Shown: positions 1-64,000 of the stretch, piece by piece
Numbering within the stretch: the stretch's first letter is position 1
Layout: each line of letters begins with the position of its first letter
NCBI GenBank assembly: GCA_044892525.1
Contig: CM097885.1
Location: 29,328,001-29,392,000 of the forward strand
Length of the DNA stretch: 64,000 nucleotides
Reading direction: 5' to 3'
DNA from: Schmidtea polychroa
Taxonomy: Eukaryota
The notes under the pieces: generated by a model
Told to the model about the DNA's origin: nothing
Seen by the model: only the letters and a program-made list of their open reading frames with translations
The model's database searches: none
Program-made: the position numbers and the translations under genes

Positions 1-978
1 AAGTTGTTTTAATTTTATTATCCACGTAAATTCTCATAAAAAATTTAATTCTCTGAGATGAAAATAAAGTTTGATTTGAATAATTAATTCATTAGAAAAA
101 AAAATTTGCAATCATAAAAAGTAATTTAGTTGTTTCAAAAAAATTTTTAAATTAAATTATATTTTGTTGGAATCATTTTTTCCTTTTCGAAATATTATGT
201 TTTTTTTTTGGATTCCACGTTATTTACAACCCCAGTCAAAATTTGATATTTGCTGTGGTTGTTGTTATTGTTCAAGATGAATAAGGTTTACCAAAAATAT
301 GGATAAAATTGTGGTTAATAACGGAGTTGAGCAGTTGATGGGGTATGCTTGTGTGTCTGTCTGTGTGTGTCTTTACGATTAAGTAGTTCACGGTACTTGT
401 ACATTAATCGGGGTTCTTTGTGTGTATCTATAAATGAGTGCACTTGCGTGTATGTGTGTGTCAATTTTCTTCAAAATTCATCCCAATGGTGAATGTATTT
501 CAATCTGATTGGTCAGTCATTCTACTTGTCAGACACAACCGCAAATTTTATTATCGACCCGGGAACAAAAATTAGCTCAACCCAATAACAGAATTGGTTG
601 TTTTTAAATATTTCTAGGGAGCGCATATTGAATTTTGGAAGCCATTGTGACTCGAATTTTCTGGGGCTTTTATTTTGATAAACCACTGATAAAATTTTTT
701 ATTTTATTGATTGCGGAAATCGATTTTTATGTGCAAAATATATGCCTAATTTATTCTCAGTTGCAAGGTAATTTATTTTTATTTTTTTTTCTTTCATCAT
801 TATTACTATTATTATTAATATTATGATTTAAAAATAATTTTTTGTTATTAATAACTTGTTGGTTTATTTCGCTCGCAGCATGGTAAAAAGTTAATCTCCC
901 CCGCACCGACCAACTGTTTACTCAGCCTGATAAGGTATCTGCGATGAACATTAATATTCCGAATGAATTTTTTCTTAT

Positions 979-1120
979 CCTGCGGTTTTTGACGTAGCCG
1001 ATACCGATAGGCTCTATAATAATTTTACCCTGTGGTTTCTTACGTAGCCGTGCTGATAAGCTTTCTAATTAATTACTCTGTAGTTTGTCAACGTAGTCTG
1101 TACTGATAAGCGTTCTATAT
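979..1120. repeat. Three degenerate ~48-nt tandem repeats in the 3' internal region of the retroelement
   Basis: Units of the form ctg(c/t)ggttt..acgtag(c/t)c..ctgataagc..cta repeated three times. Confidence 0.75.
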
Positions 1121-1657
1121 AAGTTTCTGCTTTACCACTTTTCGTTAGTTTTGTCTTGCCAATCTTGAAGTAAGCATTTTATATTTTCTTTTTCTTTTTC
1201 ATATATTTTTTTTTGAATTTTAGTAACGCCATCCCTCAATTACTATGGACGTAAGTGATTACTTATCTTTTGTTATTTTTTGTATTTGTGATTCTTTTTA
1301 CCATGCTGTCCTCAACTACCCTCATAGTAACCGAACACTTGCAATCGCTGTCGAGGGTAGCCAAACCCCGGTGATTGCAAGTGCTCGTGTTGCTTATTAA
1401 ATTAACTTATTGATGCTTATTAAATTAACTTATTTACTTTTTAATTTTAATTCGTTAATTTGTTTATGCAACTACCTACCCTCATGTTTTGGGTCATATA
1501 TTTTTGATTTTTGATTTTGTATTTATACTAAAAGCAAACCTCTAATTACAGCTACTCGTATTTTTCTGACAATTTTAGCCGTATTTATACTTATTAATTT
1601 ATTACGTAATTCTTAAAATCAATTACTTCCCTGCACTAACTATTTGTCGAGGGCGCC

Positions 1658-1960
1658 ATGGTACGGAGTTTTACCTAGTATTTATTTCATTTTTCTTTTC
1701 AACCCTTACTATTTTAGGCTGTCCCAGAACCTAAGTTTGAGCATCTCGATGTTATGCAATGGTTATTTGACTGCCATACTAACAGGATTTTTAATTTCTT
1801 TTTCAGGGTCCCTTTGCCACCGCGTCGAAAGGGATTGAAACGTACCTTTGCCTGTGTGGATACAGGCAGTAGGTTTGAAAGACGCCCGCCTTGCAATGTA
1901 CGCAGGGAATGGGACTGTGGCATCCAAAGTCCCGTTCTGTTGGACTCTGATGACGAATAA
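1658..1960 (+). CDS. Putative 3-exon small protein (~66 aa) antisense to the retroelement; exons 1658-1660, 1718-1761, 1807-1960
   Basis: gcgccATG|gtacgg...ttttag (57 nt intron; skipping it removes a TAG). Second intron gttatt...tactaac...tttcag (45 nt). Frame is continuous (MAVPEPKFEHLDVMQWVPLPPRRKGLKR...DSDDE*) and AATAAA follows the stop. Confidence 0.5.
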
Positions 1961-2419
1961 AACTTTGAATAAATGTTCAGCTTACCTTTGTTTTTAATTT
2001 ATGCTAGAAAGGGTGGGGTAATTGTGTCCCTCTTCGCGATTAGTCTTTGTTACTACTAATGTGAAATTATTCCTTACTTATTTATAATTTTGTTCTCTCG
2101 CCCAGTGGGTTACCCATTGCTATATAGTTATGCTAATTCATTAATTACTAATCAGCCATATTATTTATTTCTAATGCTCATTTAAGGTAGTCATTTCATT
2201 ATTTGCAACATTTATCTGAGTTATTCTATTTGCTCGTTTATCTTTGTTCATTTTTATCTATTATTCATTCATTTAATTTATCACTTTTTTACTTATTTAT
2301 TTATATCAATTTGTTTATTCATTTGATTATTTGTTAATTTACTTATAATTATTTAACTATTATTTTTTTTCTCGAGGACGAAAAAACACCAACAGGGTCC
2401 GTTGAAATAATTTATTTTT

Positions 2420-2665
2420 TTAGTCTAATTGATTTATCTCACCATCATCTTCCGATTCCTCCATTTCTTCTACTCTCATTCGAAACATCGCGAAATCGGC
2501 TTCGTGTTGAAACAATAAGATTTCCAAACGGTCCAACCGCCTTTTCAGACGGAAGTTTTCTTCCTCCAAATCTGTTATTCTGCCCTGCATGCTACGAAAC
2601 TTTTGTTTTAGTTCTTGCGTACTTGTTTTACACTCTTTGCATGTCATCCCCGAGGCTTCTTGCAT
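2420..2665 (-). CDS. 81-aa coiled-coil/leucine-zipper-like accessory protein with CxxC and acidic tail
   Basis: Heptad pattern ITDLEEENFRLKRRLDRLEILL; acceptor-like tttcAG 3 nt upstream of the ATG; same strand as the element. Confidence 0.55.
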   Translation of the reverse strand: MQEASGMTCKECKTSTQELKQKFRSMQGRITDLEEENFRLKRRLDRLEILLFQHEADFAMFRMRVEEMEESEDDGEINQLD

Positions 2666-2845
2666 TCTCTGAAATTAAATGATAGTTATTTTTTTTTGTA
2701 TCACTCTTTATTCGCAAAGCATCAACACCTCGCTTCGAATCTCAAACAAATTACACAGTTCATCCTATGGTACTTATAAAACATGCACATTGTTAATATA
2801 AATGTAATATATTTTTTTTTATACACTATTCATGCAGATCACAAT

Positions 2846-3972
2846 TTATAGTCTTGTCTCATAATATGAATATGATGGTGGTTGAAGGATAGTTAGTTGT
2901 CTCTCTTTTACACATATCAAGATGGTGATGATTATGAATGTTATTGATAAGATGAGAAACCCTGTTATTAGAATGTAAATGAGATATTCACAATAGTTGA
3001 CTGTCAAATCCGAATTTATCATCATTAGTTTATTTGAGTTAGGTTTTGTCGTCTCTTGGGTCGGTAATTGAAAAGGTGATGTGGTTGTATCTGATTTTCG
3101 TTTCGATTCATTGATTGTCTTGACTTCCACGAAAACTGTTTGCCATCTGCCTGGATCGGTTATCCATCGCTGATATTTAACTGTTAATTCCCATGCCGTC
3201 TCTAAATCAGAAGTGTAAAGTGTAAAAAAATGATTACCGGCATCTAATATAGTCAGGGTTTTTTGTTTGTAGATAATAACAACTCTTTCATCATTTCCTG
3301 ATTTTCTATATATCGTTACCGGTCCATTTCCAACACTCAGGGTTATACGATTTGACTCGTCTCTGAGATAGATAGACTGGGTCTCACTCTTAAATCGTGA
3401 CCATTGGTTTCTCACTACCGTTCCATTTTCGAGGCATATGTTCTCGTAGTAGTTTGCATTAACTGAATAATTTTGATTCATTTTCAATTTCTCGTAGCGG
3501 ATAAATGATTTTCGCGAGTTAAGGGTGTCGACATTTAACCCTTGAAATGTGATTCGCACTTTCACCAAGTCCACTGGCTTCCAATATATATATTGATTCC
3601 GTTTATCTCTGGTTCTATCTCGATCAAGTTTCGCATCTCTTTTGTGTGCAATTCTATCGGAATTTGCGTGTACCACTTTGACATGTTCTGTCTCAACAGC
3701 CATTGGTATTTGTAATTTGGCTTTAACCTTCGTACCGCAACTATATCTCTATCATAATTCAGTTCTACCACTGGTGCCGTATTGTCTAGTAGATTAATAA
3801 TTTCTATTTGGTCTGCGATCTCGCATTTACAGCTCCATACTATATTTGTTAGAGTGGAATATATATGTATTTTCTCCATTCCTCTGATTTTGTTTACCGC
3901 ATATGGTAAATCAATTTTTTTGCCGCTCGCAACTGTTACTAACATCAGCATTATTGCTACATATAATATCTT
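2846..3972 (-). CDS. Type I membrane protein fused after integrase: signal-like segment, two FN3-like domains, S/T-rich stalk, TM, PPSY tail; frameshifted at ~3585-3593
   Basis: KILYVAIMLMLVTVASG (3922-3972); IVW...RRLKPNYKYQW; removing one AT from the (AT)n run restores GINIYWKP...KLKMNQNYSV; TM ~2910-2987; QPPSY. Confidence 0.7.
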
Positions 3973-6723
3973 ATTGATGTAGCTGACTGGTGTTGGATTT
4001 TTCGTGAATTTCTGTTTCAATTTTGTTTGACCCGTTACTTTATTCTGCTTGGATCTTAAGGGGTATCTAGATTCATCTTCCTCTGGCACTAGTTTACATC
4101 GATTTGCATGCACAATCATCGGGTTAGCTTTTTTACTCCTGAATGGTAATAACTTCAAATTGGTTTCGGTGGTGTCGCACACTTTGTAGGGTCCTTTAAA
4201 TGGTCTTTGCAATTTAGGCGATAAACCTTTGAGAGGTTCCGGTCTGTTCAGATATACTAGATCTCCAATCTTTATGCCATGCGCATGTGCTTTTTTATCG
4301 TATGATTCTTTATATTTCTCTTGGTTGTGCTTTATTGTCAAACCGGCTTTAGTCCATACTGACTGCATTCTTTCTTGCATCAATGCTTTATAATCGGGTA
4401 TCTCCATATATTGTGAAATTGGTGGTTGGAATTTGAGATCAATCGGCATATTATTTTTCCTTAAATACATCAAGTAAAAAGGAGTTTCTCCTGTACTTTG
4501 ATTTACTGCATTTCTGTAGGCAAATAGACACGGCTTTATGAAGTCGTCCCAATCTTTCTGTTTTCGATTCACATATGATGAGATCATATTTATCAGTGTC
4601 CCATTAAATCGTTCCACCAATCCATCAGTTTGTGGATGATATGGTGACGTATTCAATTTCCAAATTCCAAATAAGTCTGTGATTGATTTAAACATCTCAC
4701 TTTGAAAGTTCTTTCCTTGATCAGTTAACAATTTCTTTGGAGTACCATAGCGAAATATTATGTTTTCCACAAATATTCTAGCAATCGTATCTGCTTTTTG
4801 GTTTGGAATAGCGTATGCTTCTGGCCATTTGGTAAAGTAGTCACAAAAAACAACAATGTATTTGTTTCCTTTTGTTGTTTCCGGTAATGGTCCCAGAATA
4901 TCCATTGCCGTCATCTCCATTGGTGCTGCAGGTACTGGCATCGGTTTTAATGGTACTTTAATCTTTTTACCAGTATTTCTGCGAGTGATGCATACTTTGC
5001 AACTGTTACACCAATTTTTCACGTCTTGTTCCATTGTTCGCCAAAAGTATTTCAATTTTAATCTTGATAGCGTCTTGCGCGTTGACAAATGACCTCCCAA
5101 CGCTCCATCATGATACTGCATCAGTAATGCATCTCTGTGCTTGACTGGTATAATAATTAATGCTTCCCCATTTTTCCAACATTGAAGTATTCCATTTTGA
5201 ATTACATATTTGCTGTTTGCATCTGTAAGTCGTTTCCAGTCTTGTTCTTTTCTTATTTTGACCGCTTGTTCCATAAATTGTTTTAATTCACTATCGTTTT
5301 CCTGATCATTTTGAAGTTCAGACATATCATTAACAGCTTTGATTGCTGCGAATATAGTGCCTTCCACTTTTTCAGGTGTCCCTTCACTATTATTTTCTGG
5401 GATTCTCGACATTGCATCTGCATTCGCGTTAGCTTTACCTGTCCGGTATTTAATCTCAAAGTCGTATTCTTGGAGGGCAATTGACCATCGTATTAACTTA
5501 CTGGCTGAATCTCTGTGTTTCATTAACCACTGTAATGGATTATGATCTGTATAAACAGTAAATTTTCTGCCCAATAAATATTGTCTAAAAGTAGTAATTC
5601 CATACACTAACGCTAACCTTTCCTTTTCAATCGTTGAGTAGTTTTTCTCGTGAGGCCTCAATGATCTGCTTGCGTATGCTATTACATGGTCCTTTTCACC
5701 TTCAAATTTTCGTCCCAATACTGCACCCAATGCAACGTTGCTTGCATCCGTCATCAAGATAAATTGTTTTGTAAAATCTGGACATCTTAATATAGGAGTT
5801 GTTACTAATTTCTCTTTTAATGTATTGAAAGCGTTTTGTTGCATTTGTCCCCAAATAAATTTATTGTTTTTCTTTAGTAAGGTATTCAATGGTTGTGCGA
5901 TATGAGAGAAATCTTTTATAAATTTTCGGTAATAGCTAGCCAAACCTAAAAATTGTCTAACCTCATCGGCATCTTTTGGTACTGGGTACTCTTCCACTTT
6001 TTTGATGTTATCTGGATTAGTTTGTAACCCTCGCCGTGATATTATATGTTCTACATAAATCACTTCTGCTTTGCCCCATTCACATTTCGATGGTTTGATT
6101 TTTAATTTTGCACTTTTGAGCCGTTTAAATACAGTTTCTACATCTTTCAGATGTTCTTCAAAATCATTTGAAAATATTATTATATCGTCGATATATACCA
6201 ATGCATGTCGAATTCCTCGTAACACATAATTCATTCCTCGTTGGAATGTAGCTGGGGCTCCTGTTAATCCAAATGGTAACACATTGAACTCATACAGTCC
6301 TTTGCCATCCGAGAACGCCGTCTTTCCTCTATCTTCCTCTTTTACTCTAAATTGATTGTACCCTTTGTTTAAATCAATAACTGTGAAATATCATGCCTCT
6401 CCCATTTGATCAAACATTTCTTGGGGTACCGGAATTGGATAAGTGTCTTTCCTTGTAACTTGATTTAGCTTCCGATAATCTACGCAAAATCGTAAGTCTC
6501 CATCTTTTTTCTTAACTATCACTATTGATGAGGAGAATGGTGACGCGCTATCTCGAATTATTCCAAATTCCTTCATTGCTGTAATCTGTCTATCGCTTTC
6601 ATCTTGATGAACGTAGGGGATTCTGTATGGCTTTATTTTTATTGGAGTTTCGTCTAATAACGGTATTTCATGCTCAATTACATTGGTTAAACCTAAATCA
6701 TATTCGTGTTTAGCAAAGATATC
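3973..6723 (-). pseudogene. pol: pol: reverse transcriptase, RNase H and integrase; in-frame TGA at 6391-6393
   Basis: RFCVDYRKLN, PFGLTGAPATFQ, YIDD, TDAS, TDHNPL, H-H-C-C zinc finger, MDILGP/TDQG/GLVER (DDE), KGPYKV. The sequence between the ORF-track pieces translates in the same frame. Confidence 0.97.
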
Positions 6724-9700
6724 TCAGTATTTTCTCAACAGTTTTGTAAATTCCTTTTTCTGCATCTCATTTAAATCATTGCTTACCACTTCAGGCTCCT
6801 TATACACTTTGACGTTTCTTGGTATTTTGCAATTTGTTTCAATAGACATTTTTGATAATTTTCCCAATTTTGTTTTTGGGTGTAGCTGAACCGGTTTCTT
6901 ACTGCTATTCGTTATATGGACTGGTACTATCTGATTTTCCACTTTGACAACTTCGTCACATATCGGTAAATCATATTTTTCGACTAGCGTTTGATTTGGT
7001 TCGAATATAAAATCACCATTATCCACACTCATGGTATTTGCACAATATACCATCTCCGATTGTGGTGGTATTGTCAATGTCTGATTCACAAACACTTCAC
7101 CTGCCCTGTGAATTATTTCTCCTGTTTCTCCTGCTATCAAATTACCTGTCTTTAAATCAAGTGAGACTCCGTCCAGCTGCTCTAATATATCCATGCCGAT
7201 CAGACATCGTACTGGACTTCCCTTCATTATGAGCGCATCGTGCGCTATTATTCGATCTCCAATATGGAATATGACGCTAAGTTGTCCAATTATGTTTAAT
7301 TCATTTTTTGATAATGACCTCACTATTTCGTCGGTAGGCTTTATTCGCATTTTTTCCTTCGCGTTTAATACATTTTCCGATACTATTGTGTGACTAGATC
7401 CCGAATCGACTAAAGCTTCCACTTTATGTTTGTTCATTTGTATAAATATTCGGGGTTGCTTTCCTCTTTTTGTTAATGTCATCATTGAGTAGTTGCATGG
7501 TAAGCCTAACATATTTTTTCTCTCGATCTCTGCGCTAGAAGGCTCGATTCTCTCTCCTACCATTCCTTCACATTGTAATGCGATATTTTCCACTGGTTTC
7601 ATCTCTCGTAATCGATCAACTGGATACACTGGTGATGGTTGCATAAATGATTTTGGTATACACAGTTTTGTAAACGTGTCTACGCTACTCGCATTCAACA
7701 GTGGCTCTTTTAAGATTTGATAGGTTCTTAACGCTTCTTTATTCATTCCACTTAGTTCTTGATTGTCAACATATAACGGTGCACTATCACCCTCGTCATT
7801 GTCATTGTTCTCGTCCCTTGAAGGGGTTGTACTAGCGTAGCTCACCTTTTTCTTCTTTAATATTCGAGCCTTGAGTATCTCCAACTCCTGATATTGATGA
7901 TGAGTAATGAAGAATCTAGCCAATAATGGTATGCAACCAATTACTAGTTTCCACGACCAACCTGTGATCGCATATAATCTGTGTGTTGATAGGACCTGCG
8001 ATATTATTACTTTGATTACAACACATATTACATAAATTCCAATCAATCCGGCACATGCTTGTCCAATGAACATAAACTTTCCCCAGATCTTTTTCATTGT
8101 ATTATACGTCGCTTTCTTGTAATGATCTGGAATTAACAAATACTCATAATTTACCTTCCCACTTCCGCTTGGGAGAATTGTATCTACCATTTCCATTATT
8201 ACTCTTTCTTTCTTTGATGGAAATAACAAGTTTCTGCGAGCTTCCTCAATGTCTTCGTTCGAGTAAATTCCACTTTGCGACAATTTTTCTAACGACGTAA
8301 AATTTACCAGATATTGTAATTCTGTCAATTCTAAGTTTTCCGGTGTCTTTACTTCTCGATGATCTGGTAATGCAATCCAAGATTCTGGTGTTAGTCTGTA
8401 TAATGGTGCTAACAATCTATTGCACTGTAATACTTTCGGTTTCGCGTCCTCTTCCAATAAGATTCGTGTTACAGGCTCCATAAATCGCAACTTTCCATTT
8501 AAATTCACTGGTAACTCGTTGGTGCATTGGTCATACTTTGTCAGTTTAACTGGTACCGCTTTACATTTATAGCTATATAGTGCTTCACCGAAAATTCTGG
8601 CGAACACTCCATTTTCTGCAATTAACATTGGTGCTACCAAATTAGGATTGGTTATAGCCATTGCCATCCGATTTCGGAGTATTTCTTTGTTGAGATTGCA
8701 ATCATTTATAATAACTTCTCGGTACACATTTTCAACAGTATTTTGACCAAAGTGAAATAAATAATCTATTTTGTTATTAAAGTAATTTGTCAACTTAATA
8801 TCTCCGGCATGTATGTTTGTTTGGGCCTCTGTAATCATCTTCTGAGATACATATATACCTTTATAATTTGTCTCATAGACACTTTGTCCACACTTTGTTT
8901 TAGTTTCTTTTCTCAGGAATCGCATCCCATCTTCCTCCGAGGTTGACATTAACACTGTTGGAGTATCTTTCATCCGTAGAGGTGTGATTCTTGTTGTTGT
9001 ACTCGTTGCTGGATCCATTCTTATTTTCTCAGGCTTTTCCCTGATCTGTTCTCCCGTTATTTCTTTAAAACTCATTGACTTCAATTGCACTAAATTGCAC
9101 TTTTTGGTATCGACATCGTACACCAAGATTGATTCTCCTGTCTGACAGCTAGATTGTTTCATGTTGCAGAATGGATGTGTTTGTAGTTTACCAGTATCAT
9201 CATCAAATGATCCATCAAATTCTCTTAATTCTGACATGTACTCTTCCACAACCACGGCTTTGTCCATTATAGCATCGTCTACTTTGTATGGCTCGCCTTG
9301 GCAATCACCATTCGACTTTATTATCCCTCGCACGGTTACAGTCTCACGGATTTTGTGGTTAAGCTTTGCTTGTAGTTTGAGATCTGCATTGATTTTCAAC
9401 TGTCCTGTTTGAAAGGCTGCCAAACAATTCTCTGGAATTATTTCTATCGGTCTAGGTATCGATTGCATTTTCACCATCGATGAGTGACTCCATTTTCCAC
9501 AATAAAATACAAAAGTAGTTCGTTTCACTGTACACTCTCTCACCTTTGCTCGTCGAAATCCCGATTCTTGATATACATAATATTTTACTGGATTTGTCAC
9601 TTTAAATTTTACTGGATATGCATCTGAACACTCTGCTACGTTTACCAACGAATATACTCTTCCTATTTCGGTTTGGGAGCAGTCGTATGCCACCAATGAA

Positions 9701-11709
9701 TTCGTCGTGTTTATTATTCCCAATAACATAATAACAGAAATCATCAACCATGGAAATGCGAGTTTTCCCTTTTTCCTCACTGTCTTGGTTTTTGGGCTCT
9801 CAGCCTTTTGTATCAAATTTTCCCATCCGCCATTGTTTGCGATCCACCTAGCCAAATATTTATTCGTCATTTCCGTAGCTTTCTTTATCAATGATTTTGA
9901 ACTGTCATTTTCCAGACAACCATAAATACCAATCTCCAATATTATATAGGCTAACACTGTCAATATTACATCTCGATCTAACTCAGTTCGTGTTAGGTCC
10001 TCAATTACTGCTTCCTCACAAAATTCCTTTTCTTCATAATTTCTTTTAATTATCGACGGTAATCTCCTCTTTAATTCCGTTGCCAATCTTTTTACAACTC
10101 TTTCCTCCCCCTCCGAAGTATCATCTTCTGTTTCAGTTTCATCTAACAAGTACAATTCCGTAACTAAACTTTTTAATATTCGTTCAGTCTCGTTTGATTC
10201 ATCTAATCGCTCAGTTTCGCTCGATTTATCTAAACTCAAAGATTCAATTTCCGCATCATTCTGTTTTTTCCGACATATCGCAATGTCATTTTTCGTTTCA
10301 ACGAAGTTCTCTTCGCTCTTCATCTCATCTATGCTCGGTAGTACCCTATTATCGGTGCTCGTTTCCTCGATATCCCTTGCAAATTCATTTTCCGATCCCA
10401 TTTCCTCATTTTCTATTGTTTCTAATCTCTGCAATTCATTAATTTCTTGATCAATTTCTCCTGGGTCATCTACAACTTCAGTTTTAATCTCCACATTATT
10501 ATTATCCATTTCATCATATAGAGGCCAAAACGGTACTATTACCGCATCTCTTTCCATTTCATCACTTTGTTTTGTTGCGTACACATTATTAATACAATTT
10601 GGGTTACATCCGTAGTTTAATAAATATTCGTCATCATCCAATTCTCGTCCTTTGAACGTCAACACGATAATTCCTTCATTACCTAATATCTCCGCTGCTT
10701 TTTGTCGTATTTTCTTTGCTTTTACACTCCAATGTTCCTGATAATATTCAATCCTTTGATCCGCAATATTTAACGCTATTATCAAAGACTTCGCACTATC
10801 GTCTGCCGCCTCATAATCATGTCCTAGTTTTCGGATTACCTCTTTTAGTTTTGCCTGATAACTCGTCGGTTTATTCGTATACGGTACGATGCATTCAAAC
10901 AACCCTTCTTTCATGTCTCGATCCATTTCGATGCTCATTATGAAGTCGATACTCGCATTAATTTTATCTCTATTCCCTGCATACAGGGTATCTTGTAAAT
11001 CTGCTAGAATCTTTTCCCAATTTTGTCTGTCTGAATTCAAAGTATTAACAGCATTAATAACATTTACTTTATTTTTCCAGCCTGGTATCAGACCGCAATC
11101 TACTAAGTACTCTTCGTCTTCCAGACATCGATTTTCGAATTTTAATTGCACTTGCCATCCACTGTATTGACGCAGTATTCGCTCCTTTAACTCTCTGATT
11201 TGTCCGTAGGCATTTACACGGAATTGGCACTTCACATTATCAAGTCCCGTCGTTTCCACTATGATATCAGCTAAATCCCTTGTTGACCGTAAAGCCTTGC
11301 CAAACCTTTGCATTTGTTTAAGTATCTCATCGTCTCTGTTTCCTTTGAATAACTTTGCACATAAATTTATGGCTCTCTTTAGTTCGCTTTGGGTTAGTGA
11401 CATCACACTGAGTTCTGCGATCCATCGTTTCAACTGGGAGTTGTCAGTTTCCATTTTCTCAAGCCATTTTTCAACTCGGGCTAACAGTGCAGTTGGATTC
11501 TCATCTGAAGTGATCTTTCGCACTTTCGTGGCAGGTTTTCCCTCACCTTCTGACACGGTTCCAATTATCATATGAGATTCAGTTTCCTCATCTGATTCAA
11601 ATTTCGCCACTAGTTTGTTTAGCTTCTGTCGCATTTCTCGAAATTCCTTTTCCATTTTGTCTTGAAATTCCTCTCTCTGAGCATATGTCATGTTACTGGT
11701 GTTTGGCAT
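6724..11709 (-). CDS. 1661-aa polyprotein segment: helical + ubiquitin-like (x2), acidic linker, Bcl-2-like domain, signal/TM, chuvirus-like glycoprotein, aspartic protease
   Basis: QLKFENRCLEDEEYLVDCGL and VLTFKGRELDDDEYLLNYG (ubiquitin-like); LARWIANNGGWENL (BH2); LVAYDC and GEALYSYKC..V.V....C.NELPV...F.EPVTRIL (glycoprotein); ALVDSGS and LIGMDIL (protease). Confidence 0.9.
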   Translation of the reverse strand: MPNTSNMTYAQREEFQDKMEKEFREMRQKLNKLVAKFESDEETESHMIIGTVSEGEGKPATKVRKITSDENPTALLARVEKWLEKMETDNSQLKRWIAELSVMSLTQSELKRAINLCAKLFKGNRDDEILKQMQRFGKALRSTRDLADIIVETTGLDNVKCQFRVNAYGQIRELKERILRQYSGWQVQLKFENRCLEDEEYLVDCGLIPGWKNKVNVINAVNTLNSDRQNWEKILADLQDTLYAGNRDKINASIDFIMSIEMDRDMKEGLFECIVPYTNKPTSYQAKLKEVIRKLGHDYEAADDSAKSLIIALNIADQRIEYYQEHWSVKAKKIRQKAAEILGNEGIIVLTFKGRELDDDEYLLNYGCNPNCINNVYATKQSDEMERDAVIVPFWPLYDEMDNNNVEIKTEVVDDPGEIDQEINELQRLETIENEEMGSENEFARDIEETSTDNRVLPSIDEMKSEENFVETKNDIAICRKKQNDAEIESLSLDKSSETERLDESNETERILKSLVTELYLLDETETEDDTSEGEERVVKRLATELKRRLPSIIKRNYEEKEFCEEAVIEDLTRTELDRDVILTVLAYIILEIGIYGCLENDSSKSLIKKATEMTNKYLARWIANNGGWENLIQKAESPKTKTVRKKGKLAFPWLMISVIMLLGIINTTNSLVAYDCSQTEIGRVYSLVNVAECSDAYPVKFKVTNPVKYYVYQESGFRRAKVRECTVKRTTFVFYCGKWSHSSMVKMQSIPRPIEIIPENCLAAFQTGQLKINADLKLQAKLNHKIRETVTVRGIIKSNGDCQGEPYKVDDAIMDKAVVVEEYMSELREFDGSFDDDTGKLQTHPFCNMKQSSCQTGESILVYDVDTKKCNLVQLKSMSFKEITGEQIREKPEKIRMDPATSTTTRITPLRMKDTPTVLMSTSEEDGMRFLRKETKTKCGQSVYETNYKGIYVSQKMITEAQTNIHAGDIKLTNYFNNKIDYLFHFGQNTVENVYREVIINDCNLNKEILRNRMAMAITNPNLVAPMLIAENGVFARIFGEALYSYKCKAVPVKLTKYDQCTNELPVNLNGKLRFMEPVTRILLEEDAKPKVLQCNRLLAPLYRLTPESWIALPDHREVKTPENLELTELQYLVNFTSLEKLSQSGIYSNEDIEEARRNLLFPSKKERVIMEMVDTILPSGSGKVNYEYLLIPDHYKKATYNTMKKIWGKFMFIGQACAGLIGIYVICVVIKVIISQVLSTHRLYAITGWSWKLVIGCIPLLARFFITHHQYQELEILKARILKKKKVSYASTTPSRDENNDNDEGDSAPLYVDNQELSGMNKEALRTYQILKEPLLNASSVDTFTKLCIPKSFMQPSPVYPVDRLREMKPVENIALQCEGMVGERIEPSSAEIERKNMLGLPCNYSMMTLTKRGKQPRIFIQMNKHKVEALVDSGSSHTIVSENVLNAKEKMRIKPTDEIVRSLSKNELNIIGQLSVIFHIGDRIIAHDALIMKGSPVRCLIGMDILEQLDGVSLDLKTGNLIAGETGEIIHRAGEVFVNQTLTIPPQSEMVYCANTMSVDNGDFIFEPNQTLVEKYDLPICDEVVKVENQIVPVHITNSSKKPVQLHPKTKLGKLSKMSIETNCKIPRNVKVYKEPEVVSNDLNEMQKKEFTKLLRKY

Positions 11710-11757
11710 ATCTTCTTGGAATCTGATTGATTTCTTTAAGATAGGTCTGCTGAATCT

Positions 11758-12849
11758 TTATGAGTTCCTTGGGCATGATCGCGCCATGTGGCCGTATCCC
11801 TTGCACGAGTGACATTGGATCTGTCCATTTGTATTCACTTTGTCCCTTTGTGGTGAAGGTGACGTTGACGATGACCTTGATCTGGTAAAACAGTTTCTGC
11901 TAATATGCCCTTTCTTTCCGCATCGATAGCATTCGACATCACTGCTGATCCGTTTGGTTTCTGTGAATCTCTTGTTAGGGCTGGGATTTTTCCCATATTT
12001 GAACCAACATTGATTTGAGTAGTGTCCAGACTTTTTGCAATGTTCGCATTGAGGATTATTTACCTGTCCATTTGATTGTACGTTCATGGCTGATCTACTG
12101 GCTTGAAATCTATTATTTGGTCTCAAAATTGGACTACTGATCTGATTTATTTTCTTTTCATCCCATGGTGCTCTCACAGGCGTAATTGATCGCTCACGTC
12201 TCTCCACATTAACTCCAAAAGCATCTGATCTTTTTGCACTTTTTAAATTCAGCTCTATCTTCATGGCTTTCTTCACGAGCTCATCAAAATTGGAAAAATC
12301 CACATAACATAGGGCTTTTTTGATTTCGGAGTGGACTCCGGTTATAAACTGATCTTCTAATAGCTCTTTAACCTGCTTGGCCATATCTGCTTGGTCTGGT
12401 TTAACTTCAAAGGCTTTATCTGCTAAAGTGGTCAGATGATAAGCAAACTCACTGACCGATTCATCTGGACCTTGAACTCGATTATAAAATTTCTGTCGCA
12501 TGATTCTTTTGATATCTCCACCAACCAGTTTCAGTGCCATTGCATCCTTCAATTTTGTCCAATCATTACCAACATTTCGTTTGTCGACTTGCTGCCAGGC
12601 TTCTCTTGCCGCACCCTTCAGATAGAGTGGGAATCTCTGAACCATAATGGCTTGTGTCCATCCGTATGCTGAGGCGTACATATAATAATCTCCCATGAAA
12701 TCTGCAAATTCAACAGGGTCTCCTCCATATTGATTGACGGGTAATTTCTGGCAACTTGCGAAATCAATCATCTCTCTATTGAGAGGCATAACAGCATTAT
12801 CATTTGCCATTTGGACTTGTTTCTGACTTCTGAGGTTGTATCGGTTCAC
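11758..12849 (-). CDS. gag: Gag with capsid region and three CCHC zinc knuckles (GTG start at 12849; first ATG at 12810)
   Basis: LKGAAREAW, QGPDESVSEF, DQFITG; CEHCKKSGHYSNQC, CYRCGKKGHISRNC, CHSCKGYGHMARSC. Confidence 0.95.
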   Translation of the reverse strand: MNRYNLRSQKQVQMANDNAVMPLNREMIDFASCQKLPVNQYGGDPVEFADFMGDYYMYASAYGWTQAIMVQRFPLYLKGAAREAWQQVDKRNVGNDWTKLKDAMALKLVGGDIKRIMRQKFYNRVQGPDESVSEFAYHLTTLADKAFEVKPDQADMAKQVKELLEDQFITGVHSEIKKALCYVDFSNFDELVKKAMKIELNLKSAKRSDAFGVNVERRERSITPVRAPWDEKKINQISSPILRPNNRFQASRSAMNVQSNGQVNNPQCEHCKKSGHYSNQCWFKYGKNPSPNKRFTETKRISSDVECYRCGKKGHISRNCFTRSRSSSTSPSPQRDKVNTNGQIQCHSCKGYGHMARSCPRNS

Positions 12850-13113
12850 TTTGAGCTAAACGTCAAACGTTAAACAATAATTTAAAATTACTTTTCAACT
12901 TCTTTTAAATCTCCCAATAATAGCCTTTTATAATCTCGTTAACACTATTTTCAAACCTCTAAGCCGACTTTCACTCACGTCAGTACTAATTCTTTTTATA
13001 ATTCCTTTTTCACTAGCTTCCAATAATTTCCCTCCGACTTTCAATCACGTCGGTACTATTTTCCAATAATTAATTCTTTCACTGACTTTCAATAATTTTC
13101 CGCCGACTTTCGA

Positions 13114-13131
13114 ATCACGTCGGGCTCACCA
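13114..13131 (-). promoter_or_regulatory. Primer binding site complementary to the tRNA-Trp 3' end
   Basis: Minus strand TGGTGAGCCCGACGTGAT. Plus strand 13109-13131 TTCGAATCACGTCGGGCTCACCA matches the animal tRNA-Trp 3' end as I recall it (..GGGGTCACCA) with one mismatch; 7 nt from the LTR edge. Confidence 0.9.
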
Positions 13132-13138
13132 GAATATA

Positions 13139-14199
13139 TGTTGGGTTTTGGATTATTTCAAGTCGGTTCTCTCTGACTCCTGGTGTTCTTTAAATTAAAA
13201 CAATGAACGACCCAACGTATATTGAAACAACAAGTTCACAATGTATTATCACGCTACAATTACCAATCAAAGTTTTATACGATTCTCCGCTCGGCGTTGA
13301 TGCTTTGCCAACAAACAATATTCACCTTTTGTTCCTTTAGTTCTCTCGACTCTCTTTTTCCTCGGTTTCTCTTTGGTTTGATCCCTTTCTGCCTTTCCGT
13401 ATTCTTAATTCTATTTCTTCTTTTCCCTACTTCCCTAAATTCGTTTTTTACCTCTCGACTATTCTCGATTCTTCTTACCCTACCTGAGGCAAAATGCCGA
13501 TTTTCTCTGATTTTCCCTTTGCTTATATACTCCTCGAAATCAGGATGACAAATGGTTATTGTCGAGCCAATCTTTCGTTTGACATTTTCTCCTACGTGTT
13601 TGCTTCGGCTGTCATCCATAATGGTCCAACGAATCCAGATAATTAATGGCCCTACCGGTCTTCCTACGCGCGCTATCTTCTCCTTACTCTTTTCCCATTA
13701 ATCATCGTGTCAAGCTAATGGGCCCAAATCTTCCTTTTGTTTGCCTTTCTTCTTGTTTACCCAGCTCGGGTTTCCTTTATCTCTCGGGTTCTCCATTGGC
13801 TCGGGTTTCCCATTAGCTCGGGTTTTCCATTAGCCAATTAATTAATTAATTAACGTTTTCTGTTTTCATACATTTGAATGTTTTTCGACCCTTCCTAACC
13901 CTTTTCTGATAAATCCCTAACCATCATCTTGTTGACCATTAGCTAATCTATACCTGTCCCGTTTTTCCCATTCGATTTCGATGATTTTTCCCTTTATTGA
14001 TTTTTCTCGGATTTCCGGATTCTCGCCTTTCGTAATTGCTTTTGGCATTTTCTAATACTGTTTCTATCACACTTTCCTTTACTATTGATTCTGTGCACGA
14101 TCCCGCTTTTATTTGCCTTTTTTTCCTCGCTTACTTTCCATTTGAATTATTATTCTAAATTTTATTTAAATTTTTAATTTTAATTTACAGACCTCAACA
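13139..14199 (-). repeat. 5' LTR (~1.06 kb)
   Basis: Ends TGTTG...CAACA; adjacent to the PBS; unrelated gypsy RNase H coding sequence starts at 14200; four 17-18 nt ctcgggtt(t/c)cc repeats at ~13763-13835. Confidence 0.85.
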
Positions 14200-15709
14200 T
14201 TATTTTTGCATTCATTTTAAGCACTATCTCTACGGAAGAAGATTCACGCTCAGGACAGACCACAAGGCAATCACGTTTATGATGACAACCTAGAAGCCGA
14301 TTACTTCACAATTCCAAACACGGATCAATTATTTGAGCAGTTTAGATATAAGAGTAGAATACAGAAAGGGTATTAATCACCAAAATGCAGACATGGTGTC
14401 GAGAACTAAATGTGACACGTGTGTTCAATGTCAAATGGACCACGAAGAAGGTAAGAAAGGAAAGATAAAAACCAGATTACTAGACTCGATCAGAGAAGAA
14501 GGAAGAAGCAACATCCAACATGGAATTGTAGAAGAAGTACGAAAGAAAACGATGATACCTGAAAATGAGTTACAAGAAACAATAAAGGAAATACATAGAC
14601 TATTGTGTCATGCTGGAGTCGAGAAGATAGCCGATTATATGAAAGATAGATATGTTGGAAAACACCTGTGGAGTCAGATTCAGGAAATTGTTCGAAGTTG
14701 TCAGATTTGTCAAAAAACCAAGGCTTTAACAATAACAACGAAAGAACCATTAAAAAAACAAGATTCGAAGGAAATGTTCGAAATTATATTCGTGGATATA
14801 TGTGGACCGTTGACAGAAACAAAAGGACGTAAGAAGTATATATTGGGCGTAATAGATCAGTATAGTAAGTATCAAGTCTTGACGGCGATAACAAAACAAG
14901 ACGAAGAAAAAATAAAGAAAACGATTTTAGAAAAGTGGATTTTAAGATTTTGATGCCCAAAGGAGATAAAAGTTGATTGCGGAAAGGCGTTCGAATCAGG
15001 AATGATGAGAGAATTCACAAAGATGCTAGATATTAAATTATGTTTTTCGAGTCCATACCATCACCAAACAAACGGTCAGATAGAAAGACAATTCCGGACA
15101 ATACGGGATTTGACAAATGCTACTTTACAAGATAGAAAGAAGACGGATTGGGCAGAGATATTACCAGAAGTCGAATTCACTTTAAATGCAACCAAACAAA
15201 AAACGACAGGGAAAAGCCCGGCAGAGATAGTTTTTGGAAAAAAGATTAGCAGGGAAAAATACCGATAAAGGAAGAAATAGAAGAACAAACAAGGAGAAAA
15301 TTCAATGTAGGAGAAGAAGTATTAGTAAAAGTAGAAACACGCCACAAAGGCCAGGACAGGTAAGAAGGTCCGTACAAAGTGATAAAGAAAGTGCATGAAA
15401 GACGATACATCTTAAGAAATGAAGATGGAAAAAGGATCGAAAGAAATGTGGAAAAACTTAAAAATTTCTTAAGAAGGGGGATATGAGGAAGTTTTTTGAT
15501 GAAGAAATTTTTAAATTGAAAATTTTAAAAATTAAATTTTAGATTAAATTTTAAAAATAAATAAGAAGATATTTTAATTAAAAATATCTTCGTAGAAAAT
15601 TTGTTTAAATAAGAAAGTTTTAAGAAGATATAATTTGATACTGATATTTACTGAAATAAAATTTATGGAAGCATAAACTGATTTTAATGTTTTACAGGAT
15701 GAACATCCT

Positions 15710-15712
<3 letters not shown>
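14200..15712 (+). mobile_element. 3' part of a second, decayed gypsy element (RNase H end, integrase, PPT, partial 3' LTR) interrupted by the large element
   Basis: YFCIHFKHYLYGRRFTLRTDHK from 14201; FVDICGP, VDCGKAF, NGQIER, EGPYKV with stops; PPT aagaaggggg 15471-15480 then TG at 15484; runs into (TA)n. Confidence 0.9.
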
Positions 15713-15765
<53 letters not shown>

Positions 15766-16069
15766 ATATTTTATATTTATATTTTATCTGTCCACAAAAA
15801 TTAACAAAACAGCGAACGGAGCTTAATTAGTAACAATTTTATTTGATTTTAAGGTTTAAATACTGGAAAATAAAGATTGTCCAAGAAGAATCGAATGATG
15901 ATAAAAGTGATATAGAACTTAAAGAAGAGACGAGTTATGGTAGAACTTTAAATTTTATTTTCTGAAGTTATTTGAATATTTTAATCTTTTATAAATTTAA
16001 GAATTTCAAAATATTTGTTTGAATATTTATTGTTGAAATACAATTTTGGGTAATTAATTAATTGTTGTT

Positions 16070-16140
16070 AGTAGATGGATAGGGGCCCGCTAACTCACAT
16101 ATCTCCCCTATTGAGGATTTTTTCCCTAAAATTCCTAGTA
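16070..16140 (+). repeat. Polinton-like terminal sequence (solo)
   Basis: agtagatggataggggcccgcta resembles the terminus agtagatagaaagggcaccgcta of the 36048-45689 element. Confidence 0.45.
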
Positions 16141-17767
16141 TTTTTATGTAGGTCAGTAGATCGATTGTTCCCCGATGGTACAGTAGTTCACTGAGTTTTT
16201 ATGTTTTCAAGTAATTTATGTGTTTTCATTGATTTTTTTTGTTTTTCGTTGAATTTCTGTTTTTCAAGAAACTTTTATGTATCTCACACTAAATTATTCA
16301 AATTTTAAGTAGGTCAAATCATCTTTAACACATAATCCCCGCTTGCACAATATATACTATATAGTTTTATTAGATATAAGTTATACACACAGTATATAAT
16401 TTAATTAATTACACACACATACGCATATTTTATATAGTGTTAGTAGATATAACGTATACACACACTACATAGCAGCACTAGTCAGAAATAATGCTGAATC
16501 AGATCATCTCAACCTGATTAACTGTATACATTAACTCCATGAAGTAAATATTTCGGTTAATCCATAAAGTCGAGCATATTGTGAAAACCTTTGAGCCTTT
16601 AATCCACTTTTTCCTTTCATCATCTGGTATAGCATAGCCCATGTATTTATAGTTACGTAATTTTAATTAATAATAGTTTATATTAATGGTTTGTGAATAT
16701 GTATTGTTACCGCCCTCAATCTTAATATTATTAAATCCGAAAAAAAATCTTTAAAAAGTGTATGATGCTGCAGCATCATCCGCTTAATAGTGAAGAAGAG
16801 GAATTTGCATAAATAATATGCATCAATATTTCTTTTTATATTTGAATTTTTATAAATTTGAATTTTTATTTAGTTCTTAATTTTTAAAAACGTGAATTAT
16901 TTTGTAAAATTTTATTAATTTATTATAATTTTGTTGAAGACTTCCTAATAAAATCTTGAATATTAACTTATTAAAGTTTCATTTTATTAATTTAAATGCA
17001 GAACCTAACCCCTTTTATCTATAGAGTTCATGTCTCTTATGACGCGATTTCCGACAACACGAAATTTCCTGAGAACGTATCCGTCTTGTTGTAAGAGGGT
17101 TGACTGTATTTTAATAATTGATCTTTTGAGATTATGACGTATTTTTAAGTTCACAAAAATAAATAATCTAATACAATAAATGTTTTTTTATCTTCAATCA
17201 TTTGATCATTTATACCTCGTTGCAGTCATTTTATATTCTAATTCAACTCAACAATAATTAAGTAATACCAAAACAACAAATATTAAAAGGAAATGTTTTC
17301 AAAAAAGTGTTTTTTCTTTTTAAACACTTTCATTTTTTTAATTTGTTGATTTTTAAAATAATAATAATAAAAAACCCTAACCCTAATACAGTATAATTAC
17401 TTATTTATTAAATAAAATATTTTATTTAATTATTTTAAATATTATTCTTACAACTATAATTATAAATAAATTGTACATGAAATTAAATGATAAAACACTA
17501 ATAATTAAAAAATATATGTCTAAAGTGATGATTTCTTGTTAGCAGCATTAATAAAATTTTAAACCATTTTTTTCCCAGCAAATAATATATTTAATACAAA
17601 TGAACAAATTTTCTACTATACGATACCCCTTGTCACGGAAATTGACAAATAGTATAGTCGAAAATTGTATTAAATATATTATTTGAAGCAAAAAACTTAA
17701 ATTATCATTTAATTATTATAAGAACTTCTATTTCTCCCAATTTCACCGTTGATTATTTTATCCATTG

Positions 17768-17856
17768 AATTAAAAAGAGAGTTTGAAGACTATAAATCAG
17801 TAATATATCGATGTTTGTTGATACTGATTTATAGTCTTCAAACTCTCTTTTTAATT
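17768..17856. repeat. Fold-back (hairpin) repeat family, copy 1; related copies at 23367-23537, 25005-25081, 46929-47056 and 49720-49826
   Basis: Arms gactat(a/g)aatcagta...tactgatt(t/c)atagtc; shared flanking motif ttcaccactga...ccattg. Confidence 0.8.
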
Positions 17857-18342
17857 GTTTAAAAAATTAATATTATTAAATGAAATATTAGCACTATTAA
17901 ATGAGAAGATCATATTAAAAAGATAAGAAACTTTACACTCCCATTCTGTAAAGTTTGAGATAAAAAGGAAATTTAGCAAATTACACATGACTTGAGTTAA
18001 TGGAATGTATTACTCATAAAATTTATTCAAGTTAAAACTAAAATGATAAAGAATTATTTAATTACAATTTTTTAATTAAAATGAGAAGGAATTTAAATAA
18101 GATAATTTTGACTTTGTTACTTATGTCTCTGTAGGTAATGAGAATTGAAGACAGATTATAATTAAAAGATAAGCAAATAACAAATATAAAGTAAAACTTC
18201 AAAATTAATGAACAACTGAGCAAAAATATAATAGATTTCTTATTTGTTCATTTAAAGTGATTTCTGTTATTTTATTTCACTTCTACATAATTCAAATATT
18301 TGCGACAAAAAAAACAGTGTTATTTTAGTTTATAGTTACTAT

Positions 18343-18681
18343 TAAAACCATCATTTTTTATTCATGTCCGTTTTTTTATTTGGGGGGGAGGCCGGGCCCT
18401 CCTGGCCCCCCCCCCCGACGGTACGGGCCTGTGATGACTTCAACATTTAAATAACATGCATAATAAATATCCCCAGATATTTTCTAATTTAGGGCGTTTT
18501 AACTGAAAAATTGCGAATTTTTTCAGTTAAAACGCCCTAAATTAGAAAATATCTGGGGATATTTATTATGCATGTTATTTAAATGTTGAAGTCATCACAG
18601 GCCCGTACCGTCGGGGGGGCCAGGAGGGCCCGGCCTCCCCCCAAATAAAAAAACGGACATGAATAAAAAATGATGGTTTTA
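18343..18681. repeat. Near-perfect 339-bp palindrome: inverted duplication of the hAT left end plus its flank
   Basis: Arms are reverse complements apart from homopolymer lengths; centre ~18514. Confidence 0.95.
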
Positions 18682-21600
18682 CTTCAAGGTGAAAATGAAA
18701 TAAACAATTACATTTATTCATGTACCATAAATGACCTAATAAGCACTATATAATGGGCCGAATCCTAAAGAAACCTTTTAAAAAGAAACCTTTTAACCTT
18801 TTAAGAAACCTTTTAAGTCGGAGCATCGTTTTAAATTTCATTAAATAAAAACTTTCTCGTATCCTAATTAACTGAGACTTAATCATTTTCTTAAGTTAAA
18901 AAAGATTCTCTAACAAAACTTTCAATGGGTGGTGAAGTCTTTTAAATTAGTAAAGCAATGTTACATGTCGCGAAATTTCTCAGATGTGTACGGAATTCGA
19001 ACCCCGGAGTGTGTCTATAAATTTCCCCAAATCGTTAAAGGGTAGTGCTGGACAATTAAAATATTAGCCTCACAGGATTGCTTAACACCAAATGTTAACA
19101 GCGCAACAATTGTCGATACCAAACGTTGTCGACAACAGTTGCTCTAATGTGAATCACTGCATTACATTCAATATGTTTGATAAAAGAAAAATTGCTATCT
19201 TGCACACATGCATTGACATGGGTGTGCATGAGTTGCACATGTAGAGGTTTATGTAGTATGGACGGGGGTAGGATGTTCCATCTATCTGCCTCACTGGAAG
19301 AGACTGGCATGTGAAGTCGGTGGCGTGGGTAGGGTGCGTGCTGTCTGTCTTTCCTGCCTCACAGGCAGTAACAACGCATGGAGGCATGATTGAGTGTCAG
19401 AGCACGGAGTGGGTGCATTGTGGTCTTTATACGATGGATGGTAGAGAGATAGGCCAATGAGAGCACATCACATGTCATTATACTCAACTCACTCCTATGG
19501 CAGAGTGACATGTTAATTGTTCATATTTTGTAACATTATTTTCATCGTATTAGAACATGTCGACACAAAAGAGTATCATGAATTTCTTCCAAGTCATTCC
19601 AAAGAATTCTGTGACTTCAGTCACTTCATCCAGTGATAGTATCTCTGCTACTATGTCCTCAACTTGTGGTAGTCCTTCATCTGTACCTGCTATTTCATGT
19701 ATCCGTGACAGTGCAGTGATGTCCTCATCTTCTTGTGCACCTGCTAAGACTCTGTCATCTACTAAATGTGATCTGGGTGAAGAAATGCCACGCCAACCAA
19801 CTGATGTAAATTTCCCAAAGACTTCGTTTGGTTCAAGGGAACGCTCATTTTCGTCTGTGTGGTATAATGGAAGACCATATTTGGAGTACTCTATTGAGAA
19901 AGATGCAGTCTTCTGCTTTTGCTGTAGAAAATTTTCATTGCCCGGCTCTGCTGGCGAAAGTGCTTTCAGAACAGGAGGATTCCGAAATTGGAAATCGGCT
20001 TTAGAAAAAGGAAAAGGTTTTCAAAAGCATGAATCTTCTGCTGGCCACATCCATGCCATGGAACGCTGGAAAGAGAAACAGCTGAGATGTGAAAAAGATG
20101 AGGAAGTTTGCACTTTGATTAATGAAACACAGCTGAAGAACAATCGTTATTATGTCAACGAAATCGTTGACGTTGTAAAGTTTCTTGTGACAAATGAATT
20201 AGCCTTTCGTGGTGACAGTTTCAGTAGAGATGATATTGATGAGGATGATAAGCTTCCGTGTGGTCTATTTTTACGTCTCTTCGAATACACTGTTAAGAAA
20301 AATCCTGAGCTGGCTCGAAACATTAAAACGATTCCCAAAATTGCCACGTACACATCACCTCGAATTCAAAATGAAATTATCGCGTTAATGGCATCAATAG
20401 TGCAAGAGTCAATTGTTAAGAAGTGCAAGTCTGCGGATGTTGAATATTTTACTCTGAAGGTGGATGGTACCAAAGATCGAACAGGGACTGAGAATGTGTC
20501 GATTGCCATAAGGTTTGTCTCAGCAGGACAACCTCAGGAGCACTTAATCTGCATTTCCCGAACAATTGCTCTCAATGCAGAGGCCTTCACAGATGTAATT
20601 TTGACAACCTTGAAAGAGGCTCAGTTGGATCCTAAAAATATAATTTCCCAATGCTATGATGGAGCCGCTGTTATGTCTGGACAGCATGGTGGGGTGCAGG
20701 CCTTGCTTCAGGAGCGTCTACAAATAGAAATTCCGTATGTCCATTGCTTCAACCACAAGTTGCATTTGGTTGTTGTGTGTGCGTTTCTGAGTGCCAAAAA
20801 CTGCGGGACTTCTTCGACATATGCAGAAACTTATACACATTTTTGTCATATCCTAAGGTTGCGGCCATATATCAAGGCGATAAATTGACACGGCTCATGG
20901 AACATCGTTGGACAGGACACTTGCAGACGACTCAGACAATAACAACTAATTATGATACAATTGTGAATTTGCTTGAGATGTGTTCTTGTAGACATTCTTA
21001 CTTTTCAATTGATATTCAATTGGAAGCTACTGGACTCTTGCATCAAGTCAATGAAGTGGAGTTTCAGTTCATTGCACACATGGTGCTCTCATTGCTGACT
21101 ATCCTTGAAACAGCCAACAATAGCTTGCAGGGTCAAGCAATGGACCTTTCTTCAGCATGTGATGTTATGGATGCCGGCATAGAGCGCATTCGCAGCCTAC
21201 GCAATGAAGAGGAATTCCAAGTTCTTTTTGGGAAATTCGAAGGTCAAATGGATATGGAACAGACACCAAAAAGAAGAAGAACTCAGATGAACTCAAAATT
21301 AGACAACTTCATTGTGTTCGGATCTGTGGGACAGCCAGAACACCAGGCCTTGCCTATCAGATGCGCATATCGCCAGATGTATTACGAAGTCGTTGATAGG
21401 ACTCTGCAGGAACTAACAAAACGCTTCGGTGTCACCAACAGAAGCCTTTATAAGTCTCTTGCATGTTTGAAGACTGATCACGCAAACCTTTTGAATATTG
21501 AGGAGCTAAAGACTTTAGCGACACTGTGTGGCGTGGACCTAAGCGAAACCCAACATGAATTTGAAACTGCAAAGGTTTTCCTATTGAAGAGAGCCAGTAC

Positions 21601-22303
21601 TGTGACAAACGTTCATCAGTTAGTGCAAGAACTGTACTCATACTGAGATGCTTTTCCATATGTCTATCGTCTTGCAGCTTCTGCACTGACAATCGGTGCT
21701 TCAACTGCCACATGTGAGGCGACTTTCAGTACTTTATCTCGTGTCTTAACTCCCTTTCGTACGTCGATGAGCCATTCTCGTAAAGCCAACCTTGTATTGC
21801 TCTCATTTGAAAGTGACATCAGTAATAACATCAAATCTGATGAGTTTCTTCGGCGGTTTCATGAAATGAAAAATCGTCGACTGCAGCTATTTTGAGTCAT
21901 GTCGATATCTCACACACGTAATTTCTTTTTTTCTGGATCTAGTTCCTGTGTAATTTCTATTGCACTCACCTTTAGTTTTCAAATCTGTGTGACTGTGTGT
22001 TCTGTCTTTGTATGTCCAATTGTCCGTCGTGCAAATACATGCAGCTATTTGTTTTTTGTGTTTGTTCCTAAAAAATGTGCGAAAATCATTTCCTATATAC
22101 TAGTATATGCAATAATGTAGCAAAATAATGCTCAGACAAAATGTCGATTTTGCTTTCCTTTTTTTTAAATTGAACATTTCGGAGTGCAAAGTGTGAGTAG
22201 TGACTAGTCTGTTTTCATAAAATACTTAGTTTACACGAGAATTACTGGCCCCCTTAATGAGAGTCTGGGCCCCCCCGTCAAAAGGTGTCACGGTACGGGC
22301 CTG
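18598..22303 (+). mobile_element. Full-length hAT DNA transposon (3706 bp)
   Basis: 14-bp TIR CAGGCCCGTACCGT; 8-bp TSD AGTCATCA at 18590-18597 and 22304-22311. Confidence 0.97.
19557..21895 (+). pseudogene. hAT transposase (TTF-type zinc finger, DUF4371-like region, C-terminal dimerisation domain); frameshift ~20780 and TGA at 21644-21646
   Basis: FCFCC..F, VDGTKD, QCYDGA, HCFNHKLHL, RW, STATCEATFS, RRLQLF*. Confidence 0.93.
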
Positions 22304-22493
22304 AGTCATCATCATGATCATCAATATGTAAAATTATTAGATAATGAAATTTATCATAGGTTTGGTTAGAAAAAAATAAAAGTGACGAAAAAAAGACATG
22401 TTTATAATATTATTTGACAAACTATACCCCAACCAATTATATTCATGATTGGGAGAAGAACTCTCAAAGTTATTGGTTGCTATTAATATTATT

Positions 22494-22615
<122 letters not shown>

Positions 22616-23543
22616 TAGTATTATTAAAAATTAAAACAATGATTTGATTATATTATATTGCTAATATTTTACTATTAGCAATTATAAAACATTTTATTTG
22701 TGATTTTATATTCACAAATATAGATTGCTTAATAAATTATTTTCATAATGAAATTCACCATTCAAACGAAAAAGATGAATCTTTCGTTAACAAACTTACT
22801 CAATGCGACGAAGAATCATACAAATATAACCCTGTTAAATTCAAACAACTTTTTAAATGTAATGATGAGGGTTGCTTCAAAAGCTGCACCGGCTAACAAA
22901 ACAAATAGCTGGATGAGAAATATACCAATATACATTTGGCATAGATTAGCGGTTCAAACTTTAGAAAAATAACTTTTACATAAGAAAGCTATTTTATTTT
23001 ATAATTTGATGCGGTATTTATACGTCAAAACGCAAGACAAACAATTGGGTTTGATAACTATTAACTTTTATCATATTCTAATGTAATTATTTTTTGATTT
23101 TTGATAATTTATTAATTTGTGATAATTTCATTTTATTTTTGGTAATGTTTAATGTATGCCACAACGGGCTAAAATGTTGTTATTGTTAACGCTAGACGTC
23201 ATTTAAGGAATTTCCCACTTTTTATAATAGCACTTAAAAGTACTTTAAGTGATTAAGAAAAAATTAATAATAACAACAATCTCTTAATAGCACAATAAGT
23301 CCTTTAATAATAATAATAAGAAGAACATTTTTCAATTTTCACCTCTGATTTTTGTTCAATTGACATTGTATTAAAAAATTGACTATGAACCAGTAAAGAT
23401 ATCGATGTTTTTTATATTCATAAATTTTGGGCACAGCCTTTTTCAAGTAATCACTTAAAAAAGGCTGTGCCAAAAATTCGTTAACATAAAAAAAACATCA
23501 ATATCTTTACTGATTCATAGTCAATTTCTTTAATACATTAATG

Positions 23544-23731
<188 letters not shown>

Positions 23732-26700
23732 TAATAAATAGCTAATAATGAAAAATGAATAAGAATAAGGAATTATAATAAAATAATATCAAACATGTAA
23801 AATAAATAGACCTATTTACAAATAAGATCTTGGCCCTTGACACAAAAATATCAAATATTAAAATAGTATCAACAACTCAATATTAATAAATTCGCATTTC
23901 TTAGTAAATATCAGCAGAATTGCACAATAATTAATATCGCTTCTATCAACGTTTTCCTTGACGGAGCTTGTTCTTTTGGATATTCCTATTCGAATTGACC
24001 CGATTCATTCTTATATATATGTTACCCGTTGAATTGTCTCGGTTGTATATTTTTCTGTCTTTGTTCTTTGTATGTAAATGTATTTCCATTTTGGTTCATT
24101 AATCGATTTCATCTTTCGATGTTAGTGTAACATTCCTTTCCTGAGGTCGCAGTCGTTTACCTTTTCCGCCCGATAAAGCCTTCGTTACGACATGGAAAGT
24201 ACATTCTCTGCTGAAGTGTCCTTATTGGTGGTATTTCCAGAACAATACTGTTCTATATTATCCTTTTCATTTTGAGCTCCACTATCGTCTTTCCTTAGCA
24301 CCACGAATCTATTACCCTTTATGTTATTATTATTATTAAGTTGTTATTAAAAAATGTTATTAAAATGTTAAAGATGTTAAAAATGTTATTATTAAACAAT
24401 AGTCATAACATTCACTTTAACTATTGTTTTGCTTATTTTTACGACCTTCTTTATCGTTTCTTTGATCTCTTCGGTTATTTTCATCTCTTTCATAGTGATC
24501 TCCTTTTTGACCTCTCTGTCTAACAAAATATGTTAGTAGGCATTTTTTTCTATTTCTTCTTTATTACATTCAAAGGCTGCTAACCGCTCTGCGGTTGTCT
24601 AGTTTTTTTTATGACGACTTTTATTTACTCATTACCTTGTGTATTTCATATACATTTAATTCTTGTTTTATATGGTAGATAATTTCCTCAGGAAAAGCGT
24701 ATAAAATGACACGGGTAACATTTGATAAATATGAATATGTTCCATAATTTTTGAAAAGCGCATTTTATGTTATCAAATTTTTATTTTAAATCTGGAAAGA
24801 ATTTAATCTTCCAATAATAAACAGTCGAACAACTACTCATATTACTTTGCAAATTTTACAATAAACTTCACGAATATTGACTTAAAATAATCCCTGCGAA
24901 AATAATAATGAGCATTGCTGATGAATTTTACTATTAACTATTAACTAAAACTATCATATATTTCCAATTTCACCACTGACATTTTTTCCATTGTATTTAT
25001 TAAAAAGAGCTTGAAGACTATAAATCAGTAAATTTATCGATGTTCTTGATATTTTTACTGATTTATAGTCTTCAAGCTCTTATATATATATAATCTCAAA
25101 ACACAAGAGACTTCATTACTGATAAACTGCTGCAATAATCGTTTAAATAATATTTTATATTCATATTTCATCCTGTAGTATCTTTAAAAATGCTTGCGAA
25201 CTTACTCTAAATACTTTGCAAATATCGTTATATAAATGTTATTATTTGAAGATGGTTGATAAATCTAGGTCAGGTTTATTATAATTTTTATTTTATAAAT
25301 TAAAATATAATGTTTCACTAAGTCATTAATAAATAAAGAAATTAATTAGTCACTAATCTTCTAATAAGTTTATCGCATAGAGCATATTTTATAAAATAAT
25401 AAAAATTATTGTACATGTTCATTGAAATCTCCCTGAATTACAAGATAATAAAATGAATTAATAGTAATTATTATTTTTTATTTGTCTTCATGAGATCATG
25501 TTTATTACAATATTGTCAAACATAGAAAAAATATTTTAAAGAATCATCGGGGATTTACTGTATAATTTCTATTGATGATAAATATATTTGTTTAAATTTG
25601 TTTTCTTTCAAATTTTTAAATATTAATTAATAATAAATTAGTTCTAAATTCTAAAATATAAAGTAATAAATAAATATCAATGATTTTTGTTCCCAAGATT
25701 CATTCAAGTATTTAGAACGATAATGTGAAGCATATTTTGGAACAGATAATTGAAAAATATAATAAAATAAAAAAAAATAGTCTAGCGAAAAATACAGTTT
25801 GTTTTAATATTTATTTGCATAGCACCGTGGGATAGCACATTTTCAATTTATTTGCCAAATCACACTACATTCAGTTGAGTATCAGAGTGGGATATGAAAT
25901 TAGCTGCAGACAACTTGTAGCAATAAATGTTCCTCTCGTACCACAATCTACGATTGAATTTGTTAATTCAAACATGGTAAAGGTGGTCGTCCATGTGAAA
26001 TTTCTAATCAAAATAGAGAGGAATGTTTGGAAATTGTGAAAAAAGAACCCTAAGTTATTATCAAATATATCTCAAATATATCTAACAAAACAACACAAAA
26101 ATCGAAAAACATAAAAAAAATTAAAATCTGAAATAAATGCAAGAAGTACTACTAGAAATAAACATAAATACAACAAAAATAAATAACACGATTAACACAA
26201 ATTCAAATTAAAGTCGATGATTAAAAAAAGGATTATGAATAAAATATTAAGAAAATAATAGGAAAAATAAATATGAAATTAAAGAAAATAGAATTAAAAC
26301 TAATTGAAGCAGAAAATCTAGAAAATATGCAAAATCCATCATGTATTTGTAAACAATAAAAAGTTAAAAAAAATATGAAAAATCAAATAAATAATAAATT
26401 ACAAACATATTGCCTTGAAAAATGATAAAATCTAAGTCACAAAATCAAACAATTCGAATTTGTTTTAATACAGCAAAATATACAAACTAACTCGCACACC
26501 AATGGAAAACCAGCAGTGGTATTTATGGGCCCACAAATCCCTTGCTCGTTAAATTTAATTGATATGAGCGATACTAATCAAAGATCAGATCAAGGAAGGT
26601 GCAGTATTAAACACCCAGCCTAGTTGGACCATGCAGGACATTCCAGGAATTTGTCACCAGTCGGTATTAAAATCTGAAAACAACCTAATGAAAACTGGTG

Positions 26701-28789
26701 AAGAGAACGACTTGACGGACAATTACTTGTCTGAATATGCTTGCATAAATTCCATTGTTCGAGTTAATATTTGGCGGACGAGTTCAGTTGAAATGTATTT
26801 TGATTGTGAAAAGAGTCGATTAAACAGACAGTTTTATTCTAAAAGCATTGCACTCACGAAAAGACTTTATTTAAATATACGAGTTCATCGGACAAATTTA
26901 ATTTAAATGTATTGTGCCTACGAAGCATTAGTTGGATCTTACAAGAAGGTTAAACAATTTGATTTTAATAAAATTTTACTGAGTGATAGGGATTTTGTTC
27001 GTTGAGCTTAAAAGGTTGTGAATAAAAGGTAATGGACTTCCTTGAATGTAGGAGCGTGTATTGATGTTATGATAGTAGAGGGAAAATTATCTTCAAGCAT
27101 AAAGTAACAATCTGAACTGTCATAAAGGACTGTTGCCAGATGCGCTTAAAGCTGGAATAAACAACAAAAAAATTGAATTAATTAAAGAAAAGTATATTAA
27201 CCTGCATCTTTTTACTTTATATTTATTTTTCTTTTATATTTAGCTTATCCAAAGAGACAATGAAAGACTTTCTTCACTTGTAAATTTTGTGTTATCATGG
27301 AAATTATTCACAAAAATAGTTCATTTTATGTTCATTAGAGATTTCATTGCTTTCTTGTGCAAAAACAATGATTTCTATTTTTTTCTTTAAAATTTAAAAA
27401 TAGAATTTACATATTATTTTAAAAATACATTTGTTTAAATAAAGTCTTAAATTATTTTAATTAATAATTCGGTAGTAAATTCTTATAATAATTGTATAAA
27501 TTATAATCTCTCATGTTTATACTGTGATTAGATGAATAATAATATAAATTCAAAATTTATTGAAAATTACTCTCGCTTACAAAATAATTATTTAGAAATA
27601 ATAAAACAAAAATTGACACATTATCCAAACAACGTTTCGAATGAGATATATATTTTTTAATTTCACTGAAAACTATTTATTTACGGAAATAAAATTATAA
27701 AAATTGTTCGTGACATTAAAATTAAAATAAATTTAGAAAATCACTTTATCATTGAAGTTGTCCGAAATGAATCTATAATTTATGTCTATCATTCGATTTT
27801 GAAAGAATTTTTAATGGCGGTTTGATTGTTGGAAAATATAATTTATTCATAATTAATATCGATAATTACAAGAAACTTATTAATTTAAACAAGATTATTG
27901 CATTATATTCTACTTTTGAAAATATTTTCAATTTTGTTTATTCCAATCTTTAAAGTAATATATAATTTATTATTTCATTTGAGTTGATTTATGAAAAAAT
28001 TATCGGTTCTTGTCATTGTATATATTGCATTATGTAACTTATTTTACATGGAAATTTTAAATTTTAAATGTTTATACAATAACTATTTTTTAATAACGTT
28101 TTTGTTTGAATGTTAGATGAAAATTAATTTTTGTAATTTAAATTACCTATTCAATTTAACAACGCATTAATTTTAAAACTTAAAATTTAATATTTGCATA
28201 AAGCGCTAGGAATAATCTGGTAGATACTATCAATATTATCCTCAAAAAGACAAATAATACAAAAAATACATGTAATACCCGTTACATGTAAATAAACAAA
28301 TTAGTTACATCCATTCATAGGCACATAAAATTGAACTGAAATAAATATTAAAAACATAAGAAAATATCCACACTAATTAAAAGTAATCATTATAAACTAA
28401 AACAAAATAAAAATAACAGGAATACAATTTATATTCAAGAAATCTTAAAAAGTAATTTGGATTAAAAAAATGTATAAATACAAATATTGCGGCATTTTTC
28501 ATTTTGGCAAAGAGGATTTATTTCATCACAAAAATAAAGAATCACTTTTCATTGAAATTAATTACACCTTTAATACGCTTTTGGTTTAATTTAGTATATC
28601 TTGTACATTTTTACAATCTGAATTTTCTCAGCAACAAAATTGAAGTTGTTGATGCTCGCAAATAATTACATAGAATCATATTATTATAGAATCATTTACA
28701 TTGTGGAAAAAGATAATGAGTATCTATTGACAGTAACACTCACAAAATAATTGAAACTTATTCTAAATAATAACAAAAATAATCCTAAA

Positions 28790-28858
<69 letters not shown>

Positions 28859-30284
28859 TTTAGATATGTCGGTGAATCAAGATATTTAAAATTATTGGTC
28901 TGATTCCACAGTATCTTTCAAGAATATATTAAAATTTACTAAATAATGAAATTACAATCACAATTACAAGTATTAACTCAAAAAAACATTATTTTACTTT
29001 CAATTATATTAATCTATAGCAGTGATGGGCAAATGGCAAAAGTGGAATTATTCTAAAACTGTCAAAATATCCCGTTTCTAAAAATCCTTGTGATAAAAGT
29101 TCTTAAACGGTAAATTTAAATTCAAAAAAAATTATTGAATCCTAAAAATTTTTGTTTGTATTTATTTTTATATTTTCATTGGATTTTTTTAATTCTCATT
29201 AAACTAATTAATTTCAATTCATTAGTTGAAATATTCTTTAGTCTAATAATGAAGAGATTTCTAAAACAAAGTACAAAAGATGATTCAACATTTTAATTTT
29301 TATAATATCTGTCATTTCATGTGTTTTTCTAGCTTTTTTTCAAAAATAATTAAATAAATATTTTTTGTACCTCTTTAAATTATGAAAAAAAATAACTTAG
29401 TGTGTCGCGGCTTGAAAAGATTAGCCTACTACTTATCTTGATAATATAATGAATATAATGAATGGGTTTTCCGTATTTTCATTTTATTTCTCACTCCTTC
29501 TAATTAAAAAATAAAAACAAATTCTTTTGTGAAACCAATTGATATTTAATAATAACTTAATATATTTTGTAAATAATTAAGTAATTATAATTTTTCTTCA
29601 ATATTTAAATATGTGTTTAAATTTCGGAAAAACTGAAATAAATAAAACAAATTACAAAAATCAAGTAAATAATAAACTAGATTGAAATATAATAATGTTT
29701 TTATGAAGAATACGTACAAAAGTGCTAAATAAATTTGAAAAACAAATTAAAGAAAAATAAAAAAAAACTTATAATTATAGAATGTGAATATTAAATATTT
29801 ATTTTCTGTTCACCTTTGATTTGTTTTTGTTTTCTTTTACCATTTTGTTTATTTACATTGAAACTCTAGATCAGATTTTTTTTTTCAATTTAATTCAAAC
29901 TTTTTATCTATAATCCTAATGAAATTAAATGAAATGTTATAAAAAACTAAAGACCAGTTTTCACAATGCCAAATATGAATGAGCTATTTTATGTTTTTTA
30001 ATCTTAACTTACAATTATACTTTTAAGTAAGAAGCAATTTTTTTATTAGAATGTTTTAGGGAATAGCAGCGGTATTGGGAACAATTACAAAAGTCATTAA
30101 TAAAGATAAGTGTAGTGAGCCACTGAACGGTCTTATGGAAATCTATGTAAATGTATGTATTCATAATCTATCAGCTATGAATAATTCTAATCTGTTGAAT
30201 AATACAAATTCCACTTCTATTAGTTTAACGAGTAATTTTGGCGAATTTGAGGATCCAATCAAAAAGTAATGTGATCATCTAATT

Positions 30285-31075
30285 CAATCATACTCAACCT
30301 GCAACCCGCCGGCCACATTTGGTCTGCTAAGCATTAATGTGCGGCCCTAAACACATTTATTATCAAGGAACATGATTAAAAAAAGAAATCTGGTATTCTA
30401 AATTTCGTATATCTCGAGATTCGTTTCGACTTTAACGTCTAGCTAATAACGCTGGCGGGGATTGCCATTATAGTCAAATCTGGTATAAAAGGGTTGCGAT
30501 TGTACACGTTAAAGCTTTTGCCATAAAAAACAAATACTTGACAGAAAAGTACGCGCTAAATAACTTTGCTTGTGACAACTCGTAAATGTTTGACAGCTCT
30601 AAAGTTGAACGCGTGATAATGTTGTGAGCTTATTTCAAGTTAATATTACGCGGAACGCAGTTACAACTTATAAAAAATCCCTGACACCTAGAAACAGCAA
30701 CTATAACACAATTAGCTGCCCTGGGATATGATTATGAGTAGCTTTTTGATGAATTTATGGAATTTAAGAGCAATACTAATCTGAAAGCTATGTTTTGAAG
30801 AAAATATAGGGAAAGGAGTACTTCGAATTTTAGAAAATTAATTCCTGATATATATATAAGACTGTATGAAATTGAGACTTCCTGTTTCTCACATTGATTG
30901 GATCAACACATCTTTGATTGATTGTATTCCAAAATGAAATATGCAAAAATGTATACAGGAATCGAGTTACTGATTCGCACCTTGATAACTTATTGAGGGT
31001 TTAATGTAGCAAATATAAACCTGATTTTTCTAACATTGTTGAAAATTTATCTCAATATCAAAAATCACTAATTTT
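30285..31075 (+). pseudogene. Decayed Buster/SPIN-type hAT: terminal motif plus transposase C-terminus
   Basis: tactcaacctgc..ccgccggccaca..gcggccc end motif; translation across indels gives GST..YSKMKYAK..RNRVTDSHLDNLLR..KPDF..QYQKS. Confidence 0.7.
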
Positions 31076-31190
31076 GAAATAACCGCTTGGATACACGTTA
31101 CTTTAAAATTTTAATTTTCACTATTGTAATTTTTAACGAACAGTATACTGATAAGCTATATGTACTATTGTTAGAATCTATCTAGTGAAC

Positions 31191-32394
31191 CAGTGGCGTA
31201 CCAAGGATTTCTGGGGCCCTTGTGCAGATTTTGGGACGCACTAAATATTTGTCGAACGAAGTGATCCGAGGAACCAAACCATAGGCAGGCTTGGGGGAAG
31301 GTGATTAGCAACTCTCTGAGTAAATTTGCGCATTTTAAAACAGAAATAGTAGCGTTTCCAGTTAGGTTGAAAGGATATTTTGTTACTTCTCGGTATTCTC
31401 TGTATATAGAATGGGCACATGCCAGGTACCATCATGATATAATGAACAATAATTGTTGTTATTGTCACTAATTTATTGAAACATAATTCTTAGAAAAAAC
31501 TCAGATCATACGTTTATTTCACCATAATGTTTTAAAGCAGTTCGTGCCTCCACAAAAGTGTCAATATTGCTCTGAGTAAAAGCTGAAGTAATTGAAGGGC
31601 CATATTTCTCATCGTCGGCGCTGTTTCCTAAATCTGGTGTCAATATTTGATCATCCGCCGTAGATTCCACAGTGTCATTCTGCTCAGTGGCGACATCTAT
31701 AGCCACCGCCATCTCTGAGTTGATCAAAGCTGAATTCGATTCAGTCACCATATCTGAAGTAGTCTTCGATATCGGTTTAATATCCACGGGCTTTAGAAAT
31801 TCGTAAATTTTCGGCATTTTAGCGGCCTTCTGTTCTCGTTCCTTACGTGCTCGTCGCTTAGCAGCCCCACTTAAATATGACTTAGACATAGTTAAGGGTG
31901 TGCAGCTAATGCAATTATATAATATCCAACTAATTATACAATTATTGTAAATTGATATACAATAAGCAATATTATTTTTATCCTTTTTACCGCATAGTAA
32001 ATATCAACAAAACTCTATGACCTCTGCCATGATGTCGTTATACCGCCATTTTCAATCGAGTAGGCAAGTAAATTGGATTTGACGTTTTATTAATAAACAA
32101 GTCCTCATCACATAAAAAAAAACCAACGTCAAGTAAAGCAAATAATTTAATAGATGAATGGATGTGACATATGTGGTTTACAACTATATCCAATATAGAT
32201 TCCTAATAATATTAAATGTATAAACCGTCCAAACTGTGGTTGCTGTCTTAATAAAAACAAAACAAACCCCAAAGCGATGCTTGGTTTGATGACAATCGGG
32301 GAATTTATAATGCTCGAACGTATAAATTTTACTAATTTTTCGTCCTGGGCCCTTGTGCCGTGCACAACCTGCACAACCTATTGCTACGCCACTG
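31191..32394 (-). mobile_element. Non-autonomous hAT (1204 bp) retaining the transposase N-terminus (31506-31889)
   Basis: TIR CAGTGGCGTA; 8-bp TSD TAGTGAAC at 31183-31190 and 32395-32402; MSKSYLSGAAKRR..KIYEF start typical of hAT transposases. Confidence 0.92.
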
Positions 32395-33390
32395 TAGTGA
32401 ACTAAGATGTCTTACACAAAACACTGATTTATCAGACTCCAAAGATAATATAAATATGATAATATGATTTAATAAGACAACGTTTGTTTTCTGTCTAAAA
32501 TATATATTTGTTTTATGCACAATTTACAAATGATAAAATACCCAAAAATGCCGCTACTACGAAGAATAGAAATCGGTTATTCAAATCCTCTTCAGATAAA
32601 GTTGTCACACCCTGCGGCTAATAAATTCACAGCGCTGAACTAATGAGATAGGTTTAAAAATGAGGGAGAATCCTAAAGTTTACGTCATTGTGTAGAACAA
32701 GGACATCCTACCGTTCCTAATTTATCCCCTCTTAGAATTTATTTCCAGCAGGTAAATCAACTGAAATGTTGATACCTGTGATCGGGTGTGCCAATTTAAA
32801 ATTAATGAGTTTAAAATAAATAGATGCAATAAACTTATGATTAATAACCTATATAAGAAAAATTTCTTTAATTTTTTCAACACTAATTTCTTCTGAGAAG
32901 CAATCACTTTTATACTAGAATAACACTCGACATCTGGTGGAAATTAATTCTTTTTATGACGAACACAGCTGTTGTTTCTTTACTACAAATTATTGATTGT
33001 TCAACTAGCCCAGGCAGCCCGTGGTATGATTATTATTCCCTTTAAATTTTTTTTACAGAATCTATCAAAAAATAAATATATTACAAAATCTACTAAAATT
33101 ATTAAATACAGTTTTTTTGAAAATGTATTGACTACAAAATTCAATATTAAAAGGTTTTTATTATGTTTTTTAGTCCGTCTCATTATAATTTTTGTTTTGT
33201 GAAAAATTTATATTCATAATCTTCATAAGTTTTTATTTGATTGCATATTTTTAGGCGTAATAAAATTATTGTAAACATTTTTGTTTTATGTAATGAAATG
33301 TTAAAGAAAAATTAAATAAATAAGTAAGTAACAGTAAATGCACTTATTTTGAATAATTATACATAACTTTAATTATATTTGGCCTTCAGA

Positions 33391-34140
33391 ATGAAACCCA
33401 GAAAAAGAAGAGTTTCAGAAGAAAAAAAAATACAGCGATCATTGGGAAGAAAATTACTTCTTTATAATGCAGAACTCAAAATTAACATGTTTGATTTGCC
33501 GAGATACAATAGCTGTTTTTAAGGAATCCAATGTTAAAAGACATCATGAAACAAAACATGACGTGTATGTGAAATCTAATAAAGAATTGAGAAAAATTAA
33601 GTTAGCCGAGCTGAAATCCGAATTAAAATCTCAGCAGAAAATGTTTAGTTCTTCATTACCACTACCTTCTAATATTGTTAAAGCAAGCTACTCTGTCGCA
33701 ATGTTAATCGCTAAGAAAATGAAACCATTTTCGGACGGAGAATTTGTAAAACAATTTTTGTGCAGCTGTTATGCCAGATAAACATAAAATGATTTCAAGC
33801 ATAAGTTTGTCGTGTCAAACTATTTGTCCTCGCATTAATGATATTTCAGATGAAATAGTGGTAACTTTACGAGAGCGAATTCAACAATTCAAAGCAAATT
33901 CTCTAGCTTTCGACAAAAGTACAGATATTTCAGATATATCACAACTTGCTGTATTTATTCGTGGAGTTAACGATTCTTTCGGAGTGACACAAGAAATGTT
34001 AAATCTTTTAAATTTGAAAAACACCACTAGAGGAGAGGATGTTTTTCACGCTATACAAAAATGTTTATCAAAAATGTTTAAGCTTTTTGGACTAACAACG
34101 GACGGTGCGCCTGCTTTGATTGGTAAAAATAAAGGAACTG
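33391..34140 (+). pseudogene. Buster/SPIN (GTF2IRD2-like) hAT transposase 5' fragment, frameshifted
   Basis: CLIC..KRHHETKH, KPFSDGEFVK, LAFDKSTDISD..QL.VFIRGV, TTRGED, TTDGAPALIG. Confidence 0.9.
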
Positions 34141-36516
34141 TAAAGTTTACAGTTACATTTTCTTACCCGTTATTAATCAGGTTTCTATTTTATTTTTTAT
34201 ATAAAAACACTTAAAAACGCTGTCCCAGTCATTCGTGTCAAATAGAAAACAAAACATTTATCTAAAGTCTATAAAAATAGAAAAAAATTATATATTTTTT
34301 AATTATTTCATTGCTACAACTCTATCACTATTAAAATTTTATTTATATTTATTTGATAATTAATATTATAATATTTTTTGTGTATTTCCTAATTCTCAAC
34401 AATTAAAATCAAACCCGTTTTTTCCATTACAAATTCTTTTTCTTTATTCATTTATTTAATTTTTCGCAATTTGTAATTTCTTTTGAAATTTCTTTAACGA
34501 ATGCAAAAATTATTTTAAAATATTTTTTTTTAATTAAAGACAGCCAGCTATCAATCAAATAATTAAATGATCAAATATTTGAAAGAGACAATTTTAGACG
34601 AAATAAATGATTTTCCTAATTAAATTAAATGTGCGCAATTAATTAGAATGCATTATATTTCGCAATTAAGTTATTATTCAAAGATATTATTATAATTAAA
34701 TAATTAAAATTAATTAAATTAAAATACACTGGAAATAATATAATATTTATTATATATTTAGCAACATTCCAAATTTTATTTCAAATCTTTATTTTTATAA
34801 CAACCGTTTTATTAAAATCTTACCAAATTAATATTATTATATATATATTTCCCTAATATAAGGAAAAGCATTTTATTAATGAATATTGCCTAATCAGATT
34901 AAGATTTATTGTTTTTAATAAAAAAGGATTTTAATCAATCCAAAACATGTACGGGGACGTTTTGAAGGTTACAAAGTGCTAATGTTGGTTTAAAAGATTT
35001 TTTAGTGGTGATTTTGATTTCTATATGGGATATTGATACTTTAAAATCACTGATTGAGTCGGATCTAATATTAACCATATAAGAAATAACAGTGCAAAGA
35101 TACCTTCATATTATTGGAAAAGTAACGTTGAAAAAGGACCTGTTGTTTAGTGGCACGTTTACACATTTTTATGAGCTAGTGACCACAAAGTGACCATCAA
35201 CATAATTTATCCAAAATTAAAGCTTATTTATTTTTTAACGAATATTAATCCAATTTTGAAATCTTTTTTCATTTGATCAAGATTTTGTATTATGAGTATT
35301 CTTGACAAATTGCTTGGAATTTGAATGAAAATTTAGATCTTCAAAGGCGAATACATAGAAACTTTGAGAAACACATGCTATATATTCAAATTTATATTAA
35401 GGAATATCAACTGATCTGCCATTTGAACTATTTTTAATATTATAATTTTTAACATTTTATTATTTAGAAATTATATATTCTAATTAAATTTCATTTTATT
35501 CTGACAGCAATGAAAAATAATAATAAGTCAAATTATTGTGATGTTGTGACAAATGATTTCCAAATGAATTTATATTTAAATGATTTCAAAACTTTTGAAA
35601 ATATTGTTTTCACACCGATAATAATTACTTGTAATGGTTAATTCTGATTACTCCCGTTTGTGTGCGCACAATTCTTCTCCAGTGCAGACGCGAGTAGTCG
35701 AGTTTTGATTTTTATTGGAATTTTTCGGTTTTCGTTTCTGGAATTTGGTTTTGTGGGAGTTGTTTGAAAAAGTATTTTTTCTTGGATTTTCAATTTTTGG
35801 TTTCTACTTGGATTGTAGAATAGTCAGAATAGGCCAGTGTTGTTCAAAATTTTTGAGCCACGGCACACTTGACTGAATTAAAAATTTACGCGGCACACCT
35901 AAATTTTTTTTTGCTTTATTTGCAATTTTTTATTGCACTTTTACTAATCTTTTAATAAGAAAAGAAAAACTTATTTACTTGAAATAAATTTAATATAAAA
36001 AATATTAAATTTAGAAAAATTAGTGAATGAAAAATTCATAAAACATAAGTAGATAGATAATGCACCGCTAGACCAGGACTCCGCTGGACATCATACCCCC
36101 CCCCCCACCCCCAGCCCCCACTCTAGGGGAAATTTTTAAAATTCTTTTCAAGGTCAAATTTTTTAATGTAAAGTTCATTTTTTTTTAAATTTGAAATTTG
36201 AGAGTTCCCGACAAGAGATATTATTATTATTTGAAAATAAAGGTCTTTGAAACACAGGGATTATTATTATATATACTCTGAGTTTATCCGACAAGATATT
36301 CTGTCCCCCTATGGGTATTGCTCACAAGGGTACTGGTCATATGCAACATGTCGCAAGGGTATTAATAAACAAATCAACATTGTATTTTTATTATTTTATT
36401 ATTATTATTATTATTATTATTTTTTTATTTATTATTTATTTATATTTTTATTTTTATTATTTATTTATATTTTTATTTTTATTATTTTATTATTATTATT
36501 ATTATTATTATTTTTA

Positions 36517-36552
<36 letters not shown>

Positions 36553-36705
36553 CATTTTTTTTTATTTATTTATTTTTTATTATTCTAATTTATTTATTTA
36601 CTATTTATTTATATTTATATTTTTATTATTTTATTTTATTTTATTTTTATTTATTTATTTTATTTTTTATTTTATTTTTTTATTATTATTTTTATTATTT
36701 TTATT

Positions 36706-36736
<31 letters not shown>

Positions 36737-36749
36737 TTATTATTATTAC

Positions 36750-36840
<91 letters not shown>

Positions 36841-37034
36841 TTCATTATTATTATTATTATTAAGATTTACAAAATTATTATTAGTTTTCATAATAAATTA
36901 AGACATTAAAAGATATATTGAATCACAGATCAATTCGATAACAGTACGTCATCTATATCAATATCATTGGCATCATGGGCTTCATTGTCATCATTATTGA
37001 AATCTGGACTCATTCCGCTAAAAAGTGGACGAAT

Positions 37035-40000
37035 TTATGAAATTACTTGATCAACATCTGGAACATCGACTCCTAAATGATGTCCATATGCGAGACTGGT
37101 ATTAGGAACCACCCATAATCGTTTGTCATCGTTGTTCATCAAGGCTATTTTATTATTTTTAAAAGTAAAAAGCTGGTGGTTACGCGTCCTTATTCTCGTT
37201 TGTGGCACTGTATATACTACGCTGTTGTTGTAGCAGTCTAAATAAGACTGGTGTCTAATATCAGTATTACCAAGCTGAACTCCTTTAGCCCTAAGTGCTG
37301 CCATATCTCCTAACAAACTATAACACTTAGGGCGCAAGAAAACCCACTCGCTATATCCCAGCCCTTTACTCTCATCCTTAAACTTCCCTATAACCGAATC
37401 CAAGCTCTTAGAATACAAAGGATGAGCAGGATCGTAATTTGACGTGTCTAGAAGGCTGTCTCTTATCATTGCCGGCAAAAGAGTGTCAAGCTTACAGTGC
37501 TTTATCTCTAAGAAAAAGGAGTCGGTGTCGCCGGCAACAATATTTATTTCCAATTAAACTCTGTCCTATATTTCGCCAGTTCATTATATTGAAGTTCATA
37601 CATCCGCAGTTTAGACAGATCTAACACTGTTTGACCAATATAGCTAGGCCTGTCTAAACATATAGAATCTTTATCCAGATGAGCCACAATCAGATCATCA
37701 GCAATTTTGATAGATTTTCTGAAAGTTGGCTTTGAGGCATATACAATCATCTTTTCAGCTGAATTGCATAGCCTCAAATTCATCCTTTTCTTTAAGTTCT
37801 CAACGGATTTCCCATATAAGCTGTTGTTATAAAGCTTAAACAAATCTCTATATAACTCACTGGTGGATTGTGCTCTTAATGTTGTGTTTTTATCAATGTA
37901 CGATTTAAAAATGGGTGCTTGCGTGAATTTAGCTGCTCTATAAATTTTAACCACCGTCACACCGAGTGAAAGATAAAGTTTAAAAAGTCTCCAATGAAGA
38001 ACATAGTTCTTCTTTGGCCAATGCGTGAGCATCAGCTTCTCGACTTTGGAGTTCGGTGGACACATCTTTTCCGCAGCAATAGAAAAGTCATTAAGGAAGT
38101 CATGCAAGCATTCAGGTATATCGATATCAACTTCCATAGTATACCCATATGGAAGGTTATCAATATCATCATTCACACATTCAGAAAGTATAATATCCAA
38201 ATCATCATACACTCATACAAAGTCAGCATAAGGCAGATTTTGGCTTAAGGCCCAACCATACAAGTTATTAATATCTATGTACAAGAGTTCAGTGCTTCAG
38301 AACTAGCAACATAATGTTTGTTAACAAATGTTAACCCACCCCGTATCCCTCCTTCATAGAAATTAAACATTTCCATGTCCTGCAAAAGTTCTATAGGTTC
38401 CGTTAATGTCATAAGCGCTGAAGCCCATGACATACCGGGAATGCCATAGAAATTAAGAGGCTCAAGACCATTGTAAGCAATGGCCTTTGCACGGAATTGT
38501 TGAAATTAGTCTGCGAGGAGAAATACATCTAATTTAAGGTAAGTTAACATGTAATCTAACATGTTATTGCAATTTTGCTGAGTCCAAATAACTTGGGCTA
38601 ATGCATACTCATCATTAGACACTGAATCCCAGATCGGAGGTAGTTCATATGTAGTCTCAAGAACATCAAATGAGGTAGCGAAGTCATATGGAAAGATACC
38701 TTTGGATCGAACAATTGCGCCATCAAAAACAGAAGAAGTTAAAGGCAGATCGGAAAGAGTCTTAACCGCATTTGCTAAAGATGAATTAACAAACTGCATG
38801 CTGTCAATAAAATGAACAGGCAATTTGTTAATATACGCGATGAGAGAGATGAATTATTCAGTAGTAGTCGGAATAATATTTAATTCCCAAGAAGGAAAAT
38901 TATTCAAGCCATACTTCAAAATATGATGGAGATCATACCCCCTCATATTATGAAACACAACCGGTAACTGTCTCTGAATTCGCCGAGAAACATTACATTT
39001 CCTACAAGCAGCACCAAGATACTTGCCTGAGAAGTGGCAATGATCCCTAACTCTATCTCTAATGAATTTTTTACACAGATAACAGGTTCTGGAATCTCTA
39101 TATGCCCGCTGTTGAACGAAAGACAAAGTTTGCATGGGCTTTTTCCCATTAATTTCGTAATATGGCAGGACAATTGTGACAGCAATTTCCTCCACCTTAC
39201 GCAAGAAAGACAACACACAATCCTCACCAACAAACTCATAATAAAATCTAGTGTTATTATAATTATTAATTAATAACATGCCTGCTGTTATTGGCAAGTG
39301 CTTTTGATGGTGTATTATATCCTCAGGTAAAATTGCCTCAAAATCGGCATATATCACGAATGGCGGGGTGATTGTCTTCGCATAATTTTGAAAAATTAAA
39401 TTTTTCTCCTTAGGTAGTGTGTATAATGTAGTACCTATCTGGTTTTTTATGCATAAGGCGACATGAATATCAAATGCATTTTTATGTCTAAAACCATTGA
39501 GACAATGGGGACACCAGTTCACTCTAATCCAAAGGTTGCAGGAGCTACTGGGATGTGAGTTCATTAATTTTTGTAAGTTAAAAACTGCGGTATAATGGAA
39601 ATTATCACCGTCTTCCAATAAAAGTAAGTATATGGGTTCACCACCTATAACTTTAGAGCGGTGAATAATATCTAAATGAGGATGATGGGGAATATAGTTA
39701 CTATCATCGTTTTCTATAGGCTTAGCTGGGGTCTTTTTATAAATTAAAACATTTATTGATAAATTTAAATCCTTGTTTTTCCTTTCAAATTTAGGGATAT
39801 CACATAATTTCATGGGGCAATCATCTATGGGGTCAAAATTTAACTCGTCAAGATAATTTTCATAGGAACTAACACGATTTCTATGATGACGTATAACATT
39901 ACGTTTTAACAGTGCTAAAATGCTATAGATAAAGCACATATCGTCGGTGTTTTTGACGTTTACTATTGCTTTTTTAGAATTTAAAGCTGATGGGGTGTGT

Positions 40001-40884
40001 ATATAACTATGTCCAGCTAGCCTATTCATATGTGTATTTTTAGTTAAGATAAAATCTATCTCTTTGATTTCAACTACCCGCCATCCGCTACCCAAATATG
40101 TGAACTTTTCAATTTTATTATTTAATCTGGTGATTCCATTAATCAAAAAATTTTCTGAAAAAACTTCTGCGCTATTAGAGAAAAAATTATCTCTAATTTC
40201 CCCATCTTTTTCGAATTGGATTAAAACGGTGAATTGTATTTTAACTGTGCCCATACCTACGATTTCGGCAATTAATTTATTTATAATTTTATTTGTAAGG
40301 GAAATTTGCACCAAGTTATCCTTTTCCATATTAAAGCGTAAATTTTTTCCCGCCCCCTTAAAATCGACTTCTATTTCTGGTTCATCGTCAATATCGATCG
40401 AACTCTTATTATTTACTGAACCACCTATTTGATTATATACAGAATCACCAGTTGTATTAATTTTAATAATTTTAGAGGGAACACCAGACCCAAAACTAAC
40501 AGCAGGTTGTTTATTATTTAGAATATTATTTATTTTAGTATTTAGATTAGTATTATTTACATTATTATTTACATGTTTTGTATTATTATTTATAGGTTTT
40601 GTATTTATGTGTTTTGTGGTATTATGTGTTGATTGTTGTATTTTAATAAACAATTTCTTTTTATTTAAAGAGAACCGATTTAAATGTGATTTGTGAATAT
40701 TATAAAACTCTATATATTTAATGCTTTGGGAAGTCTCGCATATTGGACATATAAAGTAGTTGATGCCATAGAATCTATGACCGTAGTATTTTTTCATATT
40801 TTTATGGCATATATTTGTATGATCATTTGATGACATGCAGTAGCGTGGGTATAATTTACCTGATAAATTATAAATATATATCAA
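37035..40884 (-). pseudogene. polB: Protein-primed family B DNA polymerase with OTU-like and endonuclease VII-like domains; two in-frame stops and several frameshifts
   Basis: DDMCFIYS..FHY; YADFE, HNMRGYD, YLKLDV (exonuclease); CYLC..DHCH..G..ACRKCN; DINNLYG, KLYNNSLYGK, GDTDS, LRPKCY, KGV. Confidence 0.95.
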
Positions 40885-41605
40885 ATATATTAATAGATTT
40901 AAATATTAATAAAATATTGCATTTATATTTAATGCCTTTATTAACAATTCTTAAGCCGTATTTATCGCATAATAATTATAAAACGGAATAATAATCGGAA
41001 TACATATATAATTTATTGTAATATTATCATTATCAGAGGTATAAAATATGGGAGATATCATAAATATTATTATAATTGTTATTATTATTATTATATCTAA
41101 TATTACTATTTTTTTTTAATATTATTATTAGAGAAAGTAGTTGCGTGCTCAATGTAAACTATGTTTCACAATTAATATTTTCAAAGTATTATTTCTATTC
41201 AATTATTATTTTCATAACAACTTATTAATTTCAACATCATTTTCAGGAACATATTCATATTTGTCATAATTTTCAGATTTTTCATAATTTTTTATTTTTT
41301 TTTTCAGAAAAATTTTCATAATTTTCAGGAACATTTCATTATTTTCAACATTTTCATAATTATTTTCACAAAAATTTTCATATTTTTCATAATTTTCAAC
41401 ATTTTCATAATAATTTCAGGAACATTTTCATAATTTTCAGCATTTTCATAAGTTTCTGGAACATTCTCATAATTTTCAACATTTTCATAATAATTTCAGG
41501 AAATTTTTTCATCATTTTCATAATTTATATGTGGTTATTAAACAAATTAATTATCAAACACAATTTTTAATTAATTTAAAAAAATAATAATAAAATATAA
41601 CTAAC

Positions 41606-42233
41606 ATTTTGATTCTATATCGGAATCATCCTCAGATTCATCCCCATAAGAAACGGAGGCATGATTAATTTCCTCCTCAATAGACGTGAGGGCATATTCA
41701 CCAGAAACATTATTAATATTTGGGGCATTTTCAACATTCGAGGTATCATCACCTAAAGTTTTTGTAATTCATTAATTAAATGAAATAAATTTACCCGTTG
41801 ATTCCATGATAATATTTCGGGTATTGTCCTCAATAACATTTTCACCGTCATTAACAGGCTGATCAACTAAATAATTTTATTTTCAATTAAATTTTAAAAA
41901 TAAATTACTTAATAAAAGATCTTCTTCATTGTCACTAATAATAATTGGCAAATCTTGATTAATTTTTGTCGGCCTCGGTGACTTCATACCATAAATTCTC
42001 TAAAATAATAAATAATAATAATAAAAATAAAATAATTTACCGTTTTCTCCGGCCAACATGGCGCGTAAAATATTATCTAATTCACCATCAATTTTTAATC
42101 GAAAATTTTTTAGTCGAAAATTTGTAAAATTTAAAAATAATTGTGACGAATTTGAAAGTTGTAACTGCTTATAAAGAAAATGAATATTTTCCGATCCAAT
42201 CAAAATCAAGGAAGGGATAGGACAAAAGTACAT
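41606..42233 (-). pseudogene. Multi-exon acidic protein gene inside the Polinton
   Basis: GT-AG introns 42000-42040, 41867-41908, 41753-41794 (41-42 nt, all phase 1) and a further donor at 41605; the frame joins if one extra A in a poly-A run near 41965 is removed. Confidence 0.6.
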
Positions 42234-42483
42234 TACGTTGCGGTATTTTAAAACTTAAATATATTTTAAAAACACATTTTGACACTAAATTTGATTTATT
42301 TAAAATTTTCATAATTTGCATTAATTTCATGATTATTTTCAATATTTTCATGATTGTTTTCTTCAAAATCTTATATTATTTACAAATTATTATTACTATT
42401 ACTATTATTATTATTATTATTATTTTTATTTTTTATATTATTATTATTATTTTATTATTATTAATATTTTTAATATTATTTTT

Positions 42484-42550
<67 letters not shown>

Positions 42551-42722
42551 TTTTTTATTATTTTTATTTTTTATTATTATTATAATTATTATTATTACTG
42601 TTATTATTATCATTATTATTATCATCATTATTTTATTATTATTATTAATATTATTAATATTATTTTTATTATTATTATTATTAACTTTCATATTATTAGT
42701 AACTTTCAAGGGATTTTATTAT

Positions 42723-43858
<1,136 letters not shown>

Positions 43859-43863
<5 letters not shown>

Positions 43864-44755
43864 CACGCAAGCACCCATTTTTAAATCGTACATTGATAAA
43901 AACACAACATTAAGAGCACAATCCACCAGTGAGTTATATAGAGATTTGTTTAAGCTTTATAACAACAGCTTATATGGGAAATCCGTTGAGAACTTAAAGA
44001 AAAGGATGAATTTGAGGCTATGCAATTCAGCTGAAAAGATGATTGTATATGCCTCAAAGCCAATTTTCAGAAAATCTATCAAAATTGCTGATGATCTGAT
44101 TGTGGCTCATCTGGATAAAGATTCTATATGTTTAGACAGGCCTAGCTATATTGGTCAAACAGTGTTAGATCTGTCTAAACTGCGGATGTATGAACTTCAA
44201 TATAATGAACTGGCGAAATATAGGACAGAGTTTAATTGCGAAATAAATATTGTTGCCGGCGACACCGACTCCTTTTTCTTAGAGATAAAGCACTGTAAGC
44301 TTGACACTCTTTTGTTGGCAATGATAAGAGACAGCCTTCTAGACACGTCAAATTACGATCCTGCTCATCCTTTGTATTCTAAGAGCTTGGATTCGGTTAT
44401 AGGGAAGTTTAAGGATGAGAGTAAAGGGCTGGGATATAGCGAGTGGGTTTTCTTGCGCCCTAAGTGTTATAGTTTGTTAAGAGATAAGGCAGCACTTAGG
44501 GCTAAAGGAGTTCAGCTTGGTAATACTGATATTAGACATCAGTCTTATTTAGACTGCTACAACAACAGCGTAGTATATACAGTGCCACAAACGAGAATAG
44601 GGACGCGTAACCACCAGCTCTTTACTTTTAAAAATAATAAAATAGCCTTGACGAACAACGATGACAAACGATTATGGGTGGTTCCTAATACCAGTCTCGC
44701 ATATGGACATCATTTAGGAGTCGATGTTCCAGATGTTGATCAAGTAATTTCATAA
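43859..44755 (+). pseudogene. polB: Inverted duplicate of the polB 3' portion
   Basis: Near-identical translation to 37035-37930, without the frameshift at ~37550. Confidence 0.95.
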
Positions 44756-44949
44756 ATTCGTCCACTTTTTAGCGGAATGAGTCCAGATTTCAATGATGAT
44801 GACAATGAAGCCCATGATGCCAATGATATTGATATAGATGACGTATTGTTATCGAATTGATCTGTGATTCAATATATCTTTTAATGTCTTAATTTATTAT
44901 GAAAACTAATAATAATTTTGTAAATCTTAATAATAATAATAATAATGAA

Positions 44950-45011
<62 letters not shown>

Positions 45012-45199
45012 TAATAAAAATAATAAAAATAATAATAAAAAAATAAAATAAAAAATAAAATAAATAAATAAAAATAAAATAAAATAAAATAATAAAAATA
45101 TAAATATAAATAAATAGTAAATAAATAAATTAGAATAATAAAAAATAAATAAATAAAAAGAAATGATAATAATAATAATAATAATAATAATAATATAAA

Positions 45200-45245
<46 letters not shown>

Positions 45246-46439
45246 TAATAAAAATAAAAATATAAATAAATAATAAATAAAAAAATTAAAATATTAGAAA
45301 AAAAAATAAATAAAAAAAAAATAATAATAATAATAATAATAATAAAATAATAAAAATACAATGTTGATTTGTTTAATAATACCCTTGCGACATGTTGAAT
45401 ATTACCAGTACCCTTGTGAGCAATACCCATAGGGGGACAGAATATCTTGTCGGATAAACTCAGAGTATATATAATAATAATCCCTGTGTTTCAAAGACCT
45501 TTATTTTCAAATAATAATAATATCTCTTGTCGGGAACTCTCAAATTTAAAATTTAAAAAAAAAATGAACTTTACATTAAAAAATTTGACCTTGAAAAGAA
45601 TTTTAAAAATTTCCCCTAGAGTGGGGGGGTGGGGGAGGGGGTATGTTGTCCAGCGGAGTCCTGGTCTAGCGGTGCCCTTTCTATCTACTAACATAGTTAA
45701 TGAGATTTATGTGCTTGACGTTCCGAACAAATAAATTTCGCACTTAATTGACTGATTAACATTTAAATTTGAAATAACTGGTAAAATATCCACAACTCAA
45801 TTTTCTTTTATTAAGTTGTTTGGAAAAACAGGGTTTTTTTGACTTTTTTTAAAAAAATTTCACGGCACACAGTTTGGACAACACTGGAATAGGCCTTTTA
45901 TTGCGATATTCGGAATTTTGTAAAGAGTAGATTATACGAATTTGAATACAAATACGCGTTGAGTATTGTTTGGATAATTGTTTTTACAAAACACGTGGAG
46001 TCAGAAACACCGACTTAATTATTTATTTATTTGAAAAACTCAACAGTTCCATCAACATCAATGTAAAATATGACAAAATTATCAAACTATTACGCAAATT
46101 AATAAATAACTAAACATAGAAATATTGTGTGCTTGAAACAGAAAGATATCTCTAATTATAAACGTTTTGTCGGCAATATTATCCCTTAATTAAGACCGCT
46201 TTCTAAAATTCTGATAAAATACAAATGTATAAATTAACAGTTCATCATTTCATTAATAATTTGTTTTACTAGATTAAATAGAGATTTACAAATGTAAATA
46301 ATGAGGTGTGACTATTTCAAATTAATTTTATTATTATAAGTGTAATTCAGTAAAATATGTGATTAAAAACTTCGAGAAAGTTGATAAATTTATTAACTTT
46401 TTAATTTACTAGAAAATGGTTGCAATTCTTTCTATATCT

Positions 46440-46595
46440 CAGGTCTCAAACACTGCGTTACATTTGGCGGCCCGCAACGAAAAAACATAGATTTGTAATT
46501 TAACCAAACTTATTTAACAATTAAAATCATAATTGGCTGTATAAATTAAAACTTATCTTTTTAATTATTTTTATTTATACATATGACGTTATACA

Positions 46596-46656
<61 letters not shown>

Positions 46657-46837
46657 GTTATTACTATTATATATAAAAAAATGTTTTTTAGTTTTGTTGA
46701 GTTTTAAATTAAATAAATATTAACGTCAGAGTTTCAGACTCTACATGTTCTGAAAAACAATTATTTATGTTGCGGCCCGCCGGCTCATAATACTAGTCTA
46801 ATGCGGCCCGCAGGCCAGTTTGAGTTTGAAACCCCTG
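46440..46837. mobile_element. hAT MITE containing an (ATT)n tract
   Basis: Ends CAGG.CTCAAAC / GTTTGAAACCCCTG; TSD CTATATCT at 46432-46439 and 46838-46845; gcggcccgc subterminal repeats. Confidence 0.88.
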
Positions 46838-47139
46838 CTATATCTACTCAAAAAATGATTCTTTTTCAATGACACCAAGCCAATGTCCATATATTTCTAT
46901 TGTAGAAAATTAATTTATATATATAGTTTGACTATGAATCAGTAAAGATATTAATAAATTCACTTAAAAAAGAGCAGTGCCGAAAATTCGTGAATATCAA
47001 AAGTCAAGCTTTTTAGTAAATACAATGTCAATGGAAAAGAAATCAGTGGTGAAATTTCAGAAAATAATGGATTCCAGGGTAAATATTGGCGGTAAAGGTC
47101 TGTCGTATTTAAAATCAAACATTTGAATCAGTTTTAATA

Positions 47140-48085
47140 ACATTTTTTATTTTAATCAACAATATGATCATTATTCTCAACCTCTCGATGCGATCTTTTA
47201 GGTAGCTTTTCAATCCACCCAAAATATGGAGACAACTTCGAAAGATTTAAATTTATTTCTTGTCAGATAATTCTGAAACGTTCGAAATAGATAGTAATCT
47301 AATGGAACTATGTCAGGTGAATATGATGGGTGACTATCCAAACTCATCCAACGTTTGTTGCGTAATCATTACGGTATCTGATTTTGCATTATCGTAATGG
47401 AAAAAACTCCTTTACTGTTCGCTAATACTGGCCTCTTTCCCTGGAGAACTTTATTCAATTTATCAAGCTGATTATAATATGTGTTCGCATTGATAGTTTG
47501 CTACTGTTTAAGTAGTTCGTAATACACTGGATCTCTTCTATTTCACAACAACAATAGATTCACATTTCCATTGATGGAGATCTGGTTTTGATATAATTGT
47601 GGCCGATGTTTCAGGTTCGCAGTTCTCTCTATATTCTCATAAAGGATCCACTTTTCATCTCCCGTAATGAGCTTGTCCAAAAATGACTCTAAGTTTTTTT
47701 AATAAGGAGAGATGAACAGATTCTCACAATATCCAAAAAATTTCTTTCAGTCAAATTGTGCGGAACTCAAATACTTTGCTTCCAGACAAATCCAAAATAT
47801 TTGATGTGTTCATCAGCAGTCGAATGGTGGATTCCGAGTTCCTAAGCAATTGCTCTAGCGGTTAGATATGAATTACTCTCCAATATGGACCATAAAATAC
47901 CATTATCAACTTTGGATAGTCGTCCAAATCTACAATCTTCTTTGAGACTGAAATCTCCGGAGTGAAATTTGTCAAACCATCTTTCGCCGATCCGAACATT
48001 TACAACTATACTTCCAAACGTATCACATAAGTTTTTACAATCAACCAAGGCGTTGGTTTCTTTCTGGAACTCGTACCAAATGTTG
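47140..48085 (-). pseudogene. Mariner transposase, decayed
   Basis: RWFDKF.SGDFSL, *VPHNL, ITGDEKWILY, DNA, HPSYSPDIVPLDYYLF. Confidence 0.92.
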
Positions 48086-49889
48086 AGGTTCTCAAATCTC
48101 AGCTTGATGGTTCCTATATAAATAAGAACACAAACACTGATTCAACAAATTTATTTATTTATCACAATTACAAATATAAAGAATATACCAATTACCTCCA
48201 AATACCTTCAACTTGTGTTTTCTCTGCGTGTATGTGTGTATTTGAATGCTTGCAGCTTCCTGATCTCGGATGTGTAAATAGGTGTGCTCTAAATTTGATT
48301 GTAATATCAGTTTCTGAATTTGCAATTGTTCTTGAAAGATTTTATTTTAGGGTGATTTGACTGAGAAATCAGTCTGTTTATATAGTAAATCTTTTCTTTG
48401 CTTTTAGGAATTGTTAAATAACCATAATTTACAGCTCCATTAACTTTGCAAACATATGGCTTGTTTTGTGACTCAACTCTCTTTAGAAGCATTAAATTCT
48501 AGGACATTGTATTCCATCCTGTCAGACAATCTATTTTGTATTGTGCACTGATTGTGCACTATAATGTAATTATTGCGTACCAATTTCATGAGTCATTTTT
48601 AGAAATATCATAATATTTAACTCCTGAATTTTTGTGATTTATTATCAAATAAGTTGTTTTAACTAAAAACCTTATTTTTTCCAATTTGGCACATTTACTA
48701 GAAAGTCCCATTGTAATTTGTTTTGTGGCATTTGTAAAATTAGCTCTCTGTTTAATTAACTGCTGATGCTTAGATTTAATTGAACTTTTATTTGGAATGT
48801 GGCCGTTTTGTTGATTGCGTAGAGATGATTTCAAAGAATTTACAATGTGTACATATTCAAAAGTCCGGCCGGGATAACTGCACATTTTAAAATTCTAAAT
48901 AAAAGATGTTGAAAATAAAATATTGTTAAAATATTAAATCTTAATTTAGATACAACAATTTAATTTTATTCTTTGTTATTTATTGACTCATTGAATCACA
49001 AAAATTTAAATTGTACACATAAGCAAAATAATGCACTGAATAAACATAGTGCACTTAGTGCCAATCAAGAAAGAAATATCTTAATGGAAATTAAAATAAA
49101 AATATATTAAAAGGATATAATTTATCACTTTAAAATAGAATTGGAAGTGCAATTAAAATTATCATCTAAAGTAATTTGACCTAATTATTTGTGTATGATG
49201 GGTTATATTTTAATTTAATATAAGATATCACCACGAACCAATAAATCAATAAAAAATATATAATTACAGCTTAATAAAATTGTCATGATAACATAAATAA
49301 GTTAATCAATCACCTCCAAATTGTTAATAACCACAAGTTAATATAATAATGTTTATCCCATTAATCACATAGATATTGTCATTATTGATTATTATCCACT
49401 CATCGATTATTTGTCCCTATTATGTAATGTTTCAATCTTCATTCGCCCATCTTCTAACACAAATACAATGTCTTAAATGCATTTTATCCATTGCCATTTT
49501 ATTCTTTCTGTACTTCGCAACTAACTGACGAAGGGTATTGAAAGTAGTTTTCTTATATCCCACAAGAGGCACGCTAAATAATAATCGTTAGTCAAAAAAT
49601 ACGACAACACTAACACTTTCCTACCAACAAGATTAGAAAATTTTCGAGAAAACTAACAAAAATACTTTTCCAATAAAAGATAAAGTATAGAATATAATAT
49701 TATTAGAGCTTTTCTCAATTTTCACCACTAATTTCTTTTCAATTGAAATTGTATTTTATAAAAAACTAGACTCTGAAACTTAAAAGATCGATTGAATTTT
49801 GAAATCTTTACTGATTCATAGTCAACCTTTCATAATAAATACAATAAAATATAATGGTAAATTCGATTATCCATTAACATATTGCCATA

Positions 49890-51231
49890 TGTGCTCTTGC
49901 TTCGTTTTCTCGATCTCTTCTATTGGCCACTTTAGTTGTATACCAAATTGTTTTGCAACTCTATAACACCAATTACCTCTAGAGTCATATATCTTACTAT
50001 CGTAAATTTTACCCTTTTTTCCTGCCATTTATTCCTATTTCTAATATAGGTTTACCTTTCGTTTTTAAAACACTATTATTTGCACATCTCAATGTATCAG
50101 CCATTGTTGTTAGTTCTACATCTTTAAGTTTCTCAGATTTGCTCCAACTCATGACATTTACTGTAGCTCCTGTATCGAGTAAGCATTTTATCTTCTGGTC
50201 TTGTATGGTAATAGTTACACTTGGTCGGCCTTGGATTTTATCATAACTAATAATATAATTTTTACATCCATCTAATATGAGTATTTGTATTCTTTCTCTT
50301 TCTCTTTCTGCAAAATTCTTTTTTATGAATCTGTTTACTTTACTTATTACATTATTTTCTTCTTCCGTTACCCCTGTATCTTTCACATCTTTTCTATAAT
50401 ATATGATATTTTACTTTTATTATAATAATTAATAATTTGGAGTCAGCATCGCTGTTTAATACACTGGCCGACTATATCCTCTTCTATCGGGTATTCTTCC
50501 ATTTGGGTATTTCTCTCCAAATTTGTGTAACAATCTACCTCTTTATGACCTCCCAAGCTACACCTCGTACAACTTATTTATTGACAATCTCTTCTCACGT
50601 GTCCCGGGGTACCACGCATAACATTCGACTACCTTTCTCTGCATCTGTGGACACGGACTTCTTACATGTCCTTGTCTTCCACATGTACAACATGTAATTG
50701 CCTTCTTTGTTATGGAATCTCTACTCAAATGTCCTACCTTGTGACATGTCCAACATTCGTTCTTAGTTCTGTTCGGTTTTTCTTCTCGATACTCTCTCGG
50801 CTCGCTATTATATCATGGTGATACAATATTTCTTGCTTGATTTGTAACAGCGTCTCTGTAATTTCTTATATTCTGTTCTGGCCTTCTTTCTCTCACTGCA
50901 TAGATCTTTTCTGCAACTATACGAGACTCATGTAACTTCTTGATTTTTTTCTTCGCTTCTTTTATTTCTTTGGTGTCACTTAGACTCAATTCTCGTTTCA
51001 AAGTCTTCTCGGCTGCACAATGTACCAGCAGATATTCGGTTAAACTTTCCTTGTTTAACTCATGCCCCAATATTTTATCGACTAACTCGTCTATGATAGT
51101 AAAATATTTATCGGGCTCCTCACTCGTCTGTCTATAAGACATAGCAGATTGTAAATCCTCTGCCAAACTTGTTTTTGACGAATGCCTTCCGCAATCTTTC
51201 CTTATAACATTTGATATTTTGGTCAACTCCA

Positions 51232-51232
<1 letters not shown>
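49890..51232 (-). pseudogene. Gypsy gag-protease remnant ending at a (TA)n tract
   Basis: CWTCHKVGHLSR knuckle, GRPSV..KCLLDTGATVNV protease; frameshifted. Confidence 0.85.
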
Positions 51233-51272
<40 letters not shown>

Positions 51273-51276
<4 letters not shown>

Positions 51277-53885
51277 ACAGACTGTGACAGTCCTTGCTAA
51301 GATAGAAAAAATTAATCAAAATATTAATCCAAATTAATATCTTCTAAATAAATCATCAGATATCACACATAAAATGAAAAATATATTAATGAATTGCTAA
51401 TTATAAAAAGAAATAGATATAGGTTTAATCTCAAGGAGAAGATTTCTAAGATTCTAAATAATGAAAAGAATTTACAAAAACCTACAATGAATAATTTTAT
51501 TAAAATTTTTCCAAGGCAACTAGTAACTAATAACCCCGAAATAATTAAATATATACCCTTTTTCCATGAAAATGACTCTTCTAATCCTTTTGACATTGAT
51601 GAGATAAATTATATCTTCACACAACTAGATAATACATCCCCTGGTCTTACTTCTGTCTACCTGCAATAATATCCTTCAGAACTGTACTTGTCCATCTAGT
51701 TCGAAGACCTTCAGAACAAAACTTATCCTAAAATCAGGAAAAAGTGAAGTAGCTCATAAAACAAGCTCTTGGAGACCAATATCTATTATGAATTCTGCAT
51801 ATCGTGTTTCATCTATTTCATCACTATTCAATAATAGACTCATTGGATGGATCAAAGAGGGCAATCTGATATATAACAACCAAAAAGAGATTGGCGCCTC
51901 TGATGGCTGATCCAACTTGATCCTCCAACTCATTAAGGACTCATCATTTCGAAACAACTCTGACCTCCATATTATATGGCTTGACATCTCCGATGACTTC
52001 GGCTCACTGCCACACGACCTAATCTGCCATACCCTCTCCACTATGGGCCTCCAACCTAGCTCTATAAAACTAATAAGGAACATGTATAATAATTTCAGCA
52101 CGAATTTTGATTGTGAAGGAGTAAGGTCAACCTTCATTCCCATCCTAAAAGGAGTAGAGCAGGGCTGTCCCCTATCTATGACTCTTTCTGTCTCTTGATT
52201 GACTATTTACTGAAAAATATCTTAATAAGTCACCCATTTGTCTTCAATGGTATGAATGTTGATATCCTAGCATATGCCGATGACATTGTGCTGGTATCAG
52301 ACTCTTACCCATCCATTAACTCTGCTTTTCTCAAAACTGTACGTCTCGCCTCAATTGCTAATCTCCATTTTAAACCCTCAAAATCTGGCTATTATAGCAT
52401 TGACCATAAACTTAATTACGCACCAATAAAACTGTATAACGAATTTATCCCAAAAATTGATGACTCCAACCTGTATCTGGGCGTCGACTTTACTCACAAA
52501 GGGAGACATAATATAGATGAAAAACTTGACTGTGCTGTTAGTGATACTAAGAAAATATTAGAATCACATCTTTATCCATCCCAAAAAATAAACACCTTCA
52601 AAGTTTTTGTACACTCGCGTCTCATTTTTCCGTTTCGGAACTGTGAAATACTCCATAACGTTCTTGACTCCCATAAAGATAATATCATTAAATTCAGGAT
52701 ACCACAAAAAAGGTTTTGACCAAAAAATTAGAAAATTAATGAAAACATCTTTAGGAGATCGACTACTACAAATTTATAATAACTTCTTATATGCTTCAGT
52801 AAAAATTGGTGGAATGGGACTTACAGCGCCCATAGATAAATATCTTATCCAAAGTGTAATACATCTTGCTCGCGCCTTAAATTCTTCTGATATTAGCTTC
52901 CGCAACCTTGTTCTCACGGAACTAACTATAGCAAGAGGTTAAAGGAACCTCGAAGCCGCATTACTATGGCTCAATAGTATTACTTCTAAACATTTTCCTA
53001 CTAAATCCTTGTCAAAATTCAGAAAATCTGTCGATCTACGTCGTAAATACGAAATTCATGTGAAAATTGTCCTGCTTGACGAAAAATACCAACTAGAAAT
53101 AAAATATAAAGAACGTATAAATTATTTTATTGATTCCAATCTCAAAAATACTTCTTCCGAACTTCACTCCATAATAGGCCTCATACATGCTGAGAGATGG
53201 ATAGCACTAACTTGCCAAGGCCATATTGCTAAATCTATATGTAATAGTATCACAGCTGACTACCTTACTAAACTGATATTCTCATGACGCCCAATACCTC
53301 TTTTTACTTCGCGCACGAAACAACCTTCTTAATCTAAATTTCACCCCACATAGACTAAAAATGAAAAAAGATATTCTATGTAGACAATGTCATTCCCACT
53401 CAGAAACACAGACTCATATCTTTCACCAATGTCCTGCAAAAATAAATGCGCGCAGGAATAAACATGACCGTGTACTGGGGTCTGTTTGTGAATCCCTCAT
53501 TAATCTAAACTTTAAAATAGACATTGAACAGTCACCTCAGGGAATTAACACAACCCTTAAACCTGACTTACTCATCAGGTCATCTAGGAACAAACTTACC
53601 CACATTCTAGATATCAAAGTATCCTATGAGCAAAGGGAAAGCTTTAAACAGGTAAACAATGATAATTACGCCAAATATGCAAATATTGCAATTGAAATCG
53701 AAAAGGTCCATAAAGTGAAAACCACTTTATCGGCATTAATAATAGGTACTCTGGGATCATGGGAACACAGGTATTGAGTAAAATTGGACTAACAAAACCG
53801 GAAATTAAAAGCTTGACAAGGAAAGCATGCACGCTGCAGTGATTAGCAGCAATCGCATCTTCAGAGAACACACTCTGAAAGATTA
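51273..53885 (+). mobile_element. 5'-truncated non-LTR retrotransposon with restriction-like endonuclease (R2/NeSL/R4 group), decayed
   Basis: SWRPISI, LDISDDFGSLPH, GVEQGCPLS, AYADD, YLGV, GGMGL, CRQC..ETQTHIFHQC, KHD, KPDL..LDIKV, IGTLGSW. Confidence 0.92.
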
Positions 53886-56800
53886 ATATTATTATTTATA
53901 CTTATGTATTCAAAGCATACCCACTATTTATTTGTGTTATATGGTTTATTATACTAATATAATTCAAACCCTATAAATCACTGTAATCACATAATGAAGT
54001 TTCATAATTATGTATTTTTTTTGTTTTTTTCCTTTTCCCTTAATTCCACACATCAGCATAAACCATTAAATATATTATTGTACTATATATATAAATATAT
54101 CCAAGCATATATCATATCTATTTGTATTTTATGGCCTATTATATAATTAGTAAATCATTGAGATCACCACCTTGGGATAAAATTACATAAATTAAATTAT
54201 TTAACCCATAAATTACATGTTTTGTTTACCTTCTTTATAATAACCAAATAACCTTAAATAAATATATAATATCCTTCAAATAATGTTAATAAAATAAATA
54301 AATAAAGAAAAAAGTAAAAAGATGAAAAAAAATTAAATAATAAAAATCATAAATAATAATAAAAATTAATTAAGTAAAAACTTATTACCAGTAGGTAATT
54401 GTAGGAATCCTTGTAGGGATTCCGCCTAACTGATAATATTTTTTAGTTGTTCGTATTGCTACTATAACACTATCCTATAACTATTACCTTCTAATCCATA
54501 TTATAATAAGTATTAACCATAAACGTTACAAAATTCACAAATGGAGTCTTCCTACTCCAACTAATACCCTTTTAGAAAACAAGAATAACCAAGTAATCCA
54601 AATAAATGAATGAGACAATGTCCGGAGTTTCATGACGACCGTGGCTTACCATGATTACCCGTTATCCTGCCCGATTGAAGTGTTCCGAAGAAACCACGTT
54701 TGATGCGGGAGTTTTTAACTCTAACATCCAAAATTGAAAAGAATAAAAGCTACAGTTTTCATAAGGGTGAGAATCAATCTCCCCTTTGGCAGGATGCCAG
54801 AATGTTTGAATAAAAATAAATTTGATTTTTTTAGGTAACCAAAACCACCCGGAGAGGGGGTTTGCAGCGGGGAGCTACTAACTACCTACTGGCTTTTTTT
54901 TCTTTTCCAAAAGACTATCCAATAAGTGGGAAATATCCCTTATTTTTATTAATTTGTCAATAATATTCTGAGAATGAGCATGTGGTCATAATGAGTTCTA
55001 AGAGGTGAATTTATTCACATTCGTAGTTTAGGAAAGATTCAGACTGAATTTGAGGAACTTTCTTCATAAATAATTAGTTATAACATACTAAAAATACAAG
55101 ATAAAAATTTCTTCTTTCAACATAAGCAATTTAAAAAATATTTCACATGCTAGAGCGAATTGTGACAAATGAAGTGAACATAATCTATAAATTTATTAAA
55201 ATATATTTCTTTAATTTTTTAAAAAATCTTTAAAAATTCTATAATATTTATGCGATATAAATTCTTTGAATAATTTATAATATGTTTTAGAAAAAAATCA
55301 ATGTGTAAAAAAATTAATTTTTATTTAATAATATTTACATAGAACGCATAGGCGTGAGTTTCTATATCCAAACATCTAAACCCTCTTTATCTATGGAAAT
55401 ATGTATTGTTATTTACAGCGTCATTGTTTCCCGAGAGAATTCTTTCATCGCCAGCAACAATTTAAATCAGAGTACGGCATGAAGATTATAGCAATTTCTT
55501 TGTACAACTAATTAAAAAATTACCAGTTTCAGTGTTATCAGCGACAAAGATAACTGAATTTTTACTGGCATGGGCAATATGTTCAAGTACCTGTAAAACA
55601 TTAACAACATTATTTTCAGCTTTCTTTCTGCAATAGACAAATTGACCAGTTGACATCCCTTCAACAGCAATAAATGTTTGCATTACATCAGAGCGCAATT
55701 GAAAATCATTTTATCGACATTAAGTCAATTGAGCTATGCTTTGGTTTTAATATTAATATAAAATGTTGTTATATTCATTCTCATTTTTTTTCATTTAATA
55801 TAACTATTTTAAATTATCTTTTAGATTTAATGATTAATTTATGATAAAAAAGTAAAGTATTTTTTCATTTAATTAATTTATTTATCAAATTTCAGTGTTT
55901 TTATATTTTATTTTAACACTTATCACCATTTTCTCTTTGATTCCAAGAATATGGCCTATTCCGTAAAATTCATGACTAATTTCCTTTGCACCTTTAATCT
56001 TCTTATATCATCTATGGATATGCTTTAGAAAGGTTTTATAAATTAATTAAAGTTTGATTAGAAAACACACATTATTAATCAATTCCGAAGAAGCATCCGA
56101 TATATATTCATACATATTTATATTTCGTTTAACAATTGAAAATTTGGAGCTTATTCAATGTCTAACTGTGTATAATTTTTATTATAGAAATGTTGTGGAC
56201 CATGTTTGTGTGTATTTATTTATTTTTCTTCGAACATCGATTTTTTCTATTTTTTAAAGTGTAAGACCCTTTTTATTGTCAGTGATAAAATTCAATGTCA
56301 TTCAATTCAATGGCTATGACACACACATTTATTATAGGTCAGTTTTATTTATATTATGAAAAGCTAAATCAATGCCATAGAGAAGTTTATCAATTGACGG
56401 TTGATGTATTTGCTTGTATTTATAAGCATCTTTGAATTCAGCTTGAACCAATAAACCACCTTTCCTTCATCGTAGATAATATCTCTAAGAACTCACTTGA
56501 ACAATCAATTTCTTTCATCATAATCTTCAGCCCTCAATTTAGCTACTTCTTTACGAAACTAAGTATGTGCCTTGAATATTGATCCTCGACCCCTTTTTTG
56601 TTTTAAATTTAGAATTCTTATGTCCGTTATTTTATTTTTTCCATAAAATAATGTAAATTTAAATTTAATCGAAAGCAAAGCAAATTTGAGTTTTAACAAT
56701 ATTATGTTGCTAATATTAAAAAAATTTTCAAATTCGATTTTCGAAAAGTAAAACCAAAGTTTTCGTACATTTATCGGTTATAGAAAATTAATTTATAATT

Positions 56801-57049
56801 TACAATAGTTAATCAAAAATTATATAATTTAATAAAAAACTTTAATATATTTTGAAAATTTTTTAATGCGTTCATATGTTTCTATGTAAGTGTATGTCAG
56901 TTAAACTTATGCATTTTAAATATTTTTAAAAAGGTATAGTTTGTTTTTTCTTTTAAAATTGTGCCATCAGAGACACAAATTATGGTGTTTCCATTCGTTT
57001 TTTCTTTTCTGAAAGCAAATTAAATTATTATAAATATTTTGAAATATAA

Positions 57050-58031
57050 AAATATATAGGTCAACTTATTGATTTTCTATATAAGTAAAAATACTTGGAA
57101 AAATCTTTAAATTTATGTAGGTTACACAACTTTATTATAGAAATAAAATTAACATGTAAAATGTAGGGATATTTATCATGAAAAATTATTTTATTATAGG
57201 AAATCAAATGTATATATCTTATTAAATATTCAAGGATATTTACAGGAAAAATTTTCCCAAATCAAAATTTCCCAAAAAATAAAATCTCAAGAATAAATTT
57301 CTCCAAATATCCCAAAATCAAAAAAATAAATTTCCGAACTCTAACTTTTTATGAAAAAACTTTTATATCAAGATTTCACCATAAAACAAGTTGATGTACA
57401 TTTATTACAAAACCACAAGATTAAAATCATTAGTTAATTTAAATTTTAATTAAAGAATAAAATAAAAGATTATTGGTGGGGAAAAATACAGTCTTGTATT
57501 TAGATAATATTTAGGAAACTATGAACTGGATGCCTATGACAGTGATATGATGGAGCAAAAACTAGTTCGAGATGATCAAAATAGTCTGGATGAAATATTT
57601 ACTAACCTTTTTGATTTTAATGAAAATGATTTGTTTTAAAAATTTATTATTCAATTTTTAATTTGAATTTACAACCTACCGCGCCAGCTTTTTCGGAGTG
57701 GGCAGGTTGCTGATAATTTTAATCTTTGTATTTTTTTAATAAATGAACATCAGCATGTTTTGTGGTGAAATCTTGATACATAGGTTTTGTCATAAGATTT
57801 GTAAAATTTTGAATTTGGAAATTATTTTAAAGACTTTTAATTTTGGGAATTTTTTGAGTTTCCTATAAATATCCTTGTATATTTAATAACAATACGGTTG
57901 ATTTTCAATAATAAAATAATTTTTTATAATAAATATCCTTACAAGTTTACATATAAAGTGGTGTGACCTATATAATTTTAAAAATATTTTCAAGTATTTT
58001 TATTTATATTATTCCATTTGACCTACATATT
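57050..58031. mobile_element. Old fold-back element with long imperfect inverted arms (~57050-57430 and ~57710-58031)
   Basis: Paired blocks such as taggtcaa/ttgaccta, caaggatattta/taaatatccttg, atcaagatttcacca/tggtgaaatcttgat. Confidence 0.8.
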
Positions 58032-59163
58032 CATTTCTTATGCTTTTATTCACTGTCTCCCCATGTATTAGAGAATACGAATTTATATCTATAATATCAG
58101 TTTATCTGTTTGATAATATATGAAAGTTGTTATAATATGGCATTTGATGATGATGTTATTCATTGTCTCGACATTTGTTAAAGCATACGATTTTAATATA
58201 TAACATCTTATATTATGGGTTGACTATTTATTTTACAGTTTTATCAAATTAATGTTCTATAATCTTTCCAACATTTGGTAGAAAATATTCAATTGTAAAT
58301 ATTCTAAATGGACTTTGTCGAGTATTAACATTAATTTTCTTTTTATAATAGTCTTTGGCTACCTTTGTCATTGAAAAATAGAAAATCATAATTTCTTGGT
58401 ATCATCATAAAGTGTATTAAATGTTAAACAAAAAAATGATAAGATAAAACAAAATTTTCACATAATAATTATTTTGCAGTAAAAGCTTATTTTAGTATTT
58501 ATTTAACATTCACAGACCATTAGGGTAACACTTTCGTTGCTGCACTTGTAGAATATATTTTATTTTCAATAATATAATTGATATTATTTTAAATATATAT
58601 TAAAAAGGATGGGAATATTTGTTAACCTTTTTCATCAAATTAGCAATTTTTCTGCAAATATTATTCATTCAAACGGGACAATCGACATACTACTGTGGCA
58701 TATAAATATGCAATTACTCAAAAAACTGAAAAAGAAAACCGTAAAATCTAAGTTAATAACATAAAATTGACTAGCATAATTTCATTCAATTTAGCTTTCC
58801 GATTTTCCTAAAAGAATCTACAACTTGTGAACTAAAACAAATTTTCGAACAACAAATGAATAATAAATGTTGCCATTTTGTTCATGGATGAAATATCATA
58901 AAACATTATTTCAAGCAAAACTGTTGTATTATAGTATTTGTATTATAATTATTGGAAAATACACTAAATATATAATTTACTCTCACGTCCAATATTTATA
59001 TGAAAATTATAATAAAACGTTATTGTCAAAAATCCTAATAAATAATTAATTAATTAAATACTATAGGATCGGAGTTTCAATAGAGATATGATTTCTATAG
59101 TATATAATCTATACAACATTTCTTTTATAATTGTTATAAATATATTTTTCTTATAATAATATC

Positions 59164-59325
<162 letters not shown>

Positions 59326-61371
59326 AATAATGTTTAAAATATCACTATTGTTGCTTGTAAAATTTGCTCTTTTTATAAAATAGAAGGAAAAGTGGAATAA
59401 TAATCAACAAAACTAAGCCAGGTAATTGAAAAATATTTTAAAAAATAATATTCCGCGAATTCATTTTAATTTAGCTCATACAAACACAATTTATAAAAAT
59501 AAATATTAACAGGAATTTTTTATGAAAAATAATTTTAATGAAGAAAATCTTTCCTTATGAAAATAAATTAAAAAGTCAAATCGAAGCTTAATTGACTGCA
59601 ATAGATTTTTTTAATGAAAGTTTTCGATTTTCCTTTTTTCATTGAACAAAAGTTTTGTAATTTAATATTCTAAGTGCATTTTCTTGTATCAAAATCAGAC
59701 ATAATTTGACTTAAAGAAAAACTACTACTAAATGTCTACAGTTTCTAAAGACTATTCAAATTTTTTTAAACTTGTTTTAAACAAATTATAAAGTGAATTC
59801 GAACAAAAAATCAATGATGAAATTTAATTTATAAACCAGTCAAATTAATAAGTTTATTCAAAGTAACATTTTCTTTCAGTATTTTTCTTTCTTAACCACA
59901 ATTTTTCGCATAACCACTATCATAATAATATTGTTGTATCCTTGTAAACATATATTTTTACATTGTAGAGCACAGTGAAAAAACATATATGATATTAAAT
60001 TAGTGGTAAAAATACAAAATTATTTACAATAAAATTAATAGCTTTATATATAAATTTCAAATATTTTATAATAATTTTTAAAATTTAAAAAATCTCATTA
60101 TCTGTAACATTTTGTTAGAGTTATACAAAAAGATGTGCAATTAAAAATTAAAATGTACAATAAATTGTGTAAAACAAAGGAAAAAGTTAAATTTAGTAAC
60201 AATTCAAAAAACTAATTAAGTGCTAAAAAAGTTAATAAAAAATGCAAAAATTTGAAAAATTAATATTTTTTGAGGGAAATGAAAAGACAAAAAGATTACG
60301 GTAATTTTAATTTGATAAGAGGTTAAAGGCTATATTATTTAAGAAATGTTGACTAATTAATTAATTTAATTTACTGTTGTTCATGGCATCGTAATTAAAT
60401 TACAAAAATTCAAAGCCTATTGTTAAGGAAAATTGGTAGATTTTTAAATTTTACTGACGTTAAATATTTTAATTTGTTTGATATGGTCTTCCTTAGAGTG
60501 ACTTGCTGCTGGTTTAATCAAAAAGAAAGTATTGGAAATATGATATTGTGACTATTGCTATTTGAAAATTGAATAGTGATTATTTCTGTTTGACAATAAA
60601 TCTTATTGTGTTGGGTTTCTTTGTTTTAATAAAGGACGCGTAGAGTGAGAAGTAATTATTTTTCTGTCAAAAATATTTTAAAACCAATCACTAGAAGATT
60701 TTTATTTAGTATTTTTGGATTTTGAAAATTATTATTTACAATGGCAGTTTAAAATTGAAACTTTACATTTTTCATGTGTCGGTAATATAAATGGAAAACA
60801 TGACAAAATATACTCCATAGCTAATAAATCATTAGGATATGTAATCAACAAATTTTTGTACGTACGTCTGTAAGCCCATAACTTTTATCGAAGTTGGTAT
60901 AGTTATATATAGCAATACTATTACAGACATATTCCGTTATAGCTAAGTTGCAAACAAATATTCTTAGTTAAATTAGTTAACAAAAAAATCAAAATAAGTA
61001 TTATTTTAAAATATATATTTCATTTCAAAGATAATTTATAATTAGATTTAGTTTCATTTTAATTTACAATATTATAAATAATGTTTTTAGAAAATACCAA
61101 TATAATTTAAACTAAATAAATCACCTATATTTTAAAAAATAATTATTTTTGTTCTTTCACATGTTATTTATGTTTCTTGTAAATTTCCAATTTACAATGA
61201 TTGATAGGATGAACAAATTTTCAACTAGTGAGTTATAAGCCGACAATTTGTATGTTACATTTATGTGACACTATTGTAGGTTTTTTAAGAGTAGAGAAAT
61301 ATCAAAGCGCAAATAACTTAACATCATGTATAATTTTATTTGCATTTGATGGCTGAGAATATATCGGAATA

Positions 61372-62339
61372 TACACCTAACCGCGAAAGTTAACATTGTC
61401 TATAATATACGTTGGTGTGCACACCACCTGAGGTGAGTCACCAATTATATGACAATGTTAACTTAATTTCATTTTTTCATTTTTCAAAAATCATTTTAAG
61501 GTAAGTTTTTGAATTGAAGTATTTTTTAGGACTTGAATTTTGATTTTATATAATTATGAGATCATTATTCAAGTTCTTAAATATTACTGTTAGTCAGCAT
61601 TTATAATATTGATAATATATAACATTGATAATTAAATTTCAGGTGTTTTTTAGGAATTTTATGGTATTTTATTTGGATTTATTTCGTAAAAATGTAAGTT
61701 AGATATTTTTATAATTATAAATAAGTAAAGTAATCACCAATCATTTATTTTTTAAAGACATTTAGTAAAGAATGGATAAAATATTTTTTAAGTTTTTTTA
61801 ATCTTCTTTCGAATTTTGTCTATTTCTGTAATTCTATGAAAATATTAATTTGTTAAAATAATTTATTAAAATTTACGATTTGCGATTTTTTTCCTGCAAA
61901 TTCAAAGATGTCGAAGGATCTTCTTCAATATCTGTAAACCTAAAGAAATTTTATATTCTAAATTATTTTATAATTAAATCTTACGATGTATTTACTTCTT
62001 TTTCCCTAAAGCTCAAGGTAGAGCAGTCAGAATCTGATTCAAAAGTTTTTTTGTACATAACTTTTTAAATAATTTGAAAATATTGATATGTTAATTATAT
62101 GTTAATCAATGTTTATTTCGCATGAAAAACACTTTACTTAATTTTGTATGTATTTTTCATTATGTGTGCTGTGCTTGTATGCTTAATTATTTTCTCTCAC
62201 TTTTTAGATTTCTATAATAAATATGTTAAATTTCGCACCATAAAATTTCTACACACAGGTAAGTTTGTGTGTTCCTATAATATATATTTATTGATTTTTT
62301 TTAGATTATAGATAATGTTATATTTCGCGGTTAGGTGTA
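61372..62339. mobile_element. TIR element (MITE) copy A
   Basis: TACACCTAACCGCGAAA ... TTTCGCGGTTAGGTGTA, imperfect pairing to ~35 bp. Confidence 0.85.
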
Positions 62340-62465
62340 TTCATCCAAAGAATCTGAATGTATGCATTTATTAAGTATGTATGGATGCATTAAGTAGTAT
62401 AACAAATCGAAATTGGAAATGGTATATTTATAAATTTACACCAACAAACCCAAATTCATTTAGGC

Positions 62466-63534
62466 TACACCCAATTCCGAAATTGAGTAACCTCTATAAT
62501 TCACGTTGGTGTGCACACCAGTTGAGTGAGTCACCATTTACGTGAAAATGAAGTTACTCAATTTCATTTATTCTATAATTTATTAGCAACAAAAATTTTT
62601 TTCAGGTAATTTTTTTACTTTCAAGTATATTTTAAGACTTGAATTTTGATCTTATATAATTATGAGATCATTATTCAAGCTCTTAAATATTTGCTGTTAG
62701 TCATCATTTATAATATAATATATTAATAATTAAATTTCAGGTGTTTTTTTAGGAAATTTATGATATTTTATGCATTAATATGGAATTATTTCGCTAAAAT
62801 GTAAGTTAGATATTTTTATATTTATAAATAAATAAAATTAATCACCAAACACATTTATTTTTTTAAGACATTTAGGGAAAAATCGGCGTACATGAACGAA
62901 ATAGTTTTTTAAATTTTTATAATATTCTTTCTGCAGCTCATTTTCGATGGCTTCTTTGACAATGTCAAATCTGCTTGGGAAGGACATTGAACTGAAGCCG
63001 TATTTTGTCATTTTCTGTATATCTATCAAAATATTAATTTATTAAAATAATTTATTTAAATTTACGATTTGCGAATTTCTTTCTGTAAATCAAAAGATCT
63101 CGAAGGACCTTCCATATTTGAAATACTGCCTTCACACATACTATAAAATATTTTAATGTTTTGTAATTTAATGAATAAAACTTACATTGTATTTTCTTCC
63201 TTTTCCCTAAAGCTCAAGGTAGAGTTGTCGGAATCTAGATTAAAATTATTTTCTTCCATTTTTTAATAATTTTAAAATTATATTTTAACAATATGTTAAC
63301 AGTTATTTGATTCGGAACAAAAACCTATATAAGAATTTTGCATGTATTTTTCATTATGTGTTTTGTGTTGGTGTGTTCAGTTATTTTTTTCTCACCTTCA
63401 CAAAATCTATAATAAAGTTTCTAAATTTCGGAATGATAAATTTCAACACACAGGTAAGTTTGTGTGTTCCTATAATATATATTTATTGATTTTTTTTAGA
63501 TTATAGAAGTTATTAAATTTCGGAATTAGGTGTA
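62466..63534. mobile_element. TIR element (MITE) copy B, diverged relative of copy A in the same orientation
   Basis: TACACCCAATTCCGAAATT ... AATTTCGGAATTAGGTGTA; colinear internal similarity to copy A. Confidence 0.85.
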
Positions 63535-63756
63535 TACATTTAGGCTTTGTGATACCACCTGTAATAATTAATGGATGACCGCTTGGAGGCGAACATTTGC
63601 TCAGAGTGTCATTAAGACACAATAATTTCGCTCAGCTAATATTAATTAAATATACTTTAACTTGAGCTTCTTTTTTATCATAAGAATTTGTGATGTGTTT
63701 CATCTTATCATATGCAACAGATTACAATAATAGTAATAATCATTAAAAATAATAAT

Positions 63757-64000
63757 AGTAGTAGGATTGGTCCCCGCCAGATCAGGTCCCCTCCAGATCA
63801 CATATACCCCCTCCCCCCCCCGGGAAAAAATTTTATTTTTTTTTTAGAACGATGCCTAATATTTTTAGAACTATTACGTAATTTTTTTTAAATTAAGTGA
63901 TCCAGCGGGGACCTACTTTTTTTTCTTCCCAAAAGTAATGTTCCCGCCAACAAATTTTATTAACCGATACCTCATCTTCAAGCTCAGTCCAAGACCTTTC
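63757..64000 (+). repeat. Polinton-like terminus, possibly the start of an element running off the right edge
   Basis: AGTAG start, then ccgccagatcaggtcccctccagatcacatataccccc..gggaaaaaatttt, colinear with ccgctagaccaggactccgctggacatcataccccc..ggggaaattttt at 36048. Confidence 0.55.

What the first reader, a model, noticed from the sequence alone, without database searches (positions are those of the whole stretch)
2846..12849. One ~3300-aa retroelement polyprotein: Gag, UBL, UBL, Bcl-2, fusion glycoprotein, PR, RT, RH, IN, FN3 membrane protein
Seen: the ORF-track pieces 12849-11758, 11709-6724, 6576-6391 and 6282-3562 are all in one frame, separated by single stops with sense codons between them. 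A 2-nt slip joins the last ORF. Known: env-bearing gypsy elements normally carry env as a separate ORF 3' of pol. Giant planarian 'Burro' gypsy elements are, as I recall, reported with extra domains including apoptosis-related ones, so part of this may be known. Inference: this is an enveloped, virus-like Metaviridae lineage with two surface proteins and host-manipulation modules, processed by signal peptidase and its own protease. The topology is self-consistent: Gag/UBL/Bcl-2 cytosolic, G luminal, Pol cytosolic, FN3 luminal.
Basis: partly seen in the sequence, partly recalled or inferred. Interest (0 to 1): 0.95.

Follow-up and report, generated by a model that had tools for sequence, protein, structure and literature searches.

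The report
Planarian retroelement with two membrane proteins
This is a broken copy of a known, high-copy retrovirus-like element of planarian flatworms whose single long protein ends in a second, fibronectin-type membrane protein that I could not find described and that may help the element reach, bind or alter cells.

Summary
The four pieces share one frame, and a frameshift near 3590 separates the last one. Sister copies carry an unbroken 3334-codon frame holding both the glycoprotein and the terminal domain. The element is a complete, young 17.7-kb Ty3/gypsy LTR element with a tRNA-Trp primer site.

Most of the architecture is published. Gag, ubiquitin-like, BCL2, in-frame env, PR, RT, RH and IN in one ORF is the Burro layout (PMC6431247). 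The env piece matches the catalogued Smed_errantivirus_2 at 246 of 251 residues (PMC13524379 supplement).

I found no description of the part after integrase: signal, three FN3 domains (AlphaFold and Foldseek), transmembrane helix and short tail. It is kept under purifying selection in six families here. Five of the six end in a PDZ-type motif. Pol-less, in-frame derivatives occur in three families. Bcl-2 support is moderate and the two ubiquitin-like domains are weak. Particles, expression and infectivity are not shown. The scan noted a giant Burro element elsewhere in this genome before, but no look-alike of the FN3 protein.

The parts
13139..14199 (-). 5' LTR (TG...CA, about 1.06 kb). The 3' LTR lies outside the window (L008:6030-7073).
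   Evidence: The LTR pair differs by 2 mismatches and one 18-nt gap. Other copies begin at the same base with different flanks. 4-bp target duplication; total length 17,670 bp.
13111..13131 (-). Primer-binding site for tRNA-Trp
   Evidence: 21 of 21 bases are complementary to the 3' end plus CCA of a tRNA-Trp gene of this genome.
12963..13121 (-). Leader with 2.3 copies of a 69-bp repeat that includes PBS-like words
   Evidence: Tandem Repeats Finder, self-BLAST
11761..12810 (-). Gag: capsid region and three CCHC knuckles; first ATG at 12810; this copy has a premature stop at 11758-11760
   Evidence: Pfam Retrotrans_gag E 1.8e-9, zf-CCHC E 2.1e-11
11056..11280 (-). Ubiquitin-like domain 1 (weak)
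   Evidence: Pfam ubiquitin E 0.0023, below cut-off; 9 of 10 PDB rows are ubiquilin or ISG15 at E 0.35-1.4
10800..11050 (-). Four-helix spacer between the two ubiquitin-like domains
   Evidence: The only confident part of the model; generic helical-bundle matches only
10573..10797 (-). Ubiquitin-like domain 2 (weak)
   Evidence: Pfam E 0.082; resembles UBL1 over 29 residues; aligns to the matching region of a Burro copy, probability 73%, E 3e-5
9790..10200 (-). Bcl-2-fold domain ending in a BH2-like motif (motif name recalled)
   Evidence: Pfam E 0.0019 here and 6e-5 over the full model in sister family B, both below cut-off; ESM Atlas top hits BCL2L15 and BID, 0.90-0.91
9685..9771 (-). Hydrophobic segment 1: signal sequence of the glycoprotein; may double as the tail anchor of the Bcl-2 domain
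   Evidence: Hydropathy; same place in family B and Burro; dual role inferred
7966..9684 (-). Fusion glycoprotein (Monjiviricetes/chuvirus-like, HSV gB type) with a C-terminal transmembrane helix at 7966-8082
   Evidence: Pfam PF24664 E 1.9e-93; 246 of 251 residues match Smed_errantivirus_2 ENV, compared by eye
7168..7461 (-). Aspartic protease
   Evidence: Pfam RVP and gag-asp_proteas E 4.5e-7
6727..7167 (-). Spacer at the place where Burro has a dUTPase-like domain; not confirmed here. Premature stop at 6724-6726.
   Evidence: No dUTPase hit; the PR-plus-spacer region is 23% identical to a Burro copy
5464..6723 (-). Reverse transcriptase and RNase H; premature stop at 6391-6393
   Evidence: Pfam RVT_1, RT_RNaseH
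4068..5151 (-). Integrase (H2C2, core, C-terminal region; lower bound approximate)
   Evidence: Pfam Integrase_H2C2 E 8e-19, rve E 3.5e-12
3904..3993 (-). Hydrophobic segment 3: signal sequence of the terminal membrane protein
   Evidence: Hydropathy; present in the sister families
3113..3903 (-). Three tandem fibronectin type III domains; frameshifted near 3590 in this copy
   Evidence: Model of the matching stretch of copy L010: mean pLDDT 76, all-beta; Foldseek top hits CD45 d1-d4 E 1.6e-8 and fibronectin repeats; VIA-align Z 7.2-9.2; ESM Atlas fn3 0.92
2846..3007 (-). Transmembrane helix and a cytosolic tail of about 20 aa ending in a class I PDZ-type motif (S/T-x-V/L/I; definition recalled); stop at 2846-2848
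2420..2674 (-). Small coiled-coil ORF (84 codons stop to stop) just after the polyprotein; candidate accessory gene
   Evidence: No stop in 11 of 11 family A copies (one matched over residues 1-68 only); no match in 2 family B loci; only weak coiled-coil Pfam rows
1..2419 (-). Long 3' region of the element; continues about 2.4 kb beyond the window start to the polypurine tract and 3' LTR
   Evidence: Shared with other copies; PPT seen in L008

Best explanation
This is a young but decayed copy of a recently amplifying, compact relative of the planarian Burro elements: a GAG-ENV-POL Ty3/gypsy 'errantivirus', the family catalogued as Smed_errantivirus_2. SHOWN: LTRs, tRNA-Trp primer site, and one 3334-codon frame in sister copies, in the order Gag-UBL-UBL-Bcl-2-signal-G-TM-PR-RT-RH-IN-signal-3xFN3-TM-tail. 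INFERRED (about 0.75): the precursor is threaded through the ER membrane four times; signal peptidase frees the N-termini of G and of the FN3 protein, and the element's protease cuts the cytosolic parts. Gag and Pol are made tethered to the membrane that carries G, so Pol would reach particles as the tail of G rather than as a Gag-Pol fusion. The first signal may leave Bcl-2 tail-anchored like cellular Bcl-2, where it would delay death of the producing cell. INFERRED (about 0.5): the FN3 protein sits last because its tail needs a free C-terminus to bind host PDZ scaffolds. It would then sort the assembly site or the particle to a chosen cell surface or junction, and serve as adhesion or attachment partner for the fusogen in cell-to-cell spread within the animal.
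For: Frames and copies. LTR, PBS, TSD. Domains. Hydrophobic segments in the order signal, TM, signal, TM. The terminal protein occurs in six families at 35-47% identity to this one, with long open frames of 3334, 3419, 3437 and 3346 codons, plus a 3329 row that was not fetched. Purifying selection: pN 0.17-0.43 against pS 0.58-0.84 in 15 of 15 family pairs; dN/dS 0.14-0.30 in the 5 unsaturated pairs. The PDZ-type ending is present in 5 of 6 families, in the distant homologue P0001 and in a Burro copy, against 0.038 per position. That Burro copy also ends in signal, ectodomain and TM. Precedent for an anti-apoptotic cargo: Burro1 B-IAP, known to me only second-hand from PMC13465017.
Against: Family E lacks the PDZ-type ending in 3 of 3 complete ends seen, and the families share ancestry, so the motif count is not independent. 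UBL and Bcl-2 scores are below Pfam cut-offs. Their model was poor (mean pLDDT 45.5) and gave no fold match at E <= 0.001. UBL and Bcl-2 were examined only in families A and B and in one Burro copy. The Burro terminal ectodomain shows no homology to the FN3 profile. Signal and TM calls rest on hydropathy alone. A shared FN3 fold shows no function.
Confidence: 0.7

Rival explanations
1. The FN3 protein is not part of a particle. It is a cell-surface modulator (a decoy or mimic of FN3 receptors such as receptor phosphatases or cytokine receptors) that works in the producing cell together with Bcl-2 and the UBLs to keep that cell alive or in its niche.
For: The best fold matches are receptor ectodomains: CD45, Tie2, LAR, gp130. 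The element carries other host-modulating cargo. Pol-less in-frame derivatives that keep G and FN3 exist in three families.
Against: It is made in one frame with G and Gag, at 1:1, on the same membrane. No homology to a specific host receptor was found: 1 credible homologue among 1.84 billion representatives.
Confidence: 0.3
2. The element transposes only inside cells. G and FN3 are relics or serve intracellular membrane tethering, and no extracellular particle is made.
For: No particle data exist here. In-frame cargo is shielded from frameshifts and stops simply because Pol lies downstream of G.
Against: That shielding does not apply to the FN3 protein, which lies after integrase and is still under purifying selection in six families. 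G keeps a full ectodomain, signal and TM.
Confidence: 0.15
3. The single long frame or the inserted domains are artefacts of this copy or of the assembly.
For: The window copy has three stops and a frameshift.
Against: Sister copies are open across all breaks. A 10,761-base contig from a public run with another organism code spans 2363-13062.
Confidence: 0.01

Closest known systems
Smed_errantivirus_2, a GAG-ENV-POL Ty3/gypsy element with HSV/gB-type ENV (Chary and Hayashi, eLife 2026, PMC13524379; seen: passages, section 5 part 1 of 2, supplement rows; figures not seen)
   Same: The ENV piece is identical at 246 of 251 residues (by eye); gene order gag-env-pol; high copy number (215 in their table).
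   Different: Their table gives no LTR or tRNA for it; here both are found (tRNA-Trp). Their main text has 0 hits for Bcl, fibronectin, accessory, polyprotein or Smed, so the cargo and the post-integrase protein appear unannotated there.
Burro / GYPSM1 giant gypsy elements of planarians (Arkhipova and Yushenova 2019, PMC6431247, section 7 read whole; Grohme 2018 and Jurka 2007 not seen, cited through it)
   Same: Single ORF; Gag with three CCHC; Ubi/SUMO-like then BCL2 then in-frame mononegavirus-like env, then PR-RT-RH-IN. Against a Burro-type copy in this genome: G 33-37%, RT-RH 52%, IN 56% identical; it too ends in signal, ectodomain and TM.
   Different: 17.7 kb against more than 30 kb; 3334 against 4873 aa; no MATH, BIR or ankyrin; two UBL-like units; three FN3 domains directly after IN, where the Burro copy has ankyrin repeats and an unrelated ectodomain.
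Atlas virus and related nematode Belpaoviridae (PMC9094657, passages)
   Same: One stop-free polyprotein with a membrane protein at the C-terminus.
   Different: Bel/Pao lineage; the terminal protein is the phlebovirus-like fusogen itself; no second fusogen before Pol.
Mosquito Bel/Pao elements with chuvirus glycoprotein (PMC7642597, search listing only; mentioned in PMC13524379)
   Same: Same glycoprotein type captured by an LTR element.
   Different: Different superfamily; its cargo was not examined here.

Membership tests
Metaviridae (Ty3/gypsy) | Paired LTRs, PBS, PPT, target-site duplication | tested here: met
Metaviridae (Ty3/gypsy) | Pol order PR-RT-RH-IN | tested here: met
   Pfam positions
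Metaviridae (Ty3/gypsy) | RT placement among reference Metaviridae | not tested
   No reference set was in hand; only a 7-row integrase tree from this genome
Errantivirus in the sense of PMC13524379 (GAG-ENV-POL, HSV/gB type) | gB-type env between gag and pol, flanked by signal and TM | tested here: met
   PF24664 E 1.9e-93; hydropathy
Errantivirus in the sense of PMC13524379 (GAG-ENV-POL, HSV/gB type) | Sequence match to a catalogued member | tested here: met
   246 of 251 residues against Smed_errantivirus_2, by eye; only this env piece was available
Errantivirus in the sense of PMC13524379 (GAG-ENV-POL, HSV/gB type) | Class III trimer fold of ENV | not tested
Burro | Giant size (over 30 kb with LTRs) | tested here: not met
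   17,670 bp
Burro | Single ORF with env in frame between gag and pol | tested here: met
Burro | Ubi/SUMO-like and BCL2-like domains before env | tested here: met
   scores below curated cut-offs
Burro | MATH/TRAF, BIR and ankyrin cargo | tested here: not met
   No Pfam hit in the element's ORFs, while ankyrin and MATH were found readily in a Burro-type copy and BIR elsewhere in the genome
Burro | dUTPase-like domain between PR and RT | tested here: inconclusive
   Spacer present, no Pfam hit; the paper used HHpred, which is not available here
Fibronectin type III | Tandem beta-sandwich modules of about 90 residues | tested here: met
   no Pfam fn3 or PDB sequence hit
Bcl-2 family | Full helical fold with BH motifs | tested here: inconclusive
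   Profile and language-model support; model too poor for a fold match
Infectious enveloped retroelement | Extracellular particles that enter new cells | not testable with these tools
   Needs EM or proteomics

The most novel reading that the evidence does not exclude
Planarians host a radiation of at least six infectious, enveloped Metaviridae families with a two-protein envelope: a class III fusogen plus a three-FN3 attachment or sorting protein with a PDZ-binding tail, both cut from one membrane-threaded polyprotein. Pol-less satellite copies would supply extra structural protein, and this family may have crossed between planarian species recently. Public runs under three organism codes hold it at about 97-99% identity, about the spread seen among copies inside this genome; whether those codes are well-separated species was not established.
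Probability: 0.25. Interest if true: 0.85.

Novelty: new variant of a known kind. Interest (0 to 1): 0.55.

Why it matters
Whether env-bearing gypsy elements outside insects are infectious, and how they choose cells, is open. These elements are abundant and young in a main regeneration model. A conserved second membrane protein gives a concrete handle for antibodies, RNAi and binding assays that the fusogen alone does not. If the FN3 protein sits on particles, it would be a division of labour between attachment and fusion proteins in a Metaviridae member; I found no report of that. The layout up to integrase adds little, as it is published for Burro.

Tried and rejected
Splicing as the source of the Pol-less copies: rejected, since the junctions in families A and B lie at short shared words and show no GT-AG pattern (family C seen from the 3' side only). 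Template switching fits better. I found these copies through their long open frames, so their being in frame is partly an effect of how they were found.

Folding UBL-UBL-Bcl-2 together: poor model, no informative match. Sequence searches for the FN3 part: no PDB or Pfam hit of use. P0002 is a repeat artefact. Homology of the Burro terminal ectodomain to the FN3 profile: none found; it was not folded. Relatives in metagenome or viral contigs: none. The 5.8-billion-protein search could not be made.

Expression: no RNA holder is on record, and the four runs laid were all contigs, so nothing follows about transcription, strand or splicing. A PPxY-like motif in the tail occurs in family A only and was dropped as a general feature. 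A protease-site motif scan gave only scattered candidates. The integrase tree joins the FN3 families with Burro against two ordinary gypsy rows (100/99), but with 7 rows and long outgroup branches it is weak. Grohme 2018 and Lee 2026 are not held; Repbase entries and the figures of the two key papers were not seen and may already show the terminal domain.
Full report
OBSERVATION. On the minus strand one frame runs from 12855 to 3565 with single stops at 11760, 6726 and 6393; a second frame (3748-2849) overlaps its end. The window lies in a 781-Mb, AT-rich animal assembly (G000). A search with the glycoprotein region scored 70 of 3268 candidates, all 98-100% identical; 9 of 70 lie in a 3334-codon open frame, 7 of them with no stop inside the match. 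A search with the last piece scored 131 of 1387 candidates; 7 of 131 lie in a 3334-codon frame, and 6 places are in both lists. The window's span corrected for the indels seen equals 3334 codons, so that frame runs from the Gag start to the terminal tail. The three stops are absent from the copies examined: 4 of 4 at 11760, 9 of 9 at 6726 and 10 of 10 at 6393. Six of the ten copies were chosen for long frames. The frameshift near 3590 lies in a short AT run. It is absent from 120 of 131 matches; 9 others also match from the start of the piece, and 3 of the 4 fetched show the window's state.

THE ELEMENT. The 5' LTR is 14199-13139. The 3' LTR lies about 2.4 kb before the window start (L008:6030-7073) and differs by 2 mismatches and one 18-nt gap. 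There is a 4-bp target duplication, a polypurine tract and a primer site matching a host tRNA-Trp at 21 of 21 bases. Total length is 17,670 bp. It is a young insertion into another gypsy element.

DOMAINS. Pfam gives Gag, CCHC, Monjiviricetes fusion glycoprotein (E 1.9e-93), protease, RT, RNase H and integrase above cut-off. Bcl-2 is below cut-off here (E 0.0019) but covers the full model in sister family B (E 6e-5), and the ESM Atlas returns BCL2L15 and BID at 0.90-0.91. UBL1 has E 0.0023 with ubiquilin and ISG15 as nearest PDB rows. UBL2 has E 0.082, resembles UBL1 and aligns with the same region of a Burro copy. A joint model of this region was poor (pLDDT 45.5); it showed the beta-beta-alpha-beta pattern twice but no fold match. 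The post-integrase ectodomain has no Pfam or PDB sequence hit. An 8-sequence alignment gave an all-beta model at pLDDT 76. Its best Foldseek matches are FN3 arrays: CD45 d1-d4 (E 1.6e-8), fibronectin repeats and Tie2, with 274 rows at E <= 0.001. VIA-align gives Z 7.2-9.2 at single-domain rmsd of about 2-3.5 A, mostly to FN3 modules, across three consecutive segments; by the tool's own note such Z values are middling. The Atlas agrees (fn3, 0.92, low recognition score).

A RADIATION. Searches with diverged queries show at least six families in this genome with the same terminal protein, 35-47% identical to this one; long open frames are 3334, 3419, 3437 and 3346 codons, plus an unfetched 3329 row. 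The ectodomain is under purifying selection: pN is below pS in 15 of 15 pairs, and dN/dS is 0.14-0.30 in the 5 unsaturated pairs. This matters because the domain lies after integrase and could be lost without harming Pol. Five of six families end in S/T-x-V/L/I, a class I PDZ-binding pattern (definition recalled); so do P0001 and a Burro copy. Family E does not (3 of 3 complete ends). The background rate is 0.038 per position, but the families are related. UBL and Bcl-2 were checked only in families A and B and in one Burro copy. In-frame Pol-less derivatives exist in families A, B and C; the A and B junctions lie at short shared words rather than splice sites.

COMPARISON WITH BURRO. An earlier scan note (e1-7879936) pointed to a giant element in this genome. 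Its G is 33-37%, RT-RH 52% and IN 56% identical to this family. It has ankyrin repeats after IN and then its own signal, ectodomain, TM and tail, without detectable homology to the FN3 profile. A terminal membrane protein may therefore be a trait of the whole clade, with an exchangeable ectodomain; this rests on one Burro copy.

LITERATURE. [quoted passage not shown] PMC13524379 (passages, section 5 part 1, supplement rows) reports GAG-ENV-POL elements with HSV/gB-type ENV in nematodes, bryozoans and flatworms. Its Smed_errantivirus_2 (215 copies) matches the window's env piece at 246 of 251 residues by eye. The host is therefore most likely a Schmidtea planarian, and the family is catalogued. 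PMC13465017 (passages) reports second-hand that Burro1's B-IAP protects stem cells. PMC9094657 (passages) gives a Bel/Pao precedent for a membrane protein at the end of a single polyprotein. PMC11410931, PMC13238120 and PMC8532177 (passages) added nothing on architecture. Searches for an FN3 or PDZ-tailed protein in gypsy elements returned one unrelated paper, none, and nothing new. Grohme 2018, Lee 2026, Repbase and all figures were not seen, so the absence from print is provisional.

MECHANISM. Shown: the anatomy, recent amplification and conservation. Inferred from general knowledge of polyprotein viruses: co-translational threading, signal-peptidase release of two type I membrane proteins, and protease release of the cytosolic parts. 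Two consequences follow from the order alone. Pol is made as the cytosolic tail of G, anchored at both ends. The Bcl-2 domain is followed at once by a hydrophobic segment, as in tail-anchored cellular Bcl-2 proteins (recalled). I favour a role for the FN3 protein in sorting or attachment for cell-to-cell spread (about 0.5) over a pure cell-surface modulator (about 0.3) or a relic (about 0.15). None of these is tested.

PUBLIC RUNS. Eighteen of 24 listed runs hold the stretch, under three organism codes; none is on record as RNA. Of four runs laid, one under code B has a 10,761-base contig with 285 differing letters, and the best pieces under code C are about 99% identical. Copies within G000 differ from the window by about 2%. 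This would point to recent transfer if the codes are well-separated species, which was not established; no host-gene control was laid.

VERDICT. The feature is real and correctly read. It is largely known up to integrase, with one well-supported and apparently undescribed module at the end. New variant of a known kind; interest 0.55.

Noticed in passing
window 14200-15713 and L008:3201-6029: The element is nested in an ordinary gypsy element of opposite orientation, split within its RNase H region; 233-bp terminal matches are 98.7% identical.
   Followed up: partly
L008:670-1122, L009:8061-8687 and 1382-1795: Exons of a host TCP-1/CCT chaperonin gene lie about 5 kb beyond the 3' LTR on the minus strand. 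Whether the nest is in an intron or upstream was not settled.
   Followed up: partly
L001, L002 (family A); L022 (family B); L033, L034 (family C): In-frame derivatives lacking RT, RH and most or all of IN but keeping G and the FN3 protein. L001 and L002 share one junction, as do L033 and L034, so these forms were themselves copied. A related joint appears in runs X1 and X15.
   Followed up: partly
L040-L042: A Burro-type copy: RING ORF upstream of gag, ankyrin repeats after IN, then signal, an ectodomain of about 260 aa, TM and tail, followed by a TRAF-like RING-MATH ORF and coiled-coil ORFs. The terminal membrane protein is not mentioned in PMC6431247 section 7.
   Followed up: partly
G000, 150 scored matches: A BIR-domain ORF, mostly 392-393 codons, in a very high-copy family; probably the Burro1 B-IAP (not checked).
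   Followed up: no
G000:C4 from about 55.02 Mb (L044): Tandem array of tRNA-Trp genes with a 284-bp period; this is the primer tRNA of the element. The pattern has 821 matches in the genome.
   Followed up: no
L022:6167-7624: A 485-aa accessory ORF downstream of the family B polyprotein, without a credible Pfam hit.
   Followed up: no
window 1714-1998 (-) and 1718-1960 (+): Two overlapping small ORFs in the 3' region, mostly open in family A copies; copies are too young to show selection.
   Followed up: partly
P0001: A 410-aa stand-alone protein (signal, homologous ectodomain, TM, PDZ-type end) on a 2,778-base metagenome contig, about 21-24% identical; its context could not be fetched.
   Followed up: partly
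window 19554-21646: Frameshifted hAT-like transposase (DUF4371).
   Followed up: no
window 36100-45600: Polinton-like fragments (protein-primed DNA polymerase B) in inverted and direct duplications with long TAA runs.
   Followed up: no
window 50009-53777: Decayed gypsy gag/protease pieces and non-LTR (R2-like) RT-endonuclease pieces, judged by eye.
   Followed up: no
L003, L004: Two copies 1.26 Mb apart that share their flanks at 99.7%: a segmental or assembly duplication.
   Followed up: no

What the first reader, a model, noticed from the sequence alone, without database searches (positions are those of the whole stretch)
9697..10191. Bcl-2-like domain whose tail anchor doubles as the envelope signal peptide
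Seen: ETERILKSLVTELYL (BH4-like), VVKRLATELKRR (BH3-like), a degenerate BH1 (ELDRDVILTV where NWGRIV is expected) and a clear BH2, YLARWIANNGGWENL. Then comes a basic stretch and the hydrophobic LAFPWLMISVIMLLGII directly before LVAYDC. Known: Bcl-2 proteins are C-terminally anchored, and many DNA viruses encode vBcl-2. Inference: signal peptidase cleavage leaves a membrane-anchored vBcl-2 that may modulate apoptosis. Loss of NWGR could mean an altered groove or a non-apoptotic role.
Basis: partly seen in the sequence, partly recalled or inferred. Interest (0 to 1): 0.88.

Follow-up and report, generated by a model that had tools for sequence, protein, structure and literature searches.

The report
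Bcl-2 domain in planarian enveloped retroelement
A retrovirus-like jumping element of a planarian-type genome carries a real but worn copy of the cell-death regulator Bcl-2 right before its envelope protein, an arrangement already described for the related Burro elements, and the envelope's signal peptide probably serves as its membrane anchor.

Summary
Confirmed. Window 9805-10191 (- strand) folds as Bcl-2: AlphaFold on element-only sequences, best structural match Z 13.9, 36 top rows all Bcl-2 folds. It sits in a young 17.7-kb Ty3/gypsy element reading Gag-Ubl-Bcl-2-signal-gB-type Env-PR-RT-IN, with at least 126 copies in this genome. The arrangement is in print for planarian Burro elements (PMC6431247), and the env is 98% identical to Smed_errantivirus_2 (PMC13524379 supplement, compared by eye). 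The hydrophobic stretch is best read as Env's own signal peptide: four of five outside relatives keep it without any Bcl-2. Cleavage would leave the Bcl-2 domain membrane-anchored, as rubella capsid is; this is inferred, not shown, and was not found in print. The BH1 Gly is lost in all ten aligned element sequences and the BH3 'GD' is absent, so it is no killer and canonical BH3 binding is doubtful. Best guess: a divergent pro-survival accessory protein (about 50%).

The parts
9805..10191 (-). Bcl-2-fold domain (seven predicted helices)
   Evidence: AlphaFold pLDDT 67.7, pTM 0.65; VIA-align Z 13.9, rmsd 2.9, 129 aligned to Hydra Bcl-2-4; Pfam PF00452 E 0.0034, under cut-off
9967..9978 (-). BH1-equivalent tetrapeptide, DRDV where NWGR is usual
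   Evidence: profile alignment to Bcl-xL; Gly absent in 10 of 10 rows of alignment A2
9823..9846 (-). BH2 motif (W..NNGGW)
   Evidence: unchanged in 37 of 37 distinct family copies examined
9697..9762 (-). internal signal peptide of Env; predicted to stay on the Bcl-2 piece as its anchor after cleavage between 9697 and 9696
   Evidence: hydropathy peak 9706-9762; small residues at -3 and -1 in 13 of 15 element sequences; PF24664 profile position 6 falls at 9741. Cleavage itself inferred
8002..9696 (-). gB-type (Monjiviricetes-like) envelope ectodomain and its transmembrane anchor (8002-8058)
   Evidence: PF24664 E 1.9e-93; hydropathy; 246 of 251 residues identical, by eye, to Smed_errantivirus_2 env row
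11089..11262 (-). ubiquitin-like domain 1
   Evidence: Pfam ubiquitin E 6.5e-4, under cut-off; low-confidence model gives weak hits to SUMO-1, ISG15, ubiquilin, none at E<=0.001
10582..10782 (-). probable second ubiquitin-like domain (approximate limits)
   Evidence: short internal repeat of domain 1; low-confidence model; weak
11761..12855 (-). Gag with CCHC zinc knuckles
   Evidence: PF03732 E 1.8e-9, PF00098 E 2.1e-11
7168..7461 (-). aspartyl protease, in frame after Env
   Evidence: PF13975 E 4.5e-7, PF00077
3565..6723 (-). RT, RNase H, integrase, then a second signal-like segment (3913-3987); this copy has in-frame stops at 11758-60, 6724-26 and 6391-93 and a frame change near 3560-3750
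   Evidence: Pfam; hydropathy; stop codons
2849..3748 (-). C-terminal part of a second, unidentified type I membrane protein (anchor 2918-2974)
   Evidence: hydropathy; no Pfam family; Atlas leads only, score 0.78
13139..14199 (-). 5' LTR; its partner lies about 2.4-3.5 kb before the window start (L117:5531-6574); 4-bp target duplication TTAT
   Evidence: 2 mismatches and 1 gap over 1062 columns; ends and duplication; RNA starts at 13952
13114..13131 (-). primer-binding site, tRNA-Trp-like (tRNA identity recalled, not tested)
   Evidence: sequence

Best explanation
The domain is a captured, divergent Bcl-2-family protein carried as accessory cargo in the single polyprotein of a Burro-related gypsy errantivirus. 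The polyprotein is threaded through the ER membrane: Gag, ubiquitin-like domains and Bcl-2 in the cytosol; an internal signal peptide; Env in the lumen; the Env anchor; PR-RT-IN in the cytosol. Signal peptidase cuts before LVAYDC, freeing Env and leaving the signal peptide on the upstream piece, which gives the Bcl-2 domain the same orientation as a tail-anchored cellular Bcl-2 and also tethers the Gag precursor to the membrane that carries Env. There the domain most likely helps the expressing cell survive the burden of element expression, through a non-canonical groove or other surfaces rather than the classic NWGR salt bridge. Shown: fold, position, conservation, copy number, transcription of the family. 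Inferred: cleavage, topology, release from Gag by the element's protease, pro-survival function.
For: Fold. Same order Bcl-2, hydrophobic segment, xxYDC in five element families of this genome plus P0003 and P0005, at 17-40% identity to the window. dN/dS of the core 0.11-0.35 in 9 of 10 pairs. Four hydrophobic segments alternate as the topology needs. Nine of 127 rows of the genome search have a 3334-aa open frame, so natural copies encode one polyprotein. The giant relative carries a BIR-RING gene reported to protect planarian stem cells from caspase-mediated death (second-hand, PMC13465017 passages). Precedent: rubella capsid keeps the E2 signal peptide, which targets it to mitochondria (PMC3040668 passages). 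Divergent viral Bcl-2 folds without clear BH motifs still inhibit apoptosis (PMC11209288 passage; PMC2836074 abstract start).
Against: Gly of NWGR lost in 10 of 10 rows and the Arg not kept as Arg/Lys in families A, C, D; these residues matter for BH3 binding (PMC9027176 passages). Four of five outside relatives lack the domain next to the signal (two of the four begin only about 150 residues upstream), so it is dispensable for the element type. Constraint is weaker than on Env (0.05-0.10 between subfamilies) and the linker is also constrained (0.24-0.45 in most pairs), so dN/dS does not single out a Bcl-2 function; one young pair gives 1.28. The model is of middling confidence, and Bcl-2-fold poxvirus proteins with other jobs also match (N1, A52, A46, B14; Z 5.6-7.7). 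The cut signal could be trimmed and released by signal peptide peptidase (general knowledge).
Confidence: 0.5

Rival explanations
1. The domain keeps the Bcl-2 fold but no longer touches the Bak/Bax pathway; anchored at the ER it acts on calcium channels, autophagy, ER-stress or innate signalling, as Bok or the poxvirus A46/A52/B14/N1 class do.
For: Loss of BH1 Gly, Trp and (in A, C, D) Arg, and of BH3 Gly-Asp; ER entry implied by the signal peptide; 0-1 basic residue in the last eight positions of the anchor in 15 of 15 sequences; ubiquitin-like neighbours and TRAF/MATH cargo in the giant relative.
Against: Best structural and profile matches are BH3-binding pro-survival proteins, well above the A52 class; the rubella precedent shows a retained signal peptide can reach mitochondria.
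Confidence: 0.27
2. The domain has been turned into a structural part: a matrix-like spacer that holds Gag at the Env-bearing membrane and lines the particle envelope; signalling is secondary or lost.
For: It is made one-to-one with Gag and Env and sits between them next to the membrane; no other membrane-targeting segment was seen in Gag (no hydropathy peak).
Against: Relatives do without it and use a low-complexity linker; BH2 is kept across families at 17-40% identity, which a mere spacer would hardly need.
Confidence: 0.13
3. The domain is a passenger: a once-useful capture that is kept only because an in-frame segment must stay free of stops and fold harmlessly.
For: Patchy presence on the env tree (two changes needed; one-clade test p 0.0496); eroded motifs; linker constrained about as much in several pairs.
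Against: Retention in at least five families with saturating synonymous divergence, invariant GW of BH2 and dN/dS near 0.1 in families B and E.
Confidence: 0.08
4. The domain is a Bax/Bak-like killer or pore former that helps particles leave the cell.
For: Bak and Bax structures are among the fold matches; long hydrophobic core helix.
Against: No BH3 Gly-Asp, no BH1 Gly-Arg, both needed for the BH3-in-groove dimer (general knowledge); hundreds of transcribed copies of a killer would be costly.
Confidence: 0.02

Closest known systems
Burro / GYPSM1 giant gypsy-like elements of planarians (Arkhipova and Yushenova 2019, PMC6431247, section read whole; Grohme et al. 2018 and Jurka 2007 known only through it)
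   Same: Gag first, Ubi/SUMO-like domain, BCL2-like motif, then in-frame env of mononegavirus type, then PR-RT; a giant element with MATH and BIR-RING genes in this genome has the homologous Bcl-2, signal and env.
   Different: 17.7 kb rather than over 30 kb; no MATH, BIR, ankyrin or Smc hit in the window's frames; two ubiquitin-like domains; a second membrane protein after integrase. Whether it is one of Burro-2, -3 or -4 could not be checked.
Smed_errantivirus_2, GAG-ENV-POL errantivirus with HSV/gB-type env (Chary and Hayashi, eLife 2026, PMC13524379; passages and supplement rows)
   Same: 246 of 251 env residues identical by eye; same gene order; high copy number (215 listed).
   Different: The paper has no 'Bcl' in its main text or seven supplements and lists no LTR or primer site for this row; both are described here.
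Viral Bcl-2 homologues of large DNA viruses (BHRF1, KsBcl-2, A179L, M11L, F1L)
   Same: Same fold; host-derived; several have eroded BH motifs.
   Different: Those are free-standing genes with their own tails; this one is cut from a retroelement polyprotein and would use an envelope signal peptide as its tail.
Rubella virus capsid with retained E2 signal peptide (PMC3040668, passages)
   Same: A cytosolic polyprotein piece keeps the next glycoprotein's signal peptide as a membrane anchor and inhibits apoptosis.
   Different: Rubella capsid has no Bcl-2 fold; unrelated virus; there the behaviour is shown by experiment.

Membership tests
Bcl-2 fold superfamily | helical bundle around a central hydrophobic helix | tested here: met
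   Z 13.9, rmsd 2.9, 129 aligned; first non-Bcl-2 row Z 5.5
Bcl-2 family (Pfam PF00452) | score over the curated cut-off | tested here: not met
   18.3 of 31.4 bits; 5 of 5 members of A1 match below or near it, best E 3.5e-7
Multi-domain Bcl-2 proteins | BH2 W-x4-GGW motif | tested here: met
Canonical pro-survival Bcl-2 | BH1 NWGR with Gly and Arg | tested here: not met
   DRDV in the window; Gly absent in 10 of 10 rows
Pro-apoptotic Bax/Bak or BH3 donors | BH3 L-x3-G-D motif | tested here: not met
   helix 2 has A-T at these places; absent in the other families too (motif recalled)
Canonical pro-survival Bcl-2 | binds BH3 peptides and blocks Bak/Bax | not testable with these tools
   needs binding and death assays
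Tail-anchored Bcl-2 proteins | own C-terminal anchor ending the gene product | tested here: inconclusive
   anchor exists only after cleavage; spacing from BH2 is 26 residues here, 26-51 across families; same segment in relatives without Bcl-2
Cleaved signal peptides | basic n-region, hydrophobic h-region, small residues at -3 and -1 | tested here: met
   (13 of 15 rows meet both positions in a fixed register); no SignalP run was possible
GAG-ENV-POL errantiviruses (Ty3/gypsy, gB-type env) | gag, gB-type env, then PR-RT-RH-IN between LTRs | tested here: met
Burro elements | Ubl, BCL2-like and env in frame between gag and pol | tested here: met
Burro elements | giant size (over 30 kb) with MATH, BIR, ankyrin cargo | tested here: not met
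   17,670 bp LTR to LTR; none of these families in the window's frames

The most novel reading that the evidence does not exclude
Because it is made one-to-one with Env and anchored in the budding membrane facing inward, the Bcl-2 piece is built into the particle envelope and delivered to the next cell at fusion; with an acidic residue in place of the BH1 glycine it cannot be switched off by host BH3-only proteins. It would be a virion-borne, sensor-proof survival factor of an infectious retroelement, and with hundreds of transcribed copies a second element-supplied brake on cell death in planarian stem cells beside the Burro1 IAP.
Probability: 0.12. Interest if true: 0.8.

Novelty: new member of a known kind. 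Interest (0 to 1): 0.42.

Why it matters
It turns a motif label in the Burro literature into a structurally supported, experimentally tractable domain in a much smaller and recently active family, and supplies a concrete processing model (one signal-peptidase cut gives both mature Env and an anchored Bcl-2). Viral Bcl-2 proteins are otherwise known from large DNA viruses; a retroelement version in an animal famous for stem-cell-based regeneration bears on how selfish elements and hosts bargain over cell death. The arrangement itself is not new.

Tried and rejected
Homologue searches with the domain alone were nearly blank: none, one (P0003), none, none in viral contigs. ESM Atlas gave Bcl-2 clusters only at 0.78, a lead. 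Foldseek gave no match at E<=0.001 in either library, though all top rows were Bcl-2 folds. No LTR pair inside the window: the 3' LTR lies outside it. Chance match of GGW: rejected. Programmed stop after gag: not favoured, since natural copies have one 3334-aa frame. A spliced Bcl-2/env message: none of 7 listed joints had splice-type ends at about 2% of two single-cell runs; not excluded. No listed holder of the stretch is on record as RNA. No complex prediction was run: no host Bak-type BH3 exon was found in the two stretches searched. Tree of Bcl-2 cores: 11 element rows form one side of a branch at 82/89, not starred; nearest are L062 and a DNA-element copy L073, so a donor is not established. 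Four region comparisons were set aside as misaligned (upstream W/L022, L022/L030, L098/L102; env L115/L116). The ubiquitin-like region gave a low-confidence model and no PDB sequence hit. The tRNA search was not followed to identify the primer. The analogy to the CED-9 G169E allele is recalled; the search found no paper with that term. Grohme 2018 and Lee 2026 (Dev Cell) were not held; they or their supplements may already describe this family's Bcl-2 domain.

Full report
Observation. Pfam places, in order along the - strand: Gag with zinc knuckles (11761-12855), a weak ubiquitin hit, a weak Bcl-2 hit (E 0.0034 for the isolated domain, 18.3 bits against a cut-off of 31.4), a Monjiviricetes-type fusion glycoprotein (E 1.9e-93), aspartyl protease, RT, RNase H and integrase.

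Is it Bcl-2? Yes. A profile made only of seven non-element Bcl-2 exons from this genome scores the domain at 17.7 bits; 0 of 1000 shuffles reach that (972 reported, best 10.0). A profile of ten element-only sequences retrieves 102 PDB sequences at E<=0.01, the 60 shown all Bcl-2 family, best Bcl-xL at 4.7e-7. AlphaFold on that alignment gives seven helices plus a C-terminal helix (pLDDT 67.7, pTM 0.65). Against 48,161 chains the first 36 rows are Bcl-2-fold proteins, best Z 13.9, rmsd 2.9 over 129 residues; the first unrelated row has Z 5.5. Foldseek agrees in rank but gives nothing at E<=0.001. The motifs are eroded: D-R-D-V stands opposite N-W-G-R, the Gly is absent in 10 of 10 aligned element sequences, the Arg place holds Lys or Arg only in family B, P0003 and the giant family, and helix 2 lacks the BH3 Gly-Asp (motif recalled). 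BH2 is intact in 37 of 37 distinct family-A copies examined.

The element. The 5' LTR is 13139-14199; its partner lies before the window start, with 2 mismatches and 1 gap in 1062 columns, and a 4-bp target duplication flanks the 17,670-bp element. It is inserted, antisense, in the pol gene of another gypsy element. Seven other LTR pairs are 99.2-100% identical (7 of 7 examined, chosen from the best hits). The genome search scored 126 of 2441 candidates and all 126 matched at 94-100%; 9 of 127 rows lie in a 3334-aa open frame, so natural copies encode one polyprotein. The window's copy is broken by three in-frame stops and a frame change. Raw single-cell RNA reads of a related organism cover 30 of 30 bins in two runs, with first mates on the - strand in excess in 29 and 26 of 30 bins and 42-43 molecules starting at 13952 in the LTR; none of 7 listed joints has splice-type ends (about 2% of each run read).

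Relatives. The same order, Bcl-2, hydrophobic segment, xxYDC, recurs in four more families of this genome, including a giant element with MATH/TRAF and BIR-RING genes, and in P0003 and P0005. Of five outside proteins found with the env, one has the domain and four have the same signal and env start without it; two of these four begin only about 150 residues upstream. On an env tree of 11 rows the domain needs two changes and the one-clade test gives p 0.0496: capture followed by losses, or more than one capture. The 11 element Bcl-2 cores form one side of a branch with moderate support (82/89); nearest are a divergent gene L062 and a DNA-element copy L073, whose BH1 already lacks the Gly. dN/dS of the core is 0.11-0.35 in 9 of 10 pairs and 1.28 in one very young pair; Env is 0.05-0.10 between subfamilies and the linker 0.24-0.81 where measurable.

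The shared segment. Hydropathy finds, besides the Bcl-2 core helix, four segments: 9706-9762, 8002-8058, 3913-3987 and 2918-2974. They alternate as a threaded polyprotein needs: cytosolic Gag-Ubl-Bcl-2, luminal Env, cytosolic PR-RT-IN, a second luminal protein. Small residues stand at both -3 and -1 before the env start in 13 of 15 sequences in a fixed register, and position 6 of the viral glycoprotein profile falls at 9741, inside the hydrophobic stretch. So the segment is Env's signal peptide. After cleavage it would remain on the upstream piece, 26 residues behind BH2, giving the orientation of a tail-anchored Bcl-2. This step is inference; SignalP could not be run. [quoted passage not shown] Whether the element's protease frees the domain from Gag was not tested; an earlier scan note proposes protease sites between cargo domains in the giant relative (e1-7879936).

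Mechanism. Most likely (0.5) a divergent pro-survival accessory factor anchored by the borrowed signal; next (0.27) an ER-resident Bcl-2 fold with a non-apoptotic job; then a matrix-like structural role (0.13), a passenger (0.08) or a killer (0.02). The BH1 Gly and Arg matter for BH3 binding (PMC9027176, passages), which argues against a textbook groove, but poxvirus proteins without recognisable BH motifs still inhibit apoptosis (PMC11209288, passage), and the giant relative's IAP is reported to protect stem cells (PMC13465017, passages citing Lee et al. 2026).

What is known. Arkhipova and Yushenova 2019 (PMC6431247, section 7 read whole) describe Gag, Ubi/SUMO-like, BCL-2, env and PR in one frame in planarian Burro elements. 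Chary and Hayashi 2026 (PMC13524379, passages and supplement rows) catalogue GAG-ENV-POL errantiviruses of flatworms; their Smed_errantivirus_2 env differs from the window's at 5 of 251 positions by eye, so this is that family and the host is inferred to be a dugesiid planarian (species not determined). 'Bcl' does not occur in that paper or its seven supplements. The shared anchor/signal idea, the fold test and the BH1 loss were not found in searches; Grohme 2018 and Lee 2026 could not be read and may hold them. PMC8532177 and PMC13238120 (passages) added nothing on the domain.

Verdict. Real and under selection, well supported as a fold, plausible but unproven as an anchored survival factor, and of a kind already described. 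It works like a viral Bcl-2 in position and fold; it fails the motif tests for a canonical pro-survival or pro-death member.

Noticed in passing
window 2849-3987 (- strand): After integrase the polyprotein continues into a second signal-like segment and a roughly 400-residue type I membrane protein with no Pfam family; Atlas leads point loosely to herpes- and adenovirus glycoproteins (0.78, not significant). Could be a receptor-binding partner of Env or a decoy.
   Followed up: partly
L066-L080 (for example L073:1405-2988): Dozens of dispersed small stand-alone Bcl-2 genes, one group with a short intron; L073/L074 lie beside a TATA-binding-protein-like frame (recognised by eye). An earlier scan note places such a gene in a Polinton. 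They are among the nearest non-element relatives of the retroelement domain.
   Followed up: partly
L105-L116: A giant Burro1-like family in this genome with separate TRAF/MATH and BIR-RING frames downstream of pol; at least 150 BIR matches, most in 392-393-aa frames.
   Followed up: partly
window 9000-13100 against public runs: Three coded organism labels hold the stretch, and reads of one are mostly 95-99% alike; with 98% env identity to the S. mediterranea family this may point to recent passage between species.
   Followed up: no
window 12963-13121: A 69-bp unit repeated 2.3 times in the leader, each copy holding a worn version of the primer-binding site.
   Followed up: no
window 1-2845 and L117:6575-9001: About 5 kb of non-coding sequence between the end of the polyprotein and the 3' LTR, unusually long.
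   Followed up: no
P0005-P0008: Outside relatives carry two or more aspartyl-protease-like domains after Env.
   Followed up: no
L051-L057 (G000:C4:89.95-90.83 Mb): At least seven near-identical tandem copies of a canonical NWGR-bearing host Bcl-2 exon.
   Followed up: no
window 19554-21646 and 18318-18706: A DUF4371 (hAT-type, label recalled) transposase region and a 101-bp perfect inverted repeat; unrelated to the finding.
   Followed up: no
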